Origin: a virus
Strand: one strand, 5' to 3'
Length of the DNA stretch: 37,523 nucleotides
Virus record (IMG/VR): IMGVR_UViG_3300006000_000001
Location: 1 to 37,523 of that record
Positions 1 to 37,523 of this stretch are shown one piece after another. A program made the position numbers and the translations under genes. Under the pieces are notes generated by a model. It searched no databases and was not told where the DNA came from. It saw nothing but the letters and a program-made list of their open reading frames with translations. Position 1 is the stretch's first letter. Each line of letters starts with the position of its first letter.

Positions 1-120
1 GCGTCCTAAATCAGCCTCTGCGGAGCGGATAAAATCAATCTGCTCATCGCTGAGAGTGTAGCTCATCACTTACCCTCCGCGTCGTCTAGTATCTTATCTG
101 CTTGCAGCCACCAGTCATCA
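1..120. repeat. Terminal direct repeat, left copy (identical to 37404..37523). It marks the wrap-around of a circular or terminally redundant 37,403-bp phage genome
   Basis: Read by eye: nt 1..120 (gcgtcctaaatcagcc...ccagtcatca) recur exactly at 37404..37523, and the identity runs to both window edges. Positions 1..66 duplicate the 5' end of CDS 37209..37469. Confidence 0.9.
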
Positions 121-287
121 ATTTGACTGCGTGCAAGCTCGTAATCATCCACCATTATGGTGCCCCTGTGCTGGTGCTCCAGCTCCAGATATGCCCAGGT
201 TGCCTTGTCGGTAAGATTACCGATGACCTCTCGTAGAGAGGTTATATCATCCTCATAGATAGTTAGTGGTTTGTTGCACTGGATCAT
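66..287 (-). CDS. hypothetical early protein, acidic (73 aa)
   Basis: The ATG is preceded by GGAGA. The stop overlaps (TGATG) the start of the junction-spanning ORF. The C-terminal QIDDWW resembles QIDWWG in the 2039..2248 product. No family recognised. Confidence 0.6.
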   Translation of the reverse strand: MIQCNKPLTIYEDDITSLREVIGNLTDKATWAYLELEHQHRGTIMVDDYELARSQIDDWWLQADKILDDAEGK

Positions 288-306
288 GTGTCATCTCCGG
301 GTTTAT

Positions 307-322
307 GGCCCCTTGCGGGGCC
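307..322 (-). promoter_or_regulatory. intercistronic GC hairpin with GNRA-type tetraloop (function unknown)
   Basis: On the transcribed minus strand the sequence reads GGCCCC-GCAA-GGGGCC (6 GC pairs). It lies in the 60-nt gap between two early ORFs and has no U-tract after it. Confidence 0.5.
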
Positions 323-347
323 GGTGCTGATTAAATGGCTCGTTGGA

Positions 348-548
348 TCATTTTATCAGCCACTGATTGAGTTGCAGTTGCTCTATATCTCCTTTGCGGA
401 GATAGTCTTCCCCCACCGCCTGCCAATCGACGTACTTGAGCAAGTTATCCAACAACTCACCTGCGTCCCAATCGTCCATATCGTCATGTCCGATGGTTAT
501 GTGTTTAGCGCACTCGGCTAATGTGCCGTTGTACGTGTGATCACTCAT
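348..548 (-). CDS. hypothetical early protein, strongly acidic (66 aa)
   Basis: GGAGAA lies upstream of the ATG, and the ORF overlaps the stop of the upstream ORF by 8 nt. It has a D/E/W-rich segment (DDMDDWDAGELLDNLL). No family recognised. Confidence 0.55.
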   Translation of the reverse strand: MSDHTYNGTLAECAKHITIGHDDMDDWDAGELLDNLLKYVDWQAVGEDYLRKGDIEQLQLNQWLIK

Positions 549-726
549 GGGTTTCTCCGGGTTGCAAAAGCGGCGTGTGATAAAATATCACTTGATCGGC
601 ATATTTGGTATTTACCACGTCGCCACATCTTGTGGTGGGTACCGCTATCAAGTAGTTAATCCGCTTTACGGCATCCGTCGCCCCGACGATCTCACGTTCG
701 AGCACAAAAAATCGGTCTCTTGCCAT
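541..726 (-). CDS. hypothetical early protein (61 aa)
   Basis: GAGAGG lies upstream of the ATG. The N-terminus RFFVLEREIVGA parallels NYYVIERELVGP of the 1292..1663 product. Confidence 0.55.
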   Translation of the reverse strand: MARDRFFVLEREIVGATDAVKRINYLIAVPTTRCGDVVNTKYADQVIFYHTPLLQPGETHE

Positions 727-744
727 ATTTAGCCTCTCTAGGGG

Positions 745-993
745 TCAGAAATCGCGGGCGTTGAGGACCAGCCAGCCGACATCTCCACGGCTGATAGTCT
801 GGATATTGCGGTTACGTCTCACGCCCGCCTGTGCCGACAGGGCATCCATCCTATTGACTTTGCGGAGCCTTACATCCTTATACCGCTGTAGTGTTTCCGC
901 GAGACTGTAGGTCTCGTAGTCTAGCAGGTACTTTAGCTTGACTTTATCCTCGGTGGTCATGTCATTGATGGTGTTGATTATGCAGTTGGTCAT
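745..993 (-). CDS. hypothetical early protein (82 aa)
   Basis: I trimmed track ORF 745..1128 to the internal ATG 993. The upstream part overlaps 1050..1244 and contains an intergenic hairpin motif. The SD is weak. Confidence 0.5.
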   Translation of the reverse strand: MTNCIINTINDMTTEDKVKLKYLLDYETYSLAETLQRYKDVRLRKVNRMDALSAQAGVRRNRNIQTISRGDVGWLVLNARDF

Positions 994-1024
994 TTGCCTG
1001 GTCTCTGGTTTGATGGTGTTGTGT

Positions 1025-1038
1025 GCCCGTCCATGGGC
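1025..1038 (-). repeat. early-operon hairpin motif, copy 1 (minus-strand GCCC-ATGGAC-GGGC)
   Basis: The plus strand reads gcccgtccatgggc. The motif starts 10 nt after the stop of 1050..1244 and is near-identical to the copies at 1262, 2269 and 2787. Confidence 0.7.
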
Positions 1039-1049
1039 TGGCTTATAGG

Positions 1050-1244
1050 CTACAAGCCGTGATTGATGATGTTGATTGCCCGCTCTCGCAGGCGTTGGAC
1101 CTCGACCAAGTCCTCGCTTATGGACCACTGGCCGTATCCGTATGCAGACTCTATTTTTGATATCATCTTTTGTGCGTCAGTGACGCGCACCTCGATCGCG
1201 TCCATAACATGGCGCAGCTCGTCTTTGGGTGTCTGGTTGGCCAT
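1050..1244 (-). CDS. hypothetical early protein (64 aa), paralogue of the 1660..1896 product
   Basis: The track start is 1259, but I prefer ATG 1244 because AGGAG lies 7 nt upstream. DELRHVMDAIEV...GQWSISEDL aligns with DELRRIIQHIDV...GPWPLSKDL. Confidence 0.55.
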   Translation of the reverse strand: MANQTPKDELRHVMDAIEVRVTDAQKMISKIESAYGYGQWSISEDLVEVQRLRERAINIINHGL

Positions 1245-1261
1245 AGTGGTGCTCCTCATTT

Positions 1262-1275
1262 GCCCGTCCCTGGGC
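1262..1275 (-). repeat. early-operon hairpin motif, copy 2 (minus-strand GCCC-AGGGAC-GGGC)
   Basis: The plus strand reads gcccgtccctgggc. The motif lies in the 47-nt gap between the stop at 1292 and the start at 1244. Confidence 0.7.
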
Positions 1276-1291
1276 TAAAAGTTGATTTGTG

Positions 1292-1663
1292 TCAAGCCGC
1301 TTTGCGGCGTGGACGCTTGCGATCGGCGCGGACACTAAAGGCCATACTACGACCGCGCAGATAGTCTGTGTCGCTACCGGTTAGCCAATGGTTGGTGTAT
1401 CGCCCGAGTGCCTTAACCCCGGTCCACTTGTCGCGGACCGCCTCAACGGCGTCATTGTAGGACTCGTACTCGCCATGCGCCCGGATCGCTACGCCGTCGA
1501 TCTCCCCGACAGGTCCGTCGATCTCGGTGTGCCCATATAGGTGCGGTTGCGTGGTCTCGATCGTGACCCTGCGGCCACCTACTTGTATCCCGGATTCGCG
1601 CCAGTGGCGGGGGATATTGGGGCCAACTAACTCGCGCTCGATAACGTAGTAATTAGTGCTCAT
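1292..1663 (-). CDS. hypothetical early protein (123 aa) with Arg/Lys-rich tail
   Basis: There is an ATGA start/stop overlap with the upstream gene. The N-terminus YYVIERELVGP is shared with the 541..726 product. The C-terminus is RADRKRPRRKAA. Confidence 0.6.
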   Translation of the reverse strand: MSTNYYVIERELVGPNIPRHWRESGIQVGGRRVTIETTQPHLYGHTEIDGPVGEIDGVAIRAHGEYESYNDAVEAVRDKWTGVKALGRYTNHWLTGSDTDYLRGRSMAFSVRADRKRPRRKAA

Positions 1664-1896
1664 TTTGTCTCCACAAGCGCATGGTCGGCCAAGCTGCGAT
1701 CGAGTATGGCTTGGGCAGCCTCACAGAGATTCCGTGTCCACTCCAAATCCTTACTGAGTGGCCACGGCCCCTGCCCGCAGGCGTGGGCTATCGCCTCTAT
1801 GGTTTGGGCCGAGTCTTTAGCGGCAACATCGATGTGCTGGATGATGCGTCTCAGCTCGTCAACATCTGCACGGCAGATCGTCATGGCATCTCTCAT
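1660..1896 (-). CDS. hypothetical early protein (78 aa), paralogue of the 1050..1244 product
   Basis: GAGGAGG lies upstream of the ATG, and there are ATGA overlaps at both ends. Confidence 0.6.
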   Translation of the reverse strand: MRDAMTICRADVDELRRIIQHIDVAAKDSAQTIEAIAHACGQGPWPLSKDLEWTRNLCEAAQAILDRSLADHALVETK

Positions 1897-2036
1897 GTCT
1901 TGACCTCCTCGTCTGATTCGGCCACTTGGGCCAAGGCGTGGCCCCCGGCCTGCATGGCTTCCAGCGCGCCCTCGGTTTCGGCGGCGATTGTCTGCACTCG
2001 ATCCAATACCTTGCTCAATACGCTTTTGGGTGTCAT
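1893..2036 (-). CDS. hypothetical early protein (47 aa)
   Basis: I trimmed the track start (2090) to ATG 2036. GGAGG lies upstream and the ATG follows the upstream stop codon almost directly. Confidence 0.5.
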   Translation of the reverse strand: MTPKSVLSKVLDRVQTIAAETEGALEAMQAGGHALAQVAESDEEVKT

Positions 2037-2038
2037 TG

Positions 2039-2248
2039 TTACCTCGCCTCCTCTCGGAGAGTAGTGATCTGCTCGCGGGCGCCCCACCAATCGATCTGAT
2101 AGCCTTGATCGGCTAAATTATCGGTGATATCGTCGGTGATAAGCCGGATATCCTCGTCGCTCAAGGTGCCTATGCGCTCGCAGTCGTCATAGTCGTTTAG
2201 GGCTGTCAACGTGTATTCTTGGCTCGCGGTGTAGTCTAGGTAGATCAT
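2039..2248 (-). CDS. hypothetical early protein, acidic (69 aa)
   Basis: I use ATG 2248. An alternative TTG at 2296, overlapping the upstream stop as TTGA, would add 16 aa that include the hairpin motif. The C-terminal QIDWWG resembles the 66..287 product. Confidence 0.5.
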   Translation of the reverse strand: MIYLDYTASQEYTLTALNDYDDCERIGTLSDEDIRLITDDITDNLADQGYQIDWWGAREQITTLREEAR

Positions 2249-2268
2249 TTGGGGTTTGCCTTTGTGGT

Positions 2269-2282
2269 GCCCGTCCCTGGGC
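2269..2282 (-). repeat. early-operon hairpin motif, copy 3 (minus-strand GCCC-AGGGAC-GGGC)
   Basis: The plus strand reads gcccgtccctgggc. The motif starts about 10 nt after the stop of 2293..2661. Confidence 0.7.
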
Positions 2283-2292
2283 TGGGTTTGGG

Positions 2293-2661
2293 TCAAATGA
2301 ATCGACCGTAATAGCTGTTAGGGTTGCGGGTCTTGCGCAGATGGTTGCGGACGTTGCGCTCGATGTCCCGGTCCCGCTTGATTGAGTGGATCGCCATCTC
2401 GTCTGCGGTTTCCTGCGCGTATCCGTAAGACTTGTGGTCCGCGCGGATTTTCTTGGCCAGATAGTTGCCCGCCTCCACTCTGGCTTGGCTGGCCGCCTCC
2501 CGTGCCGCCTCTTGATCTGCCTTGGCTTGCGTTTTGGCATTGGCTTCGGCGAGGTGCGCCGCCGCATTAGCGGCGTATTGCGCTTGCTCGGCCATATATT
2601 CCGCCTCGGTCATAATGATCTCATTGCCTTCCTCATCCCAAGATGTGTATGTTTTGCTCAT
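2293..2661 (-). CDS. hypothetical early protein (122 aa), Ala/Gln/Glu-rich helical centre
   Basis: This is the first ORF after promoter 2719..2747. It contains a long AQAKADQEAAREAASQARVEAG-type helix-like segment. No family recognised. Confidence 0.6.
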   Translation of the reverse strand: MSKTYTSWDEEGNEIIMTEAEYMAEQAQYAANAAAHLAEANAKTQAKADQEAAREAASQARVEAGNYLAKKIRADHKSYGYAQETADEMAIHSIKRDRDIERNVRNHLRKTRNPNSYYGRFI

Positions 2662-2718
2662 CGTTTTTTGCTCTCTGTTGTTGGGTTTGGGTGTCTGTCA
2701 TCCCTTACGTTGGATATT

Positions 2719-2747
2719 AGTATATCGAGATGGTAATTTGATGTCAA
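2719..2747 (-). promoter_or_regulatory. sigma70-like promoter (second early-leftward promoter)
   Basis: On the minus strand: TTGACA (2747..2742), 17 nt spacer, TATACT (2724..2719). It lies about 55 nt upstream of ATG 2661. Confidence 0.65.
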
Positions 2748-2786
2748 CTGGTTTTAGACAAAAGATACATGATGTGGGTCAATAAT

Positions 2787-2800
2787 GCCCGTCCTTGGGC
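2787..2800 (-). repeat. early-operon hairpin motif, copy 4 (minus-strand TGCCC-AAGGAC-GGGCA)
   Basis: The plus strand reads gcccgtccttgggc. The motif starts 9 nt after the stop of 2810..3103 and is followed by UUAUUG. Confidence 0.7.
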
Positions 2801-2809
2801 ATCGTCCTA

Positions 2810-3103
2810 TTAGACCGACATGTCGTCCCACTCTAGGCGGTGGCAATCCGGGTGATCGTAATAGCGTAAGTAGCTATCCATGCCGCAGAGCATGATATGC
2901 TTGGCGACCATCCGCACGCGCGTTTCCATCGCGTAGTCCCAAAGCGCCTCCGGGACGAGGTCCTCGTCTAATTCTGCTTTGTAGTCCTCTATTGCGCTGA
3001 GGACTGATCGCTTGATGTCTTGGTTAGTCGTATCTAATGCGATTTGATCGCACAGGATTTCTCGCGCCCGCTCTTGGGATTCGTAGTAATCTAGTTTGGT
3101 CAT
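2810..3103 (-). CDS. first early-leftward gene, hypothetical acidic protein (97 aa)
   Basis: I trimmed track ORF 2810..3349 to ATG 3103, because a strong promoter (3177..3204) and a 5'-UTR hairpin lie inside the longer ORF. Confidence 0.6.
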   Translation of the reverse strand: MTKLDYYESQERAREILCDQIALDTTNQDIKRSVLSAIEDYKAELDEDLVPEALWDYAMETRVRMVAKHIMLCGMDSYLRYYDHPDCHRLEWDDMSV

Positions 3104-3120
3104 GGCTCTGTCTCTCGTTG

Positions 3121-3139
3121 GCCCGCCGCGCTGGCGGGC
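3121..3139 (-). promoter_or_regulatory. 5'-UTR hairpin of the first early transcript
   Basis: The sequence is GCCCGCC-5 nt loop-GGCGGGC (7 GC pairs). It lies between the predicted transcription start (~3170) and ATG 3103. Confidence 0.5.
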
Positions 3140-3176
3140 GGTTGTAATGCTTATTTCCCCGCTGACGTTGGAGATA

Positions 3177-3204
3177 AGTATAACATCAATTGACAAGGTG
3201 TCAA
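3177..3204 (-). promoter_or_regulatory. sigma70-like early-leftward promoter with palindromic operator over the -35
   Basis: On the minus strand: TTGACA (3204..3199), 16 nt spacer, TATACT (3182..3177). A perfect inverted repeat TTGACAaggTGTCAA at 3190..3204 overlaps the -35. Confidence 0.7.
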
Positions 3205-3374
3205 GACATTTTTTGATTTTTTTTTGCATTTTTTTCCCTGCCCAGCGGTCCGGGCGAGCTGACCAGGGCGCATATATATAAGGAGTCGTTTTTTCTTGAC
3301 GCCTGTCTGTAAGACGTTGTAATGTATAGCATTTTGTGGTTATTCCCATTATGTAATCCTGTATAGGAATATTA

Positions 3375-3457
3375 GGAAAATCTGAAGTTGCAAGTCTTTA
3401 AAGTTTGGATGAAAACATAATCCGAATCGGGAAAATCTCGAAAATAATTTAAAGTTT
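3375..3457. repeat. two imperfect direct repeat units (GGAAAATCT ... TTTAAAGTTT) in the AT-rich divergent control region
   Basis: GGAAAATCT occurs at 3375..3383 and 3430..3438. TTTAAAGTTT occurs at 3397..3406 and 3448..3457. A third exact GGAAAATCT lies at 8872..8880. Confidence 0.6.
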
Positions 3458-3487
3458 TCAATTATTTACAAATTTAGAAAATTCTTG

Positions 3488-3517
3488 TTGACAAACCAAG
3501 AAAGTGCGGATTACTAT
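3488..3517 (+). promoter_or_regulatory. sigma70-like rightward promoter for the plus-strand module
   Basis: TTGACA (3488..3493), 18 nt spacer, TACTAT (3512..3517). It lies 30 nt upstream of ATG 3547, which is preceded by AGGGG. Confidence 0.65.
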
Positions 3518-3546
3518 ATGTACAACAATCCAGACAGGGGTAAGTA

Positions 3547-3852
3547 ATGTTACATAGTCGCAACAAGATAGGTGCTTACATCCGGCGGGAAAGACGCCGA
3601 CTTGGCAAGTCCATGCAGTCCTTAGGTGATTGTGTCAGCGTATCGCGGCAATATATATCTCAGATCGAGCTAGGCCAGGTAGCCATACCGGCAGGTAGCG
3701 ATCTGCTTATCGCCTTAGCGGATGCTCTCTGCCTGGACGTAGACGATTTACATGTTAGGGAGGGCCGCCTCCCGGATGACATGGTGCGCAATCTGCGTGA
3801 TGTGGTCCGTGTATACCGCGAGCATCAAGTTAAGGAGCGGATAAGTGCCTAA
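3547..3852 (+). CDS. XRE-family helix-turn-helix transcriptional regulator (101 aa)
   Basis: The HTH signature LGKSMQSLGDCVSVSRQYISQIELGQ is typical of Cro/CI/XRE proteins. It is the first gene of the rightward operon, divergent from the early-leftward promoter. Confidence 0.8.
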   Translation: MLHSRNKIGAYIRRERRRLGKSMQSLGDCVSVSRQYISQIELGQVAIPAGSDLLIALADALCLDVDDLHVREGRLPDDMVRNLRDVVRVYREHQVKERISA

Positions 3853-4177
3853 GATCGAAAAGGTAATCGATTCCTGGTTCAAACTTTGGGACGATTGGGA
3901 CCTCTGGGAGGATTTCGACGAGGACGGTCCGGATGACCCATTGAATGATCTCATCGGAAGGAGAATTGGGAGGAATACAAGCAATATCATCGTAGACAGT
4001 TATGCCTCCTTGCTTAGCGAGGAAGACTATATGACCAATACGGCAAGTCAATGTATTGATGACATATCCAGCTCCGTCAAGATGGAGTATGATCTATACA
4101 TAGATAGAAAAGCCGTTTTGGATGTTGTATTGAATGAGAAAAGACTCTATAGAGAGGATTATGAAAGATATGCCTAA
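3845..4177 (+). CDS. hypothetical protein, very acidic N-terminal half (110 aa)
   Basis: A GTG start overlaps the previous stop. It contains WFKLWDDWDLWEDFDEDGPDDPLNDL. It looks AT-richer than the early-left arm by eye. Confidence 0.5.
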   Translation: MPKIEKVIDSWFKLWDDWDLWEDFDEDGPDDPLNDLIGRRIGRNTSNIIVDSYASLLSEEDYMTNTASQCIDDISSSVKMEYDLYIDRKAVLDVVLNEKRLYREDYERYA

Positions 4178-4436
4178 GCAGGTGTTACTTAACTATGAAG
4201 ATTCGTATACTGTGGCTTACGAGTATATCCTTGGAGCCATGCACGGAGAATGGGTAGATTGGCCGAATGTCGGAGACGACGAATCCGACATTGAAGCTCT
4301 TTTCCACGGGACGGACATTGCGGCATGGAACCTTGATGAGACTTTGGAATCTTGCCACATTGAAATAAACAATAAGGCCCTCACTACGGCCATGCTTGAT
4401 CTGCGTAGTGAGGCGTTAGGGGATAAATATAAATGA
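4161..4436 (+). CDS. hypothetical acidic protein (91 aa)
   Basis: I moved the start to ATG 4161, with AGAGAGGA upstream (track start 4134). Confidence 0.5.
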   Translation: MKDMPKQVLLNYEDSYTVAYEYILGAMHGEWVDWPNVGDDESDIEALFHGTDIAAWNLDETLESCHIEINNKALTTAMLDLRSEALGDKYK

Positions 4437-4717
4437 TAGAAATCAAGAGAACCAGCCGAGTCGGACTGGAGTCTGCGCGATTACGTTTACCTTTGGAGAA
4501 AATGAAAATGATTAAGGACCGCACGAAAGAAGAGTTGGTGAAATTCCGCGATGAGCTGACCGAGGTCTTGAACTTGGTCCGTCAAGACAAGATCAGGATG
4601 TTTTGCTCGGAGAGCACCAGTGCCCTTGATGTGGAGATAGCAAGGGCTGAGTATTTTATTGTCAATGCAATTGGAAGGAAAATTGACAATATGATTGACT
4701 ACAAGGAGGGGAGGTAA
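4433..4717 (+). CDS. hypothetical protein (94 aa)
   Basis: There is an ATGA overlap with the previous stop. The sequence is helical and charged. Confidence 0.55.
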   Translation: MIEIKRTSRVGLESARLRLPLEKMKMIKDRTKEELVKFRDELTEVLNLVRQDKIRMFCSESTSALDVEIARAEYFIVNAIGRKIDNMIDYKEGR

Positions 4718-4721
4718 CGCC

Positions 4722-4970
4722 ATGCACGTTAAAAGGCGACAAGCAATCAAAGATTTTGATCAGGAATGGGACCGTATATTGGATACGGTAGAGGACTTTC
4801 TGACTAGGGTTGAAAAATGGGACGGAGGCTCATCGTTTATCCCTCCGATCAAAATGAGCGAGATTTTTTGGCGTCAATTAACGCCACATCCAAGGACAAC
4901 CGGTCTTGTTATGTCGGTCGAGGTAAAAGAATTCACGACCGGAGGCGTGCGCCGGTTTGAAGAAGATTAG
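4722..4970 (+). CDS. hypothetical protein (82 aa)
   Basis: I moved the start to ATG 4722, preceded by GGAGGGGAGG (track start 4695). Confidence 0.55.
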   Translation: MHVKRRQAIKDFDQEWDRILDTVEDFLTRVEKWDGGSSFIPPIKMSEIFWRQLTPHPRTTGLVMSVEVKEFTTGGVRRFEED

Positions 4971-4981
4971 GACTATTTCTA

Positions 4982-5257
4982 ATGTCATTCAAACGAACTA
5001 AATACCCGAGAATCTACCTGATTGAAATGCCGGGTACGTCCACCGAGATTTCCGGTGAGGTCCGGCGTGAGATCATGGTTGTCAAGTGCAAGCTACACGG
5101 CAGTTACCCGGACGTTAAAAGTGCCCTGGCCGACGCAAATAAAAAATGGTTTAGGATCACCAAGGGTGAGATTCAAGGTGCGTGCCGGATGTCTAGGCTT
5201 TGGGTTTCCGATCGTAAGGAGTCAGACCATGAAGAACAGAAAATATCTCCGTCCTAA
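4982..5257 (+). CDS. hypothetical protein (91 aa)
   Basis: The ORF begins 12 nt after the previous stop. No family recognised. Confidence 0.5.
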   Translation: MSFKRTKYPRIYLIEMPGTSTEISGEVRREIMVVKCKLHGSYPDVKSALADANKKWFRITKGEIQGACRMSRLWVSDRKESDHEEQKISPS

Positions 5258-5414
5258 CCCGACTATGGGCGATGTGCACGAATGGATGGGGGCGTTTTGG
5301 AGAGCGATTGGTCAATTGGAGTGCATGAGCGATCCTGCGTATCGAGATGGATTTACAGATCAGGAAAGGGAATCTGCTCGGGAGCAAGTCATTAAGATTC
5401 AAAGTGAATTTTGA
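5229..5414 (+). CDS. hypothetical protein (61 aa)
   Basis: This is the internal ATG 5229 of track ORF 5022..5414, preceded by AGGAG. Its stop abuts the exonuclease start (TGAtATG). Confidence 0.45.
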   Translation: MKNRKYLRPNPTMGDVHEWMGAFWRAIGQLECMSDPAYRDGFTDQERESAREQVIKIQSEF

Positions 5415-5415
5415 T

Positions 5416-6369
5416 ATGTCCACTGAATATATTAAAACTGAAAGCAAGGAAGAATGGCTTGCGCTACGAGCAAAGGACGTGACCAGCACGGAGTCTGCCG
5501 CTCTGTTCGGGCTCAGCCCCTACCATACGGAATTTGATCTATTCCACCGCAAGCGAGATGGGCGGGTCGTAGAAATACCGGAGAATGAAAGGATGCGGGC
5601 CGGAACGTATCTAGAGCCTGCCATTGCCGAATGGGCATCGGATGAGATCGGCTGCCATGTACAGAGATTGAATGCGTATTGCCGGGACGGGGAAGCGAGG
5701 ATCGGGGCTAGCTTTGACTATCAGATCACGAACGGGAAGCTGGCCGGAAGGATATTGGAGATTAAAAATGTGGCCTTTGACCAACGCTACAAATGGGAAA
5801 ACGAGGAAGGCGAGCTTGAGCCGCCACCGCACATTGAAGTGCAGGTCCAACATCAGTTGGAGCTAACGCAACGGCCTGGTGCCCACATTGCCGTGCTGTT
5901 CGGCGGTAATGATCTTAACCTGATCCCAGTATCGAGAATTCCCAGAATTGGCCTGGGTCTACGGAACCGGATTAAGCGGTTTTGGAGTGATGTTGATTCC
6001 GGGCGTGAGCCGGAGCCGGACTTCGAGCGGGACGCCGATTTTATAACGTCAATCCACCAGATGTCCGGCGATGAAATCCTGAAGGTCGATGAGGATAGCG
6101 AGATATGGTCGCTCATGAAAGGCTATCAGGCCGCCAGGGACAACGCAAAGGCTCACACGGCGTCCGCCGAATCGATCAAGGCCAAGGTACTGCATCTCAT
6201 CGGAGATGGCGTGTGCAAGGTTCTAGGGGGGAATCTAACGCTATCCTGTGGGATGGTGAAGGACACGGAGCCAACCCGGATAACCCAGGATATGATAGGA
6301 AAAACCTATGGAGGAAAGCGTGGGCATAGGAATTTCCGAGTAACCGAGATGAAACCCAATGCCAAATAA
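5416..6369 (+). CDS. YqaJ-type viral recombinase exonuclease (lambda Exo-like, PD-(D/E)XK)
   Basis: The N-terminal TSTESAALFGLSPYHTEFDLFHRK resembles the YqaJ-domain signature, and ILEIKNV fits the E-x-K nuclease motif. The gene lies directly upstream of recT. I moved the start to ATG 5416. Confidence 0.8.
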   Translation: MSTEYIKTESKEEWLALRAKDVTSTESAALFGLSPYHTEFDLFHRKRDGRVVEIPENERMRAGTYLEPAIAEWASDEIGCHVQRLNAYCRDGEARIGASFDYQITNGKLAGRILEIKNVAFDQRYKWENEEGELEPPPHIEVQVQHQLELTQRPGAHIAVLFGGNDLNLIPVSRIPRIGLGLRNRIKRFWSDVDSGREPEPDFERDADFITSIHQMSGDEILKVDEDSEIWSLMKGYQAARDNAKAHTASAESIKAKVLHLIGDGVCKVLGGNLTLSCGMVKDTEPTRITQDMIGKTYGGKRGHRNFRVTEMKPNAK

Positions 6370-7249
6370 AATGATCTCTGCCCAAGCCGAGGATTTACGC
6401 CGCGACCTAGTGCCGGTCGTTAACGGATTCGACAGCGCGTTGCCGGGCAACATAACGGCTAGGCAGTTTGCCCGTTGTGTGGTTACCGCAGCCATGCGCA
6501 GTCCATCCCTATTCGGGTGCGATCGAGCGAGTCTATACCTAGCGTGCCAGAGAGCCGCCGAGGATGGGTTGATGCCGGACGGTGTGGAGGCCGCTATAAT
6601 TCCGTATCAGAAGAAAGCAACCTACGTCCCTATGGTTGGTGGCCTGCTCAAGCGTATCCATAACGCAGGGATCATTGAATGGATCACTGCGCAGAAAATA
6701 ATGGATAAGGATACCTTTCGGTTCGATCCTGCGACCGGGAAGCCGCCAGAGCATATCGTTGACTGGTTCGGCGATCGAGGGAATTTGAGAGGCGTCTATG
6801 CTGTAGCTAAGAAATATCGCAGCAAAAGCGTGTTCTGCGTCGTGCTGAATCGAAAGGAAATCGATGCCGCCAAAGATTTCAGCATGAAGAATAAGCGGGA
6901 CAAGAACAATCCTGATCTACCCTGGAACTCCCGGTATGAGGAAATGGCTTGCAAGACGGCGATTCGACGACTTTACAAGCTCCTGCCTAGTAGCGCGTCC
7001 GTAACTAACATCTTCGTGAACGAGGACGCGCCTTACAACAGCGAGAAGGTAGTTGAAGGCGTGCCCGTCGATACACCACCTACAAAGCCGAGAAAGAGCC
7101 TAGCGGCGGAGATTGTCGAGGCGGAAGCCGGGCCGACACCTGAAGAAGAGAGCACACCTTATCAAGTAGGCCCCGACGACCCAGTGAACGATGAAGAGTT
7201 CTGGAACAACATCGAACCAGAGGTAAACACGAATGCAGATACTCCCTAG
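6359..7249 (+). CDS. recT: RecT-family single-strand annealing protein
   Basis: The central region AEDGLMPDGVEAAIIPYQKKATYVPMVGGLLKRIHNAG and CKTAIRRLYKLLP match the RecT family as I recall it. The gene is paired with the exonuclease and has an acidic Pro/Glu-rich tail. An alternative start is at 6371. Confidence 0.8.
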   Translation: MPNKMISAQAEDLRRDLVPVVNGFDSALPGNITARQFARCVVTAAMRSPSLFGCDRASLYLACQRAAEDGLMPDGVEAAIIPYQKKATYVPMVGGLLKRIHNAGIIEWITAQKIMDKDTFRFDPATGKPPEHIVDWFGDRGNLRGVYAVAKKYRSKSVFCVVLNRKEIDAAKDFSMKNKRDKNNPDLPWNSRYEEMACKTAIRRLYKLLPSSASVTNIFVNEDAPYNSEKVVEGVPVDTPPTKPRKSLAAEIVEAEAGPTPEEESTPYQVGPDDPVNDEEFWNNIEPEVNTNADTP

Positions 7250-7463
7250 TCTAGGGGACACCCTGGCCAGTCTCAGAATTGGCCGGGGAATGACTCAAAT
7301 GGAGCTTGCGGTAAAAACCGGCCTACATCCATCACATATTAGTAACTATGAGCGTGGCACTCACGTCCCTCGTTGTGTAAACCTAATCAAGCTGGCCGAT
7401 GCTTTTGAAGTGAGCACCGAGTACCTACTAAACGCAATGAGGAATGTACCCAATGATCAGTAA
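7233..7463 (+). CDS. XRE-family HTH protein (76 aa)
   Basis: The HTH signature is MTQMELAVKTGLHPSHISNYERG. The ORF overlaps the recT end. Confidence 0.75.
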   Translation: MQILPSLGDTLASLRIGRGMTQMELAVKTGLHPSHISNYERGTHVPRCVNLIKLADAFEVSTEYLLNAMRNVPNDQ

Positions 7464-8100
7464 GCACATAGGGCCAGGCAACGGAAATGTGAATGGCATT
7501 CCATGTGTGCCTGGGCGTATATCTTCTACAAGAAGATCACTTGGGATGTCTGTATTGGAATTAGTAGAGAGATCGCAGTATTCTTCCACCAACTCGATTA
7601 GAAACATAGAAAGCGGAAGAAGAAACCCATCCCTCTCTGGGCTTATGAGTTTGGCCGAGGCTCTAAATGTATCTGTGGAGTACCTGACCGGGGAAGACAG
7701 TGCCAACAAGGTCACCGTGAGGGTGCCGAAGGTCATTCCGAATCCTGAGGTTCCCAGGAATCTCCCAGATATGAAGGTCTTCCGACGTAGGCTTACATCC
7801 GCGCGTGAAGAGCTTGGATACACTAGCCTTGATCTGGCTCAGATGACCTGCCTGTCGGAATCTACCGTGAGGAGCGTCGAGAACGGGGATAGTGGGACAT
7901 CAATCCGTGGCCTTGTATCTCTCGCTATTGCGCTAGGAGTAACAACCGACTACTTGCTGGGTCTCGACCGCATCCAGCCGAGGAAACCGAACAGGCAAGC
8001 AAATGGTAAAGTCGAAAAAGACTTTGGCACTTTGCAACTCGTCGAGCTGCTCAACGAGCTTAGTTCCCGCTGCCAGGAAGTTGCCAGTTCCATGACGTGA
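7444..8100 (+). CDS. tandem double-HTH (2 x XRE domain) DNA-binding protein (218 aa)
   Basis: There are two HTH units, LGMSVLELVERSQYSSTNSIRNIESG and LGYTSLDLAQMTCLSESTVRSVENG. Each is followed by a (L/A)AxALxV(S/T)x(E/D)YL(T/L)G helix. Confidence 0.75.
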   Translation: MYPMISKHIGPGNGNVNGIPCVPGRISSTRRSLGMSVLELVERSQYSSTNSIRNIESGRRNPSLSGLMSLAEALNVSVEYLTGEDSANKVTVRVPKVIPNPEVPRNLPDMKVFRRRLTSAREELGYTSLDLAQMTCLSESTVRSVENGDSGTSIRGLVSLAIALGVTTDYLLGLDRIQPRKPNRQANGKVEKDFGTLQLVELLNELSSRCQEVASSMT

Positions 8101-8122
8101 TCGGGCGCACAGATAAGGTAAT

Positions 8123-8166
8123 AATCCTTTCGTTAGCGATCCCATTACGAAAGGATTTGCCCTTTT
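8123..8166 (+). terminator. stem-loop (weak terminator or attenuator) between the double-HTH gene and ruvC
   Basis: A 10-bp stem, aatcctttcg (8123..8132) with cgaaaggatt (8148..8157), is followed by tgcccTTTT. The U-run is not adjacent to the stem, so it is weak as a terminator. Confidence 0.35.
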
Positions 8167-8186
8167 ACTCTCGTTAGAGAGAGAAA

Positions 8187-8672
8187 ATGAGTAAAGTAAG
8201 AATCCTCGGAATCGACCCAGGATCACGGATTACTGGGTATGGCCTTATCGATGTATCAACAAAAGGGATATATCACGTCCATAGCGGCACTATCGAGTTT
8301 TACAATGATGAGGTATTCCCAACAAGGATTGCCTCTTTCTGTGGAGAGCTATCCGATATTAAAGCGGAATATCTGCCGGACGTTCTCGCCGTAGAAAGCC
8401 TCATTCTGGTTCGTGGTGTTAGCGCGGCCATGAAGATCGCACAGGCGCGCGGGGCGGCTATATGCGGTGTATATAGTTCAAATATGGATTTTGCCGAATA
8501 CACTCCGATGCAGATAAAGAAGGCCGTAGCGGGCACCGGGAAGGCTTCTAAGGCCGATGTGCAGTCAGCCGTTAGGGCGGCTCTCGATCTACACTTTATG
8601 CCGTCAAAAGACGAAGCGGACGCCCTGGCGGTTGCTTTGTGTCATGCCCATGTTCTCCCTGATCTCACCTAA
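8187..8672 (+). CDS. ruvC: crossover junction endodeoxyribonuclease RuvC (Holliday junction resolvase)
   Basis: The sequence aligns by eye with E. coli RuvC along its length: ILGIDPGSRITGYGLI, AVESL...KIAQARGAA, EYTPMQIKKAVAGTGKASKADVQ, DEADALAVALCHAH. Confidence 0.88.
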   Translation: MSKVRILGIDPGSRITGYGLIDVSTKGIYHVHSGTIEFYNDEVFPTRIASFCGELSDIKAEYLPDVLAVESLILVRGVSAAMKIAQARGAAICGVYSSNMDFAEYTPMQIKKAVAGTGKASKADVQSAVRAALDLHFMPSKDEADALAVALCHAHVLPDLT

Positions 8673-8674
8673 CA

Positions 8675-8756
8675 AAAAGAAAGCCCGCTGTTGGCGCAGC
8701 AGGCTTTTTGTGTGATTCCGAACTGGATAGTCGGAAATCTTAATACAAACTTCAGC
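8675..8756 (-). ncRNA. candidate ~80-nt phage-encoded small RNA (no ORF)
   Basis: The region lies between a near-consensus promoter (8762..8789) and the terminator hairpin. It has no AUG in any frame. It contains an internal 6-bp hairpin (8716..8721 with 8731..8736) and an A/U-rich 5' stretch. The ends are estimates. Confidence 0.45.
8682..8715. terminator. bidirectional intrinsic terminator shared by the ruvC operon, the late operon and the candidate sRNA
   Basis: The stem agcccgctg (8682..8690) pairs with cagcaggct (8697..8705) with one mismatch. It is followed by TTTTTGTGTG on the plus strand and by TTCTTTTTG on the minus strand. Confidence 0.7.
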
Positions 8757-8761
8757 TCTCT

Positions 8762-8789
8762 ATTATAGAGAGCGCTCTCAAAAAGTCAA
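8762..8789 (-). promoter_or_regulatory. near-consensus sigma70 promoter embedded in nested palindromes
   Basis: On the minus strand: TTGACT (8789..8784), 16 nt spacer, TATAAT (8767..8762). The palindromes GCTCTCtattataGAGAGC (8755..8773) and GAGAGCGCTCTC (8768..8779) cover the -10 and the spacer. Confidence 0.65.
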
Positions 8790-8932
8790 GACTTTTTTCT
8801 ACCCTTGCCTTTCCCTCGATACCCGTTGGCATAGGCGGCCCTTCCTTGCCGCCCCGCCTGCTCCCTTGTGGGGAAAATCTTTCCGTGATTACCCCATCGG
8901 TATTTGTTTGGACCTAGTTTTCGTACCGGCAT
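8786..8932 (-). CDS. possible 48-aa very basic micro-ORF downstream of the late operon (doubtful)
   Basis: Product: MPVRKLGPNKYRWGNHGKIFPTREQAGRQGRAAYANGYRGKGKGRKKS. The ATG lies 11 nt after the stop at 8944 with no SD. The stop lies inside the -35 of the sRNA promoter. It is below the ORF-track size cutoff. Confidence 0.2.
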   Translation of the reverse strand: MPVRKLGPNKYRWGNHGKIFPTREQAGRQGRAAYANGYRGKGKGRKKS

Positions 8933-8943
8933 AGCGGTTAGAT

Positions 8944-9936
8944 CTACCCGTAGATCGGGAATGGGGCGGTCGGATAAATGCGTATCCGAGTGGATGGCCC
9001 GAAAACTATAGACCGACTCCGACGAGTCGTGTCAACAAGCTCAATCCGAAAGAAGCACCCGTCGATAAGGAAAAAATTCCAGGCATAACGGTCTGTCGTG
9101 TCGAATGGGTCTGCCGGAAGATTGCCGCCTATCGTGTAGTTGATTAGGCCGGTAACATCATGTTCGGCGTCCTCTGTGCGGCCTTCGCGCTTAATTTGGT
9201 CGAAGGGCTTTAGCCCGGACAACTGGTTGCGGCGATCCCGTGCGTCAAGCATATCTCTGGTACGCACCCAATCCATTGTGCTCTGTAGCTCGCCCGTGAT
9301 TTTATTTGAAACCCACCTGCTTAATTTGCCGTTTTCGACTCGGTAAGTATCGTAATATTGAACATACGATAAACTTGGGAACGCCCCAGTATCTTCCCTG
9401 GTATCCACCGGGGACATAGGCCATCCCCAAAAGCTAACTTCACGAATGGTCGGATATGTAAAGGTTAGCGCGCCACCCTGTATCTCAATTTCAACCTTGT
9501 TAAAATAACCCCTAAATCGGTTCTTTGGCGCGCCAATGGCTTTCTCATCTACATCATAATGCAGCTTATGGGTAACGATGTTAATATCTTCATTCATCGC
9601 CTTGAAAAAGGCCGCTTTAAAATCACCAGTTACGTAGACACGGCTGCATCCGTAGGATGGATCATTGTTAATAAACATCCTGGCGCAATGGAATTTGCCG
9701 AAATATGACCAATGGTAATGTGCGCTTTGCTGGTAACTATTTTTTGCGCTTTCAAAACTACCATGAACGGAATGGTACCCGAACCTATACGGGACTGTGG
9801 AATGAATATTCCAGTAATTATCCTGGCTCCCAACGCTAGCGATCGTAAATGACGCATCATCGCTAACCTGTTGCCCCGCAAACCCTGCGGGTGCTTTATA
9901 CGACGGAATCTCAGGTATCAATATTTGATCGTTCAT
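8944..9936 (-). CDS. last late gene: 330-aa protein of unknown function, tandem paralogue of the 9933..10901 product
   Basis: Shared blocks are NRFRGYF/NRLRGTF, EVSFWGWPMSPVD/EVCFWGYPNAPID, ITGLINYT/ITGLIDYT and GCFFRIEL/GCFFRIDL. There is an ATGA overlap with the upstream gene. Confidence 0.8.
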   Translation of the reverse strand: MNDQILIPEIPSYKAPAGFAGQQVSDDASFTIASVGSQDNYWNIHSTVPYRFGYHSVHGSFESAKNSYQQSAHYHWSYFGKFHCARMFINNDPSYGCSRVYVTGDFKAAFFKAMNEDINIVTHKLHYDVDEKAIGAPKNRFRGYFNKVEIEIQGGALTFTYPTIREVSFWGWPMSPVDTREDTGAFPSLSYVQYYDTYRVENGKLSRWVSNKITGELQSTMDWVRTRDMLDARDRRNQLSGLKPFDQIKREGRTEDAEHDVTGLINYTIGGNLPADPFDTTDRYAWNFFLIDGCFFRIELVDTTRRSRSIVFGPSTRIRIYPTAPFPIYG

Positions 9937-10901
9937 AGATAATTCATCGCTTCATAAGGAAATTCATTAGCTTCTTCCGCACCTCGTATGTTCCCGAAAA
10001 AGTGCCGGATCGGTATATCATCGTCATTCTGCGCAAAAGGCAGGGTGGCCCCCCCGTCAAGACGGAGCCGTGTAAATGGAGCCCGGATCGTGGTGCGGGT
10101 GCGGTACCACTTATCAAAAAGATCGATGCGGAAAAAACACCCTGTGATATAGAGGAACCTCCATTTCGAAGCGAAGAACGAAGGGTAATCTATGTCTTCG
10201 GTATAATCGATCAGACCAGTTATTGGAGATCTGTCTGGCTGTGTCGCAGGGATATCCGTGTCATGTTGAGAGATGTCTACGTCAGCTAGACCACTGGCGG
10301 TCTTCCTTCCCTCTGGGTCTTTAGAGTCTTTGGGTCGATAATAATCCTCAATGCGCTTAGTCCAATAGCGATGATAGTGAGTGTCGTTTTTACCCGTGTT
10401 TCGGTACACATCGATTGGGGCATTCGGATAGCCCCAAAAACAAACCTCATGAAACCCAGGGGTTTGGAATTGGTACCAACCTCCAGGTAACCAGATATGA
10501 ATCGTTCCAAAGGTTCCGCGCAAGCGATTCTTGGGGTACTTGCTTTCATCAATCCAGTAAACGCCTAATTTATTTTTAATAGATTCTTCTGGTACATCGC
10601 CTGTCAAGGACAGCTCACGGAAGCTGCCATAAGAATCAATCAATGCAGTGCCATAGTTATTATCATTATTTATCTGGGCGACGATCCGCCGAATATTTCC
10701 GGTTACTTTATTAAGATTACCTTCTGCGGATTCTGTTTTGATATTATAACCATAGGCCCTAGCCGCGCGTAAGCGATAACTATTGCCTGATGTTACCTCC
10801 AAACCATGCGGTCCGACATCAGGTTTGATTTCCCCTTCCATTGGCGGATTGGATACAGCCACCATATGGTTGAAACCTCGGTCTAAAATGACGTGTTCCA
10901 T
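9933..10901 (-). CDS. 322-aa protein of unknown function, tandem paralogue of the 8944..9936 product
   Basis: I set the start at ATG 10901, with AAGG upstream (track GTG 10916). The paralogy blocks are as listed for 8944..9936. Confidence 0.8.
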   Translation of the reverse strand: MEHVILDRGFNHMVAVSNPPMEGEIKPDVGPHGLEVTSGNSYRLRAARAYGYNIKTESAEGNLNKVTGNIRRIVAQINNDNNYGTALIDSYGSFRELSLTGDVPEESIKNKLGVYWIDESKYPKNRLRGTFGTIHIWLPGGWYQFQTPGFHEVCFWGYPNAPIDVYRNTGKNDTHYHRYWTKRIEDYYRPKDSKDPEGRKTASGLADVDISQHDTDIPATQPDRSPITGLIDYTEDIDYPSFFASKWRFLYITGCFFRIDLFDKWYRTRTTIRAPFTRLRLDGGATLPFAQNDDDIPIRHFFGNIRGAEEANEFPYEAMNYL

Positions 10902-10909
10902 GATTAACC

Positions 10910-13081
10910 TTACCACTCGGAATTGAGTAATTCAGGGTAATCCATAGCATGGTCCGCTATGGATATAGATTCTGGGCAAAGAGCATAAAGAAAATTATAC
11001 ATATCTTCTTTATCTCCGTGACCTTTGTGACGCCAGTTCCAAAGATTCAAAGGGCCTAAACCGGAAACATCCGCTTTAAAGAAAGATCGGCACTTAGGGG
11101 CAAGCTCATTACGCAATTGCTCGGTCCCTGTAGTGCGGTTCAGGAAAGCGATCAAGTGATAATTTTTAGCGGTAAAAATACAGGAATAAAGTCCTTCCGA
11201 TATCGACTTGATAGGAATGCTCATTACCCGGAAGTCCGGTGGTTCTCCCGGTCCTTGTGGGTGCTTGCCATCAAAGAACTTGGAATCGTCTATATTGACA
11301 ATCCACAACAGGATGTTGTTTGTGCCTAATCCGGTGATATAGAATAAATAACCGAAGTCCGAATCCGATGTATCCCGTAAGCACCCACACCACCAAAGAA
11401 GATGGTGGGGCGTGGAGTTTTCACCTTCAGGGTCATTGCCGGTATGATCTTTCATCCTCCGAAAATAGGGCGGCAATGAAAAATCAACCTTGATAGTAAC
11501 GCCACGGCGGACCAAATCCCCGAAGTGTAAGAATCGGTCTGCTAGCCTCAAGTATTCTCCGGGTTGCTGCAAAATCTGCCCGTACGTCGGCAAGTAACTT
11601 GTCGGCAGATCGTTATGTTCGATCTGTAGTCCCCATACGGAGAAGTATCCTGGATTCCGATTGTGCAGGTTCTTCTCCTCAACGGCCTGTATTACGTCGG
11701 CCTGTACGGGGCAGATATCAAGGGATAACCCGTGCTTACACGATGGGAGCAGGCTGACTGAAATTCGATGCCAACCTCCCGCATATTCGACCATCGTAGT
11801 CGATGTGCACGGTATCTTCCAGTCCGTGGCTGTGCCCTCTGACGTCTCGTTGCGAATGGTGCGGTTGAGCGTCTCGAAGTCGAAGGTAACAATAACCCGC
11901 GTTTGCGGTGAAGGGTCCGAGGCTGTGGAATTATATTCCATGCGGACTTCGATTTTTTTAGAAAAAATTGGTCTCAGGAACGCGCTAAATGTAATAGGGC
12001 CTCCCTCTTGGCAAGCGATCGGATGAGGGCACCGTAACCGATCGTAGACGAGAGCCTCTCGCGGATCATCATAGGAAGAGTGGAATAGGACGTAGGAACC
12101 TTCATTCCCGGCTGGATTCTTCGGCACGGCAGTTGTGGACAACCGGAAATCCGTATTAAGGACATTCCCAGACCAAGTGCGCCCAGGCTGGGATCGCGGG
12201 AATAGATTCATGCAGGTTGCCGACTCAATCAAGCATCCGGCATCTATAACGGACCCAGAGATATAGTCGCGCCTCGGTCTTGGCATCCTGGAATCACCTA
12301 TCCCAAGGTACGGACCTTCAATCCGAAAATTAGTTGCAACCAATCCAATGTTATCAGGCTCAATCAGGGATGAACCTTCCCAAAACACCTTCATCCCGTG
12401 CTTTGGTTTCAGCGCAATGAAATCATGTGAGCCATTACCATCTTCATCCGTTTTCAGCTCACCACTTTCGATCTCTTTGTTATATTCATCGTAAAAGACA
12501 TAGGAACCATATTCGGAGGTTGGTCTGCCGCGCCACCACAATTTATACTTACTCCCATTCAGCAACGGGATATATGGTCTAATCTCATCATTTTTATTGT
12601 CTTGGTTTGTCTCACGTAGTAGATTATGCGACTGGTAACAAAGGCACCCATTTCGATCGATCATCGTGCGCGGAAACGATGATAGACGATAGCTATCATC
12701 GATGGATGGGCACGTTTGAGGGGACAATTCCCCGTAAAGATACTTTTCTCGATCAACAGGATTACGAAAGTTGATCTTATCCCAAGGTGTTTGGGAAGCC
12801 TTATTGACCTCGCCTAACCTAGTATTGTAGAGGGCCACAATATCCGTAGCGGTTGTCCCGGTTTTGTAAACCTTGGTAGCACGGATAGATAATTCATCTC
12901 CGGCGGAGAGACCACTAAATCGGACGGCACCACTATCTTCCATTTCCACAAGGATTTGCCCCTTCCCATCTTCGGGGACGCCTCCGATATACAACGCATG
13001 AGCAACATTGGATAATCCCGTCTCGTCAGACGGAGTTATATTATCTCCGCTGACGAAAAAATCTGCTCCAACAACGCTCAT
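10910..13081 (-). CDS. 723-aa putative host-recognition (fibre/spike-like) protein with a concanavalin/lectin-like domain
   Basis: GGWHRISVSL followed by FSVWGLQIEHNDLPTSYLPT (11582..11647) matches the ...vWGaQlE.g..aTSYIPT signature that I recall from phage tail-fibre and carbohydrate-binding modules. It lies in the late operon after the capsid gene. Confidence 0.5.
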   Translation of the reverse strand: MSVVGADFFVSGDNITPSDETGLSNVAHALYIGGVPEDGKGQILVEMEDSGAVRFSGLSAGDELSIRATKVYKTGTTATDIVALYNTRLGEVNKASQTPWDKINFRNPVDREKYLYGELSPQTCPSIDDSYRLSSFPRTMIDRNGCLCYQSHNLLRETNQDNKNDEIRPYIPLLNGSKYKLWWRGRPTSEYGSYVFYDEYNKEIESGELKTDEDGNGSHDFIALKPKHGMKVFWEGSSLIEPDNIGLVATNFRIEGPYLGIGDSRMPRPRRDYISGSVIDAGCLIESATCMNLFPRSQPGRTWSGNVLNTDFRLSTTAVPKNPAGNEGSYVLFHSSYDDPREALVYDRLRCPHPIACQEGGPITFSAFLRPIFSKKIEVRMEYNSTASDPSPQTRVIVTFDFETLNRTIRNETSEGTATDWKIPCTSTTMVEYAGGWHRISVSLLPSCKHGLSLDICPVQADVIQAVEEKNLHNRNPGYFSVWGLQIEHNDLPTSYLPTYGQILQQPGEYLRLADRFLHFGDLVRRGVTIKVDFSLPPYFRRMKDHTGNDPEGENSTPHHLLWWCGCLRDTSDSDFGYLFYITGLGTNNILLWIVNIDDSKFFDGKHPQGPGEPPDFRVMSIPIKSISEGLYSCIFTAKNYHLIAFLNRTTGTEQLRNELAPKCRSFFKADVSGLGPLNLWNWRHKGHGDKEDMYNFLYALCPESISIADHAMDYPELLNSEW

Positions 13082-13084
13082 CGA

Positions 13085-13375
13085 TTATTCCCCATCCACA
13101 GAAAATGAGCCCTTCCATGCCCGCAGCTTAGAATACTCGTCCAATTGCGCGTTTCGACAGACAACCTCGGCAGCCGCCGGGTCGGAAGCAGACACCCCTG
13201 CCTGATGCAACCACTTGAAATATAAGGCTTTCGGAATCACCGAAGCTACCTTAAGATCGGCGTTTGGATTTGTCTTGGACAGATCAGCCAAGGCTTCCGC
13301 TTCTTGTCTAGCCACATCGGCGGCAATATAATTTACCTCTACGATGTCGTCATCGACGATATGGTATTCTGTCAT
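13085..13375 (-). CDS. hypothetical virion-module protein (96 aa)
   Basis: There is an ATGA overlap with the capsid gene stop. No family recognised. Confidence 0.65.
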   Translation of the reverse strand: MTEYHIVDDDIVEVNYIAADVARQEAEALADLSKTNPNADLKVASVIPKALYFKWLHQAGVSASDPAAAEVVCRNAQLDEYSKLRAWKGSFSVDGE

Positions 13376-14535
13376 TTCGGCAAATCTCCTATCAAATAGT
13401 TCTCATACGTCGTTTTTGTTTTGAATGTGTACTCGATCAATATCTGTCTCTTATCGCTATCGCCGCTTTTCCCGTGCTTGAATGTATGAGACGGCCTCAA
13501 AATACCCAGGCTGTTCAGCCCCGGACTGGTTATTAAACAATAACCCATCGCCGTTACGGTGTATGCGGCTTTACCTGTCCACGCTGTTCCTGATCCGGTG
13601 GCTGTAATAGCAACATCGTATTCCGGGCCAGGCATGGCTACTACAGGGACAACCGTCGTGGTACCCCACGGGGTAAGAATCAAATTGACGTTTTCACCGA
13701 TCTTTGGTGATCCCATGTTTACGATACGGCGGCTATCTCCGCTCCCAGTAAATCCCTGAATAATATTCAGGTTATCCGGTGTCACAAAACAGAGTCCGGG
13801 CTTGCCACCCTGAGCCCATATCTTTTGTGCACCGGCTTTGAACCGTGCTTCCGTGAATGCTTCCGTCGTGATAGATGGTGCGTCCAATGCCTTAGCTGCA
13901 GTTTCGGCCGCCGCCTGAGTGGTCGCGCTTGATGTAGTAGCATTCGCAATGGTTTGGAAAACAAACGACTTCTTCCCGGTCCCAAAATCGCTGGATGCCT
14001 TTGTCGTGGCACCACTACTCTTAAGCGAAACATTATCCGAATGCACCCAGTTTGGCACCCCACCTGATTCACGGGTTGTCCCGTTATCCTCGGTCCCAGC
14101 TGCGGCAGTGGACAAGTTTTTACCACTCCGCTTAGGCCGGAAACGCAGCACATCATATTCAACGTCTCGCATCAACTCGACACCGGCCTTTACGGTTTCC
14201 CTGGCAACCACCTTAGATTTTTCGGCACCGACCATGCCGATAGCCGCCGCAGTGCCACTGATTTTGAAAGTATCCGTCGATATCTGCGTGTAATTGTAAT
14301 AATGTTCCGGACTCTTGCGTTCCGTCGCTACCCCTTCCGCACCTTCATCAACGGCGTTATGTTTCCTTTCCCGATAGCGATCCCCCGTCCATTCCTCTTT
14401 GCGGTTCTCTATTTTAGGTCGCCCTAAATGCGCAAGGAAAGGTGTATCTTCCTGACCTAGACGATCCAGGACAGATTGCAAAGTTTGACGAATACCTTTC
14501 GCATATGTCTTCGTGGTGGTAACAACATCGGCCAT
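13372..14535 (-). CDS. major capsid protein (HK97-fold, P22/SU10-like coat family suspected)
   Basis: The ORF is 387 aa from ATG 14535, with AGGAGG 6 nt upstream (track start 14568). The N-terminal LDRLGQEDTPFLAHLG...EEWTGD resembles the coat-family signature as I recall it. It lies directly after the scaffold gene. Confidence 0.7.
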   Translation of the reverse strand: MADVVTTTKTYAKGIRQTLQSVLDRLGQEDTPFLAHLGRPKIENRKEEWTGDRYRERKHNAVDEGAEGVATERKSPEHYYNYTQISTDTFKISGTAAAIGMVGAEKSKVVARETVKAGVELMRDVEYDVLRFRPKRSGKNLSTAAAGTEDNGTTRESGGVPNWVHSDNVSLKSSGATTKASSDFGTGKKSFVFQTIANATTSSATTQAAAETAAKALDAPSITTEAFTEARFKAGAQKIWAQGGKPGLCFVTPDNLNIIQGFTGSGDSRRIVNMGSPKIGENVNLILTPWGTTTVVPVVAMPGPEYDVAITATGSGTAWTGKAAYTVTAMGYCLITSPGLNSLGILRPSHTFKHGKSGDSDKRQILIEYTFKTKTTYENYLIGDLPK

Positions 14536-14545
14536 AATTCGCCTC

Positions 14546-15490
14546 CTAGAGGTCTTCGTATTCTTCAAGGATTACTTGCGTGGCAAGGTCCAATCCACCT
14601 TCCTTCCTGAATCTGTCAATAGATTTACCTTTATGTCCTTTCGGTTGATTCGCGCTGGTTCGTACCGCTTTTGTCTTGGCCCGGTGTTGAGCGGAGCCAA
14701 CACCGGAGGCTATCTTGCGATACCGAGTGGCGTCATACACGATGCGCGCTAAACGGTGATCATTAATACCTTCCAGCTCCGAAGCTGGCAACCCATAGGC
14801 TACGAGGGTATCCTTCATGTCTCTTCTTAGCGCAGGCTCCTTCGCAGGATCGGCAAACTCAGGGATCGCCGCAAACAAAGCCGCTCTTTCACGTGCCCGC
14901 TTTTCTTGAGCCTCGGCATAATTCTGCTGATATTGCTGCTCCTGTAATGCCTTGTATCTCTCTAGCTGATCCTCGTATTCTTCCCTGGCTTTGTGATAAG
15001 ACGCCATCTTTGCGTTTTCGGCTACCGGGTCTTTCTCCCATTCCTCCCGACTAAAATAGTCATCTATTTTCGGCTTGGTGAGACCTATTCCTTTTTCAGC
15101 ATTTTCATAGATCGCATTGAGCTTATCTAGCTTGGTCTGATAAGATGTATATTCAGCCGCCATCTGACTGGCATAGTCGGATAGATTTTTCTGCTTGGTT
15201 TGGATTTCCCCATGCTGCCGTTCCAAATCCCGGCTACGGGAGAACGCTCCCTTGAGATCATCCAGGGATGCCTCGATCGTTTCATCGCCCACCCGGACTT
15301 GGTAAGTTTCATTGATCGGTGCGTCCGACTCATTCTCGAACCCTTCATACTCGCCAGCATCACTAGGTGCCGTGTCGGCCACTTGACCTTCTCCTTCATC
15401 GGGAGTGGCGACAATATCACCGACTTGATCATCGCTCAGATCGGATACGACAGAATCAAATTCTGCTGGCATTCCACTTTCAGTAGCCAT
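14546..15490 (-). CDS. scaffolding protein (314 aa)
   Basis: The N-terminus is very acidic and is followed by long helical Q/E/K/A-rich segments (EQQYQQNYAEAQEKRARERAALF). It sits between the portal and capsid genes. Confidence 0.6.
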   Translation of the reverse strand: MATESGMPAEFDSVVSDLSDDQVGDIVATPDEGEGQVADTAPSDAGEYEGFENESDAPINETYQVRVGDETIEASLDDLKGAFSRSRDLERQHGEIQTKQKNLSDYASQMAAEYTSYQTKLDKLNAIYENAEKGIGLTKPKIDDYFSREEWEKDPVAENAKMASYHKAREEYEDQLERYKALQEQQYQQNYAEAQEKRARERAALFAAIPEFADPAKEPALRRDMKDTLVAYGLPASELEGINDHRLARIVYDATRYRKIASGVGSAQHRAKTKAVRTSANQPKGHKGKSIDRFRKEGGLDLATQVILEEYEDL

Positions 15491-15493
15491 GAA

Positions 15494-15970
15494 TTATCCC
15501 TCCAGGGCACCCTTGCGCTTGATGAAAGATAAATACGTCCCCCGGCTAGTCTTGATGATAAAGCCGTACATGAAGTTATTTTGGATCACATGAGTCGATC
15601 TTTTCCCGCCCACCAAAACATACTTCTTCTTGATTTCACTTCTCACGATGTTAACCAGCTCCCCGATGCGATCGGATAAGTACGGGGATGCATTGCCAGC
15701 GACCTTGATCACGATGTTGACATCCGGTCGTGCTCCTTTGCCAAAGGCAACAGCATTTTGATCTTTCCCGCTCGGTTTCAGGCTCGGCCTATCTACACGA
15801 TATTCCTGTATAAGAATGTCCGGCATTTCGCCATTCCGAATCCCCACGCATTCCGGGCACTGCCCAGATGCGATACGATCCGAAATCATCTTACAGAGAC
15901 CGAAAATATGATCTTCGGATTGCTGGGAAATATACCCCTGACGCAGAAATCTACTCTGTACATTTTTCAT
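15494..15970 (-). CDS. hypothetical protein between portal and scaffold (158 aa)
   Basis: There is an ATGA overlap with the portal stop. It contains a CPEC motif. No family recognised. Confidence 0.7.
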   Translation of the reverse strand: MKNVQSRFLRQGYISQQSEDHIFGLCKMISDRIASGQCPECVGIRNGEMPDILIQEYRVDRPSLKPSGKDQNAVAFGKGARPDVNIVIKVAGNASPYLSDRIGELVNIVRSEIKKKYVLVGGKRSTHVIQNNFMYGFIIKTSRGTYLSFIKRKGALEG

Positions 15971-18297
15971 TGCAATGATTCCCTCGGTCGTTCCAGGTAA
16001 TCGAGCACTTTTTGGTGGTCGATTTGATCCGTGCCGTGCTCTAATCCGAGCTTTATCATGTCGATAAGCATTCTCCCTTCCGCTTCGTCGCGTTTGCGGT
16101 CATCCTCCATCCGCATCTTAGCCATATCCAATTGTGCCTTCATCTGCGCCTTACCGGCCTCGGTCTGCGCTTTGATCTGCTCACCCTGTAGGTAGGCCGC
16201 ACCTTGCCCCCCGTCGCCCCCCTGGGCCTGTTGGGCCTGCTGTGATTGCTGTTTCGCCTGGGTCATCTGCGCCTCTTCCTGATCGGATAAAGCGGTGAAA
16301 TAACGGCCAGGATTAAATACCCCACTAGCCGATAGCAAGTCCGCCACACCGTTATGGATTTGTTTCGATGTAACCCGCATCATATCAGGCCGATCTTTCA
16401 TGGATTTCTGCATCCCTACCAGAGACAGTAGCATCTCCTTTTGCCCATGCTTGGAGCCTTTGCCAATACCTACATTGGGCCGCAGCTCGGCATCTTGATT
16501 CCAGGACCTGGGATCGACTTCGCCGATGCCGGTATCAACGCTAAACAATTTCACCGGGCCTTCATGATTTTCTATCGTTAGGTCATAGACCAGTTTCAGT
16601 GCGGGGACTAATCCACTCGAGACCAAATTTCTAGCCATGATTTCAAGCGGCCCCATGCCACGGTCCACGGCTGTGTCCATTGCGGATGCCGTAACATTCC
16701 GTAGCCCGGAAGGATTCATCCCGCTCCCTGCCGAATTTAAACCGATACGGTCTTCGGTCTGTCGCAGAATCCGGTCGATCGCATCCAGCGCGTGGGTGGC
16801 GATTACCGGCGTCCAAATAGGACGCACGGCGTCCTGCCTTGTAACTCGCACCATGCCACCGATTTTCTCATTGCGCAGATCGGGCATATAGCAATCGTTT
16901 TCCATAACGCTCAATTTAGGTGCATTGGTGTGGCCTATGCTATTGACATATTCGCGTTTGAGGGAGGACATAAAATCCTGATCGCCGATCAATCCCTTAG
17001 CTAAAGACCGGCCCTCAAATTTTCCGTTAATGGGAATGAGCCTGAAAATCGCATAGGGATGGTTCGATACCGGCTCCGACAAAAGTAGTTTCTTGTTGCT
17101 TCTACCGAGCAGGAACCGATGCAAATCAGCCCGCCCCGTTCCATCCTTGTCCATACGCATAAAGGCTTCGGTCAATTCAATAAGGACCATCGACCTGTCT
17201 TCATCAGACTCGTTCCTTTCACTGTCATCATAATTCAGATTAGACGTTGTAAACTGCATTCTGTCCTTTCCCTGTTCCTTCGAGGATTCGATCAATTCAT
17301 TCACGTCCTCGTGGGAAAATCCCTGAGCCAGAAGATCACCGGCACGCAAAAAAACTTTCGAGCCTACGATATAGCTGTCTTTCAGGCTACGTGCTGAACC
17401 ATCCACAAAGAAGCCGGATGCTTGATCCAGCAACTCCCATCGAACTACACCAGCGGGCCTCTCCGTCCGAATGGTAATATTATAGTTGCGGACGACCATA
17501 GGGGGCGGAGGCTCGACAGGGATACCAGCCATCGGCGCACTAGGAGCCACCCCTAACGGCCCTTGCGGGGCGACAGGGGGCATTCCCATATCGGCCCCAG
17601 GCTGTTGCTCCATCCCATCAACAGGCGTCCCCTGCGGAGGTGCTGGCAGCCCTGGAGTACCACCAGGCGTGGCTATTCCTTCCCCGACCGCAGGGGACAA
17701 AGCAGCGGATTCACCAGGTATCGGACCTTGCGGGAATCCAGGTGCGGATTCTGGAACAGGAACCTCGATTATTGAAGGCTCCAATTCTTCGGATTCGATC
17801 AATTCAGTACCTTCCTCTCCGAGCAGGAAGGCGAGATGAAACTCGTCAATATTCTTGTATTTCCGGTACTTAACTACTGGGCTATCGTTCCAATCCACTT
17901 TGACCGGGGCAAAACCACACAGCGCGGAATGTACGCCACAATCCTTGAGTAATTCATATCCGTGTCTCTCAAACTGGTCATGAATATATCTGGTGGCTTC
18001 TTCAGATTGGTTGACTTCCTTATCGTTATTCGGAATAAAAAGGGCTACTTTATCTTCCGCCGCGATCTGCCTGATAACTTCCGTAACGACGCCCTCAACA
18101 AATTCCTCAACGAGCTTATAGACGGCCTCCGACCTGCCCTCCTTGAACTTTACGTCGCACTCGCCATCATAGTACCTGTGGGCTTTTTCCCAATCCGAAT
18201 CATAAGACTCCATATGATGTTGCGCGTCCTCCACAGCGGAGGACACAATGGAGATAATCGTATCCTCGGATAGAGGTTCCTGGAATTTCTTAGCCAT
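15967..18297 (-). CDS. portal protein (776 aa) with an internal Pro/Gly-rich low-complexity insertion
   Basis: The N-terminal pattern AHRYYDGE...GRSEAVYKLVEEFVEGVVTEVIRQI...VALFIP...EEATRYIHDQF is typical of podovirus and P22-type portals as I recall them. The size and position fit. The C-terminus is Q/G-rich and charged. Confidence 0.75.
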   Translation of the reverse strand: MAKKFQEPLSEDTIISIVSSAVEDAQHHMESYDSDWEKAHRYYDGECDVKFKEGRSEAVYKLVEEFVEGVVTEVIRQIAAEDKVALFIPNNDKEVNQSEEATRYIHDQFERHGYELLKDCGVHSALCGFAPVKVDWNDSPVVKYRKYKNIDEFHLAFLLGEEGTELIESEELEPSIIEVPVPESAPGFPQGPIPGESAALSPAVGEGIATPGGTPGLPAPPQGTPVDGMEQQPGADMGMPPVAPQGPLGVAPSAPMAGIPVEPPPPMVVRNYNITIRTERPAGVVRWELLDQASGFFVDGSARSLKDSYIVGSKVFLRAGDLLAQGFSHEDVNELIESSKEQGKDRMQFTTSNLNYDDSERNESDEDRSMVLIELTEAFMRMDKDGTGRADLHRFLLGRSNKKLLLSEPVSNHPYAIFRLIPINGKFEGRSLAKGLIGDQDFMSSLKREYVNSIGHTNAPKLSVMENDCYMPDLRNEKIGGMVRVTRQDAVRPIWTPVIATHALDAIDRILRQTEDRIGLNSAGSGMNPSGLRNVTASAMDTAVDRGMGPLEIMARNLVSSGLVPALKLVYDLTIENHEGPVKLFSVDTGIGEVDPRSWNQDAELRPNVGIGKGSKHGQKEMLLSLVGMQKSMKDRPDMMRVTSKQIHNGVADLLSASGVFNPGRYFTALSDQEEAQMTQAKQQSQQAQQAQGGDGGQGAAYLQGEQIKAQTEAGKAQMKAQLDMAKMRMEDDRKRDEAEGRMLIDMIKLGLEHGTDQIDHQKVLDYLERPRESLQ

Positions 18298-19010
18298 TAG
18301 CCCACGGGAAGTATTGTGATCAGAGAATACGTCTCTACTTGACTAACCTTAGTCGCGGCACCCCACCTAGCATCAACCGCTTCTTGGCTAGTCAATGTGG
18401 AATCTAATCCCGCAGCGTGGGATTGAAGCCGTATGACATCCCCATCAGGGACCTCTATAATTGTTGAAAAAGGTATTAAAATAGTGTAGTTGGATGTGCC
18501 GGCACTATTTTTAACGACCATCGGAGTACTGATGGAACCATACGTGGTCTGGGTCCCTTTCAGCCTTGCGCGAACGATAAAATCCTTCTTGGAAGGAAAG
18601 AACGTAGTATGCCCTGATATTAAGTATTCCCCATCAGGGACGCTTATTCGCCCCGCTCCACCTTGAGATGATATATTAATGTCTGGACTAAGACTCGTGG
18701 ATCGAACAGTTGTAACCGGTCTATCAATCCATTCATCCAGCGTGAATCCTGTTACAGTTCCAGAGGAACTTTTAATAAGGCCAACATCCAAAGGTTCAGC
18801 CCCGTTGGCAGTTTCATAAAACACAGTGGCTTTCTTTATTAAACCAGAGTCATTTCGGACTTGATCTATTCCACGAATGCTATGATCTATTCCACGGATG
18901 CTATGCGCTATTTTCGGTATAGAATTAATCTCATCCGCCCCAGCCGTCACCGGCTCATCATCAATGGTCCACTCTCCCTTGTTAAATCTAGGATGGCAGG
19001 AACGAGACAT
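18297..19010 (-). CDS. tail fibre-like protein 2 (237 aa), short paralogue of the 26526..27533 product
   Basis: GEWTIDDEPVTAGADEIN aligns with GEWKVGDTAITASGAEIN, and TGFTLDEWIDR...GEYLISGHTTF...RWGAA aligns with TGFKVDEWIER...GTYLLTGHSTF...RWGKA. The start overlaps the upstream stop as TAATG. Confidence 0.6.
   Translation of the reverse strand: MSRSCHPRFNKGEWTIDDEPVTAGADEINSIPKIAHSIRGIDHSIRGIDQVRNDSGLIKKATVFYETANGAEPLDVGLIKSSSGTVTGFTLDEWIDRPVTTVRSTSLSPDINISSQGGAGRISVPDGEYLISGHTTFFPSKKDFIVRARLKGTQTTYGSISTPMVVKNSAGTSNYTILIPFSTIIEVPDGDVIRLQSHAAGLDSTLTSQEAVDARWGAATKVSQVETYSLITILPVG
18863..18904. repeat. 21-bp tandem duplication inside fibre gene 2 (encodes HSIRGID x2)
   Basis: gatctattccacgaatgctat and gatctattccacggatgctat are adjacent and differ at one base. 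Confidence 0.85.
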
Positions 19011-19162
19011 TAGCTTTCACTCCGATAATATTCATCGAATCCTTTAGAGGTTTCAATACGGCCCTTCTTCCTTTTCCTCTTGCGAGGCTTGATCTTCTTA
19101 GGATAAGGGTTCTCATCACGCCCTCGATCCTTTTTAGGGAAAGGTTCGTCTACACTATTCAT
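19010..19162 (-). CDS. 50-aa highly basic micro-protein in the virion module (below the ORF-track cutoff)
   Basis: Product: MNSVDEPFPKKDRGRDENPYPKKIKPRKRKRKKGRIETSKGFDEYYRSES. The stop overlaps the next start as TAATG, and the ORF fills an otherwise empty 179-nt gap. Confidence 0.45.
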   Translation of the reverse strand: MNSVDEPFPKKDRGRDENPYPKKIKPRKRKRKKGRIETSKGFDEYYRSES

Positions 19163-19189
19163 GTGCATGCTTAGAAATCACTCATTTAG

Positions 19190-21445
19190 TTATTCCCAAA
19201 CGGACTGGTGGAAGCGTTCCCGATACGGGATATTTTTATTTGGCGTCAATCTCTCAGGCCACCAAAACGGCATTTGTTTTGTCCTATACTCATCCCCTCC
19301 AGCAACCACCCCACCGGAATGAGCACCCATTGCAATTTTGCTCGCTGTCCTAGCCTTAGTTGAAATAACACCTTCGACCCAAGCCTTGAAGTCATCTTCC
19401 GGGGATTCCAATAGGTATTTCAGACGGTCCGGGGAAAGAGCGAACATGGCCTTGGCAACGTCCATTCTGTCCTTTTCAGAAACCTTGCCCCCCCTCGCCA
19501 ACGCCCTGTTTGCCCTCTTAGCTAGTATAGGAATGACAACAGAGGGACCCTGCGTTAGAAGATCAATGGTAATCTCTGGGCCTAATTCACTCAAGGATTG
19601 CTGCCGCTGCAATGGCTGCGTAGGGGAACCAGCCCTAGCAGCAAGGTCATCGGATAGTTTCCTCATAGTTGAGGCATTCTCAATGGCTTCCATTAACCCA
19701 TGTTGGTTGGGGAGCATATCGCTTAAAATAGAGCCCTCATCTCGCATCTCGTCAGCAAACCTAGCTACTGTATTCCCTTTTCCAGCCAACATCCTATCCA
19801 TTTGAGTGGCCGCCCCAGCTCGGTATGCTCGTGTCGGATCAATATATTTTTCCTCGGACGGGAGAAATGGTGCCTTCTCTTTTAGTTCGTCTGCCTTATC
19901 TCGCAAGGCACCATATTCATAACTGAAATCCCGTTTGGTTGTAGGAAACTTCGATCCTTTCTTAAATGACTCCTTAGCTAACTCGTGTGCCTCCCAATTC
20001 CGGCGAGCACTAGGCATATCAGGGCTTGCCTCGTCAATCATACCACGAATCTTCTTTGAAGACTCATTAAGGATGGTCCCCAACTCGCCTTCACCATGAT
20101 CCATCAAGTACTCCCCTCTATCACGGAAATACTTCATAATCATCTCGGAATCCCTTAGCGTCGGTTGACGCATTTGTTCAATCACGCCTTCTTTTTTTAA
20201 AAATAATGGCATTTCCCCCTTCGCTCTATATAGTTCCTCTATCTTCCCCTGTAGTTTCGGGGTTCTATCCAAAGCAGACCATATCTCATCTCTCAGCTTA
20301 TCAGGCGCAAGTACTTGATCTGATCCACGAGTTAAAGCCGCTTCATACGTGCCGCCTGCATACTTATTGATAAGTTCCCTTTCCTCATCAAATTTTTTCC
20401 TAATATTACCGTCATGGAAATCAGGGGCAAGACCTTCACGAATCCGGTCTTTCACGCTTTCTACTCGCGTCTTTGCCTCTTTCTTTGCCTCATCCCTAAT
20501 AAATTTTCCAGCCGGGCCTCCTTCATTAGCAAACGCCTTCAACGCAGCATTCACACCTTCATTGGCAGATATAGGAGCACCACCCATCGCCTCATCAATC
20601 AATGTTTCCTCAGATTTCCCCGTCAATTCCGCTATCCTGCGAATCTCCCTTTTAGCCGATTTGCTAACAGAATCCGAAGCCTTAATAAGTTTTCCCCATA
20701 CTGCCTTGGCAACGGGAGACGCCGCCGTTCCAATACCAGACATAGCACCACCAGCAATGGCACCGACCCCTGCACCCTTAATGCCCTCAACAATCCGGTC
20801 AGGTATCTCGTTGGACTCCGTAGACCCAAAACCGGATACCGCGCCAGCAATGGCTGGCAACCCGAAAACGCGCATTAGACTATTTATCATCCCTGCCCCC
20901 TTGGACGCCTTGTTTGCGAATCCAAACGCAGGCACCAAGGACCCACCAACTTCAGTTATTAATTTCGACTTCGGATTCAAGGCCCCGTAAACATCTAATT
21001 TCCTCTTGACTTCATCCCGCACCTTATAGTAATCTTCGTCCCCGAAAGCCTTGCGGAAGGCTGCTTCCATATCTGGGTACATATTGAACGTCAGCCCAGA
21101 TAGGAAAGAGCGTGTGTTCTGGCTTGCCCGATCCCCATATTTATCAAGCTGTTCAGGTGTTAAAGTAGACAAAACATCCGCTACGTTTAAGACATCACCA
21201 GGAAGAGCACCCATCTTCACCTTAGCGTTTATTCGGTCAATAAATTGACCCCACCGTCCATTAAACCCATCAAGTACAGATTTTGCATCCTCTTTGTTGC
21301 CTTCGGACGCTAACTTACTTATATTTTTCCTCGATTTAATATACTCCTCAAAATATTCAAAAACTTCATTAGACAAATCACTACCAAGAAGAGGTAGTAG
21401 TTTATCTAACCTTGCAAATTTCTTTTCCAGCCCTTTATTATCCAT
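19190..21445 (-). CDS. large internal virion / DNA-ejection protein candidate (751 aa)
   Basis: It has Gly-zipper hydrophobic segments (GLPAIAGAVSGFG, GAGVGAIAGGAMSGIGTAA) within a long charged helical protein. It lies in the late operon between the fibre and tail genes. I see no lytic domain. Confidence 0.4.
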   Translation of the reverse strand: MDNKGLEKKFARLDKLLPLLGSDLSNEVFEYFEEYIKSRKNISKLASEGNKEDAKSVLDGFNGRWGQFIDRINAKVKMGALPGDVLNVADVLSTLTPEQLDKYGDRASQNTRSFLSGLTFNMYPDMEAAFRKAFGDEDYYKVRDEVKRKLDVYGALNPKSKLITEVGGSLVPAFGFANKASKGAGMINSLMRVFGLPAIAGAVSGFGSTESNEIPDRIVEGIKGAGVGAIAGGAMSGIGTAASPVAKAVWGKLIKASDSVSKSAKREIRRIAELTGKSEETLIDEAMGGAPISANEGVNAALKAFANEGGPAGKFIRDEAKKEAKTRVESVKDRIREGLAPDFHDGNIRKKFDEERELINKYAGGTYEAALTRGSDQVLAPDKLRDEIWSALDRTPKLQGKIEELYRAKGEMPLFLKKEGVIEQMRQPTLRDSEMIMKYFRDRGEYLMDHGEGELGTILNESSKKIRGMIDEASPDMPSARRNWEAHELAKESFKKGSKFPTTKRDFSYEYGALRDKADELKEKAPFLPSEEKYIDPTRAYRAGAATQMDRMLAGKGNTVARFADEMRDEGSILSDMLPNQHGLMEAIENASTMRKLSDDLAARAGSPTQPLQRQQSLSELGPEITIDLLTQGPSVVIPILAKRANRALARGGKVSEKDRMDVAKAMFALSPDRLKYLLESPEDDFKAWVEGVISTKARTASKIAMGAHSGGVVAGGDEYRTKQMPFWWPERLTPNKNIPYRERFHQSVWE

Positions 21446-21478
21446 AGTTTACTGTAACGGCCTAAAATTTGAAGTCCA

Positions 21479-22540
21479 TTATCGAATCAGATCATCAGAT
21501 AACTTCTGAAACTTAGAAGTTGTCGGTCTTTGTCCTTCAATGGTGTTAACTTCTCTCAGTTCATCAGAAAACACTATAGGTTCTTCTTCCTTATAATGAG
21601 CCAACGTACTAAAGTCTATCGGTTCTGGCATAGATTCATCAAATGGTTCCATAACATCTTGCCAAGGAAGCCTGAACAACTCAGCTTCTTTAAATATGCT
21701 TCTTTGAAAAGAGTGCATATTAGCTAATTGCCGTTCATAGGCCCCACGAGCAATATTATAAAGTTCCTCACGAACCTTTGGTGTCAAAATCTCTTTCCCA
21801 TTTATAACAGCGGAAATATGACGTTTCAAATTATCATCCCAAGATGACGTTCTCTCGAATTTTTCACCCTCGCCCTGCGTAACAACTGAGTTCGCATCAG
21901 ATATCTTTGCAGCATGAGTAATTAAACTCAAGTCCCTAGCAGCAGACGGAGTCTCCTGAACTTCGGCCTCAATAGATTTGAAACGATCCCTTATTTCCGA
22001 GAACTTTTTTGACTCCTTAAAGTATTGCGCCTTCATATTATTCCATTGTTTCTGCTGATCCGTGGTCATACCTGACGGCACAGGTTCTTGGTTCTCGAAA
22101 AGCACCTCACCTGTCTCTGGGTCATAAACCCTCTGCCCTTTAGATAAAGTAACCGGCTTTTTCCGCTGCATCGCATATTGAAAAACTTGACTGGCCAACT
22201 CCGGCTTTTTTTCAATGATATTAGCGTACTCATCCATGCCTTTAGCGCGCAGGAACGCCGCTGTTTGATTAGCGCCTTTCGATTGACGTGCTTGCCGAGC
22301 CAAATTCTGCTGCAACTGCACAAAAGCTGGCGTTGCCCCTGATCCTGGGAGCGACGCCGCGACCAAGGCGGCATTCGATAAAAACTCCGGGTCCGTAAGT
22401 CGGCCACCAAGCCATTTCCCAGCCCCTAGAAGACTGCCGAGAATACCCTGGCCCTGCCCTTGCGGTGCACCTTGCGGTGCACCTTGCGGAGCGGCCTGTG
22501 GCGGCATCTGGGGCTGGTTAGGTCCAAATAATCCGAACAT
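21479..22540 (-). CDS. virion-module protein (353 aa) with N-terminal APQG repeats and a Gly-rich hydrophobic segment
   Basis: It contains PQAAPQGAPQGAPQGQGQGILGSLLGAGKWLGG. It overlaps the upstream stop by 23 nt. No family recognised. Confidence 0.7.
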   Translation of the reverse strand: MFGLFGPNQPQMPPQAAPQGAPQGAPQGQGQGILGSLLGAGKWLGGRLTDPEFLSNAALVAASLPGSGATPAFVQLQQNLARQARQSKGANQTAAFLRAKGMDEYANIIEKKPELASQVFQYAMQRKKPVTLSKGQRVYDPETGEVLFENQEPVPSGMTTDQQKQWNNMKAQYFKESKKFSEIRDRFKSIEAEVQETPSAARDLSLITHAAKISDANSVVTQGEGEKFERTSSWDDNLKRHISAVINGKEILTPKVREELYNIARGAYERQLANMHSFQRSIFKEAELFRLPWQDVMEPFDESMPEPIDFSTLAHYKEEEPIVFSDELREVNTIEGQRPTTSKFQKLSDDLIR

Positions 22541-23399
22541 AGTCTACCCTGTAATACCCATCTGCCCCAATGGACACTGCATCGGGAGCGACACCAAGCA
22601 ATTCCTGAGCGATAAACCCAATCCCAGGCTGACCACCGGCACCAAGGTTCAATGCCTCACGCTTCCATATCCAGGAATAGACCTGAACCAAGTGATCTCT
22701 CACCCTGACCTTCCAGAGCCGCATCAACCGGGATTTCAACCGGCGATCCGAAAATAGGGTTGCCCCAAAACCAAGTCCAGCCAACAAATCACTAGATCTG
22801 CTCCGCTTCTCTCTCTGCTCCGGCGGAACACCATGCAACAGTGACGTCAAAGCACCCATTCTGCGCTCCGGTGTCCCGGTGTACTCGCCAAATTGGCCCC
22901 TAGCCAAATCAAGCAATTTCTGGACCATCTGCTGCCGCTGCTGGCCCTGAGCCGCCAAATCCTGATTGATCTGACGACCCATCCCATATTCGGATCGTGC
23001 TAGAGCAGCTAGCTGATTCGCCGCACCAAGCGACCGGTCCATATCCTGGCCACGAAGCTGCGCGGCGGTATTCCAACCCTGGTGCCGCATCTTGCTGGTA
23101 GAGTCATTCAGCATCCGCGCATAATCCCGGTTGGCTAACGACTCAGCCACACCATGACGAGAACCACCGAAGGCACCCGCCGCTTGCGCCTGTGCCCCAA
23201 TCTGATTCAGTTGCATTTGCCGCTGACGCTCAATCTCCGCCTGCTGCTGCTGGATCACCTGATCCATGTACGGGTTCATGTACGGCTGCATACTACCCCC
23301 GAACTGTGCGGGGTTGAGCTGCGTCAACTGGCCGAGGATGTTCTGCCCGGAACTTTGCAGATTACTTGCGGATGACTCGAATGGGTTATACGGTTGCAT
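22518..23399 (-). CDS. Gln-rich coiled-coil virion protein with a C-terminal intramolecular-chaperone (Peptidase S74-like) domain
   Basis: The C-terminus LFSDRRLKSRL...GIGFIAQELLGVAPDAV...YYRVDY (22521..22751) matches the SDxRLK ... GFIAQE ... VDY signature of endosialidase and tail-fibre auto-cleaving chaperone domains. Confidence 0.65.
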   Translation of the reverse strand: MQPYNPFESSASNLQSSGQNILGQLTQLNPAQFGGSMQPYMNPYMDQVIQQQQAEIERQRQMQLNQIGAQAQAAGAFGGSRHGVAESLANRDYARMLNDSTSKMRHQGWNTAAQLRGQDMDRSLGAANQLAALARSEYGMGRQINQDLAAQGQQRQQMVQKLLDLARGQFGEYTGTPERRMGALTSLLHGVPPEQREKRSRSSDLLAGLGFGATLFSDRRLKSRLMRLWKVRVRDHLVQVYSWIWKREALNLGAGGQPGIGFIAQELLGVAPDAVSIGADGYYRVDYVRIIWT

Positions 23400-23405
23400 T
23401 ATGGA

Positions 23406-23795
23406 TCACCAATACCGAAACTCTTCATTGAGCGGGAACAGCGAAGGCGCTCGCGTGCCGGGATATAATTCCTGGAAGTGCCCCCAAGCACTCGGTTGTC
23501 GCTCGGCCAGTGAGGCTAAGGCATTTTCATAGAGTGGTGCCGAGGAATACCCCATGCCTCCCAATAAGTATTTCTCCGGGATTCCAGAGCCGAATAGGCT
23601 ATCCGCATTCTGCGGAGCCATGCCAAACGCCTGCGCCGCCCCAACCGTATTCCGCATGGCCTGATTCTGCATCGGGTTGAAGGCGGCCACTTCTGGCCCC
23701 TGATAGGGCATATACGGAGTACGAAATAAAGACTCCGCCCTTGGGATTAGCCTATCAAGCGAGCTAATAACAACATCAGGCAATACTGTTGCCAT
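23406..23795 (-). CDS. hypothetical virion-module protein (129 aa)
   Basis: It is tightly packed, and its start overlaps the upstream stop. No family recognised. Confidence 0.7.
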   Translation of the reverse strand: MATVLPDVVISSLDRLIPRAESLFRTPYMPYQGPEVAAFNPMQNQAMRNTVGAAQAFGMAPQNADSLFGSGIPEKYLLGGMGYSSAPLYENALASLAERQPSAWGHFQELYPGTRAPSLFPLNEEFRYW

Positions 23796-24190
23796 TAACT
23801 AAACCACCCGGCCACGTCTTCAGAATCTTCCGTTACATCTGACAGGCCAAACTTGAGGTTGAAGGTATCGATGTTCCCGTCCAATGTCGGGGCCGAAAAC
23901 CTCACGACCTTAACCGTACCATCGGTATCTGTAATCTTCATCACCCCATTGTGGAGATACACAGGCAGAAATCCCTCCGGCGACCCACTCATGGACGTGT
24001 CAACATCAGGCCGACCAGCCTTGCTGGCCTCCCAGGCAATGGCCCGCCAGGATGTGCCATCTGCTACAACCACTTCACCCTTAGCCGCATCCCATCGGAT
24101 TTCACCGGTACTCTCAGGGCTATCCGTACCAGGATTCAGCGGGACCAGCTTACCTACAAGCTCTTCCAAAGTAGATTTCAGATCATTCAT
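23795..24190 (-). CDS. hypothetical virion-module protein (131 aa), shares a motif with the 24187..24417 product
   Basis: GEIRWDAAKGEVVVADGTSWRAIA parallels GMLRWDAENKNVVVSKGGKFVALK, a motif common in phage fibre N-termini as I recall. Confidence 0.7.
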   Translation of the reverse strand: MNDLKSTLEELVGKLVPLNPGTDSPESTGEIRWDAAKGEVVVADGTSWRAIAWEASKAGRPDVDTSMSGSPEGFLPVYLHNGVMKITDTDGTVKVVRFSAPTLDGNIDTFNLKFGLSDVTEDSEDVAGWFS

Positions 24191-24417
24191 TCTTCAGGCT
24201 CCGTCGATTCAGTTTTAAGGGCAACGAATTTACCGCCTTTTGATACGACAACATTTTTATTCTCAGCATCCCATCGCAACATCCCATCAATGCGGCTCTT
24301 TTCATCGGACTTCAGATATTGTAAGATACTTACCTCGGTCCGAATATGGTCTAGCAACACCTGCATTTCAGGGGCACTCAGGATGTGCAATAAAGGACCG
24401 GCTTTCCCCTGGCTCAT
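24187..24417 (-). CDS. hypothetical virion-module protein (76 aa)
   Basis: There are ATGA overlaps on both sides. The motif is the one noted for 23795..24190. Confidence 0.65.
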   Translation of the reverse strand: MSQGKAGPLLHILSAPEMQVLLDHIRTEVSILQYLKSDEKSRIDGMLRWDAENKNVVVSKGGKFVALKTESTEPEE

Positions 24418-25835
24418 TTATTGCCCCTCAATCCGTAATATGTCTCTATGTTTCCCAAGCTCCAATCCTTGCCATCCTTGCCGTCCACCCGAAACCGGAT
24501 ATACTTTCCGGTATTCCGAAGGTCGATAAAGCCTGAGACTGGATTGACCATCTTCCCATCATCGTCCTTGCCTGGCACGAAATATTCTTCCCCTTGAGGT
24601 GTATTCCCAGCTATTAACCGGAAGGTTAAGCCATCCTGATCTTTCTGCAAGTCTGGAATCAGCCTTAAAACCTCAACTGATCGACCATCATTTCCATTCA
24701 GATAAATAGGCCCGGTCTCAGCAAACGGAAGATTATTCTCATCGTAGGAATTAAGTTTCTCGTGCCAGTAGAGATCGCCATTCTTGGCTATTCCAATCGG
24801 ATTGGCGAATATCCCGCTCTCAAGATAGGCCGTTCGATCCGACTCACCCAGGCACCATGCCTGGGTCTCATAATTATATGAAATATAGCGATCGATCTCC
24901 GTAGACCCACTTGATGGGTAGAACCATACCGCCTCGCTCTTGCTATCTACATGGGCGGAATGTATTTTGCTGGCAAAATCAAAATTAATGTTATTTTCCA
25001 GCTCGTACTTGAGATCGCAATTCAATTCCCGGACATATACTCCATCGAACCAATGTATCTTCTCCCTCCCCATCCACATAGGTCCGATCGGAGTCTTCAC
25101 CGCCGATTGACCGGATACGACGCCGCAATTATTATTAACAGTTTTGAATCCAAAGACGAACGGGGCAGCCTGATATTTGCAAACAACAGCCTCTTTCGAT
25201 GAAAGCAATAGCAAAACGGACTGGAAGGTGACGCCCTGGATCAAATCCCCACTGATACCGAGATCGAAATCACCGGCTTCATTTTCCGGTAAGGAGTCCC
25301 ATACAGTTAGATTCTCCCGATCGCACCAGGAAACAACTTTGGCATCAGCATTCTTCCCAAGCGCGAAGATGAACCTTTCGAGCATGGACAAGATGCCAAT
25401 ACATCCGGTTGGGGCATTTTCAACAATGGTTGCCTTGGCGCTCGACTCACTTCCTGGGTCCCACTGATAAATAGCTCCGTAGACATCACCCGCCCTCGTC
25501 GAAGGGCAAGCAATCAAGTGGCTACCCCACAAGTCGAATGACCATGTGGTGATCGGTTGCATATCCGATGACCGTTCGGATGACTCACGGCCAAACAATC
25601 CGCTGCCGAAAGTCCCCCTTCCAAAACCGACTCTTGGTGTCGGATCGTCAAGGGCCGTGCCGATCCCCTGACCCGCCGGGGTAATATCCCGAAACGTATA
25701 GCTCTTCAGGTCCGATCGGTCATTGCCGCTAATCGCCACAAGGAGCTTGGAGCAAGCACCGAAGGCAATATAGGTGGTTGCTCCATGAGTCCATACCAAC
25801 CCTGACCTGATGGTGGTCGGCTGGCTATCAGCCAT
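24414..25835 (-). CDS. 473-aa virion structural protein (possibly tail tube/nozzle, unassigned)
   Basis: This is a large beta-rich-looking protein in the tail part of the late operon. Its start overlaps the upstream stop (TGATG). No family recognised. Confidence 0.7.
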   Translation of the reverse strand: MADSQPTTIRSGLVWTHGATTYIAFGACSKLLVAISGNDRSDLKSYTFRDITPAGQGIGTALDDPTPRVGFGRGTFGSGLFGRESSERSSDMQPITTWSFDLWGSHLIACPSTRAGDVYGAIYQWDPGSESSAKATIVENAPTGCIGILSMLERFIFALGKNADAKVVSWCDRENLTVWDSLPENEAGDFDLGISGDLIQGVTFQSVLLLLSSKEAVVCKYQAAPFVFGFKTVNNNCGVVSGQSAVKTPIGPMWMGREKIHWFDGVYVRELNCDLKYELENNINFDFASKIHSAHVDSKSEAVWFYPSSGSTEIDRYISYNYETQAWCLGESDRTAYLESGIFANPIGIAKNGDLYWHEKLNSYDENNLPFAETGPIYLNGNDGRSVEVLRLIPDLQKDQDGLTFRLIAGNTPQGEEYFVPGKDDDGKMVNPVSGFIDLRNTGKYIRFRVDGKDGKDWSLGNIETYYGLRGNK

Positions 25836-26281
25836 CAGAAACTATGGGTGGTCGATAGGTAATCCACATATACCTTAAGCCGCCTGTTAAGGGCATATGC
25901 TTGCCCCGCCATGTTGCTTATCTCCTGATAAATCTGATAGGAATCAAGCTGATCCAACGGTGTACCATCAAGCGGCCCCCGTTCCGGCGGATTGTCCGGT
26001 CGGACAGGTTGCGGGATGGCGGGGGTAACCGTAACGGTCTGTGGCACAAATGTCGCCGCCGGGTTGGCGGCAAGCACCGGCTGAGGCACCGGCTGAGGCA
26101 CCGGCTGAGGCACCGGCTGAGGCACCGGCTGAGGCACCGGCTGAGGCACCGGCTGAGGCACCGGCTGAGGCACCGGCTGAGGCACCGGCTTTTGCACTGC
26201 GGTTACATCCTCAAGCAGAGTAGCCAGGGATTCAACGATCTCTTTCTTGGTTTTTGCCGTCATAGTCATCTCCGGTTTCAT
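25835..26281 (-). CDS. 148-aa protein with a (PQPV)9 repeat
   Basis: AGGAGA lies upstream, and the start overlaps the upstream stop as ATGA. The central KPV(PQPV)9 is encoded by perfect 12-bp repeats. Confidence 0.7.
   Translation of the reverse strand: MKPEMTMTAKTKKEIVESLATLLEDVTAVQKPVPQPVPQPVPQPVPQPVPQPVPQPVPQPVPQPVPQPVLAANPAATFVPQTVTVTPAIPQPVRPDNPPERGPLDGTPLDQLDSYQIYQEISNMAGQAYALNRRLKVYVDYLSTTHSF
26075..26190. repeat. perfect 12-bp tandem repeat, 9 full copies plus a partial tenth (caccggctgagg)
   Basis: I counted 9 identical units from 26075 to 26182 directly in the sequence, then caccggct. The unit is 4 codons, so the repeat stays in frame. Confidence 0.95.
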
Positions 26282-26523
26282 TCTCCTGTACTGCCTGACG
26301 ATTCTTGGGTATTATCAGTAGTCGATTCATCAGACCCTTCATTCGTTGCTGCTGGTATCCTGGATAGCACATTGAGCACCATCTGCCACCCACCCACCGG
26401 AACTAGTGAACCACCGTCCCACCGCACTAGATTGCAATCGATCCATCGGCCTGGGTTCAAGTGAGGATTCCCACTCTTCACACAAGATGGAGGAATGGCT
26501 ATAGGCTTAGGGATGGAACTCAT
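26278..26523 (-). CDS. hypothetical virion-module protein (81 aa)
   Basis: The ORF starts 2 nt after the fibre gene stop. The C-terminus is acidic and Ser/Thr-rich. Confidence 0.6.
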   Translation of the reverse strand: MSSIPKPIAIPPSCVKSGNPHLNPGRWIDCNLVRWDGGSLVPVGGWQMVLNVLSRIPAATNEGSDESTTDNTQESSGSTGE

Positions 26524-26525
26524 TA

Positions 26526-27533
26526 TTATAGTTTATAAAGAGTGATCGAAGAATATATCTCCTTGTCATCGGAGCCAGCTTTGCCACTTATGCCAGACGC
26601 CTTACCCCACCGGACGTTCAACAAGTCTCCGGCTGTTGCGCCAGAAACCGAAGCTACGGACTCCAGCATCAACTTGGCCGTCCCACCAGTGGGAACTACC
26701 ATGATTCCTGTCAGCGGTAATAGGTACGACCTATCCACATCACGCCCGCCTTCAGCCAGCATGGATATGCCCATTAAATCCGTAGTGCTCCCAGATGTTT
26801 TATCCAGCAATCTACACCGCACCTTAAAAGCGTGATTGTCCGGGCAAAAAGTAGAATGTCCAGTGAGTAAATAAGTCCCTGGCTGCGAGATGCTAATAGC
26901 ACCATCCACGATCTTGACCGGAGACGAATCAGTTGTAGCAGGCGTAACCAAATTCATATCCCGTTCGATCCATTCATCGACCTTAAACCCGGTAACTCTC
27001 GTCTCGTCTTCAGTTTTGTTCAAACCAATATCTAAGCTGGTTCCCTTGTCCCTCGTTTCTTTAAAGACGAAAACCTCAAGCGGTTGTATTTGGGCCGCGA
27101 CAGCATCCTTAATCAACGACGGAGACAGACTACGCACCTCAGTTTCAGTGCCTGCCTTGACCTCAGCCGACGTGGCCTTCGGGCTGCGTTGCCAGCCACT
27201 CGACCCGCGCGAGAGGATATCTCCTTCGGTAAGCCCCGTAACCCCGGAACCGGATGCCGCAGAATCAAGATCGAAACTTAGATTATCGATCTGGCCCTGA
27301 ATCCCACTGGTTACCCCATCCAGGTAATTGATTTCTGCTCCGCTTGCAGTAATTGCCGTATCACCTACCTTCCATTCACCTTCTCCCAGTTTCAACTTGA
27401 GATTAAAGTTAGCCGTGCCCTTGAACGCACCAATGACAATATTCCAGTTGTCAATAAGCGGTCTGGCCCAGACATCCTTGTCGGCACCATCAGCAGGTTT
27501 CACAATCCCGGTATAGCTATCAGTAGTCGCCAT
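26526..27533 (-). CDS. tail fibre protein 1 (335 aa)
   Basis: ITASGAEINYLDGVTSGIQGQIDNL is a common phage tail-fibre motif. The C-terminal ~180 aa are paralogous to the 18297..19010 product. Confidence 0.65.
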   Translation of the reverse strand: MATTDSYTGIVKPADGADKDVWARPLIDNWNIVIGAFKGTANFNLKLKLGEGEWKVGDTAITASGAEINYLDGVTSGIQGQIDNLSFDLDSAASGSGVTGLTEGDILSRGSSGWQRSPKATSAEVKAGTETEVRSLSPSLIKDAVAAQIQPLEVFVFKETRDKGTSLDIGLNKTEDETRVTGFKVDEWIERDMNLVTPATTDSSPVKIVDGAISISQPGTYLLTGHSTFCPDNHAFKVRCRLLDKTSGSTTDLMGISMLAEGGRDVDRSYLLPLTGIMVVPTGGTAKLMLESVASVSGATAGDLLNVRWGKASGISGKAGSDDKEIYSSITLYKL

Positions 27534-28130
27534 TTAGGAAGCCCCCATTATCCCGGAATCCGTGCTCAAAAATGGACTGACCGGATCATGTGATATATCC
27601 TTCCCATCGTCTTTGTTCAGATCAGCGATGATTCGGTCACTTAGTGCTTTATGGATGGCCGCCGCCTCGTCATCCCGGAAATGAATGGCCGCCGCCTCCA
27701 TAGCAGAATACAACACAAGATCAGGGTTCTTCCTCAACATCCAATGGGTCTGATTATCAATCAGAGCAGGGATTTCAGCGCAATACAAAAGGTTTACATC
27801 CCCGTCGGGATAAGCTAGAATCTTTCCAGAACGTACACAATAAACCCCCTCATCATTCCATGAATCCTTGTGTTCGATATAGCTGGAATGGTTTACTTGT
27901 GTGTAATCGTCTCCACCGACAGAAACTTCACGAGGTGCCAGATAGTCCTCCGGTAAGGTATGTCCACCATCAGCATCCGCCTTCAAGATGGTATCCTTAT
28001 CCATTCGTTCAATGCGCAGATATCGACCAATCTTAGCCTCTGCCAACCGGATAAAATCATCAAGCAGGTCATCCGCATCCTGTCGCGACAGTTGACGCTC
28101 AAATAATATTCTGACGGACTGATAATCCAT
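27534..28130 (-). CDS. putative head-tail adaptor / head completion protein (198 aa)
   Basis: GAGGAA lies upstream. The N-terminal pattern (SRQDADDLLDDFIRLAEAKIGRYL) is reminiscent of gp6-like connector proteins. The assignment is tentative. Confidence 0.4.
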   Translation of the reverse strand: MDYQSVRILFERQLSRQDADDLLDDFIRLAEAKIGRYLRIERMDKDTILKADADGGHTLPEDYLAPREVSVGGDDYTQVNHSSYIEHKDSWNDEGVYCVRSGKILAYPDGDVNLLYCAEIPALIDNQTHWMLRKNPDLVLYSAMEAAAIHFRDDEAAAIHKALSDRIIADLNKDDGKDISHDPVSPFLSTDSGIMGAS

Positions 28131-28139
28131 AATTGTTCC

Positions 28140-28754
28140 TCAATCCGTACCGGACATAATCTTGGCCTTGGCCTTCGTTCTCCAAGCCAGAGGCGGGTCC
28201 TTATACTTAAAGGCAGGCTCGAATTGCTGGCGCCATTGCACAAATTCAGCTAGTTTATTGGCCGACTCACGGCTACCCTTGAACTTAGGATCATTCTGGG
28301 CGATCCACAATAACTTGCTCAGGTCTCCATCAAACAGCTTGATTTCCCTGTCGCTGATCTCGGGTTGTTCAGAATCCGATAGACCGCGATCAATCAACTC
28401 CATTTCATCATCACTTACGGATTCACCCTTGGGATCTGTGAGCTTAAATTCTTCTACGTCCATGCCCTCAAGCACATCAGGGGCGACCACGTTGCGGCGA
28501 GCAACGGAGGATTCGATGCCTGACAGCCGGGTCAAGTAAGACCCAATATCCGTTGGCGAAACGGAAGATAAATAACTATACCCTCCAACACCGATACCCA
28601 AGGCACCGAGAGCGGCCATGAACAAATACCTGGATTTGTACATCTGGCTATAGGCGTTCGGATACCTGGTACTAAACCGGATCAATATATTTTTCAGCAT
28701 ATTAACCGCCAGTGCCTCGGCTATTTCCCATAATATGAAAGACAATAACCGCAT
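28140..28754 (-). CDS. hypothetical protein with one predicted transmembrane helix (204 aa)
   Basis: It has the hydrophobic segment YLFMAALGALGIGVGGYSYL followed by an acidic region. There is no clear SD, so the start is uncertain. Confidence 0.55.
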   Translation of the reverse strand: MRLLSFILWEIAEALAVNMLKNILIRFSTRYPNAYSQMYKSRYLFMAALGALGIGVGGYSYLSSVSPTDIGSYLTRLSGIESSVARRNVVAPDVLEGMDVEEFKLTDPKGESVSDDEMELIDRGLSDSEQPEISDREIKLFDGDLSKLLWIAQNDPKFKGSRESANKLAEFVQWRQQFEPAFKYKDPPLAWRTKAKAKIMSGTD

Positions 28755-28788
28755 AGCGGGCTACTTGCCCACCATGCGGACGTTACGA

Positions 28789-29082
28789 TTAACCCTTGTC
28801 GGGCTTGCCGGTACGGAATAGACACTCTGTAAGCTGCTTGCCAGCATCCAGTAGAATGTCGATCACGCATTCCAGCTTATCCGGGGCCAGGCCCAACGGC
28901 GGACCATTAGTAGGGACACGACCCACGCTCTGGAATAGACCACCGACGAAATGGCCCAGCACCCTAGCCGGATGGTCAGAATAATCATGAGGCTTCGGGT
29001 TCGGCGTGCCACCAGCATAAGTGGCACCGGAATCGTGGCTCGGAGGGGCAGCATCAGCTCGCGAAGAGGTGCAGTCAGTCAT
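28789..29082 (-). CDS. hypothetical protein (97 aa)
   Basis: I trimmed the track start (29157) to ATG 29082, which is preceded by GAAGGA. Confidence 0.5.
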   Translation of the reverse strand: MTDCTSSRADAAPPSHDSGATYAGGTPNPKPHDYSDHPARVLGHFVGGLFQSVGRVPTNGPPLGLAPDKLECVIDILLDAGKQLTECLFRTGKPDKG

Positions 29083-29184
29083 GATATATTTTCCTTCTCT
29101 TGTTAAATTGGAGCCGGGCCTGGATGGCATCGTTAAGACGAGGAAACGATATCGCATTGCCTAAAATTCCAGGCCCAGCATAAA

Positions 29185-30474
29185 TCATGGAATGCTATCA
29201 ACAAGATAGCTATTGATATCCATGTCCTCGTCCCATCGGCTCGAGGCGGCACCACCCAAGGCCAGATACCGAAAAGCGTCGGCTCCGTGGCTCGCCCAAT
29301 CGTGGACCTCTTTCCCCCAATATTGGGTTGACTCGTTATACCGGCGTTGATAGCTCTTAAGAGCCCTCAAACCGTGCTTACAACGCGCCGCATCGAACCA
29401 GCAATGGGGCAACATCCGCCTTACGGCGTCCCGCCCCTCGGCCTTTGTGAGCCCACCTGGGGCCTGCTCAACAGATTTCAAACCAAGGTTGTGCAAGGCA
29501 TCGATCATGTTATCGCCGGTATTTATTTGTGGCCGCTTAGCATCCGACGGCAGTATATGCTTACCGTAAACGTAATCTCGCTTTTGTAGCTCAGAAACGT
29601 AATGGGCGGTGGTCTTCATGGAGTTTTCGTAGTAATCTATTATGCGTATTTCCTGCCCAACCTTTTGCGCAAACCAGATCGCCGTCTCGTCCTTGAATCC
29701 TATGTCCCAAGCAGTTGTAACCGGCGTATTCTGATCGTAGTCAACCTGTGATATTCGTCCCTTATCCTGCAACTTTTTGATGTCGCCAGCATAGTACGCT
29801 CCATCAGTATATTCTAGGTACGCGCCTTCCCAGATGTGGTTGTACATCTCCGGGTAGTTCTTTAGGTCATTCTGACGCTCCGCCTCCAATACTTCTGGAA
29901 ACCAAGGGTTATCCCTCCAATTCACCTCTACGATCTTGCACCCCTTCGGTGGGTTTTTCCTAAACCGATTATCCACCGGAGAGTCGGGGCTCTCCGGGTT
30001 CCAGGTCACCCACAGCTCAGACCCGGCCTCGCGGACGGACGGGAGCAGTATTCGCCACCCCCTCTCCCTGACAGGCTCCGCCTCGTCAACCCACGCCAGT
30101 ATAACGCGCGCTCTTGACTTGACCGCATTTAGAGACCGGCTCAGACCAAGGATTTCAAACTCGATCCTCCCATCCTTGGAATGCACGTACTTCCGACCTA
30201 GAGAATAGTACTCTTCGAGGAAATCAACCCCTCGAATGGCCGTCCGTATTTCCTCGAAAGAGGACGCATCGATCGAATTATGGTACTCGCGCAGTAAGAG
30301 TATCTTACCACCCTCGCCGCGCATCCCGGCACGGTAACCCCAAAGGGCCGCCATTTGCGCATATGTTCTAGTCTTCCCAGAGCCACGACCGCCGTGGGCA
30401 CATCTGTATCTGGCCGGGCCATCAAATACCTCGGCCATCTTCCTAGAGATTTTGATTTCGCCCGTGCGCTGCAT
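29185..30474 (-). CDS. terL: terminase large subunit (PBSX/Terminase_6-like)
   Basis: It has the Walker A motif AHGGRGSGKTRT, Walker B-like ILAWVDEAE, and nuclease-domain D residues in TAWDIGFKDETAIWF. At 429 aa it lies downstream of terS. Confidence 0.85.
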   Translation of the reverse strand: MQRTGEIKISRKMAEVFDGPARYRCAHGGRGSGKTRTYAQMAALWGYRAGMRGEGGKILLLREYHNSIDASSFEEIRTAIRGVDFLEEYYSLGRKYVHSKDGRIEFEILGLSRSLNAVKSRARVILAWVDEAEPVRERGWRILLPSVREAGSELWVTWNPESPDSPVDNRFRKNPPKGCKIVEVNWRDNPWFPEVLEAERQNDLKNYPEMYNHIWEGAYLEYTDGAYYAGDIKKLQDKGRISQVDYDQNTPVTTAWDIGFKDETAIWFAQKVGQEIRIIDYYENSMKTTAHYVSELQKRDYVYGKHILPSDAKRPQINTGDNMIDALHNLGLKSVEQAPGGLTKAEGRDAVRRMLPHCWFDAARCKHGLRALKSYQRRYNESTQYWGKEVHDWASHGADAFRYLALGGAASSRWDEDMDINSYLVDSIP

Positions 30475-30489
30475 CTCGGCATATAGAGA

Positions 30490-30521
30490 GGGCCGGGGAA
30501 ACCCGTGAAAACCCCGGACCC
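30490..30521 (-). promoter_or_regulatory. GC-rich stem-loop immediately upstream of terL
   Basis: gggccgggg (30490..30498) pairs with ccccggaccc (30512..30521) with one bulge. The hairpin ends about 16 nt before ATG 30474, and there is no clear SD in between. Confidence 0.45.
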
Positions 30522-30560
30522 TCGTAAAGTAGCTACTTCCTTATCCTCTTGCAATGTACA

Positions 30561-30743
30561 TCACCGCGAGATTTCCGAGGGAAAACCCTCGTAGTAATCA
30601 CTATCCCAATATGTCAGGCGGCCACCGCCCCCGCCCGGCACACAGTCCATAGTTCCCTCCAGCTCGTGGTCGGAAACCCAAAATTGCCGCAGGTTCGATC
30701 CATCCCATGCGCAGTGCCAAAAACCGGACTCGGACTTACGCAT
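30561..30743 (-). CDS. small Trp-rich protein (60 aa), paralogue of the 30775..30969 product
   Basis: GFWHCAWDGSNLRQFWV...LTYWDSDYYEG parallels GYWLYGQCQENVRMFWI...FMAYWEDGCG. GGGGAG lies upstream. Confidence 0.55.
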   Translation of the reverse strand: MRKSESGFWHCAWDGSNLRQFWVSDHELEGTMDCVPGGGGGRLTYWDSDYYEGFPSEISR

Positions 30744-30774
30744 AATCGATTCTCCCCAAAGCTAAGTGAGACCT

Positions 30775-30969
30775 TCACGTAGTAGACCCAATTCCCATCG
30801 GTCCGCAGCCATCTTCCCAGTAAGCCATGAAGTCCCCGTCATGGCCACACCGGGATTTCCACTTCGGGCCATCATTCTTATGGCATATCCAAAACATTCG
30901 CACGTTCTCTTGGCACTGGCCGTAAAGCCAATACCCATCATCCCTCAACTCCTTGGATATTGATGTCAT
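30775..30969 (-). CDS. small Trp/Cys-rich protein (64 aa)
   Basis: I trimmed the track start (31017) to ATG 30969, with GAGGA 7 nt upstream. The ORF overlaps the terS end by 32 nt. Confidence 0.5.
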   Translation of the reverse strand: MTSISKELRDDGYWLYGQCQENVRMFWICHKNDGPKWKSRCGHDGDFMAYWEDGCGPMGIGSTT

Positions 30970-31390
30970 CGTTAGGTCCTCTATGAAGAGTTGCCTTGGT
31001 CTTGCCGCCCTCGCCATCCTCGATGCTTAGGCGTACTTCGTGGACTAGCTTTTCCTGGTCGAGAGGCAAGCTCTCAATCGGCTTGGCGTGCCCGAAATTC
31101 GCCAGCGCAAACTGCGACATATTGTAGCTCCATGTCTTGCTCAAGGCATGGTCCCACAAAAGTGCTTCCTGGCGGGCCAGCATCGCATCATAAAATTCCC
31201 GAAACTCCTTTTCAAGCTCGTTGTTATCGCCGTCAGCCCAATTATGTATTGTCTTCTTAGCCACGCCTAGATAGTCAGCCAGAGCGGCGGCAGTCGGTAG
31301 ACCCTTATAGTGCTCACCCGAGAGCCATGTCCAGCACTTTCCCATAATCTCTGGATTTAGCTTGTATGCCCCCTTGCGCCGATCGTGCAT
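30938..31390 (-). CDS. terS: terminase small subunit (HTH-containing, 150 aa)
   Basis: The HTH is LPTAAALADYLGVAKKTIHNWADGDN. This is the first gene of the late operon. I set the start at ATG 31390 (GGAGGT upstream), because the track extension to 31471 covers the promoter. Confidence 0.65.
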   Translation of the reverse strand: MHDRRKGAYKLNPEIMGKCWTWLSGEHYKGLPTAAALADYLGVAKKTIHNWADGDNNELEKEFREFYDAMLARQEALLWDHALSKTWSYNMSQFALANFGHAKPIESLPLDQEKLVHEVRLSIEDGEGGKTKATLHRGPNDDINIQGVEG

Positions 31391-31407
31391 ATCTACCTCC
31401 AAAACTC

Positions 31408-31436
31408 TTGAGAGTATACCTTGCTTCAAGTACAAT
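31408..31436 (+). promoter_or_regulatory. sigma70-like promoter for the plus-strand orphan gene, fully overlapping the late promoter
   Basis: On the plus strand: TTGAGA (31408..31413), 17 nt spacer, TACAAT (31431..31436). Its -35 overlaps the -10 of the minus-strand promoter, and its -10 overlaps that promoter's -35. Confidence 0.6.
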
Positions 31437-31441
31437 GTAAA
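31413..31441 (-). promoter_or_regulatory. sigma70-like late-operon promoter
   Basis: On the minus strand: TTTACA (31441..31436), 17 nt spacer, TATACT (31418..31413). GGAGGT and ATG 31390 follow. Confidence 0.65.
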
Positions 31442-31469
31442 TTCAGCCCATAAAAAGTGAGAACATTCC

Positions 31470-31844
31470 ATGAACGAAACAAAACATTATGTTCACGAAA
31501 CCTGCCTTGAAGATGCACCGTGCTTTGAGTGCATGCGGGAAATTCCCAATGATATGTGGTTCTCCGTGCAAAACCCTTTTATTTCCCTTGAGCAAGGGAA
31601 ATACAAAAACATCAATGGGCTATACTACTCTTATATCGGAGAGTTTACAACCCTCAAAGAGGCAACAAAAGCGTTAGGTGGAATCGAGCGCCCTACCAAG
31701 CCTAACAAAGTCGCTAAAGAAGTTAGGCTGACTCGCAACTCCGTACAATGGCAACCAGAGCCGTACAGGTGGGAACCCCCGAACAGAGAATTTCACCCAG
31801 ACACTGCCTACCATTTTGACATACCCGAACTCCCTATCACTTAG
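31470..31844 (+). CDS. orphan plus-strand protein (124 aa), Cys-x6-C-x2-C near the N-terminus
   Basis: This is the only plus-strand ORF outside 3547..8672. It has its own promoter, and its 3' end overlaps the convergent lipoprotein gene by 8 nt. No family recognised. Confidence 0.6.
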   Translation: MNETKHYVHETCLEDAPCFECMREIPNDMWFSVQNPFISLEQGKYKNINGLYYSYIGEFTTLKEATKALGGIERPTKPNKVAKEVRLTRNSVQWQPEPYRWEPPNREFHPDTAYHFDIPELPIT

Positions 31845-32100
31845 TCCAAAACTCCTCGCCATACCGCCCGCTGTCTGGATACGGATTCGGGCGGTTTCTT
31901 AAGCCCTCATAATAATCTATCACACTGCGGCTAAAAGCGTCAAACTCTTGCATTTTCACCTGCGGGCTGGATCGGTCATAAACCGGGGCTGGATTCCTGG
32001 CACGGAAAGACCCCTTCTCATGCTCATGTGGCCTGAAAGGATTATAGGCACACCCAGAGATAACGGTCGCCACCAGGGTTACAATCAGCACATTACGCAT
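31837..32100 (-). CDS. lipoprotein (87 aa): o-spanin-like or superinfection-exclusion candidate
   Basis: The signal peptide MRNVLIVTLVATVISGC carries the lipobox ISGC. The mature part is Pro-rich and has no TM segment. Confidence 0.6.
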   Translation of the reverse strand: MRNVLIVTLVATVISGCAYNPFRPHEHEKGSFRARNPAPVYDRSSPQVKMQEFDAFSRSVIDYYEGLRNRPNPYPDSGRYGEEFWTK

Positions 32101-32101
32101 A

Positions 32102-32353
32102 TTAGCCTACCTTTTTGTCTTCTTTGTCTTCGGATACGTTGATTAGGTCGCGCAATCGATCCCTGCCTGAACTGATGATGAGTGATGCCACCTTGATCGA
32201 GTGTGCCACGTTTAGCCCATCCTGGTCTATTTCCTTCTGCCGGACACTCTCATACAAGCATCGCTCTGCAATCCTATCTAGGTAGGCGATGCCGTCATCG
32301 ATATGGACATCAATCACTCCTATCAGGCGAGCTTTAGTCTTTACGTCAATCAT
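32102..32353 (-). CDS. hypothetical protein (83 aa), member of the dispersed RDRxxxLI family
   Basis: I use ATG 32353 (track GTG 32356). VAHSIKVASLIISSGRDRLRDLI aligns with LAHRANVASAVLRMTRDRAQELI (35200..35460) and YYRARVASVSLRLARDRMQDLI (35462..35692). Confidence 0.55.
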   Translation of the reverse strand: MIDVKTKARLIGVIDVHIDDGIAYLDRIAERCLYESVRQKEIDQDGLNVAHSIKVASLIISSGRDRLRDLINVSEDKEDKKVG

Positions 32354-32355
32354 CA

Positions 32356-32616
32356 CTACCTATTCCAGTACGAGCCCAAAGTGCTGTGAGCAGGATCGAC
32401 AGGGGCTATTTTCGGCAACCGATCCGACAGCTTAGTTGTGATTAACTCACGCAACCCCGATCCAGAAATACGAGCCAAGGTTGAGAAATCATGTTCGTCG
32501 AGATTCTCATTTGCCAACTCGATAATTTCATCGGCAAGCTCAGCCAACTTGCTGTCGATAGCAGCATATGTTTTGGGTGTAATCATGCCCAGCTCACAAT
32601 GGCCGGTTGAGGACAT
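32356..32616 (-). CDS. hypothetical protein (86 aa)
   Basis: The start is uncertain (TTG 32622, ATG 32616 or ATG 32586). It may be a distant member of the same helical family. Confidence 0.45.
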   Translation of the reverse strand: MSSTGHCELGMITPKTYAAIDSKLAELADEIIELANENLDEHDFSTLARISGSGLRELITTKLSDRLPKIAPVDPAHSTLGSYWNR

Positions 32617-32665
32617 CCGCAAGGTACGCAGACAAACCGATAATAACAGATAATGCGGTCATAAG

Positions 32666-32893
32666 TCAACCCCTCGGCGAGTCTTTGTCATATCGCGCCC
32701 TATTGGAATCTGCCAGCCTATGCGCAAACATCACGACACCACGGATCAAATCAGTAAGGCTCTTACCTTCGGTAGCCTTGAGGGCCACAAAGAGCACCGC
32801 CCCTTCTACCAGGGCATCTGACATCTCGTATGTTGCTCCGATGATGAGTGCCGCGAACAGGCCGAGAATACAAAGTATTACAAGGTCTTGCAT
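32666..32893 (-). CDS. holin-like small membrane protein (75 aa, two hydrophobic helices, charged C-terminus)
   Basis: I use ATG 32893, with GGAGAAGG upstream. It has LVILCILGLFAALIIGATY and GAVLFVALKA, then a charged tail (RLADSNRARYDKDSPRG). Confidence 0.45.
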   Translation of the reverse strand: MQDLVILCILGLFAALIIGATYEMSDALVEGAVLFVALKATEGKSLTDLIRGVVMFAHRLADSNRARYDKDSPRG

Positions 32894-33066
32894 TCCCGCA
32901 CCTTCTCCTCGTCGATAGAACACTCGGTAAAGTACTGCCGGTCCCGGTGCTCGGCCTGCTTGCCTGCGTTGAAGGCGGAAACCGGCCGATGGTAACCCAT
33001 GACTCGCGTCCAGACCTCGCAGCGGGTGCGCTCGTCGTCTTCGAGCTTCGTATAAGCTGGGTACAT
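32878..33066 (-). CDS. stand-alone NrdD-type glycyl-radical domain protein (62 aa)
   Basis: TRVMGYHRPVSAFNAGKQAEHRDR matches the class III ribonucleotide reductase C-terminus as I recall it (R-V-x-G-Y ... F-N-A-G-K-Q-x-E, as in T4 and E. coli NrdD). The ORF contains only this domain. Confidence 0.6.
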   Translation of the reverse strand: MYPAYTKLEDDERTRCEVWTRVMGYHRPVSAFNAGKQAEHRDRQYFTECSIDEEKVRECKTL

Positions 33067-33554
33067 CAGCTACTCCACTTTATGTCATCCGATTCCCAAA
33101 TCCTGACCAATGCGCTGGAAACACCCCTCAACCGATGGGAAGCAAGGCCCGCCACTGGGTCGTTGGTCAAAGATACCAACTCACCGGCAATCACATCGAG
33201 ATCAGTAATCTTGGCACGCAGAATACCCCTGTAGTCTGGGGGAGGTCGATTATACAGATATTCGCACTCTTCCAGGGTTCCCTTTCCCTCAGACAGCAAC
33301 AAGTCCCTGTTCATGGGGGCACCACTACGAGATTTGTGGAGGCCAACGTCTACCCCATTATCCGAATATGCGGATATGCACCTAGAGACCAGCTCATCAA
33401 GCGAGTAGTCATGCGGATTAAGTTTGTGGGGGGCCGTCCCAAACACATCCTTGTATTTTGGGTTGGCGCGGATCGCGTCTCCGAGCCATCTCCCCGGATG
33501 CAGTTTCTCAAACTTGTGTTTTCTTGTTTCCCATAGGGAATCTGTTACGGACAT
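33066..33554 (-). CDS. hypothetical protein (162 aa)
   Basis: GGGAGG lies upstream, and the stop overlaps the NrdD-like start as TGATG. No family recognised. Confidence 0.65.
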   Translation of the reverse strand: MSVTDSLWETRKHKFEKLHPGRWLGDAIRANPKYKDVFGTAPHKLNPHDYSLDELVSRCISAYSDNGVDVGLHKSRSGAPMNRDLLLSEGKGTLEECEYLYNRPPPDYRGILRAKITDLDVIAGELVSLTNDPVAGLASHRLRGVSSALVRIWESDDIKWSS

Positions 33555-33591
33555 TGGGTAATAACCTCCCGTGAGGTTGGTATTTGGTTAA

Positions 33592-33606
33592 TCCCATCCC
33601 TGGGCA
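33592..33606 (-). repeat. degenerate copy of the early hairpin motif (minus-strand TGCCCAGGGATGGGA)
   Basis: It lies in the 149-nt non-coding gap upstream of 33554. The 3' arm is imperfect. Confidence 0.4.
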
Positions 33607-33703
33607 TGGGCGACCATGACGACCGGCAAAGCCGTACTCAAGCAAGGTGCGGAGAAACAGCCAATGCTCCCTGGTAATCTTGAGCTTGGACCAAAACATC
33701 AGG

Positions 33704-34006
33704 TTACTCTCGGCCCTCCACGAACCAAGCCTCATAAGCATCTAGGGCCGCCCTCGACAGGGCCTTTGGATCCGTCCGTCTACTCGAGTAGTGCGACACG
33801 AATTCAGAAATCGCATCTAACAATAACTCCTTAAAAACAGGAGAAGACATCCTGATGACTTTTTGCCTATCGCTCGGCTCCGGTTCAATCCCATAACGGA
33901 CCATGTGCAGGTCTGCTTCAGCGTCTCGCTTCCTCTCCCGGATCAGCTCAGCCGCTTTGGTGTAAGTCTCTGCGTAGGTTAGTTTCCGACGCCATAAACC
34001 CATCAT
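33704..34006 (-). CDS. hypothetical protein (100 aa)
   Basis: The ORF runs from ATG 34006. No family recognised. Confidence 0.6.
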   Translation of the reverse strand: MMGLWRRKLTYAETYTKAAELIRERKRDAEADLHMVRYGIEPEPSDRQKVIRMSSPVFKELLLDAISEFVSHYSSRRTDPKALSRAALDAYEAWFVEGRE

Positions 34007-34016
34007 GACTTATAAC

Positions 34017-34187
34017 TCATTCGGTAGTCGTATTCAAGGCGTCTCTGATAACCTTCTCAGAATTATCTATTTCGTCGTATTGATATTTATCCCCGATCCC
34101 TTCCGTCCAAAAAGGGACGCCAAATCTTGCGATACGTGCTAGTCCTTCTAATTCTTCTAACGCTTCTTTTGCCTTATCTCTAGTCAC
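34017..34187 (-). CDS. possible 56-aa ORF filling a 198-nt gap (below the track cutoff)
   Basis: It uses a GTG start, and the product is MTRDKAKEALEELEGLARIARFGVPFWTEGIGDKYQYDEIDNSEKVIRDALNTTTE. The SD is weak (AAGG). It ends 10 nt before the next start. Confidence 0.35.
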   Translation of the reverse strand: MTRDKAKEALEELEGLARIARFGVPFWTEGIGDKYQYDEIDNSEKVIRDALNTTTE

Positions 34188-34204
34188 GGCTTTTGCCTTA
34201 TAGG

Positions 34205-34438
34205 TTAGTCATCCACAAGATCGTCTGCAGACCAGTCTATGCAGCTTAGCCGCACATGACCCTCAGATCCTACAGGGTAGCACACTGTGCGTGATTTCGC
34301 ATCACCGATCCGGGCCTCGTCTTCCAGCGCCGCATCAATATCATGCAGGCTGGCGTTCATGCCGTCCATCGCCTCTTGTCTGAGGCCGTTGGTGGCGATC
34401 AAGATTTCACTTAATCTCTTTAGCCTCTCAAAACTCAT
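34205..34438 (-). CDS. hypothetical acidic protein (77 aa)
   Basis: I prefer ATG 34438, which forms an ATGA overlap with the upstream stop, over the track GTG 34447. Confidence 0.55.
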   Translation of the reverse strand: MSFERLKRLSEILIATNGLRQEAMDGMNASLHDIDAALEDEARIGDAKSRTVCYPVGSEGHVRLSCIDWSADDLVDD

Positions 34439-34626
34439 GTCAGCCACCCCGCCATCACGCCCACAATATAGTGGCCCGCCGAAAGCAGATCGCTAACCAG
34501 CGCACCCACCATAGTCATGACCATCACAGTCGGCACAGTGATCGCAAGGAGGACTGCCAGGGCAATGGCGACACCAACTTTCTTGTCGCGGCCCTCTTCA
34601 GGGCACAAATCAATGTTAATCATCAT
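34435..34626 (-). CDS. small membrane protein, two predicted TM helices (63 aa)
   Basis: It has VGVAIALAVLLAITVPTVMVMTMVGALV and a second hydrophobic stretch. I use ATG 34626 (track TTG 34629). Confidence 0.55.
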   Translation of the reverse strand: MMINIDLCPEEGRDKKVGVAIALAVLLAITVPTVMVMTMVGALVSDLLSAGHYIVGVMAGWLT

Positions 34627-34697
34627 CAACCCCCAGACATCGTGTAGATGAGCAGTATCAGATTAATCGTGCTCACGATAGCCACAAACTCGATCAT
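34626..34697 (-). CDS. possible 23-aa hydrophobic micro-ORF (MIEFVAIVSTINLILLIYTMSGG)
   Basis: The ATG lies 3 nt after the upstream stop, and the stop overlaps the next ATG as TGATG. It is translationally coupled on both sides and below the track cutoff. Confidence 0.35.
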   Translation of the reverse strand: MIEFVAIVSTINLILLIYTMSGG

Positions 34698-34700
34698 TTG

Positions 34701-34997
34701 TCAACCCCGGAATACGTCATGGTTACTCTCCACAAGGCTTATGGATGCGTCATCCTGGCTGGCGTATTTATGCATACGCCGCTCAAACCCTGCACGGACT
34801 AGACGACCTATCCCATCTTGTACTTCCTGTGGATATCTCTCTATCAGGACCACAAGCGCGTCTAGGATCGCATTGATTCCCCACATTGTGGGGTCATCAT
34901 CACCAACATGGTTGATGGTAACATTGGTCTTATGAGGGATTGGCTCAGTAGGGCTTGGCTTTGCACCCAATGCTTGGGCTACAAGTGATTTGATCAT
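34701..34997 (-). CDS. hypothetical protein (98 aa)
   Basis: There is an ATGA overlap with the upstream stop. No family recognised. Confidence 0.6.
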   Translation of the reverse strand: MIKSLVAQALGAKPSPTEPIPHKTNVTINHVGDDDPTMWGINAILDALVVLIERYPQEVQDGIGRLVRAGFERRMHKYASQDDASISLVESNHDVFRG

Positions 34998-35200
34998 TTA
35001 CGAGCCCTATATCGCTTTAGGATCGCGTCGGACCAGAACTGCAAGGCGGCGTCGTCTGCCTCCGGCGACAGCCGATCGTCAATCAAGTCCCTGGTGCAGG
35101 TGTGATCTAATGCTTGTGCCAGGGCTAGATCACGCATATTGGTTGCTCCGTCCCATAACGTCCGCGCTGCAGTCTCAAGCGCGTGCTTATCTGTGCACAT
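34994..35200 (-). CDS. hypothetical protein (68 aa)
   Basis: I use ATG 35200, which forms a TGATG overlap (track GTG 35203). Confidence 0.55.
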   Translation of the reverse strand: MCTDKHALETAARTLWDGATNMRDLALAQALDHTCTRDLIDDRLSPEADDAALQFWSDAILKRYRARK

Positions 35201-35460
35201 CACTTTACAGCTTCAGAAAGTTTGTAAAGTTCTCCCGCCTTGGGAGGTGTGGGGATAAGCTCTTGAGCACGATCTCTCGTCATACGCAGCACCGCAGATG
35301 CAACGTTTGCACGATGGGCCAGATCGCGGGCACCCCGCTCGGTCGCTCGATAGGCGATATCATCCATCATTTGGATGATATTATCAGTCTCCCCTCCGAG
35401 GAGCGTCTCAAGCTCTGCCACGCCAGCCTCAACAGCCACTGCCTCATTGAGGGTCTTCAT
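35200..35460 (-). CDS. hypothetical protein (86 aa), RDRxxxLIP family member
   Basis: It is a tandem paralogue of 35462..35692: DNIIQMMDDIAYRA...ANVASAVLRMTRDRAQELIP aligns with DSIIQAIDDMGRQA...ARVASVSLRLARDRMQDLIP. Confidence 0.6.
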   Translation of the reverse strand: MKTLNEAVAVEAGVAELETLLGGETDNIIQMMDDIAYRATERGARDLAHRANVASAVLRMTRDRAQELIPTPPKAGELYKLSEAVK

Positions 35461-35461
35461 T

Positions 35462-35692
35462 TTAGTCTCCGGTTACTAGATGACTAACGGGGATAAGGTC
35501 TTGCATCCTATCACGAGCCAAGCGCAACGACACCGATGCTACCCGAGCGCGGTAGTAGATATGCTTACAAATATACCCGCCTTTATGGGCCTGTCGCCCC
35601 ATATCATCAATAGCTTGGATGATGGAGTCGAGGTCCACGTCGACAATCTCCTTAAGATCATCCAGGTCTCTGTTAAGTATCTCTGTTTTCAT
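35462..35692 (-). CDS. hypothetical protein (76 aa), RDRxxxLIP family member
   Basis: There is an ATGA overlap with the upstream stop. The paralogy is as noted for 35200..35460. Confidence 0.6.
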   Translation of the reverse strand: MKTEILNRDLDDLKEIVDVDLDSIIQAIDDMGRQAHKGGYICKHIYYRARVASVSLRLARDRMQDLIPVSHLVTGD

Positions 35693-36297
35693 TCGCCGCC
35701 TCCGAGGATAGAGCGCATCTTGGCAAGCTCCCGATTAGCGACCTCCTTGGCTCGCCCGGACCGGACCGGATCGCTCTCCGCCGCCTGCACGTCGAGCTGA
35801 TCCTTGCGATAGCGCAAGTAGTCCAGGTCTCGGTAATGCTTGTCAAGCATCGGCTCGGCGATCGCCAGCAACTCGCTGGCGTGCGGCCAGTACTTACTCG
35901 TCCGCCGCCAGCCCTCGCAAGCAACCCGCAATATGGCCTCGGGGAGGTGCGCAACGTCGCGCGTCAGCTCAGCGAGCAGGACCTTGCTTTTGTCCTCGTC
36001 GTCATGCGGCATCACGCACGACACCCGCAACCGCCCTAAGATAACGCCGCATGCCTGGGGTGAGATCGGCAGCAGCTTGTCGGTGACATCGTTGATCGTC
36101 TGTTGGATTGATGCACTTTGCCTGATCAGCGAGTTGCTGCTCACGCTGGTCGGCAACCCATTTGATGGCCCGGTCCCAGGCATCGTTGTTTTGTTGCCGT
36201 CTTGTCCGAGGATACTCGGTGGGTTGCCCGGTGCTTTGGGCAGATAGCTGCTGATTTGCTGCGGCTTGGTCTGGGTTGATGGATCGTGGCTTATCAA
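35689..36297 (-). CDS. replication-module protein (helicase-loader/organiser-like C-terminal domain), true start unresolved
   Basis: The track ORF starts at TTG 36297 and overlaps the initiator gene by 296 nt. ATG options are 36183 and 36012. The C-terminal part (LAELTRDVAHLPEAILRVACEGWRRTSKYWPHASELL) looks like a genuine domain with GC-rich third positions. Confidence 0.5.
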   Translation of the reverse strand: MISHDPSTQTKPQQISSYLPKAPGNPPSILGQDGNKTTMPGTGPSNGLPTSVSSNSLIRQSASIQQTINDVTDKLLPISPQACGVILGRLRVSCVMPHDDEDKSKVLLAELTRDVAHLPEAILRVACEGWRRTSKYWPHASELLAIAEPMLDKHYRDLDYLRYRKDQLDVQAAESDPVRSGRAKEVANRELAKMRSILGGGE

Positions 36298-37060
36298 TGT
36301 AGGTCCCCTCGATGACCTTGGTCATGTTGTGCTCTTTTAGGAGCCAATCGATGTTTGGCCGCCAGCCCTTCGATCCCTGAAGGAAAGGCGACTTACGGAT
36401 ATTGTCGATCGCCGATTGCCATTGTTGCCGCCACTGCGGATCTTTATTGAGATTAGCAATGGCTTTTCGCCTAACGATTGTAACTTTGCAACACTTTGGC
36501 AGGTCAAACTCCTTGGCGATCGCATTCCACGCATCCACTATCCAGTATTCTGCGCTGGATGTCAACTCCTTTTTCTGGACGTAGCTAGTTTCCGTCGTGC
36601 CCTCCGTCTTTTGGGGCGGCGAGCTTGTGCTATTTTTTTTTTCTCCACCGTCGTTGCCATACAGGCCCTCCCAATCTGTGGACACCTCCGTGTATTCCTT
36701 TCCGGTTATTTTCTTTCTTCTCTCTCTCTCTGGAGAGAGTATTGATATATCTTCTTTCCTAGATAGAGAGAGAGATGTCAAAAAAATTCCAGAGAAGGAA
36801 TAATTATCGGATGCGGGAAATATAACTGTTCGGTTATTTTTTTTGTCCAAAGTAAGGACCCTGGCGGCGGCCAACTCGTCGAGCAGGACCTTGGCTTTGC
36901 GTCGCGTAACCCCCGCTAGGCTGCATAGTTGCTTGATCTCGATCCCCCCGTCCTCCCGGAGACTGGCGATATCGGAGGCTGCGTACGCGAGGGATGCCAA
37001 GATGCCTCTGGCCTCGAGTGAGCAGAGTAGCAAGGCTTTATGGTTGGTCCGATTTTGCAT
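36002..37060 (-). CDS. replication initiator / replisome organiser (N-terminal winged-HTH-like, C-terminal DnaD-like motif)
   Basis: I use ATG 37060, with AGGAGG 8 nt upstream (track TTG 37093). KSPFLQGSKGWRPNIDWLLKEHNMTKVIEGTY matches the conserved W..nfDWll....n..kilEG.Y tail of phage DnaD-like replication proteins as I recall it. Confidence 0.6.
   Translation of the reverse strand: MQNRTNHKALLLCSLEARGILASLAYAASDIASLREDGGIEIKQLCSLAGVTRRKAKVLLDELAAARVLTLDKKNNRTVIFPASDNYSFSGIFLTSLSLSRKEDISILSPERERRKKITGKEYTEVSTDWEGLYGNDGGEKKNSTSSPPQKTEGTTETSYVQKKELTSSAEYWIVDAWNAIAKEFDLPKCCKVTIVRRKAIANLNKDPQWRQQWQSAIDNIRKSPFLQGSKGWRPNIDWLLKEHNMTKVIEGTYIDKPRSINPDQAAANQQLSAQSTGQPTEYPRTRRQQNNDAWDRAIKWVADQREQQLADQAKCINPTDDQRCHRQAAADLTPGMRRYLRAVAGVVRDAA
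36633..36844. other. candidate origin of replication inside the initiator gene
   Basis: The region contains T10 (36633..36642) and T8 (36837..36844) runs. The 10-bp direct repeat CGGTTATTTT occurs at 36703..36712 and 36831..36840. A (CT)n run (36719..36731) faces a (GA)n run (36765..36775) as an inverted repeat. It is the most AT-rich stretch of the gene and encodes a low-complexity linker. Confidence 0.4.
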
Positions 37061-37130
37061 GGTTTCCGCCTCCTGGCCGATTAAGTTGTGCAAATTTTGC
37101 GCACCTTACACGGTCTCGCGCACGCGCGCA

Positions 37131-37148
37131 AGCCCCATCCTTGGGGCT
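37131..37148 (-). repeat. variant of the early hairpin motif (minus-strand AGCCCC-AAGGAT-GGGGCT)
   Basis: It has a 6-bp stem with the same ANGGAY loop. It lies in the 148-nt gap between 37209 and the initiator start. Confidence 0.5.
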
Positions 37149-37208
37149 GTGGCCTAGAAAATGGATGCTCTTTCCGGCTCCCGATCGTCGCAGCCCCAAC
37201 CGTCGCGA

Positions 37209-37469
37209 TTATCCAACATCGTGTGTACCCCCCGATCTCTTATCTGGGAGAGGCTCCCAGAGGACCAACCTGTACACCAGCCGCTTGACGTCTGTGTTGT
37301 AGTCCTGTAGGTGCTGATCTATGTCTGGGCTTTCTGGCCCAGGCGTAGATGCCTCTCGGATTATGATCTCTGCTGCTTCTCGGACGCACGCATTGTAGCG
37401 CGCGCGTCCTAAATCAGCCTCTGCGGAGCGGATAAAATCAATCTGCTCATCGCTGAGAGTGTAGCTCAT
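37209..37469 (-). CDS. hypothetical early protein spanning the genome junction (86 aa)
   Basis: I use ATG 37469 (equivalent to position 66), which forms a TGATG overlap with the stop of 66..287. GGAGGG lies 8 nt upstream. The track start is GTG 37472. Confidence 0.6.
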   Translation of the reverse strand: MSYTLSDEQIDFIRSAEADLGRARYNACVREAAEIIIREASTPGPESPDIDQHLQDYNTDVKRLVYRLVLWEPLPDKRSGGTHDVG

Positions 37470-37523
37470 CACTTACCCTCCGCGTCGTCTAGTATCTTAT
37501 CTGCTTGCAGCCACCAGTCATCA
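37404..37523. repeat. Terminal direct repeat, right copy (identical to 1..120)
   Basis: See the left copy. Confidence 0.9.

Follow-up and report, generated by a model that had tools for sequence, protein, structure and literature searches.

Hairpins behind the stop codons of successive early genes

What might read a short RNA hairpin that a phage sets, time after time, just behind the stop codons of its early genes? The question arises from a viral DNA stretch of 37,523 nucleotides (the window, analysed over its whole length), for which a preliminary description had listed four near-identical elements on the minus strand. Our scan of the whole window for GCCCANGGAYGGGC returned exactly four matches, all on the minus strand (hpA–hpD; Table 1), in full agreement with that description. 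The chance expectation for this motif is 0.01, and none of 100 shuffles reached four copies. An independent repeat search ranked the same elements first among the direct repeats of the early region, and a 19-nt core, CCAGCCCANGGACGGGCAC, proved common to hpB and hpD. The variant noted upstream of the initiator gene is likewise present (hpE). The sequence of a 'degenerate' sixth copy, UGCCCAGGGAUGGGA, is present, but its stem has only 3 bp, the site lies within a called ORF, and neither the MFE structure nor the ensemble contains the hairpin (stem probability ≤0.03). We therefore count five good copies and not the six that had been claimed.

The hairpins belong to an early operon that starts with g1–g11, which encode small orphan proteins, and runs over the circular junction to g12 and an O-like initiator gene. 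Profile and homology searches with the g1–g11 proteins found no Pfam families and no homologues. All hairpin copies are on the early-gene strand, downstream of two predicted promoters of the sigma-70 type, P1 and P2, and the initial transcribed sequence of P2 resembles that of P1 (TCCAACGT). P1 would drive g1 and the predicted hairpin-bearing transcript. A TTGACA-N3-TGTCAA palindrome overlaps P1 and is likely an operator.

Of the seven gaps between genes in this operon, five hold a hairpin, and none of the later gaps (about 20) does. In the 521 nt of early intergenic RNA, we observed five C-ANGGAN-G hairpins against 0.008 expected, and the maximum reached in 5000 dinucleotide shuffles was two. 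Over the entire transcribed strand there are eight such hairpins, compared with 0.72 expected, and on the opposite strand there are none. The five sites are spread across ~3.1 kb, inside coding mRNA, at spacings of 237–1280 nt. They lie 7–16 nt past stop codons and 17–125 nt ahead of the next start. The earlier estimate of 9–24 nt past the stop is roughly right for hpA–hpD. It does not hold for hpE, which is ~60 nt past the stop of the called upstream gene; the stop 7 nt ahead of hpE belongs only to an uncalled 21-codon mini-ORF. A different hairpin, of the GNRA type, is found in another early gap.

All window loops conform to a six-base ANGGAY pattern with the first A kept: AAGGAC, AGGGAC (twice), AUGGAC and AAGGAU. 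The closing pair is C-G in every copy, and so is the next pair outward. The stems of hpB, hpC and hpD have 4 bp, that of hpE has 6 bp, and that of hpA has 5 bp, or 7 bp if G-U pairs are included; the energy of the 4-bp stem is -6 kcal/mol. Folding predictions assign a stem probability of at least 0.97 to four of the five hairpins. The GGA triplet is unpaired with a probability of at least 0.97 in hpA, hpC, hpD and hpE, and in hpB only in the local context: hpB folds within 71 nt, whereas in a ±60 nt context a long-range competing pairing wins. The view that these are RNA-level elements of the transcribed strand, and that their conserved loop implies sequence-specific recognition, is one that we share with the preliminary description. 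To date, we have not found this hairpin arrangement described in the literature, and an Rfam search of the window gave no match at the gathering threshold or at E ≤ 10.

Several familiar identities could be set aside. The elements had been judged not to be ordinary terminators, and indeed the terminator scan called none at any hairpin copy. An intrinsic terminator has a G+C-rich stem of at least 5 pairs with a U-tract behind it; here a U-tract is missing throughout, except for a weak AUUAUU behind hpA. RNase III sites of the T7 early type, which had been offered as an alternative, are excluded because the stems measure only 4–7 bp, as opposed to a duplex of ~20 bp. We also rejected replication-origin iterons: the copies are dispersed, and the initiator gene has a repeat cluster of its own, AT-rich with (AG)n, that is unrelated to the hairpins.

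Table 1. Coordinates of the hairpins and associated features in the window
Feature	Coordinates	Strand	Basis	Placement
hpA, gaUGCCC-AAGGAC-GGGCAuu	2784..2803 (core 2787-2800)	minus	exact motif; stem probability 0.97	g1 stop 9 nt before; P2 -35 39 nt downstream
hpB, GCCC-AGGGAC-GGGC	2269..2282	minus	exact motif	10 nt past g2 stop; g3 ATG 20 nt on
hpC, GCCC-AGGGAC-GGGC	1262..1275	minus	exact motif; stem probability 1.0	16 nt past g6 stop; 17 nt before g7 ATG
g7 Shine-Dalgarno, GAGGAG	1252..1257	minus	sequence	GGA 14 nt downstream of hpC loop GGA
hpD, GCCC-AUGGAC-GGGC	1025..1038	minus	exact motif; stem probability 0.99	11 nt past g7 stop; 31 nt before g8 ATG
hpE, AGCCCC-AAGGAU-GGGGCU	37131..37148	minus	sequence variant and folding; 6-bp stem	148-nt gap between g12 and O-like initiator gene; initiator ATG 72 nt downstream
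'Degenerate' copy, UGCCCAGGGAUGGGA	33592..33606	minus	3-bp stem	within called ORF
Predicted promoter P1, TTGACA-N16-TATACT with TG extension	3177..3204	minus	promoter scan	
Predicted promoter P2, TTGACA-N17-TATACT	2719..2747	minus	promoter scan	downstream of hpA
Early genes g1–g11	66..3103	minus	small orphan proteins, 47–123 aa	
g12	37209-37469			early operon, over circular junction
O-like initiator gene	36002-37060			early operon, over circular junction
Repeat cluster	~36690-36850			initiator gene
GNRA-type hairpin	322..307			another early gap

The loops resemble the CsrA/Rsm recognition hairpin

The SELEX consensus for CsrA sites, RUACARGGAUGU, has invariant ACA and GGA, and 44 of the 55 selected RNAs had six-nucleotide loops closed by AC/GU pairing, most of them on stems of no more than 4 bp. 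The RsmE consensus is (A/U)CANGGANG(U/A), and RsmE structures feature an ANGGAN hexaloop. In addition, CsrB repeats CAGGA(U/A/C)G in ~18 elements within one small RNA, and the A(N)GGA motifs located by CLIP sit in apical loops. The consensus hairpin of CsrA/Rsm consists of C-ANGGAN-G on a short stem, a likeness that the preliminary description did not recognise, and the window elements share with it the A-N-G-G-A-N hexaloop, the C-G closing pair, a stem of 4–6 bp and the apical position of GGA. Moreover, hpE and a hairpin of lambda (see below) carry the C-A-R-G-G-A-U-G core exactly; in hpE, the loop with its closing pair, CAAGGAUG, is the core of the SELEX consensus. From this match in sequence and structure, together with the placement of the copies and their recurrence in other phages, we propose that the window elements may be short early-mRNA hairpins presenting a high-affinity site of the CsrA/RsmA/RsmE type, a proposal to which we would give a little less than an even chance. 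It entails a CsrA in the host and a downstream effect of the hairpins, both of which we infer.

Since the phage has no CsrA homologue that we could find, any CsrA-family binder would be host-derived. No close relatives of the window phage were found; its host is probably a member of the Proteobacteria, of which some classes, as well as nearly all Betaproteobacteria, are missing CsrA. The match to the consensus also has its limits. The window stems are G+C-rich (GCCC/GGGC) and lack the ACA/UGU or A-U/U-A flanks of the SELEX and RsmE consensus sequences. Loop position 6 accepts only a pyrimidine, a narrower choice than the CsrA consensus calls for and possibly a sign of a different reader.

A translational operator had been among the earlier alternatives, and this part of them gained support. 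At g7, as in the glgC leader, the hairpin (hpC) is accompanied by a GGA-bearing Shine-Dalgarno sequence at a distance within the 10–63 nt range of CsrA dual-site bridging. It is possible that this GGA is a second, low-affinity CsrA site, making a glgC-like pair with hpC. Near hpA and hpE, further GGA triplets lie 14–40 nt upstream. In the usual layout for CsrA repression, a second GGA site stands 10–63 nt away, mostly overlapping the Shine-Dalgarno sequence or the start codon. No such GGA occurs within 63 nt of hpB or hpD, and hpA is upstream of a promoter.

If CsrA is the reader, the likeliest course of events is that transcription from P1 and P2 would place the hairpins in the early polycistronic mRNA and that host CsrA-family dimers would dock on them, so that the early cistrons on either side would be expressed according to the Csr/Rsm state of the host. 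At g7, CsrA would bridge hpC to the Shine-Dalgarno GGA and repress translation, as at glgC. At the other sites, docking would act on the stability of the mRNA, on access for Rho or on how ribosomes load onto the C/A-rich leaders. Secondarily, the abundant early mRNA with its five high-affinity sites might titrate CsrA.

The same architecture recurs in unrelated phages

Hairpins of the same architecture are present in IMG/VR contigs, in Providencia-type prophages and, after Q, in lambda, P22 and HK97. None of these phages has detectable sequence similarity to the early region of the window. One locus (L206) has four hairpins with four different stems, 5–17 nt past stops, beside a helicase gene, and another (L169) has three beside Erf and exonuclease genes. 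Providencia phage PSTNGR2lys carries three in its leftward early operon; one is followed by ACAGGAGAUAGAUAUG, with a GGA-bearing Shine-Dalgarno sequence just downstream, and one starts right past the N stop, separate from nutL and nutR. In lambda, P22 and HK97 the hairpin is UUGCC-ACGGAU-GGCAA, 8 nt past the stop of Q or gene 23. Overall, stop-to-stem distances in other phages are 0–19 nt.

The 26 intergenic instances (intergenic status in foreign loci being assigned by a simple ORF heuristic) comprise 15 distinct stems. A1, GGA and the closing C-G pair do not vary among them, and each of the four bases occurs at loop position 2. An orthologous hairpin pair in L206 and the related locus L194 differs solely at the N position, and no intergenic hairpin has a purine-ending loop (0 of 13). 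A non-circular test of hairpin formation was provided by the flanks of the loop octamer. On the gene strand in intergenic regions, the octamer is flanked by at least three extra pairs in 9 of 19 cases. The corresponding counts are 13 of 145 for octamers within coding sequence (p = 1e-4) and, with control octamers, 2 of 36 (p = 5e-4). Look-alike hairpins in a further locus (L084) are iterons with a different structure.

Because the same architecture, with 15 stems, a free N and a beginning 5–20 nt past stop codons, recurs in unrelated phages, we argue for recognition by a conserved host factor. The identifiable hosts are CsrA-bearing Enterobacterales (Providencia/Proteus and E. coli/Salmonella). 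The TerL-relative loci (~2 Mb, mostly from Bartonella prophages and from others with no assigned host) yielded one stop-proximal ANGGAN hairpin among 1037. When lambdoid phages of E. coli and Salmonella were sampled without regard to the motif, the Q-linked hairpin was the only one they showed, and 933W had none, so that the link between the hairpin class and CsrA-positive hosts is suggestive.

Other possible readers

The ribosome, or some other conserved host factor, might read the loops instead, in a translation-linked role: a GGA-bearing loop just past the footprint of a terminating ribosome could capture the post-termination 30S subunit or the anti-Shine-Dalgarno sequence and thereby promote or tune re-initiation on the next cistron, or modulate termination. 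Such a role would fit the tight stop-to-stem distance, maintained while the next start lies anywhere from 13 to ~200 nt away, and the recurrence across unrelated phages, which points to a universal factor. The commonest loop, AAGGA (14 of 26), is moreover complementary to the 3' end of 16S rRNA. Nonetheless, we regard ribosome capture as unlikely. Loop position 2 is G, U or C in 12 of the 26 instances, which leaves only GGA for anti-Shine-Dalgarno pairing, and the base after GGA is never G, the opposite of the GGAGG that such pairing favours. The invariant A1 and closing C-G pair would go unexplained, the start codons are too distant for Shine-Dalgarno-type spacing, and both hpA and the lambda Q hairpin lead into promoters rather than coupled cistrons.

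It is rather improbable that a phage-encoded RNA-binding protein or endoribonuclease (of the RegA, coat-protein or RegB type, or g6) uses the hairpins as operators or cleavage sites, timing the shut-off or processing of early mRNA. Phage T4 offers precedents in RegB, which cleaves GGAG at early intergenic sites, and in RegA, a translational operator protein. Candidates are at hand, since all early proteins are orphans, and g6, whose stop precedes hpC, is basic (pI 9.3) with an Arg-rich tail ending in RADRKRPRRKAA. However, no recognisable RNA-binding fold was seen among the candidates; the structure model of g6 has a pLDDT of 37, and a search of 1.8 billion representative proteins found no g6 homologues. 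The same loop and geometry also occur in phages without homology to the early region, including the well-studied lambda, P22 and HK97, so a phage-specific binder would need to have arisen repeatedly with the same specificity.

Another improbable option is that the hairpins are structural punctuation without a specific binder, serving as 3' barriers that shield the upstream cistron from exonucleases or as weak pause or termination sites. Their similarity would then stem from duplication or recombination at gene boundaries, as in 'boundary sequences' that mark exchange points between phage modules. The position directly behind stop codons is what one would expect of punctuation, and A/U-rich tracts follow hpA and several foreign copies. 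Module boundaries are suggested by the comparison of L206 with L194, in which unrelated upstream genes give way to a conserved downstream flank at a GCCC hairpin, and by PSTNGR2lys, in which an insertion of opposite-strand genes has a copy on either side, both preceded by an identical 24-nt repeat. The stretch shared by hpB and hpD and the GNRA hairpin in another early gap could be taken in the same sense. On the other hand, a stem of 4 bp would make a poor barrier to exonucleases and a poor terminator, and a U-tract is lacking in most copies. Structure by itself fails to explain the A-GGA-Y loop and C-G closure over 15 stems, or the missing purine-ending loops, and common descent cannot yield the four different stems of L206.

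We consider it very improbable that the elements act as DNA, either as GCCC-N6-GGGC palindromes bound by a dimeric protein (a repressor, an initiator or a nucleoid protein), as the preliminary description had allowed, or as extruded single-stranded hairpins. The arms do form palindromes, the phage has three helix-turn-helix proteins as well as the O-like initiator, and both hpA and the lambda/P22 Q hairpin are 18–39 nt upstream of promoter -35 elements. Yet the copies share one orientation relative to transcription and an asymmetric conserved centre, the arm spacing is altered in hpE, and in other phages the stems are wholly different with the centre kept, which is the reverse of half-site logic. 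Four of the five copies are away from promoters, the palindromes at the early promoters (TTGACA-N3-TGTCAA and TTCTTG-N9-CAAGAA) are unlike the hairpins, and the initiator gene has its own unrelated repeats.

The comparison with boxB and an N-type antiterminator, prompted by short G+C-rich early-transcript hairpins whose stem resembles that of lambda boxB (GCCCU/AGGGC) and by the Arg-rich tail of g6, deserves almost no credence: the transcribed strand of the early region has neither a GCTCTT core nor a one-mismatch boxA (CGCTCTT(T)A), the loop is an ANGGAY hexaloop and not a GNRA-like pentaloop (GAAAA/GAAGA), five sites line the operon instead of one promoter-proximal nut site, no intrinsic terminators are predicted between them, and PSTNGR2lys has canonical nutL and nutR (CGCTCTTTAACA, then GCGCU-GAAAA-AGCGC) and an N protein alongside the hairpin class.

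Comparison with known systems

Returning to CsrA as the reader, close parallels are the Csr/Rsm sponges (CsrB, CsrC, RsmX/Y/Z) and mRNA decoys, which likewise have several GGA hairpins per abundant transcript. The window hairpins are far sparser than those of CsrB or RsmZ and have no dedicated promoter or terminator. Lacking both a dense cluster and an Rfam match, they are not a sponge RNA of the CsrB/RsmZ type. They also differ from classical CsrA sites, which belong to 5' leaders and overlap the Shine-Dalgarno sequence, in that they come just after the stops of successive cistrons in a phage mRNA.

It is conceivable, though doubtful, that stop-proximal ANGGAY hexaloop hairpins make up an unrecognised class of phage cis-elements by which early or regulatory transcripts are connected to the Csr/Rsm network of the host. 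If so, they would let phages sense the physiological state of the host, sequester CsrA, or protect or time their early messages. The window phage, with its five sites, would be the richest example, and unannotated single copies would stand after Q in lambda, P22 and HK97 and after N in the Providencia phage.

Short, conserved and repeated asymmetric intergenic motifs containing GGA or GGAG, with presumed roles in translation or mRNA fate, are known from the SAS/ESAS of Cluster K mycobacteriophages and the GGAG RegB sites of T4. Such motifs sit at the ribosome-binding site of the gene that follows, or overlap it, and are confined to one lineage each, whereas the element described here goes with the stop codon upstream, has a hairpin loop as its defining feature and extends across unrelated phages.

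Genome and early operon of the phage

The window, drawn from ENA metagenome assembly ERZ27247814, is a tailed-phage genome. Its start and finish have 120 bases in common, which makes the contig circular, at about 37.4 kb. It encodes an SU10-like portal, capsid and adaptor, a large terminase (TerL), an O-like replication initiator, a RecE/RecT pair, RuvC and three helix-turn-helix regulators; nearly all genes lie on the minus strand. No phage RNA polymerase and no tRNAs were found in the window, and an Rfam search of it returned no family. A divergent control region (about 3104-3546) lies between a rightward block (3547-8672) and the leftward early operon (genes g1-g12). The operon is driven by two strong sigma-70-type promoters, P1 and P2, alike in their initial transcribed sequence, and extends past the contig junction to take in the initiator gene (37060..36002). 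The public gene call, a 179-aa protein at 2810-3349, includes P1 plus a 5'-UTR hairpin (3121-3139). Since P1 lies inside the called ORF, the real start of g1 is most likely at 3103, giving 97 aa.

The g1-g12 products (47-123 aa) belong to no Pfam family, and no homologues were found in the collections searched. Two of these orphans, g6 (1292-1663) and g9 (541-726), have an N-terminal motif in common (MSTNYYVIERELVG and MARDRFFVLEREIVG) and may be paralogues. The C-terminus of g6 is an Arg-rich tail, RADRKRPRRKAA; its AlphaFold model (pLDDT 37) was unusable.

Other elements of the window are included in the table. From a strong promoter and, about 55 nt beyond it, a strong intrinsic terminator, a small RNA of about 75-80 nt is predicted that runs convergently towards the RuvC gene end; its fold z-score is -2.9, and it matches no Rfam family. 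Inside the O-like initiator gene, an AT-rich stretch that combines 24-nt direct repeats with inverted repeats of (AG)n/(CT)n is probably a lambda-like replication origin. A promoter-like site whose -10 hexamer is identical to that of P1 and P2 lies in the gap upstream of a small-terminase-like gene, as a candidate promoter for middle or late transcription.

Hairpins and other features of the window and of compared phages
Feature	Positions	Strand	Sequence	Placement
P1, early promoter	3204..3177	minus	TTGACA-N16-TATACT	
hpA, exact-motif hairpin	2787..2800	minus	GCCCANGGAYGGGC	early intergenic gap
P2, early promoter	2747..2719	minus	TTGACA-N17-TATACT	
hpB, exact-motif hairpin	2269..2282	minus	GCCCANGGAYGGGC	early intergenic gap
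hpC, exact-motif hairpin	1262..1275	minus	GCCCANGGAYGGGC	early intergenic gap
hpD, exact-motif hairpin	1025..1038	minus	GCCCANGGAYGGGC	early intergenic gap
hpE, variant hairpin	37148..37131	minus	AGCCCC-AAGGAU-GGGGCU	early intergenic gap
Repeats around hpD	965-976, 1010-1021, 1063-1074	minus	CAACA(C/U)CAUCAA	
GNRA hairpin	307-322	minus	GGCCCC-GCAA-GGGGCC	gap g10-g11
Probable replication origin	36690-36850			inside initiator gene
C-ANGGAN-G hairpins	30168-30181, 36682-36695			coding sequence
SELEX-consensus match	33445-33456	minus	AUACAAGGAUGU	inside ORF 33066-33554
Promoter-like site	31413-31441	minus	TTTACA-N17-TATACT	
GGA-rich region	8795-8880	minus	AAGGGAG, CAAGGAAGG, GAGGGAAAGG	3' of last late gene
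Hairpin	8834-8853	minus	GGCGGC-AAGGAAGG-GCCGCC	
Predicted small-RNA unit, promoter to terminator	8680-8789	minus	promoter TTGACT-N16-TATAAT (8789..8762); terminator (8707..8680)	
L206 (43% G+C), first hairpin			CUGCC-AAGGAC-GGCAG	5 nt after stop; helicase gene adjoining
L206, second hairpin			UGCC-ACGGAU-GGCA	6 nt after stop
L206, third hairpin			UAGC-AGGGAC-GCUA	17 nt after stop
L206, fourth hairpin			GCCC-AAGGAC-GGGC	7 nt after stop
L169 (64% G+C), three copies				Erf and exonuclease genes adjoining; one downstream flank hpB-like
L195, two copies			AGCCC-AAGGAU-GGGCU	
L227 (lambda, NC_001416), post-Q hairpin	44518-44533		UUGCC-ACGGAU-GGCAA	
L228 (P22), post-Q hairpin	37818-37833		UUGCC-ACGGAU-GGCAA	
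L270 (HK97), post-Q hairpin	35828-35843		UUGCC-ACGGAU-GGCAA	

A hairpin follows early genes

The preliminary description had counted six copies of a short hairpin in this genome. Its four exact copies (hpA-hpD) were recovered on the minus strand only, against 0.01 expected by chance, and their motif is the top direct-repeat family in a motif-blind repeat search. The variant hpE is also real. The sixth copy, the 'degenerate' one at 33606..33592, fails to fold and sits within a called ORF; it was left out of the count. By gene-call mapping, the five hairpins fill five of the seven intergenic gaps from P1 to the initiator gene; the roughly 20 later ones all lack it. Early intergenic RNA totals 521 nt, in which 5 C-ANGGAN-G hairpins of at least four pairs were observed, compared with 0.008 expected; genome-wide, such hairpins number 8 on the transcribed strand (0.72 expected) and 0 on the opposite strand.

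The upstream stop codon precedes the four exact copies by 9, 10, 16 and 11 nt. Their distance to the next start codon is variable: 125 nt (with P2 between), 20, 17 and 31 nt. Folding by MFE, centroid and ensemble methods gives hpA, hpC, hpD and hpE a formation probability of at least 0.97, with GGA exposed; hpB folds locally, with long-range pairing competing.

The g10-g11 gap has no ANGGAY hairpin; a different, stable one, with a GNRA tetraloop and no U-tract, fills it. Around hpD, three repeats spaced 45-53 nt apart reach from the end of g7 across the intergenic gap to the start of g8; they may represent a local duplication or a C/A-rich translation-enhancer-like repeat.

Relatives of the window phage

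The collections searched contained no close relatives of the window phage. Single-query searches of IMG/VR for related loci with the initiator, g1 and TerL found nothing, g2 and the initiator had no homologues among 5.8 billion proteins, and with g6 as query, exhaustive HMMER searching returned nothing beyond spurious matches to repeat proteins. Of ten window proteins, eight formed singleton clusters and one sequence was absent from the collection; the cluster of the tenth, a tail fibre, added only short, unrelated fragments. An apparent 'second contig' with the portal proved to be the same contig in two sources. The portal, TerL, RecT and tail proteins match phages of several groups at 24-45% identity, and the hosts of these phages (Alpha-, Beta- and Gammaproteobacteria, cyanobacteria and Flavobacterium) leave host inference ambiguous. 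Genome scan matches were mostly to Bartonella (43%).

Among TerL relatives of about 50% identity (80 IMG/VR and 79 genome loci, about 2 Mb), the hairpin was not enriched: there were 0.63 such hairpins per genome-equivalent, both strands combined, and only 1 of 1037 stop-proximal hexaloop hairpins had an ANGGAN loop. This lack of enrichment marks the element as lineage-specific and not a family trait. The sole apparent match among these relatives, in a 41-kb 'Proteobacteria' MAG contig (L084), was rejected as origin iterons within the initiator gene, where GCGCCA/ACGCCA repeats at 3140-3310 by chance form CGCC-ACGGAU-GGCG-type hairpins. ANGGA-loop look-alikes can sometimes be origin repeats.

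The hairpin class in other phages

Scanning IMG/VR with the 16-mer AGCCCANGGACGGGCA yielded 62 single matches, and several of the matched loci turned out to carry arrays of hairpins with different stems, located on the gene strand, between genes and just past stop codons. The exact motif was found in four more lineages, 7-14 nt past stop codons. L206 and a second locus, L194, are 84-92% identical; their UAGC hairpins differ at loop position 2 alone (G versus U), and the downstream flank has diverged. Neither L206 nor L169 had a megablast or blastn match among GenBank phages, and no host could be read from their proteins. Two other loci, L165 and L195, are prophages of Providencia/Proteus type.

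In lambda, P22 and HK97, a hairpin lies 8 nt past the stop codon of Q or gene 23, upstream of the late promoter and 18 nt from its -35 element, and is without annotation in all three records. It is of the same class as the window element. Phage 933W, with a different Q, has no such hairpin.

The pooled set comprises 15 distinct stems over 26 intergenic instances, in which any of the four bases can stand at loop position 2 and either pyrimidine (C or U) at position 6, with A1, GGA and the C-G closure invariant. Because the pooled hairpins had been pre-selected for pairing, a covariation count would be circular, and we used a loop-octamer test in its place: occurrences of C-ANGGAY-G were taken without presupposing pairing, and extra flanking pairs were counted. 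At least three extra pairs flanked 9 of 19 intergenic gene-strand octamers, compared with 13 of 145 coding-sequence occurrences (p = 1e-4) and 2 of 36 control octamers (p = 5e-4). Purine-ending loops scored 0 of 13. A control scan of generic metagenome contigs with the 19-nt core produced 41 exact single matches, nearly all within ORFs and in G+C-rich DNA; none of these contigs is related to the window.

Likeness to CsrA-family binding sites and alternatives

A constant loop on changing stems, in phages without detectable homology to the window early region, favours a reader that is widely conserved over a protein specific to one phage. The C-A-N-G-G-A-Y-G loop and closing pair on a 4-6 bp stem correspond to the published high-affinity recognition element of the host RNA-binding CsrA family. 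The consensus obtained by SELEX for CsrA reads RUACARGGAUGU, in which ACA and GGA never vary; 44 of 55 ligands have a six-base loop that AC/GU pairing closes, and stems are mostly 4 bp or shorter. Moreover, RsmE-RNA structures contain an ANGGAN hexaloop, CsrB has hairpin loops with repeated CAGGA(U/A/C)G, and A(N)GGA has been found in apical loops by CLIP. By its published specificity, CsrA is the one known factor that fits every fixed position plus the one free position. Within the window, hpE contains the exact SELEX core CAAGGAUG. Downstream of hpC comes GAGGAG, the Shine-Dalgarno sequence of g7, at a GGA-to-GGA spacing of 14 nt; a single CsrA dimer can span two sites 10-63 nt apart, as it does at glgC. 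The identified hosts of hairpin-bearing phages (E. coli, Salmonella and Providencia/Proteus) all have CsrA, which is absent from some proteobacterial classes; no phage-encoded CsrA homologue was found in the window.

We tentatively regard binding of the window hairpins by a CsrA-family protein as the best explanation, at a little under an even chance. Such binding could repress g7, stabilise the RNA, control Rho access on C/A-rich leaders or titrate CsrA. The window hairpins differ from the classical CsrA arrangement in being tightly tied to the upstream stop codon, not to a downstream ribosome-binding site, and the strict pyrimidine at loop position 6 exceeds the known CsrA consensus. The stop-proximal geometry places the hairpin at the edge of the terminating ribosome, and with this tight coupling the mechanism could be one linked to translation, whether or not CsrA takes part.

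Other Csr-like sequences occur in the window. AUACAAGGAUGU matches the SELEX consensus at 12 of 12 positions (about 0.02 expected per genome); it sits about 100 nt into a 162-aa gene, with a hairpin probability of only about 0.6. Besides this one, coding sequence contains two C-ANGGAN-G hairpins. The GGA-rich region includes a hairpin whose 8-nt loop exposes GGA, perhaps another Csr-type site and perhaps a coincidence.

The lead proposal of the preliminary description, a lambda boxB-like site for an N-type antiterminator, did not hold. The transcribed strand lacks a boxA-like sequence, the loops are hexaloops in contrast to the GNRA-like pentaloops of boxB, and the five sites lie on one operon with no intrinsic terminators in between. 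The decisive case is Providencia phage PSTNGR2lys (L226, MW145137.1), whose nutR and nutL sites are textbook ones (CGCTCTTTAACA, a short spacer and GCGCU-GAAAA-AGCGC) and whose N protein has an Arg-rich motif at its N-terminus. It also carries AGCCC-ACGGAU-GGGCU, beginning directly after the N stop codon, and the ANGGAY hairpin is thus an element distinct from boxB. The same phage has a second, unannotated N-like ORF at about 9650-9843 (MNSKQRWNLKRREAW...SSEFGVTAR*). At 9630-10583 (minus), a repeat of about 40 nt (GAGTTCGGGGTNACGGCGAGATAA plus hairpin) on both sides of an opposite-strand gene insertion looks like a duplication at a moron insertion.

A binding site in duplex DNA is also unlikely: the constant loop with changing stems points to RNA as the level of recognition, all copies have a single orientation and an asymmetric centre, the early promoters have other palindromes (TTGACA-N3-TGTCAA and TTCTTG-N9-CAAGAA), and a separate cluster of AT-rich and (AG)n repeats lies in the initiator gene.

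If CsrA binds, the hairpins would give a phage a new route to read or manipulate a global host regulator, one that also controls CRISPR-Cas, motility and metabolism, and would provide a function for the conserved hairpin by gene Q in lambda, P22 and HK97. The idea could be put to the test immediately in lambda or P22, using the standard E. coli and Salmonella systems. If CsrA does not bind, a loop kept over 15 stems at a fixed stop distance still points to another reader of mRNA 3' of cistrons. The literature searched contains no description of phage transcripts with CsrA-type hairpin arrays or of the post-Q hairpin in lambda. Phages carrying csrA genes or CsrA proteins are documented; with the hairpin described here, a recognition element already known takes on a new context and a new geometry.

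Follow-up and report, generated by a model that had tools for sequence, protein, structure and literature searches.

The end of the late operon and its neighbours

The stretch of viral DNA analysed here (hereafter the window) is the IMG/VR record IMGVR_UViG_3300006000_000001 over its full length of 37,523 nt. It is a circular or terminally redundant contig of ~37.4 kb from an ENA metagenome assembly, in which positions 1..120 recur at 37404..37523. The SU10-type major capsid protein encoded in it is less than 28% identical to that of any deposited phage, and no integrase was found among the scanned ORFs. The rightward early operon (3547..8672) codes for HTH proteins, a YqaJ-type exonuclease, RecT, two XRE proteins and RuvC; HTH proteins are encoded at 3547..3852, 7233..7463 and 7444..8100. 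The late structural operon, ~22 kb long, is read leftward from ~31.4 kb. The two operons converge on a short gap that contains a promoter-like site, a cluster of palindromes and a terminator hairpin (Table 1).

Table 1. Coordinates of the features in and around the convergent gap, numbered as in the window
Feature	Position	Strand	Basis or remark
ruvC, last gene of the early operon, converging on the element	8187..8672	+	Pfam RuvC, E = 3.5e-38
Candidate non-coding RNA of ~80 nt, corresponding to the distal 3′ UTR of the 48-aa late gene	8675..8756	−	5′ end inferred solely from the position of the −10
Two-way intrinsic terminator hairpin	8680..8707	both	Terminator scan, folds, inverted repeats
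Cluster of three perfect palindromes	8755..8797	both	Inverted-repeat search
−10 hexamer TATAAT	8762..8767	−	Consensus; mid-point of the 19-bp palindrome
−35 hexamer TTGACT	8784..8789	−	Contains the TGA stop codon (8788..8786) of the 48-aa ORF
Uncalled 48-aa gene, true last gene of the late operon (MPVRKLGPNKYRWGNHGKIFPTREQAGRQGRAAYANGYRGKGKGRKKS)	8932..8786	−	ORF list and homology
Gene for a 330-aa late protein in the tail-fibre neighbourhood, directly upstream of the 48-aa ORF	8944..9936	−	ORF list

On the early side of the gap, the phage RuvC is nearest (~50% identity) to cellular RuvC proteins of Gammaproteobacteria (Chromatiales, Thiodiazotropha-like MAGs) and not to phage resolvases, an affinity that may give a weak clue to the host or to the origin of the gene. 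On the late side, the 330-aa protein has a single homolog (P0002, 53–55% identity) among 5.8 billion proteins. By eye, this protein and a 327-aa late protein (9933..10916, −) look like paralogs, with the motifs FWGWP/FWGYP and GCFFRI, and neither has a Pfam or PHROG match. Elsewhere in the late operon, a very strong hairpin (28749..28779, −; 13 pairs, nine of them G–C) encloses the ATG (28754) of a 204-aa gene and could serve as an internal attenuator or as a start-codon occluder.

The gene callers applied to the source contig did not call the 48-aa ORF, which starts 11 nt past the 330-aa gene. The ORF matches phrog_31267 (E = 2.5e-4). In the sole relative of the locus, a 1.5-kb contig (L003, SRR10506966) whose flanking genes show 55% and 70% amino-acid identity, a 47-aa ortholog (1362..1505, 70% identity) occupies the same position after a homolog of the 330-aa protein. 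Identity between these two small ORFs by codon position is 0.85/0.85/0.44. The family is widespread, although in different gene contexts; it numbers 29 loci in IMG/VR and 379 proteins (E values as low as 3e-17). Because of the PHROG match, the syntenic ortholog, the distribution of identity over codon positions and the spread of the family, the 48-aa ORF is, on comparative evidence, a real, conserved gene under purifying selection. On this annotation the late operon ends at 8786, not at 8944, and the true non-coding gap is 8673..8785 (113 nt).

The product of the missed gene carries a module of ~40 aa (MPVxKVxGGYxWGxHGKVYPTxxQAExQGRAAYAxGY; also at L003 and at loci L004–L032) with no Pfam family. 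In hundreds of phages, this module stands alone with a Lys/Arg tail; elsewhere, it is fused to the N-terminus of DUF2213 proteins, NUDIX hydrolases, an ATP-dependent DNA ligase and an inorganic pyrophosphatase. AlphaFold models it as a beta-beta-alpha fold (pLDDT 77), for which there was no significant PDB match, either by sequence or by fold. Our guess is that it is a common docking or targeting module.

A promoter-like site, its palindromes and a two-way terminator

The minus strand of the gap carries TTGACT and TATAAT hexamers separated by a 16-nt spacer. The initial annotation had listed this pair among the best sigma70 matches of the window, and our promoter scan indeed ranks it first, with 11 of 12 consensus matches. 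The same annotation had placed the pair in a convergent gap past the end of the late operon. The gap is convergent as described, whereas the late operon runs on into the site, with the stop codon of the 48-aa ORF inside the −35; the candidate RNA and the 3′ UTR of the 48-aa gene therefore have the same sequence. The Lys codons of the ORF form the AAAAAAGTC stretch directly upstream of the −35. Use of TGA as the stop codon is uninformative, since 16 of the 38 genes in this genome end in it.

How unusual is such a site? In the window, four sigma70 sites reach at least 11 of 12 matches, versus 0.44 ± 0.68 expected from 200 dinucleotide shuffles (a ~9-fold enrichment), and none of the 200 shuffles reached four. 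Counted over all strengths, promoter-like sites in the window are no more frequent than expected, and the excess is confined to this strongest class. At least one site with 11 of 12 matches is present in ~35% of the shuffled genomes. By our own arithmetic at the local composition (GC 0.38), the chance of such a site is ~0.7% for the 113-nt gap, which is non-coding and a local G+C minimum (0.38), and ~10–15% for any intergenic gap of the genome.

Two of the three other sites in the strongest class (3204 and 2747, both −) fall in the divergent early control region. The same region holds a site with 10 of 12 matches at 3488 (+), which heads the early operon. With two of the strongest sites in the early control region and the 3488 site at the head of the early operon, the phage evidently depends on recognition of the TTGACA/TATAAT consensus by a host polymerase. 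The site at 8789 and the early-region promoter-like site at 3204..3177 (−) have two features in common, an A-tract motif (AAAAA(T)GTCTTGAC) and the 16-nt spacer. GTCTTGAC itself occurs five times in the window versus 0.8 expected, and three of these copies have no −10. Given the enrichment of near-consensus sites, and the motif and spacer common to an early-region promoter, a real promoter at 8789 is plausible, and pure chance is an unlikely source of the match.

Two other places in the window deserve a mention here. The near-consensus site at 3204..3177 (−) lies inside a 179-aa ORF (2810..3349, −), together with a G+C-rich hairpin (~3120..3141), and its −35 sits in the palindrome TTGACAaggTGTCAA. 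This ORF is probably called too long; translation from the in-frame ATG at 3103, behind the 3204 promoter, would yield a protein of 97 aa. A second promoter/terminator-like pair is found at 18433..18512 (+), antisense inside the late gene 18297..19010 (−). It consists of ATGACA-17-TATAAT (11 of 12 matches) and, ~20 nt further on, the hairpin AAAAUAGUG...CACUAUUUUU (fold z −2.5), and would give an antisense RNA of ~45–50 nt.

The promoter-like site is covered by three perfect inverted repeats. Nested palindromes over the −10 and the spacer (GCTCTC-tattata-GAGAGC-GCTCTC, 8755..8779) had already been described in the initial annotation and are present. They resolve into a 9+1+9 repeat at 8755..8773 (GCTCTCTAT-T-ATAGAGAGC), which is centred on the −10 and unique in the window as a 19-mer, and a 6+6 repeat at 8768..8779 (GAGAGCGCTCTC) within the spacer. 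To these we add a third, overlooked in that reading: an 8+2+8 repeat at 8780..8797 (AAAAAGTC-AA-GACTTTTT) over the −35 and the stop codon. Across the whole window, only 15 perfect palindromes have arms of 8 bp or longer, and two of these lie here, at most 25 bp apart. In RNA that reads through from the late operon, an 8-bp hairpin (GCUCUCUA-UAA-UAGAGAGC) is predicted. The cluster could be either an operator-like DNA site or a set of hairpins in the 3′ UTR of the late mRNA.

The palindromes had also been taken to suggest a dimeric regulator that switches the promoter, with the phage XRE proteins as candidates. We find no support for this proposal: nothing links the palindromes to the XRE proteins, and paired GAGAGC/GCTCTC half-sites occur nowhere else in the genome. 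Because the half-sites are unpaired elsewhere and absent from the early control region, there is likewise no support for a regulator common to the early promoters. A LexA box was considered and rejected by inspection, as the spacing of the palindrome is unlike CTGT-N8-ACAG.

Downstream of the promoter-like site, by ~80 nt, the initial annotation had noted a GC-rich terminator hairpin (8682..8705). This hairpin is confirmed with slightly wider bounds (8707..8680, −): it has 11 pairs, six of them G–C, followed by a CUUUUUGUUA tail, and is the top-ranked terminator-like site in the window. It is the sole terminator downstream of the 48-aa ORF, ~78 nt past the stop codon. Read on the plus strand, 8680..8707 followed by TTGTGTG is also called as a terminator by the scan. 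The tails are therefore CUUUUUGUUA on the minus strand (8679..8670) and UUGUGUG on the plus strand (8708..8714), of which the minus-strand U-tail is interrupted (UUUCUUUUUG), with a longest U run of 5. The locus has the components of a two-way intrinsic terminator: its G+C-rich hairpin lies between an A-tract and a T-tract, each strand has a T-run, and the flanking genes converge. Judged from this arrangement, the terminator is common to the early (+) and late (−) operons and is needed by both, regardless of any sRNA.

The predicted RNA and the search for its relatives

A transcript that starts just past the −10 and runs to the terminator was folded as an 84-nt RNA. In the predicted fold, the first 16 nt (8755..8740) are A/U-rich and unpaired; a small hairpin (8739..8714) comes next, and then the terminator. 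The MFE is −25.6 kcal/mol (z = −3.3 versus shuffles). This is the layout that had been predicted in the initial annotation (an A/U-rich single-stranded 5′ part, a small hairpin and a terminator hairpin), and the transcript quoted there as lacking an AUG matches the sequence and contains no ATG.

The functional labels given to the RNA, 'trans-acting' and 'Hfq-type', fare less well. The terminator hairpin is strong and there are A/U-rich single-stranded stretches, but in place of the long uninterrupted U-tail expected of an Hfq-dependent sRNA there is the interrupted tail UUUCUUUUUG. An interrupted U-tail of this kind is slightly suboptimal for Hfq binding, and the label 'Hfq-type' is unsupported by any test. 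Target prediction with the 5′ end, which had been suggested as a check, was run on phage mRNAs: the 5′ 28–30 nt of the RNA were compared with phage transcripts and translation-initiation regions, with shuffled seeds as controls. Over all phage transcripts, the best duplex of the 30-nt seed reached −26.0 kcal/mol versus −24.8 ± 1.9 for the shuffles, and 18 of 60 shuffles were as good. At phage translation-initiation regions, the best score was −17.2 versus −18.6 ± 2.0. With nothing in the phage above the shuffled controls, the label 'trans-acting' is unsupported.

Known RNA families and other classes of small element offer no better match. Rfam 15 gave no hit at the gathering threshold in the whole window, and no match by E-value threshold; the best sub-threshold match in 8600..8900 scored 20.8 bits against a threshold of 55 and was driven by the terminator. 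A type I toxin-antitoxin arrangement was considered for the 25-aa ORF at 8691..8768 (+) and rejected, as its TTG start falls within the terminator hairpin, no promoter precedes it and its product is not membrane-like.

Relatives of the locus were sought at the level of both nucleotides and proteins. Searches with blastn of 8100..9500 and 8660..8800 against phages and plasmids returned nothing, or terminator-sized chance matches. RuvC, the 330-aa protein and an alignment of the two known members of its family found no relatives in viral or metagenome contigs, and a degenerate KLGPNKYxWG pattern had no match in metagenome or genome contigs. The homologs of RuvC, at ~50% identity, come from cells and are uninformative on synteny. 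Neither the exact seed 20-mer nor the 19-mer palindrome had a match in viral contigs. The seed 20-mer did match three unrelated MAGs (genome contigs), and these matches were rejected as chance, the flanks being unrelated.

Conservation can therefore be followed in L003, the single relative described above. There, TAGACA stands at the stop codon, with no −10 at any spacing of 16–21 nt. The 49 nt beyond the stop codon give a local alignment score of 12 versus 12.8 ± 2.1 for shuffles, in a distant relative with 44% identity at third codon positions. Downstream, L003 carries a different palindrome of its own (CTATCGACGATAG). The initial annotation had named conservation of the hexamers in relatives as a test of the sRNA, and they are not conserved in this one distant contig, which offers 49 nt of downstream sequence. 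Since third codon positions are already only 44% identical, the mismatch is weak evidence against conservation, short of a refutation.

Competing readings and known systems

The reading that we prefer, tentatively and at a little under an even chance, is that a sigma70 promoter makes a discrete, candidate non-coding RNA of ~80 nt, nested where the late operon ends. Transcription would start at ~8757–8755 (−) from a host-type sigma70 promoter whose −35 overlaps the stop codon of the 48-aa ORF, the last late gene, and would stop at ~8675 at the common two-way terminator, resulting in an RNA of ~80 nt. Read-through from the late operon would yield the same sequence as a 3′ UTR, and cleavage in an A/U-rich single-stranded stretch of this UTR could release a shorter RNA. 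The promoter may be gated by a symmetric repressor that binds the palindromes centred on the −10 and the −35. Any regulation by the RNA would involve pairing via its unstructured 16–25-nt 5′ end, most likely with host mRNAs.

Several observations speak for such an sRNA, among them the quality and rarity of the hexamers, the motif in common with the 3204 site and a stable fold that leaves the 5′ end free. The strongest terminator of the window follows the putative promoter by ~80 nt on the same strand, with no ATG between them, and each of the two hexamers has a perfect palindrome centred on it, an arrangement seldom found in the genome. Against it stands the fact that part of the promoter match is coding-derived, as Lys codons supply the A-tract and a Ser-stop pair supplies TCTTGA. 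In addition, heavy late transcription across the promoter could occlude it, and neither the comparison with L003, nor the phage target search, nor Rfam lends support.

Of comparable weight, and a real possibility in its own right, is that the 113-nt gap is a plain operon end, made up of the 3′ UTR of the 48-aa gene and the two-way terminator, with no independent functional RNA. The promoter likeness would then be incidental, arising from Lys, Ser and stop codons plus the A/T-rich apex of a hairpin, and the palindromes would be RNA hairpins of the UTR (e.g. for 3′-end protection) or functionless. The position of the stop codon in the −35 and the Lys-encoded A-tract upstream agree with this, as do a terminator that closes both operons and works on both strands, the 8-bp hairpin predicted in the read-through RNA, and the frequency with which shuffled genomes hold at least one site with 11 of 12 matches (~35%). 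It also agrees with L003, which has neither a −10 nor downstream similarity, though it does have its own palindrome, and with the search results, in which no phage targets and no RNA family were found. Weighing on the other side, chance would place such a site in just this gap with a probability below 1% (our own arithmetic, local composition), and near-consensus sigma70 sequences are active as a rule. Furthermore, a motif and spacer common to the 3204 promoter, and palindromes centred exactly on the hexamers, would be unexpected from a by-product of coding and termination.

A more elaborate form of the preferred sRNA reading, which we consider unlikely, is that the RNA is made in two ways. 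It would come from the operator-gated sigma70 promoter before late transcription, and later from processing of the 3′ UTR of the 22-kb late operon, so that the same seed would act on host mRNAs in both phases, under a regulator of the unique GCTCTC/GAGAGC palindromes.

It is similarly improbable that the promoter is real, the RNA a by-product and the function in cis. Polymerase and a palindrome-bound protein would then insulate the late genes from antisense read-through out of the early operon, or act by transcriptional interference. Such a role would suit the convergent geometry, in which 117 nt separate the promoter and the stop codon of ruvC, the extent of the palindrome cluster, which spans the entire promoter, and the failure to detect a trans target in the phage. 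However, the two-way terminator already insulates both operons, nothing specific speaks in favour of a cis role, and most phages need no such dedicated device. The weakest proposal is a cis-antisense RNA like lambda OOP, which would pair with the converging early (ruvC) mRNA at its 3′ end and cause it to be cleaved: the size of ~80 nt and the convergent arrangement recall pO-oop-tO (PMC5869508) and complementarity to the early mRNA is perfect over 8675..8712, but we rate this role as very improbable because the overlap (~38 nt) is the common terminator hairpin and its tails only, folded on both RNAs, and the RNA would end at ~8675, ~3 nt short of the ruvC stop codon (8670..8672), with no coding overlap.

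The sRNA is thus a reasonable candidate, unproven and less distinctive than first presented. The most immediately useful outcome is a correction of the annotation: a conserved 48-aa late gene had been missed, and what appeared to be an orphan intergenic RNA corresponds to its 3′ UTR.

Set beside known systems, the locus resembles a two-way terminator between convergent operons in its G+C-rich hairpin, its flanking A-tract and T-tract and the terminator called on both strands. Taken alone, such a terminator leaves the near-consensus promoter and the palindrome cluster, 55–110 nt away, unexplained. Lambda OOP, likewise short and leftward, has a promoter and a terminator of its own (pO-oop-tO) and is convergent with an early gene (PMC5869508). 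It differs in that OOP overlaps 52 nt of the cII coding sequence (PMC5869508), whereas the candidate would overlap the early mRNA at the terminator only. The OOP promoter region also contains a repressor (LexA) site (PMC5869508), whereas the palindrome described here is, by inspection, no LexA box (CTGT-N8-ACAG).

Phage-encoded, Hfq-dependent sRNAs on record include lambda PreS, LPR2 and 6S, as well as StxS; some such sRNAs map within or next to the late operon and target host mRNAs (bioRxiv 10.1101/2024.10.31.621285). The candidate resembles lambda PreS/LPR1, LPR2 and 6S RNA, StxS and VpdS as a short phage transcript with a terminator and a U-tail (bioRxiv 10.1101/2024.10.31.621285), but has no sequence or Rfam similarity to the phage Hfq-dependent sRNAs. 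PreS is conserved in hundreds of sequences, in contrast to the candidate, which has no detectable homolog.

The closest parallels are bacterial sRNAs nested at the 3′ ends of genes. Salmonella DapZ has a promoter located immediately before the stop codon of dapB, and its terminator is also that of the mRNA (PMC9438474). DapZ, Vibrio MicX and E. coli MicL each have a promoter at or overlapping the end of an upstream coding sequence, use the Rho-independent terminator of the parental gene, and yield RNAs of ~80 nt with a free 5′ seed region (PMC9438474). At the level of sequence, the locus likewise has a promoter-like site at the end of the upstream coding sequence, followed by the terminator of the parental mRNA. 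These sRNAs come with mapped 5′ ends, Hfq binding, conserved seeds and targets, whereas the candidate is known from its sequence, has one relative without a −10, and has a phage late gene as its parental gene. If real, an sRNA from this deep-branching, uncultured podophage-like genome would join the short list of phage-encoded riboregulators and would provide a phage case of the DapZ-type layout, in which the promoter sits in the stop codon and the terminator is common to sRNA and mRNA.
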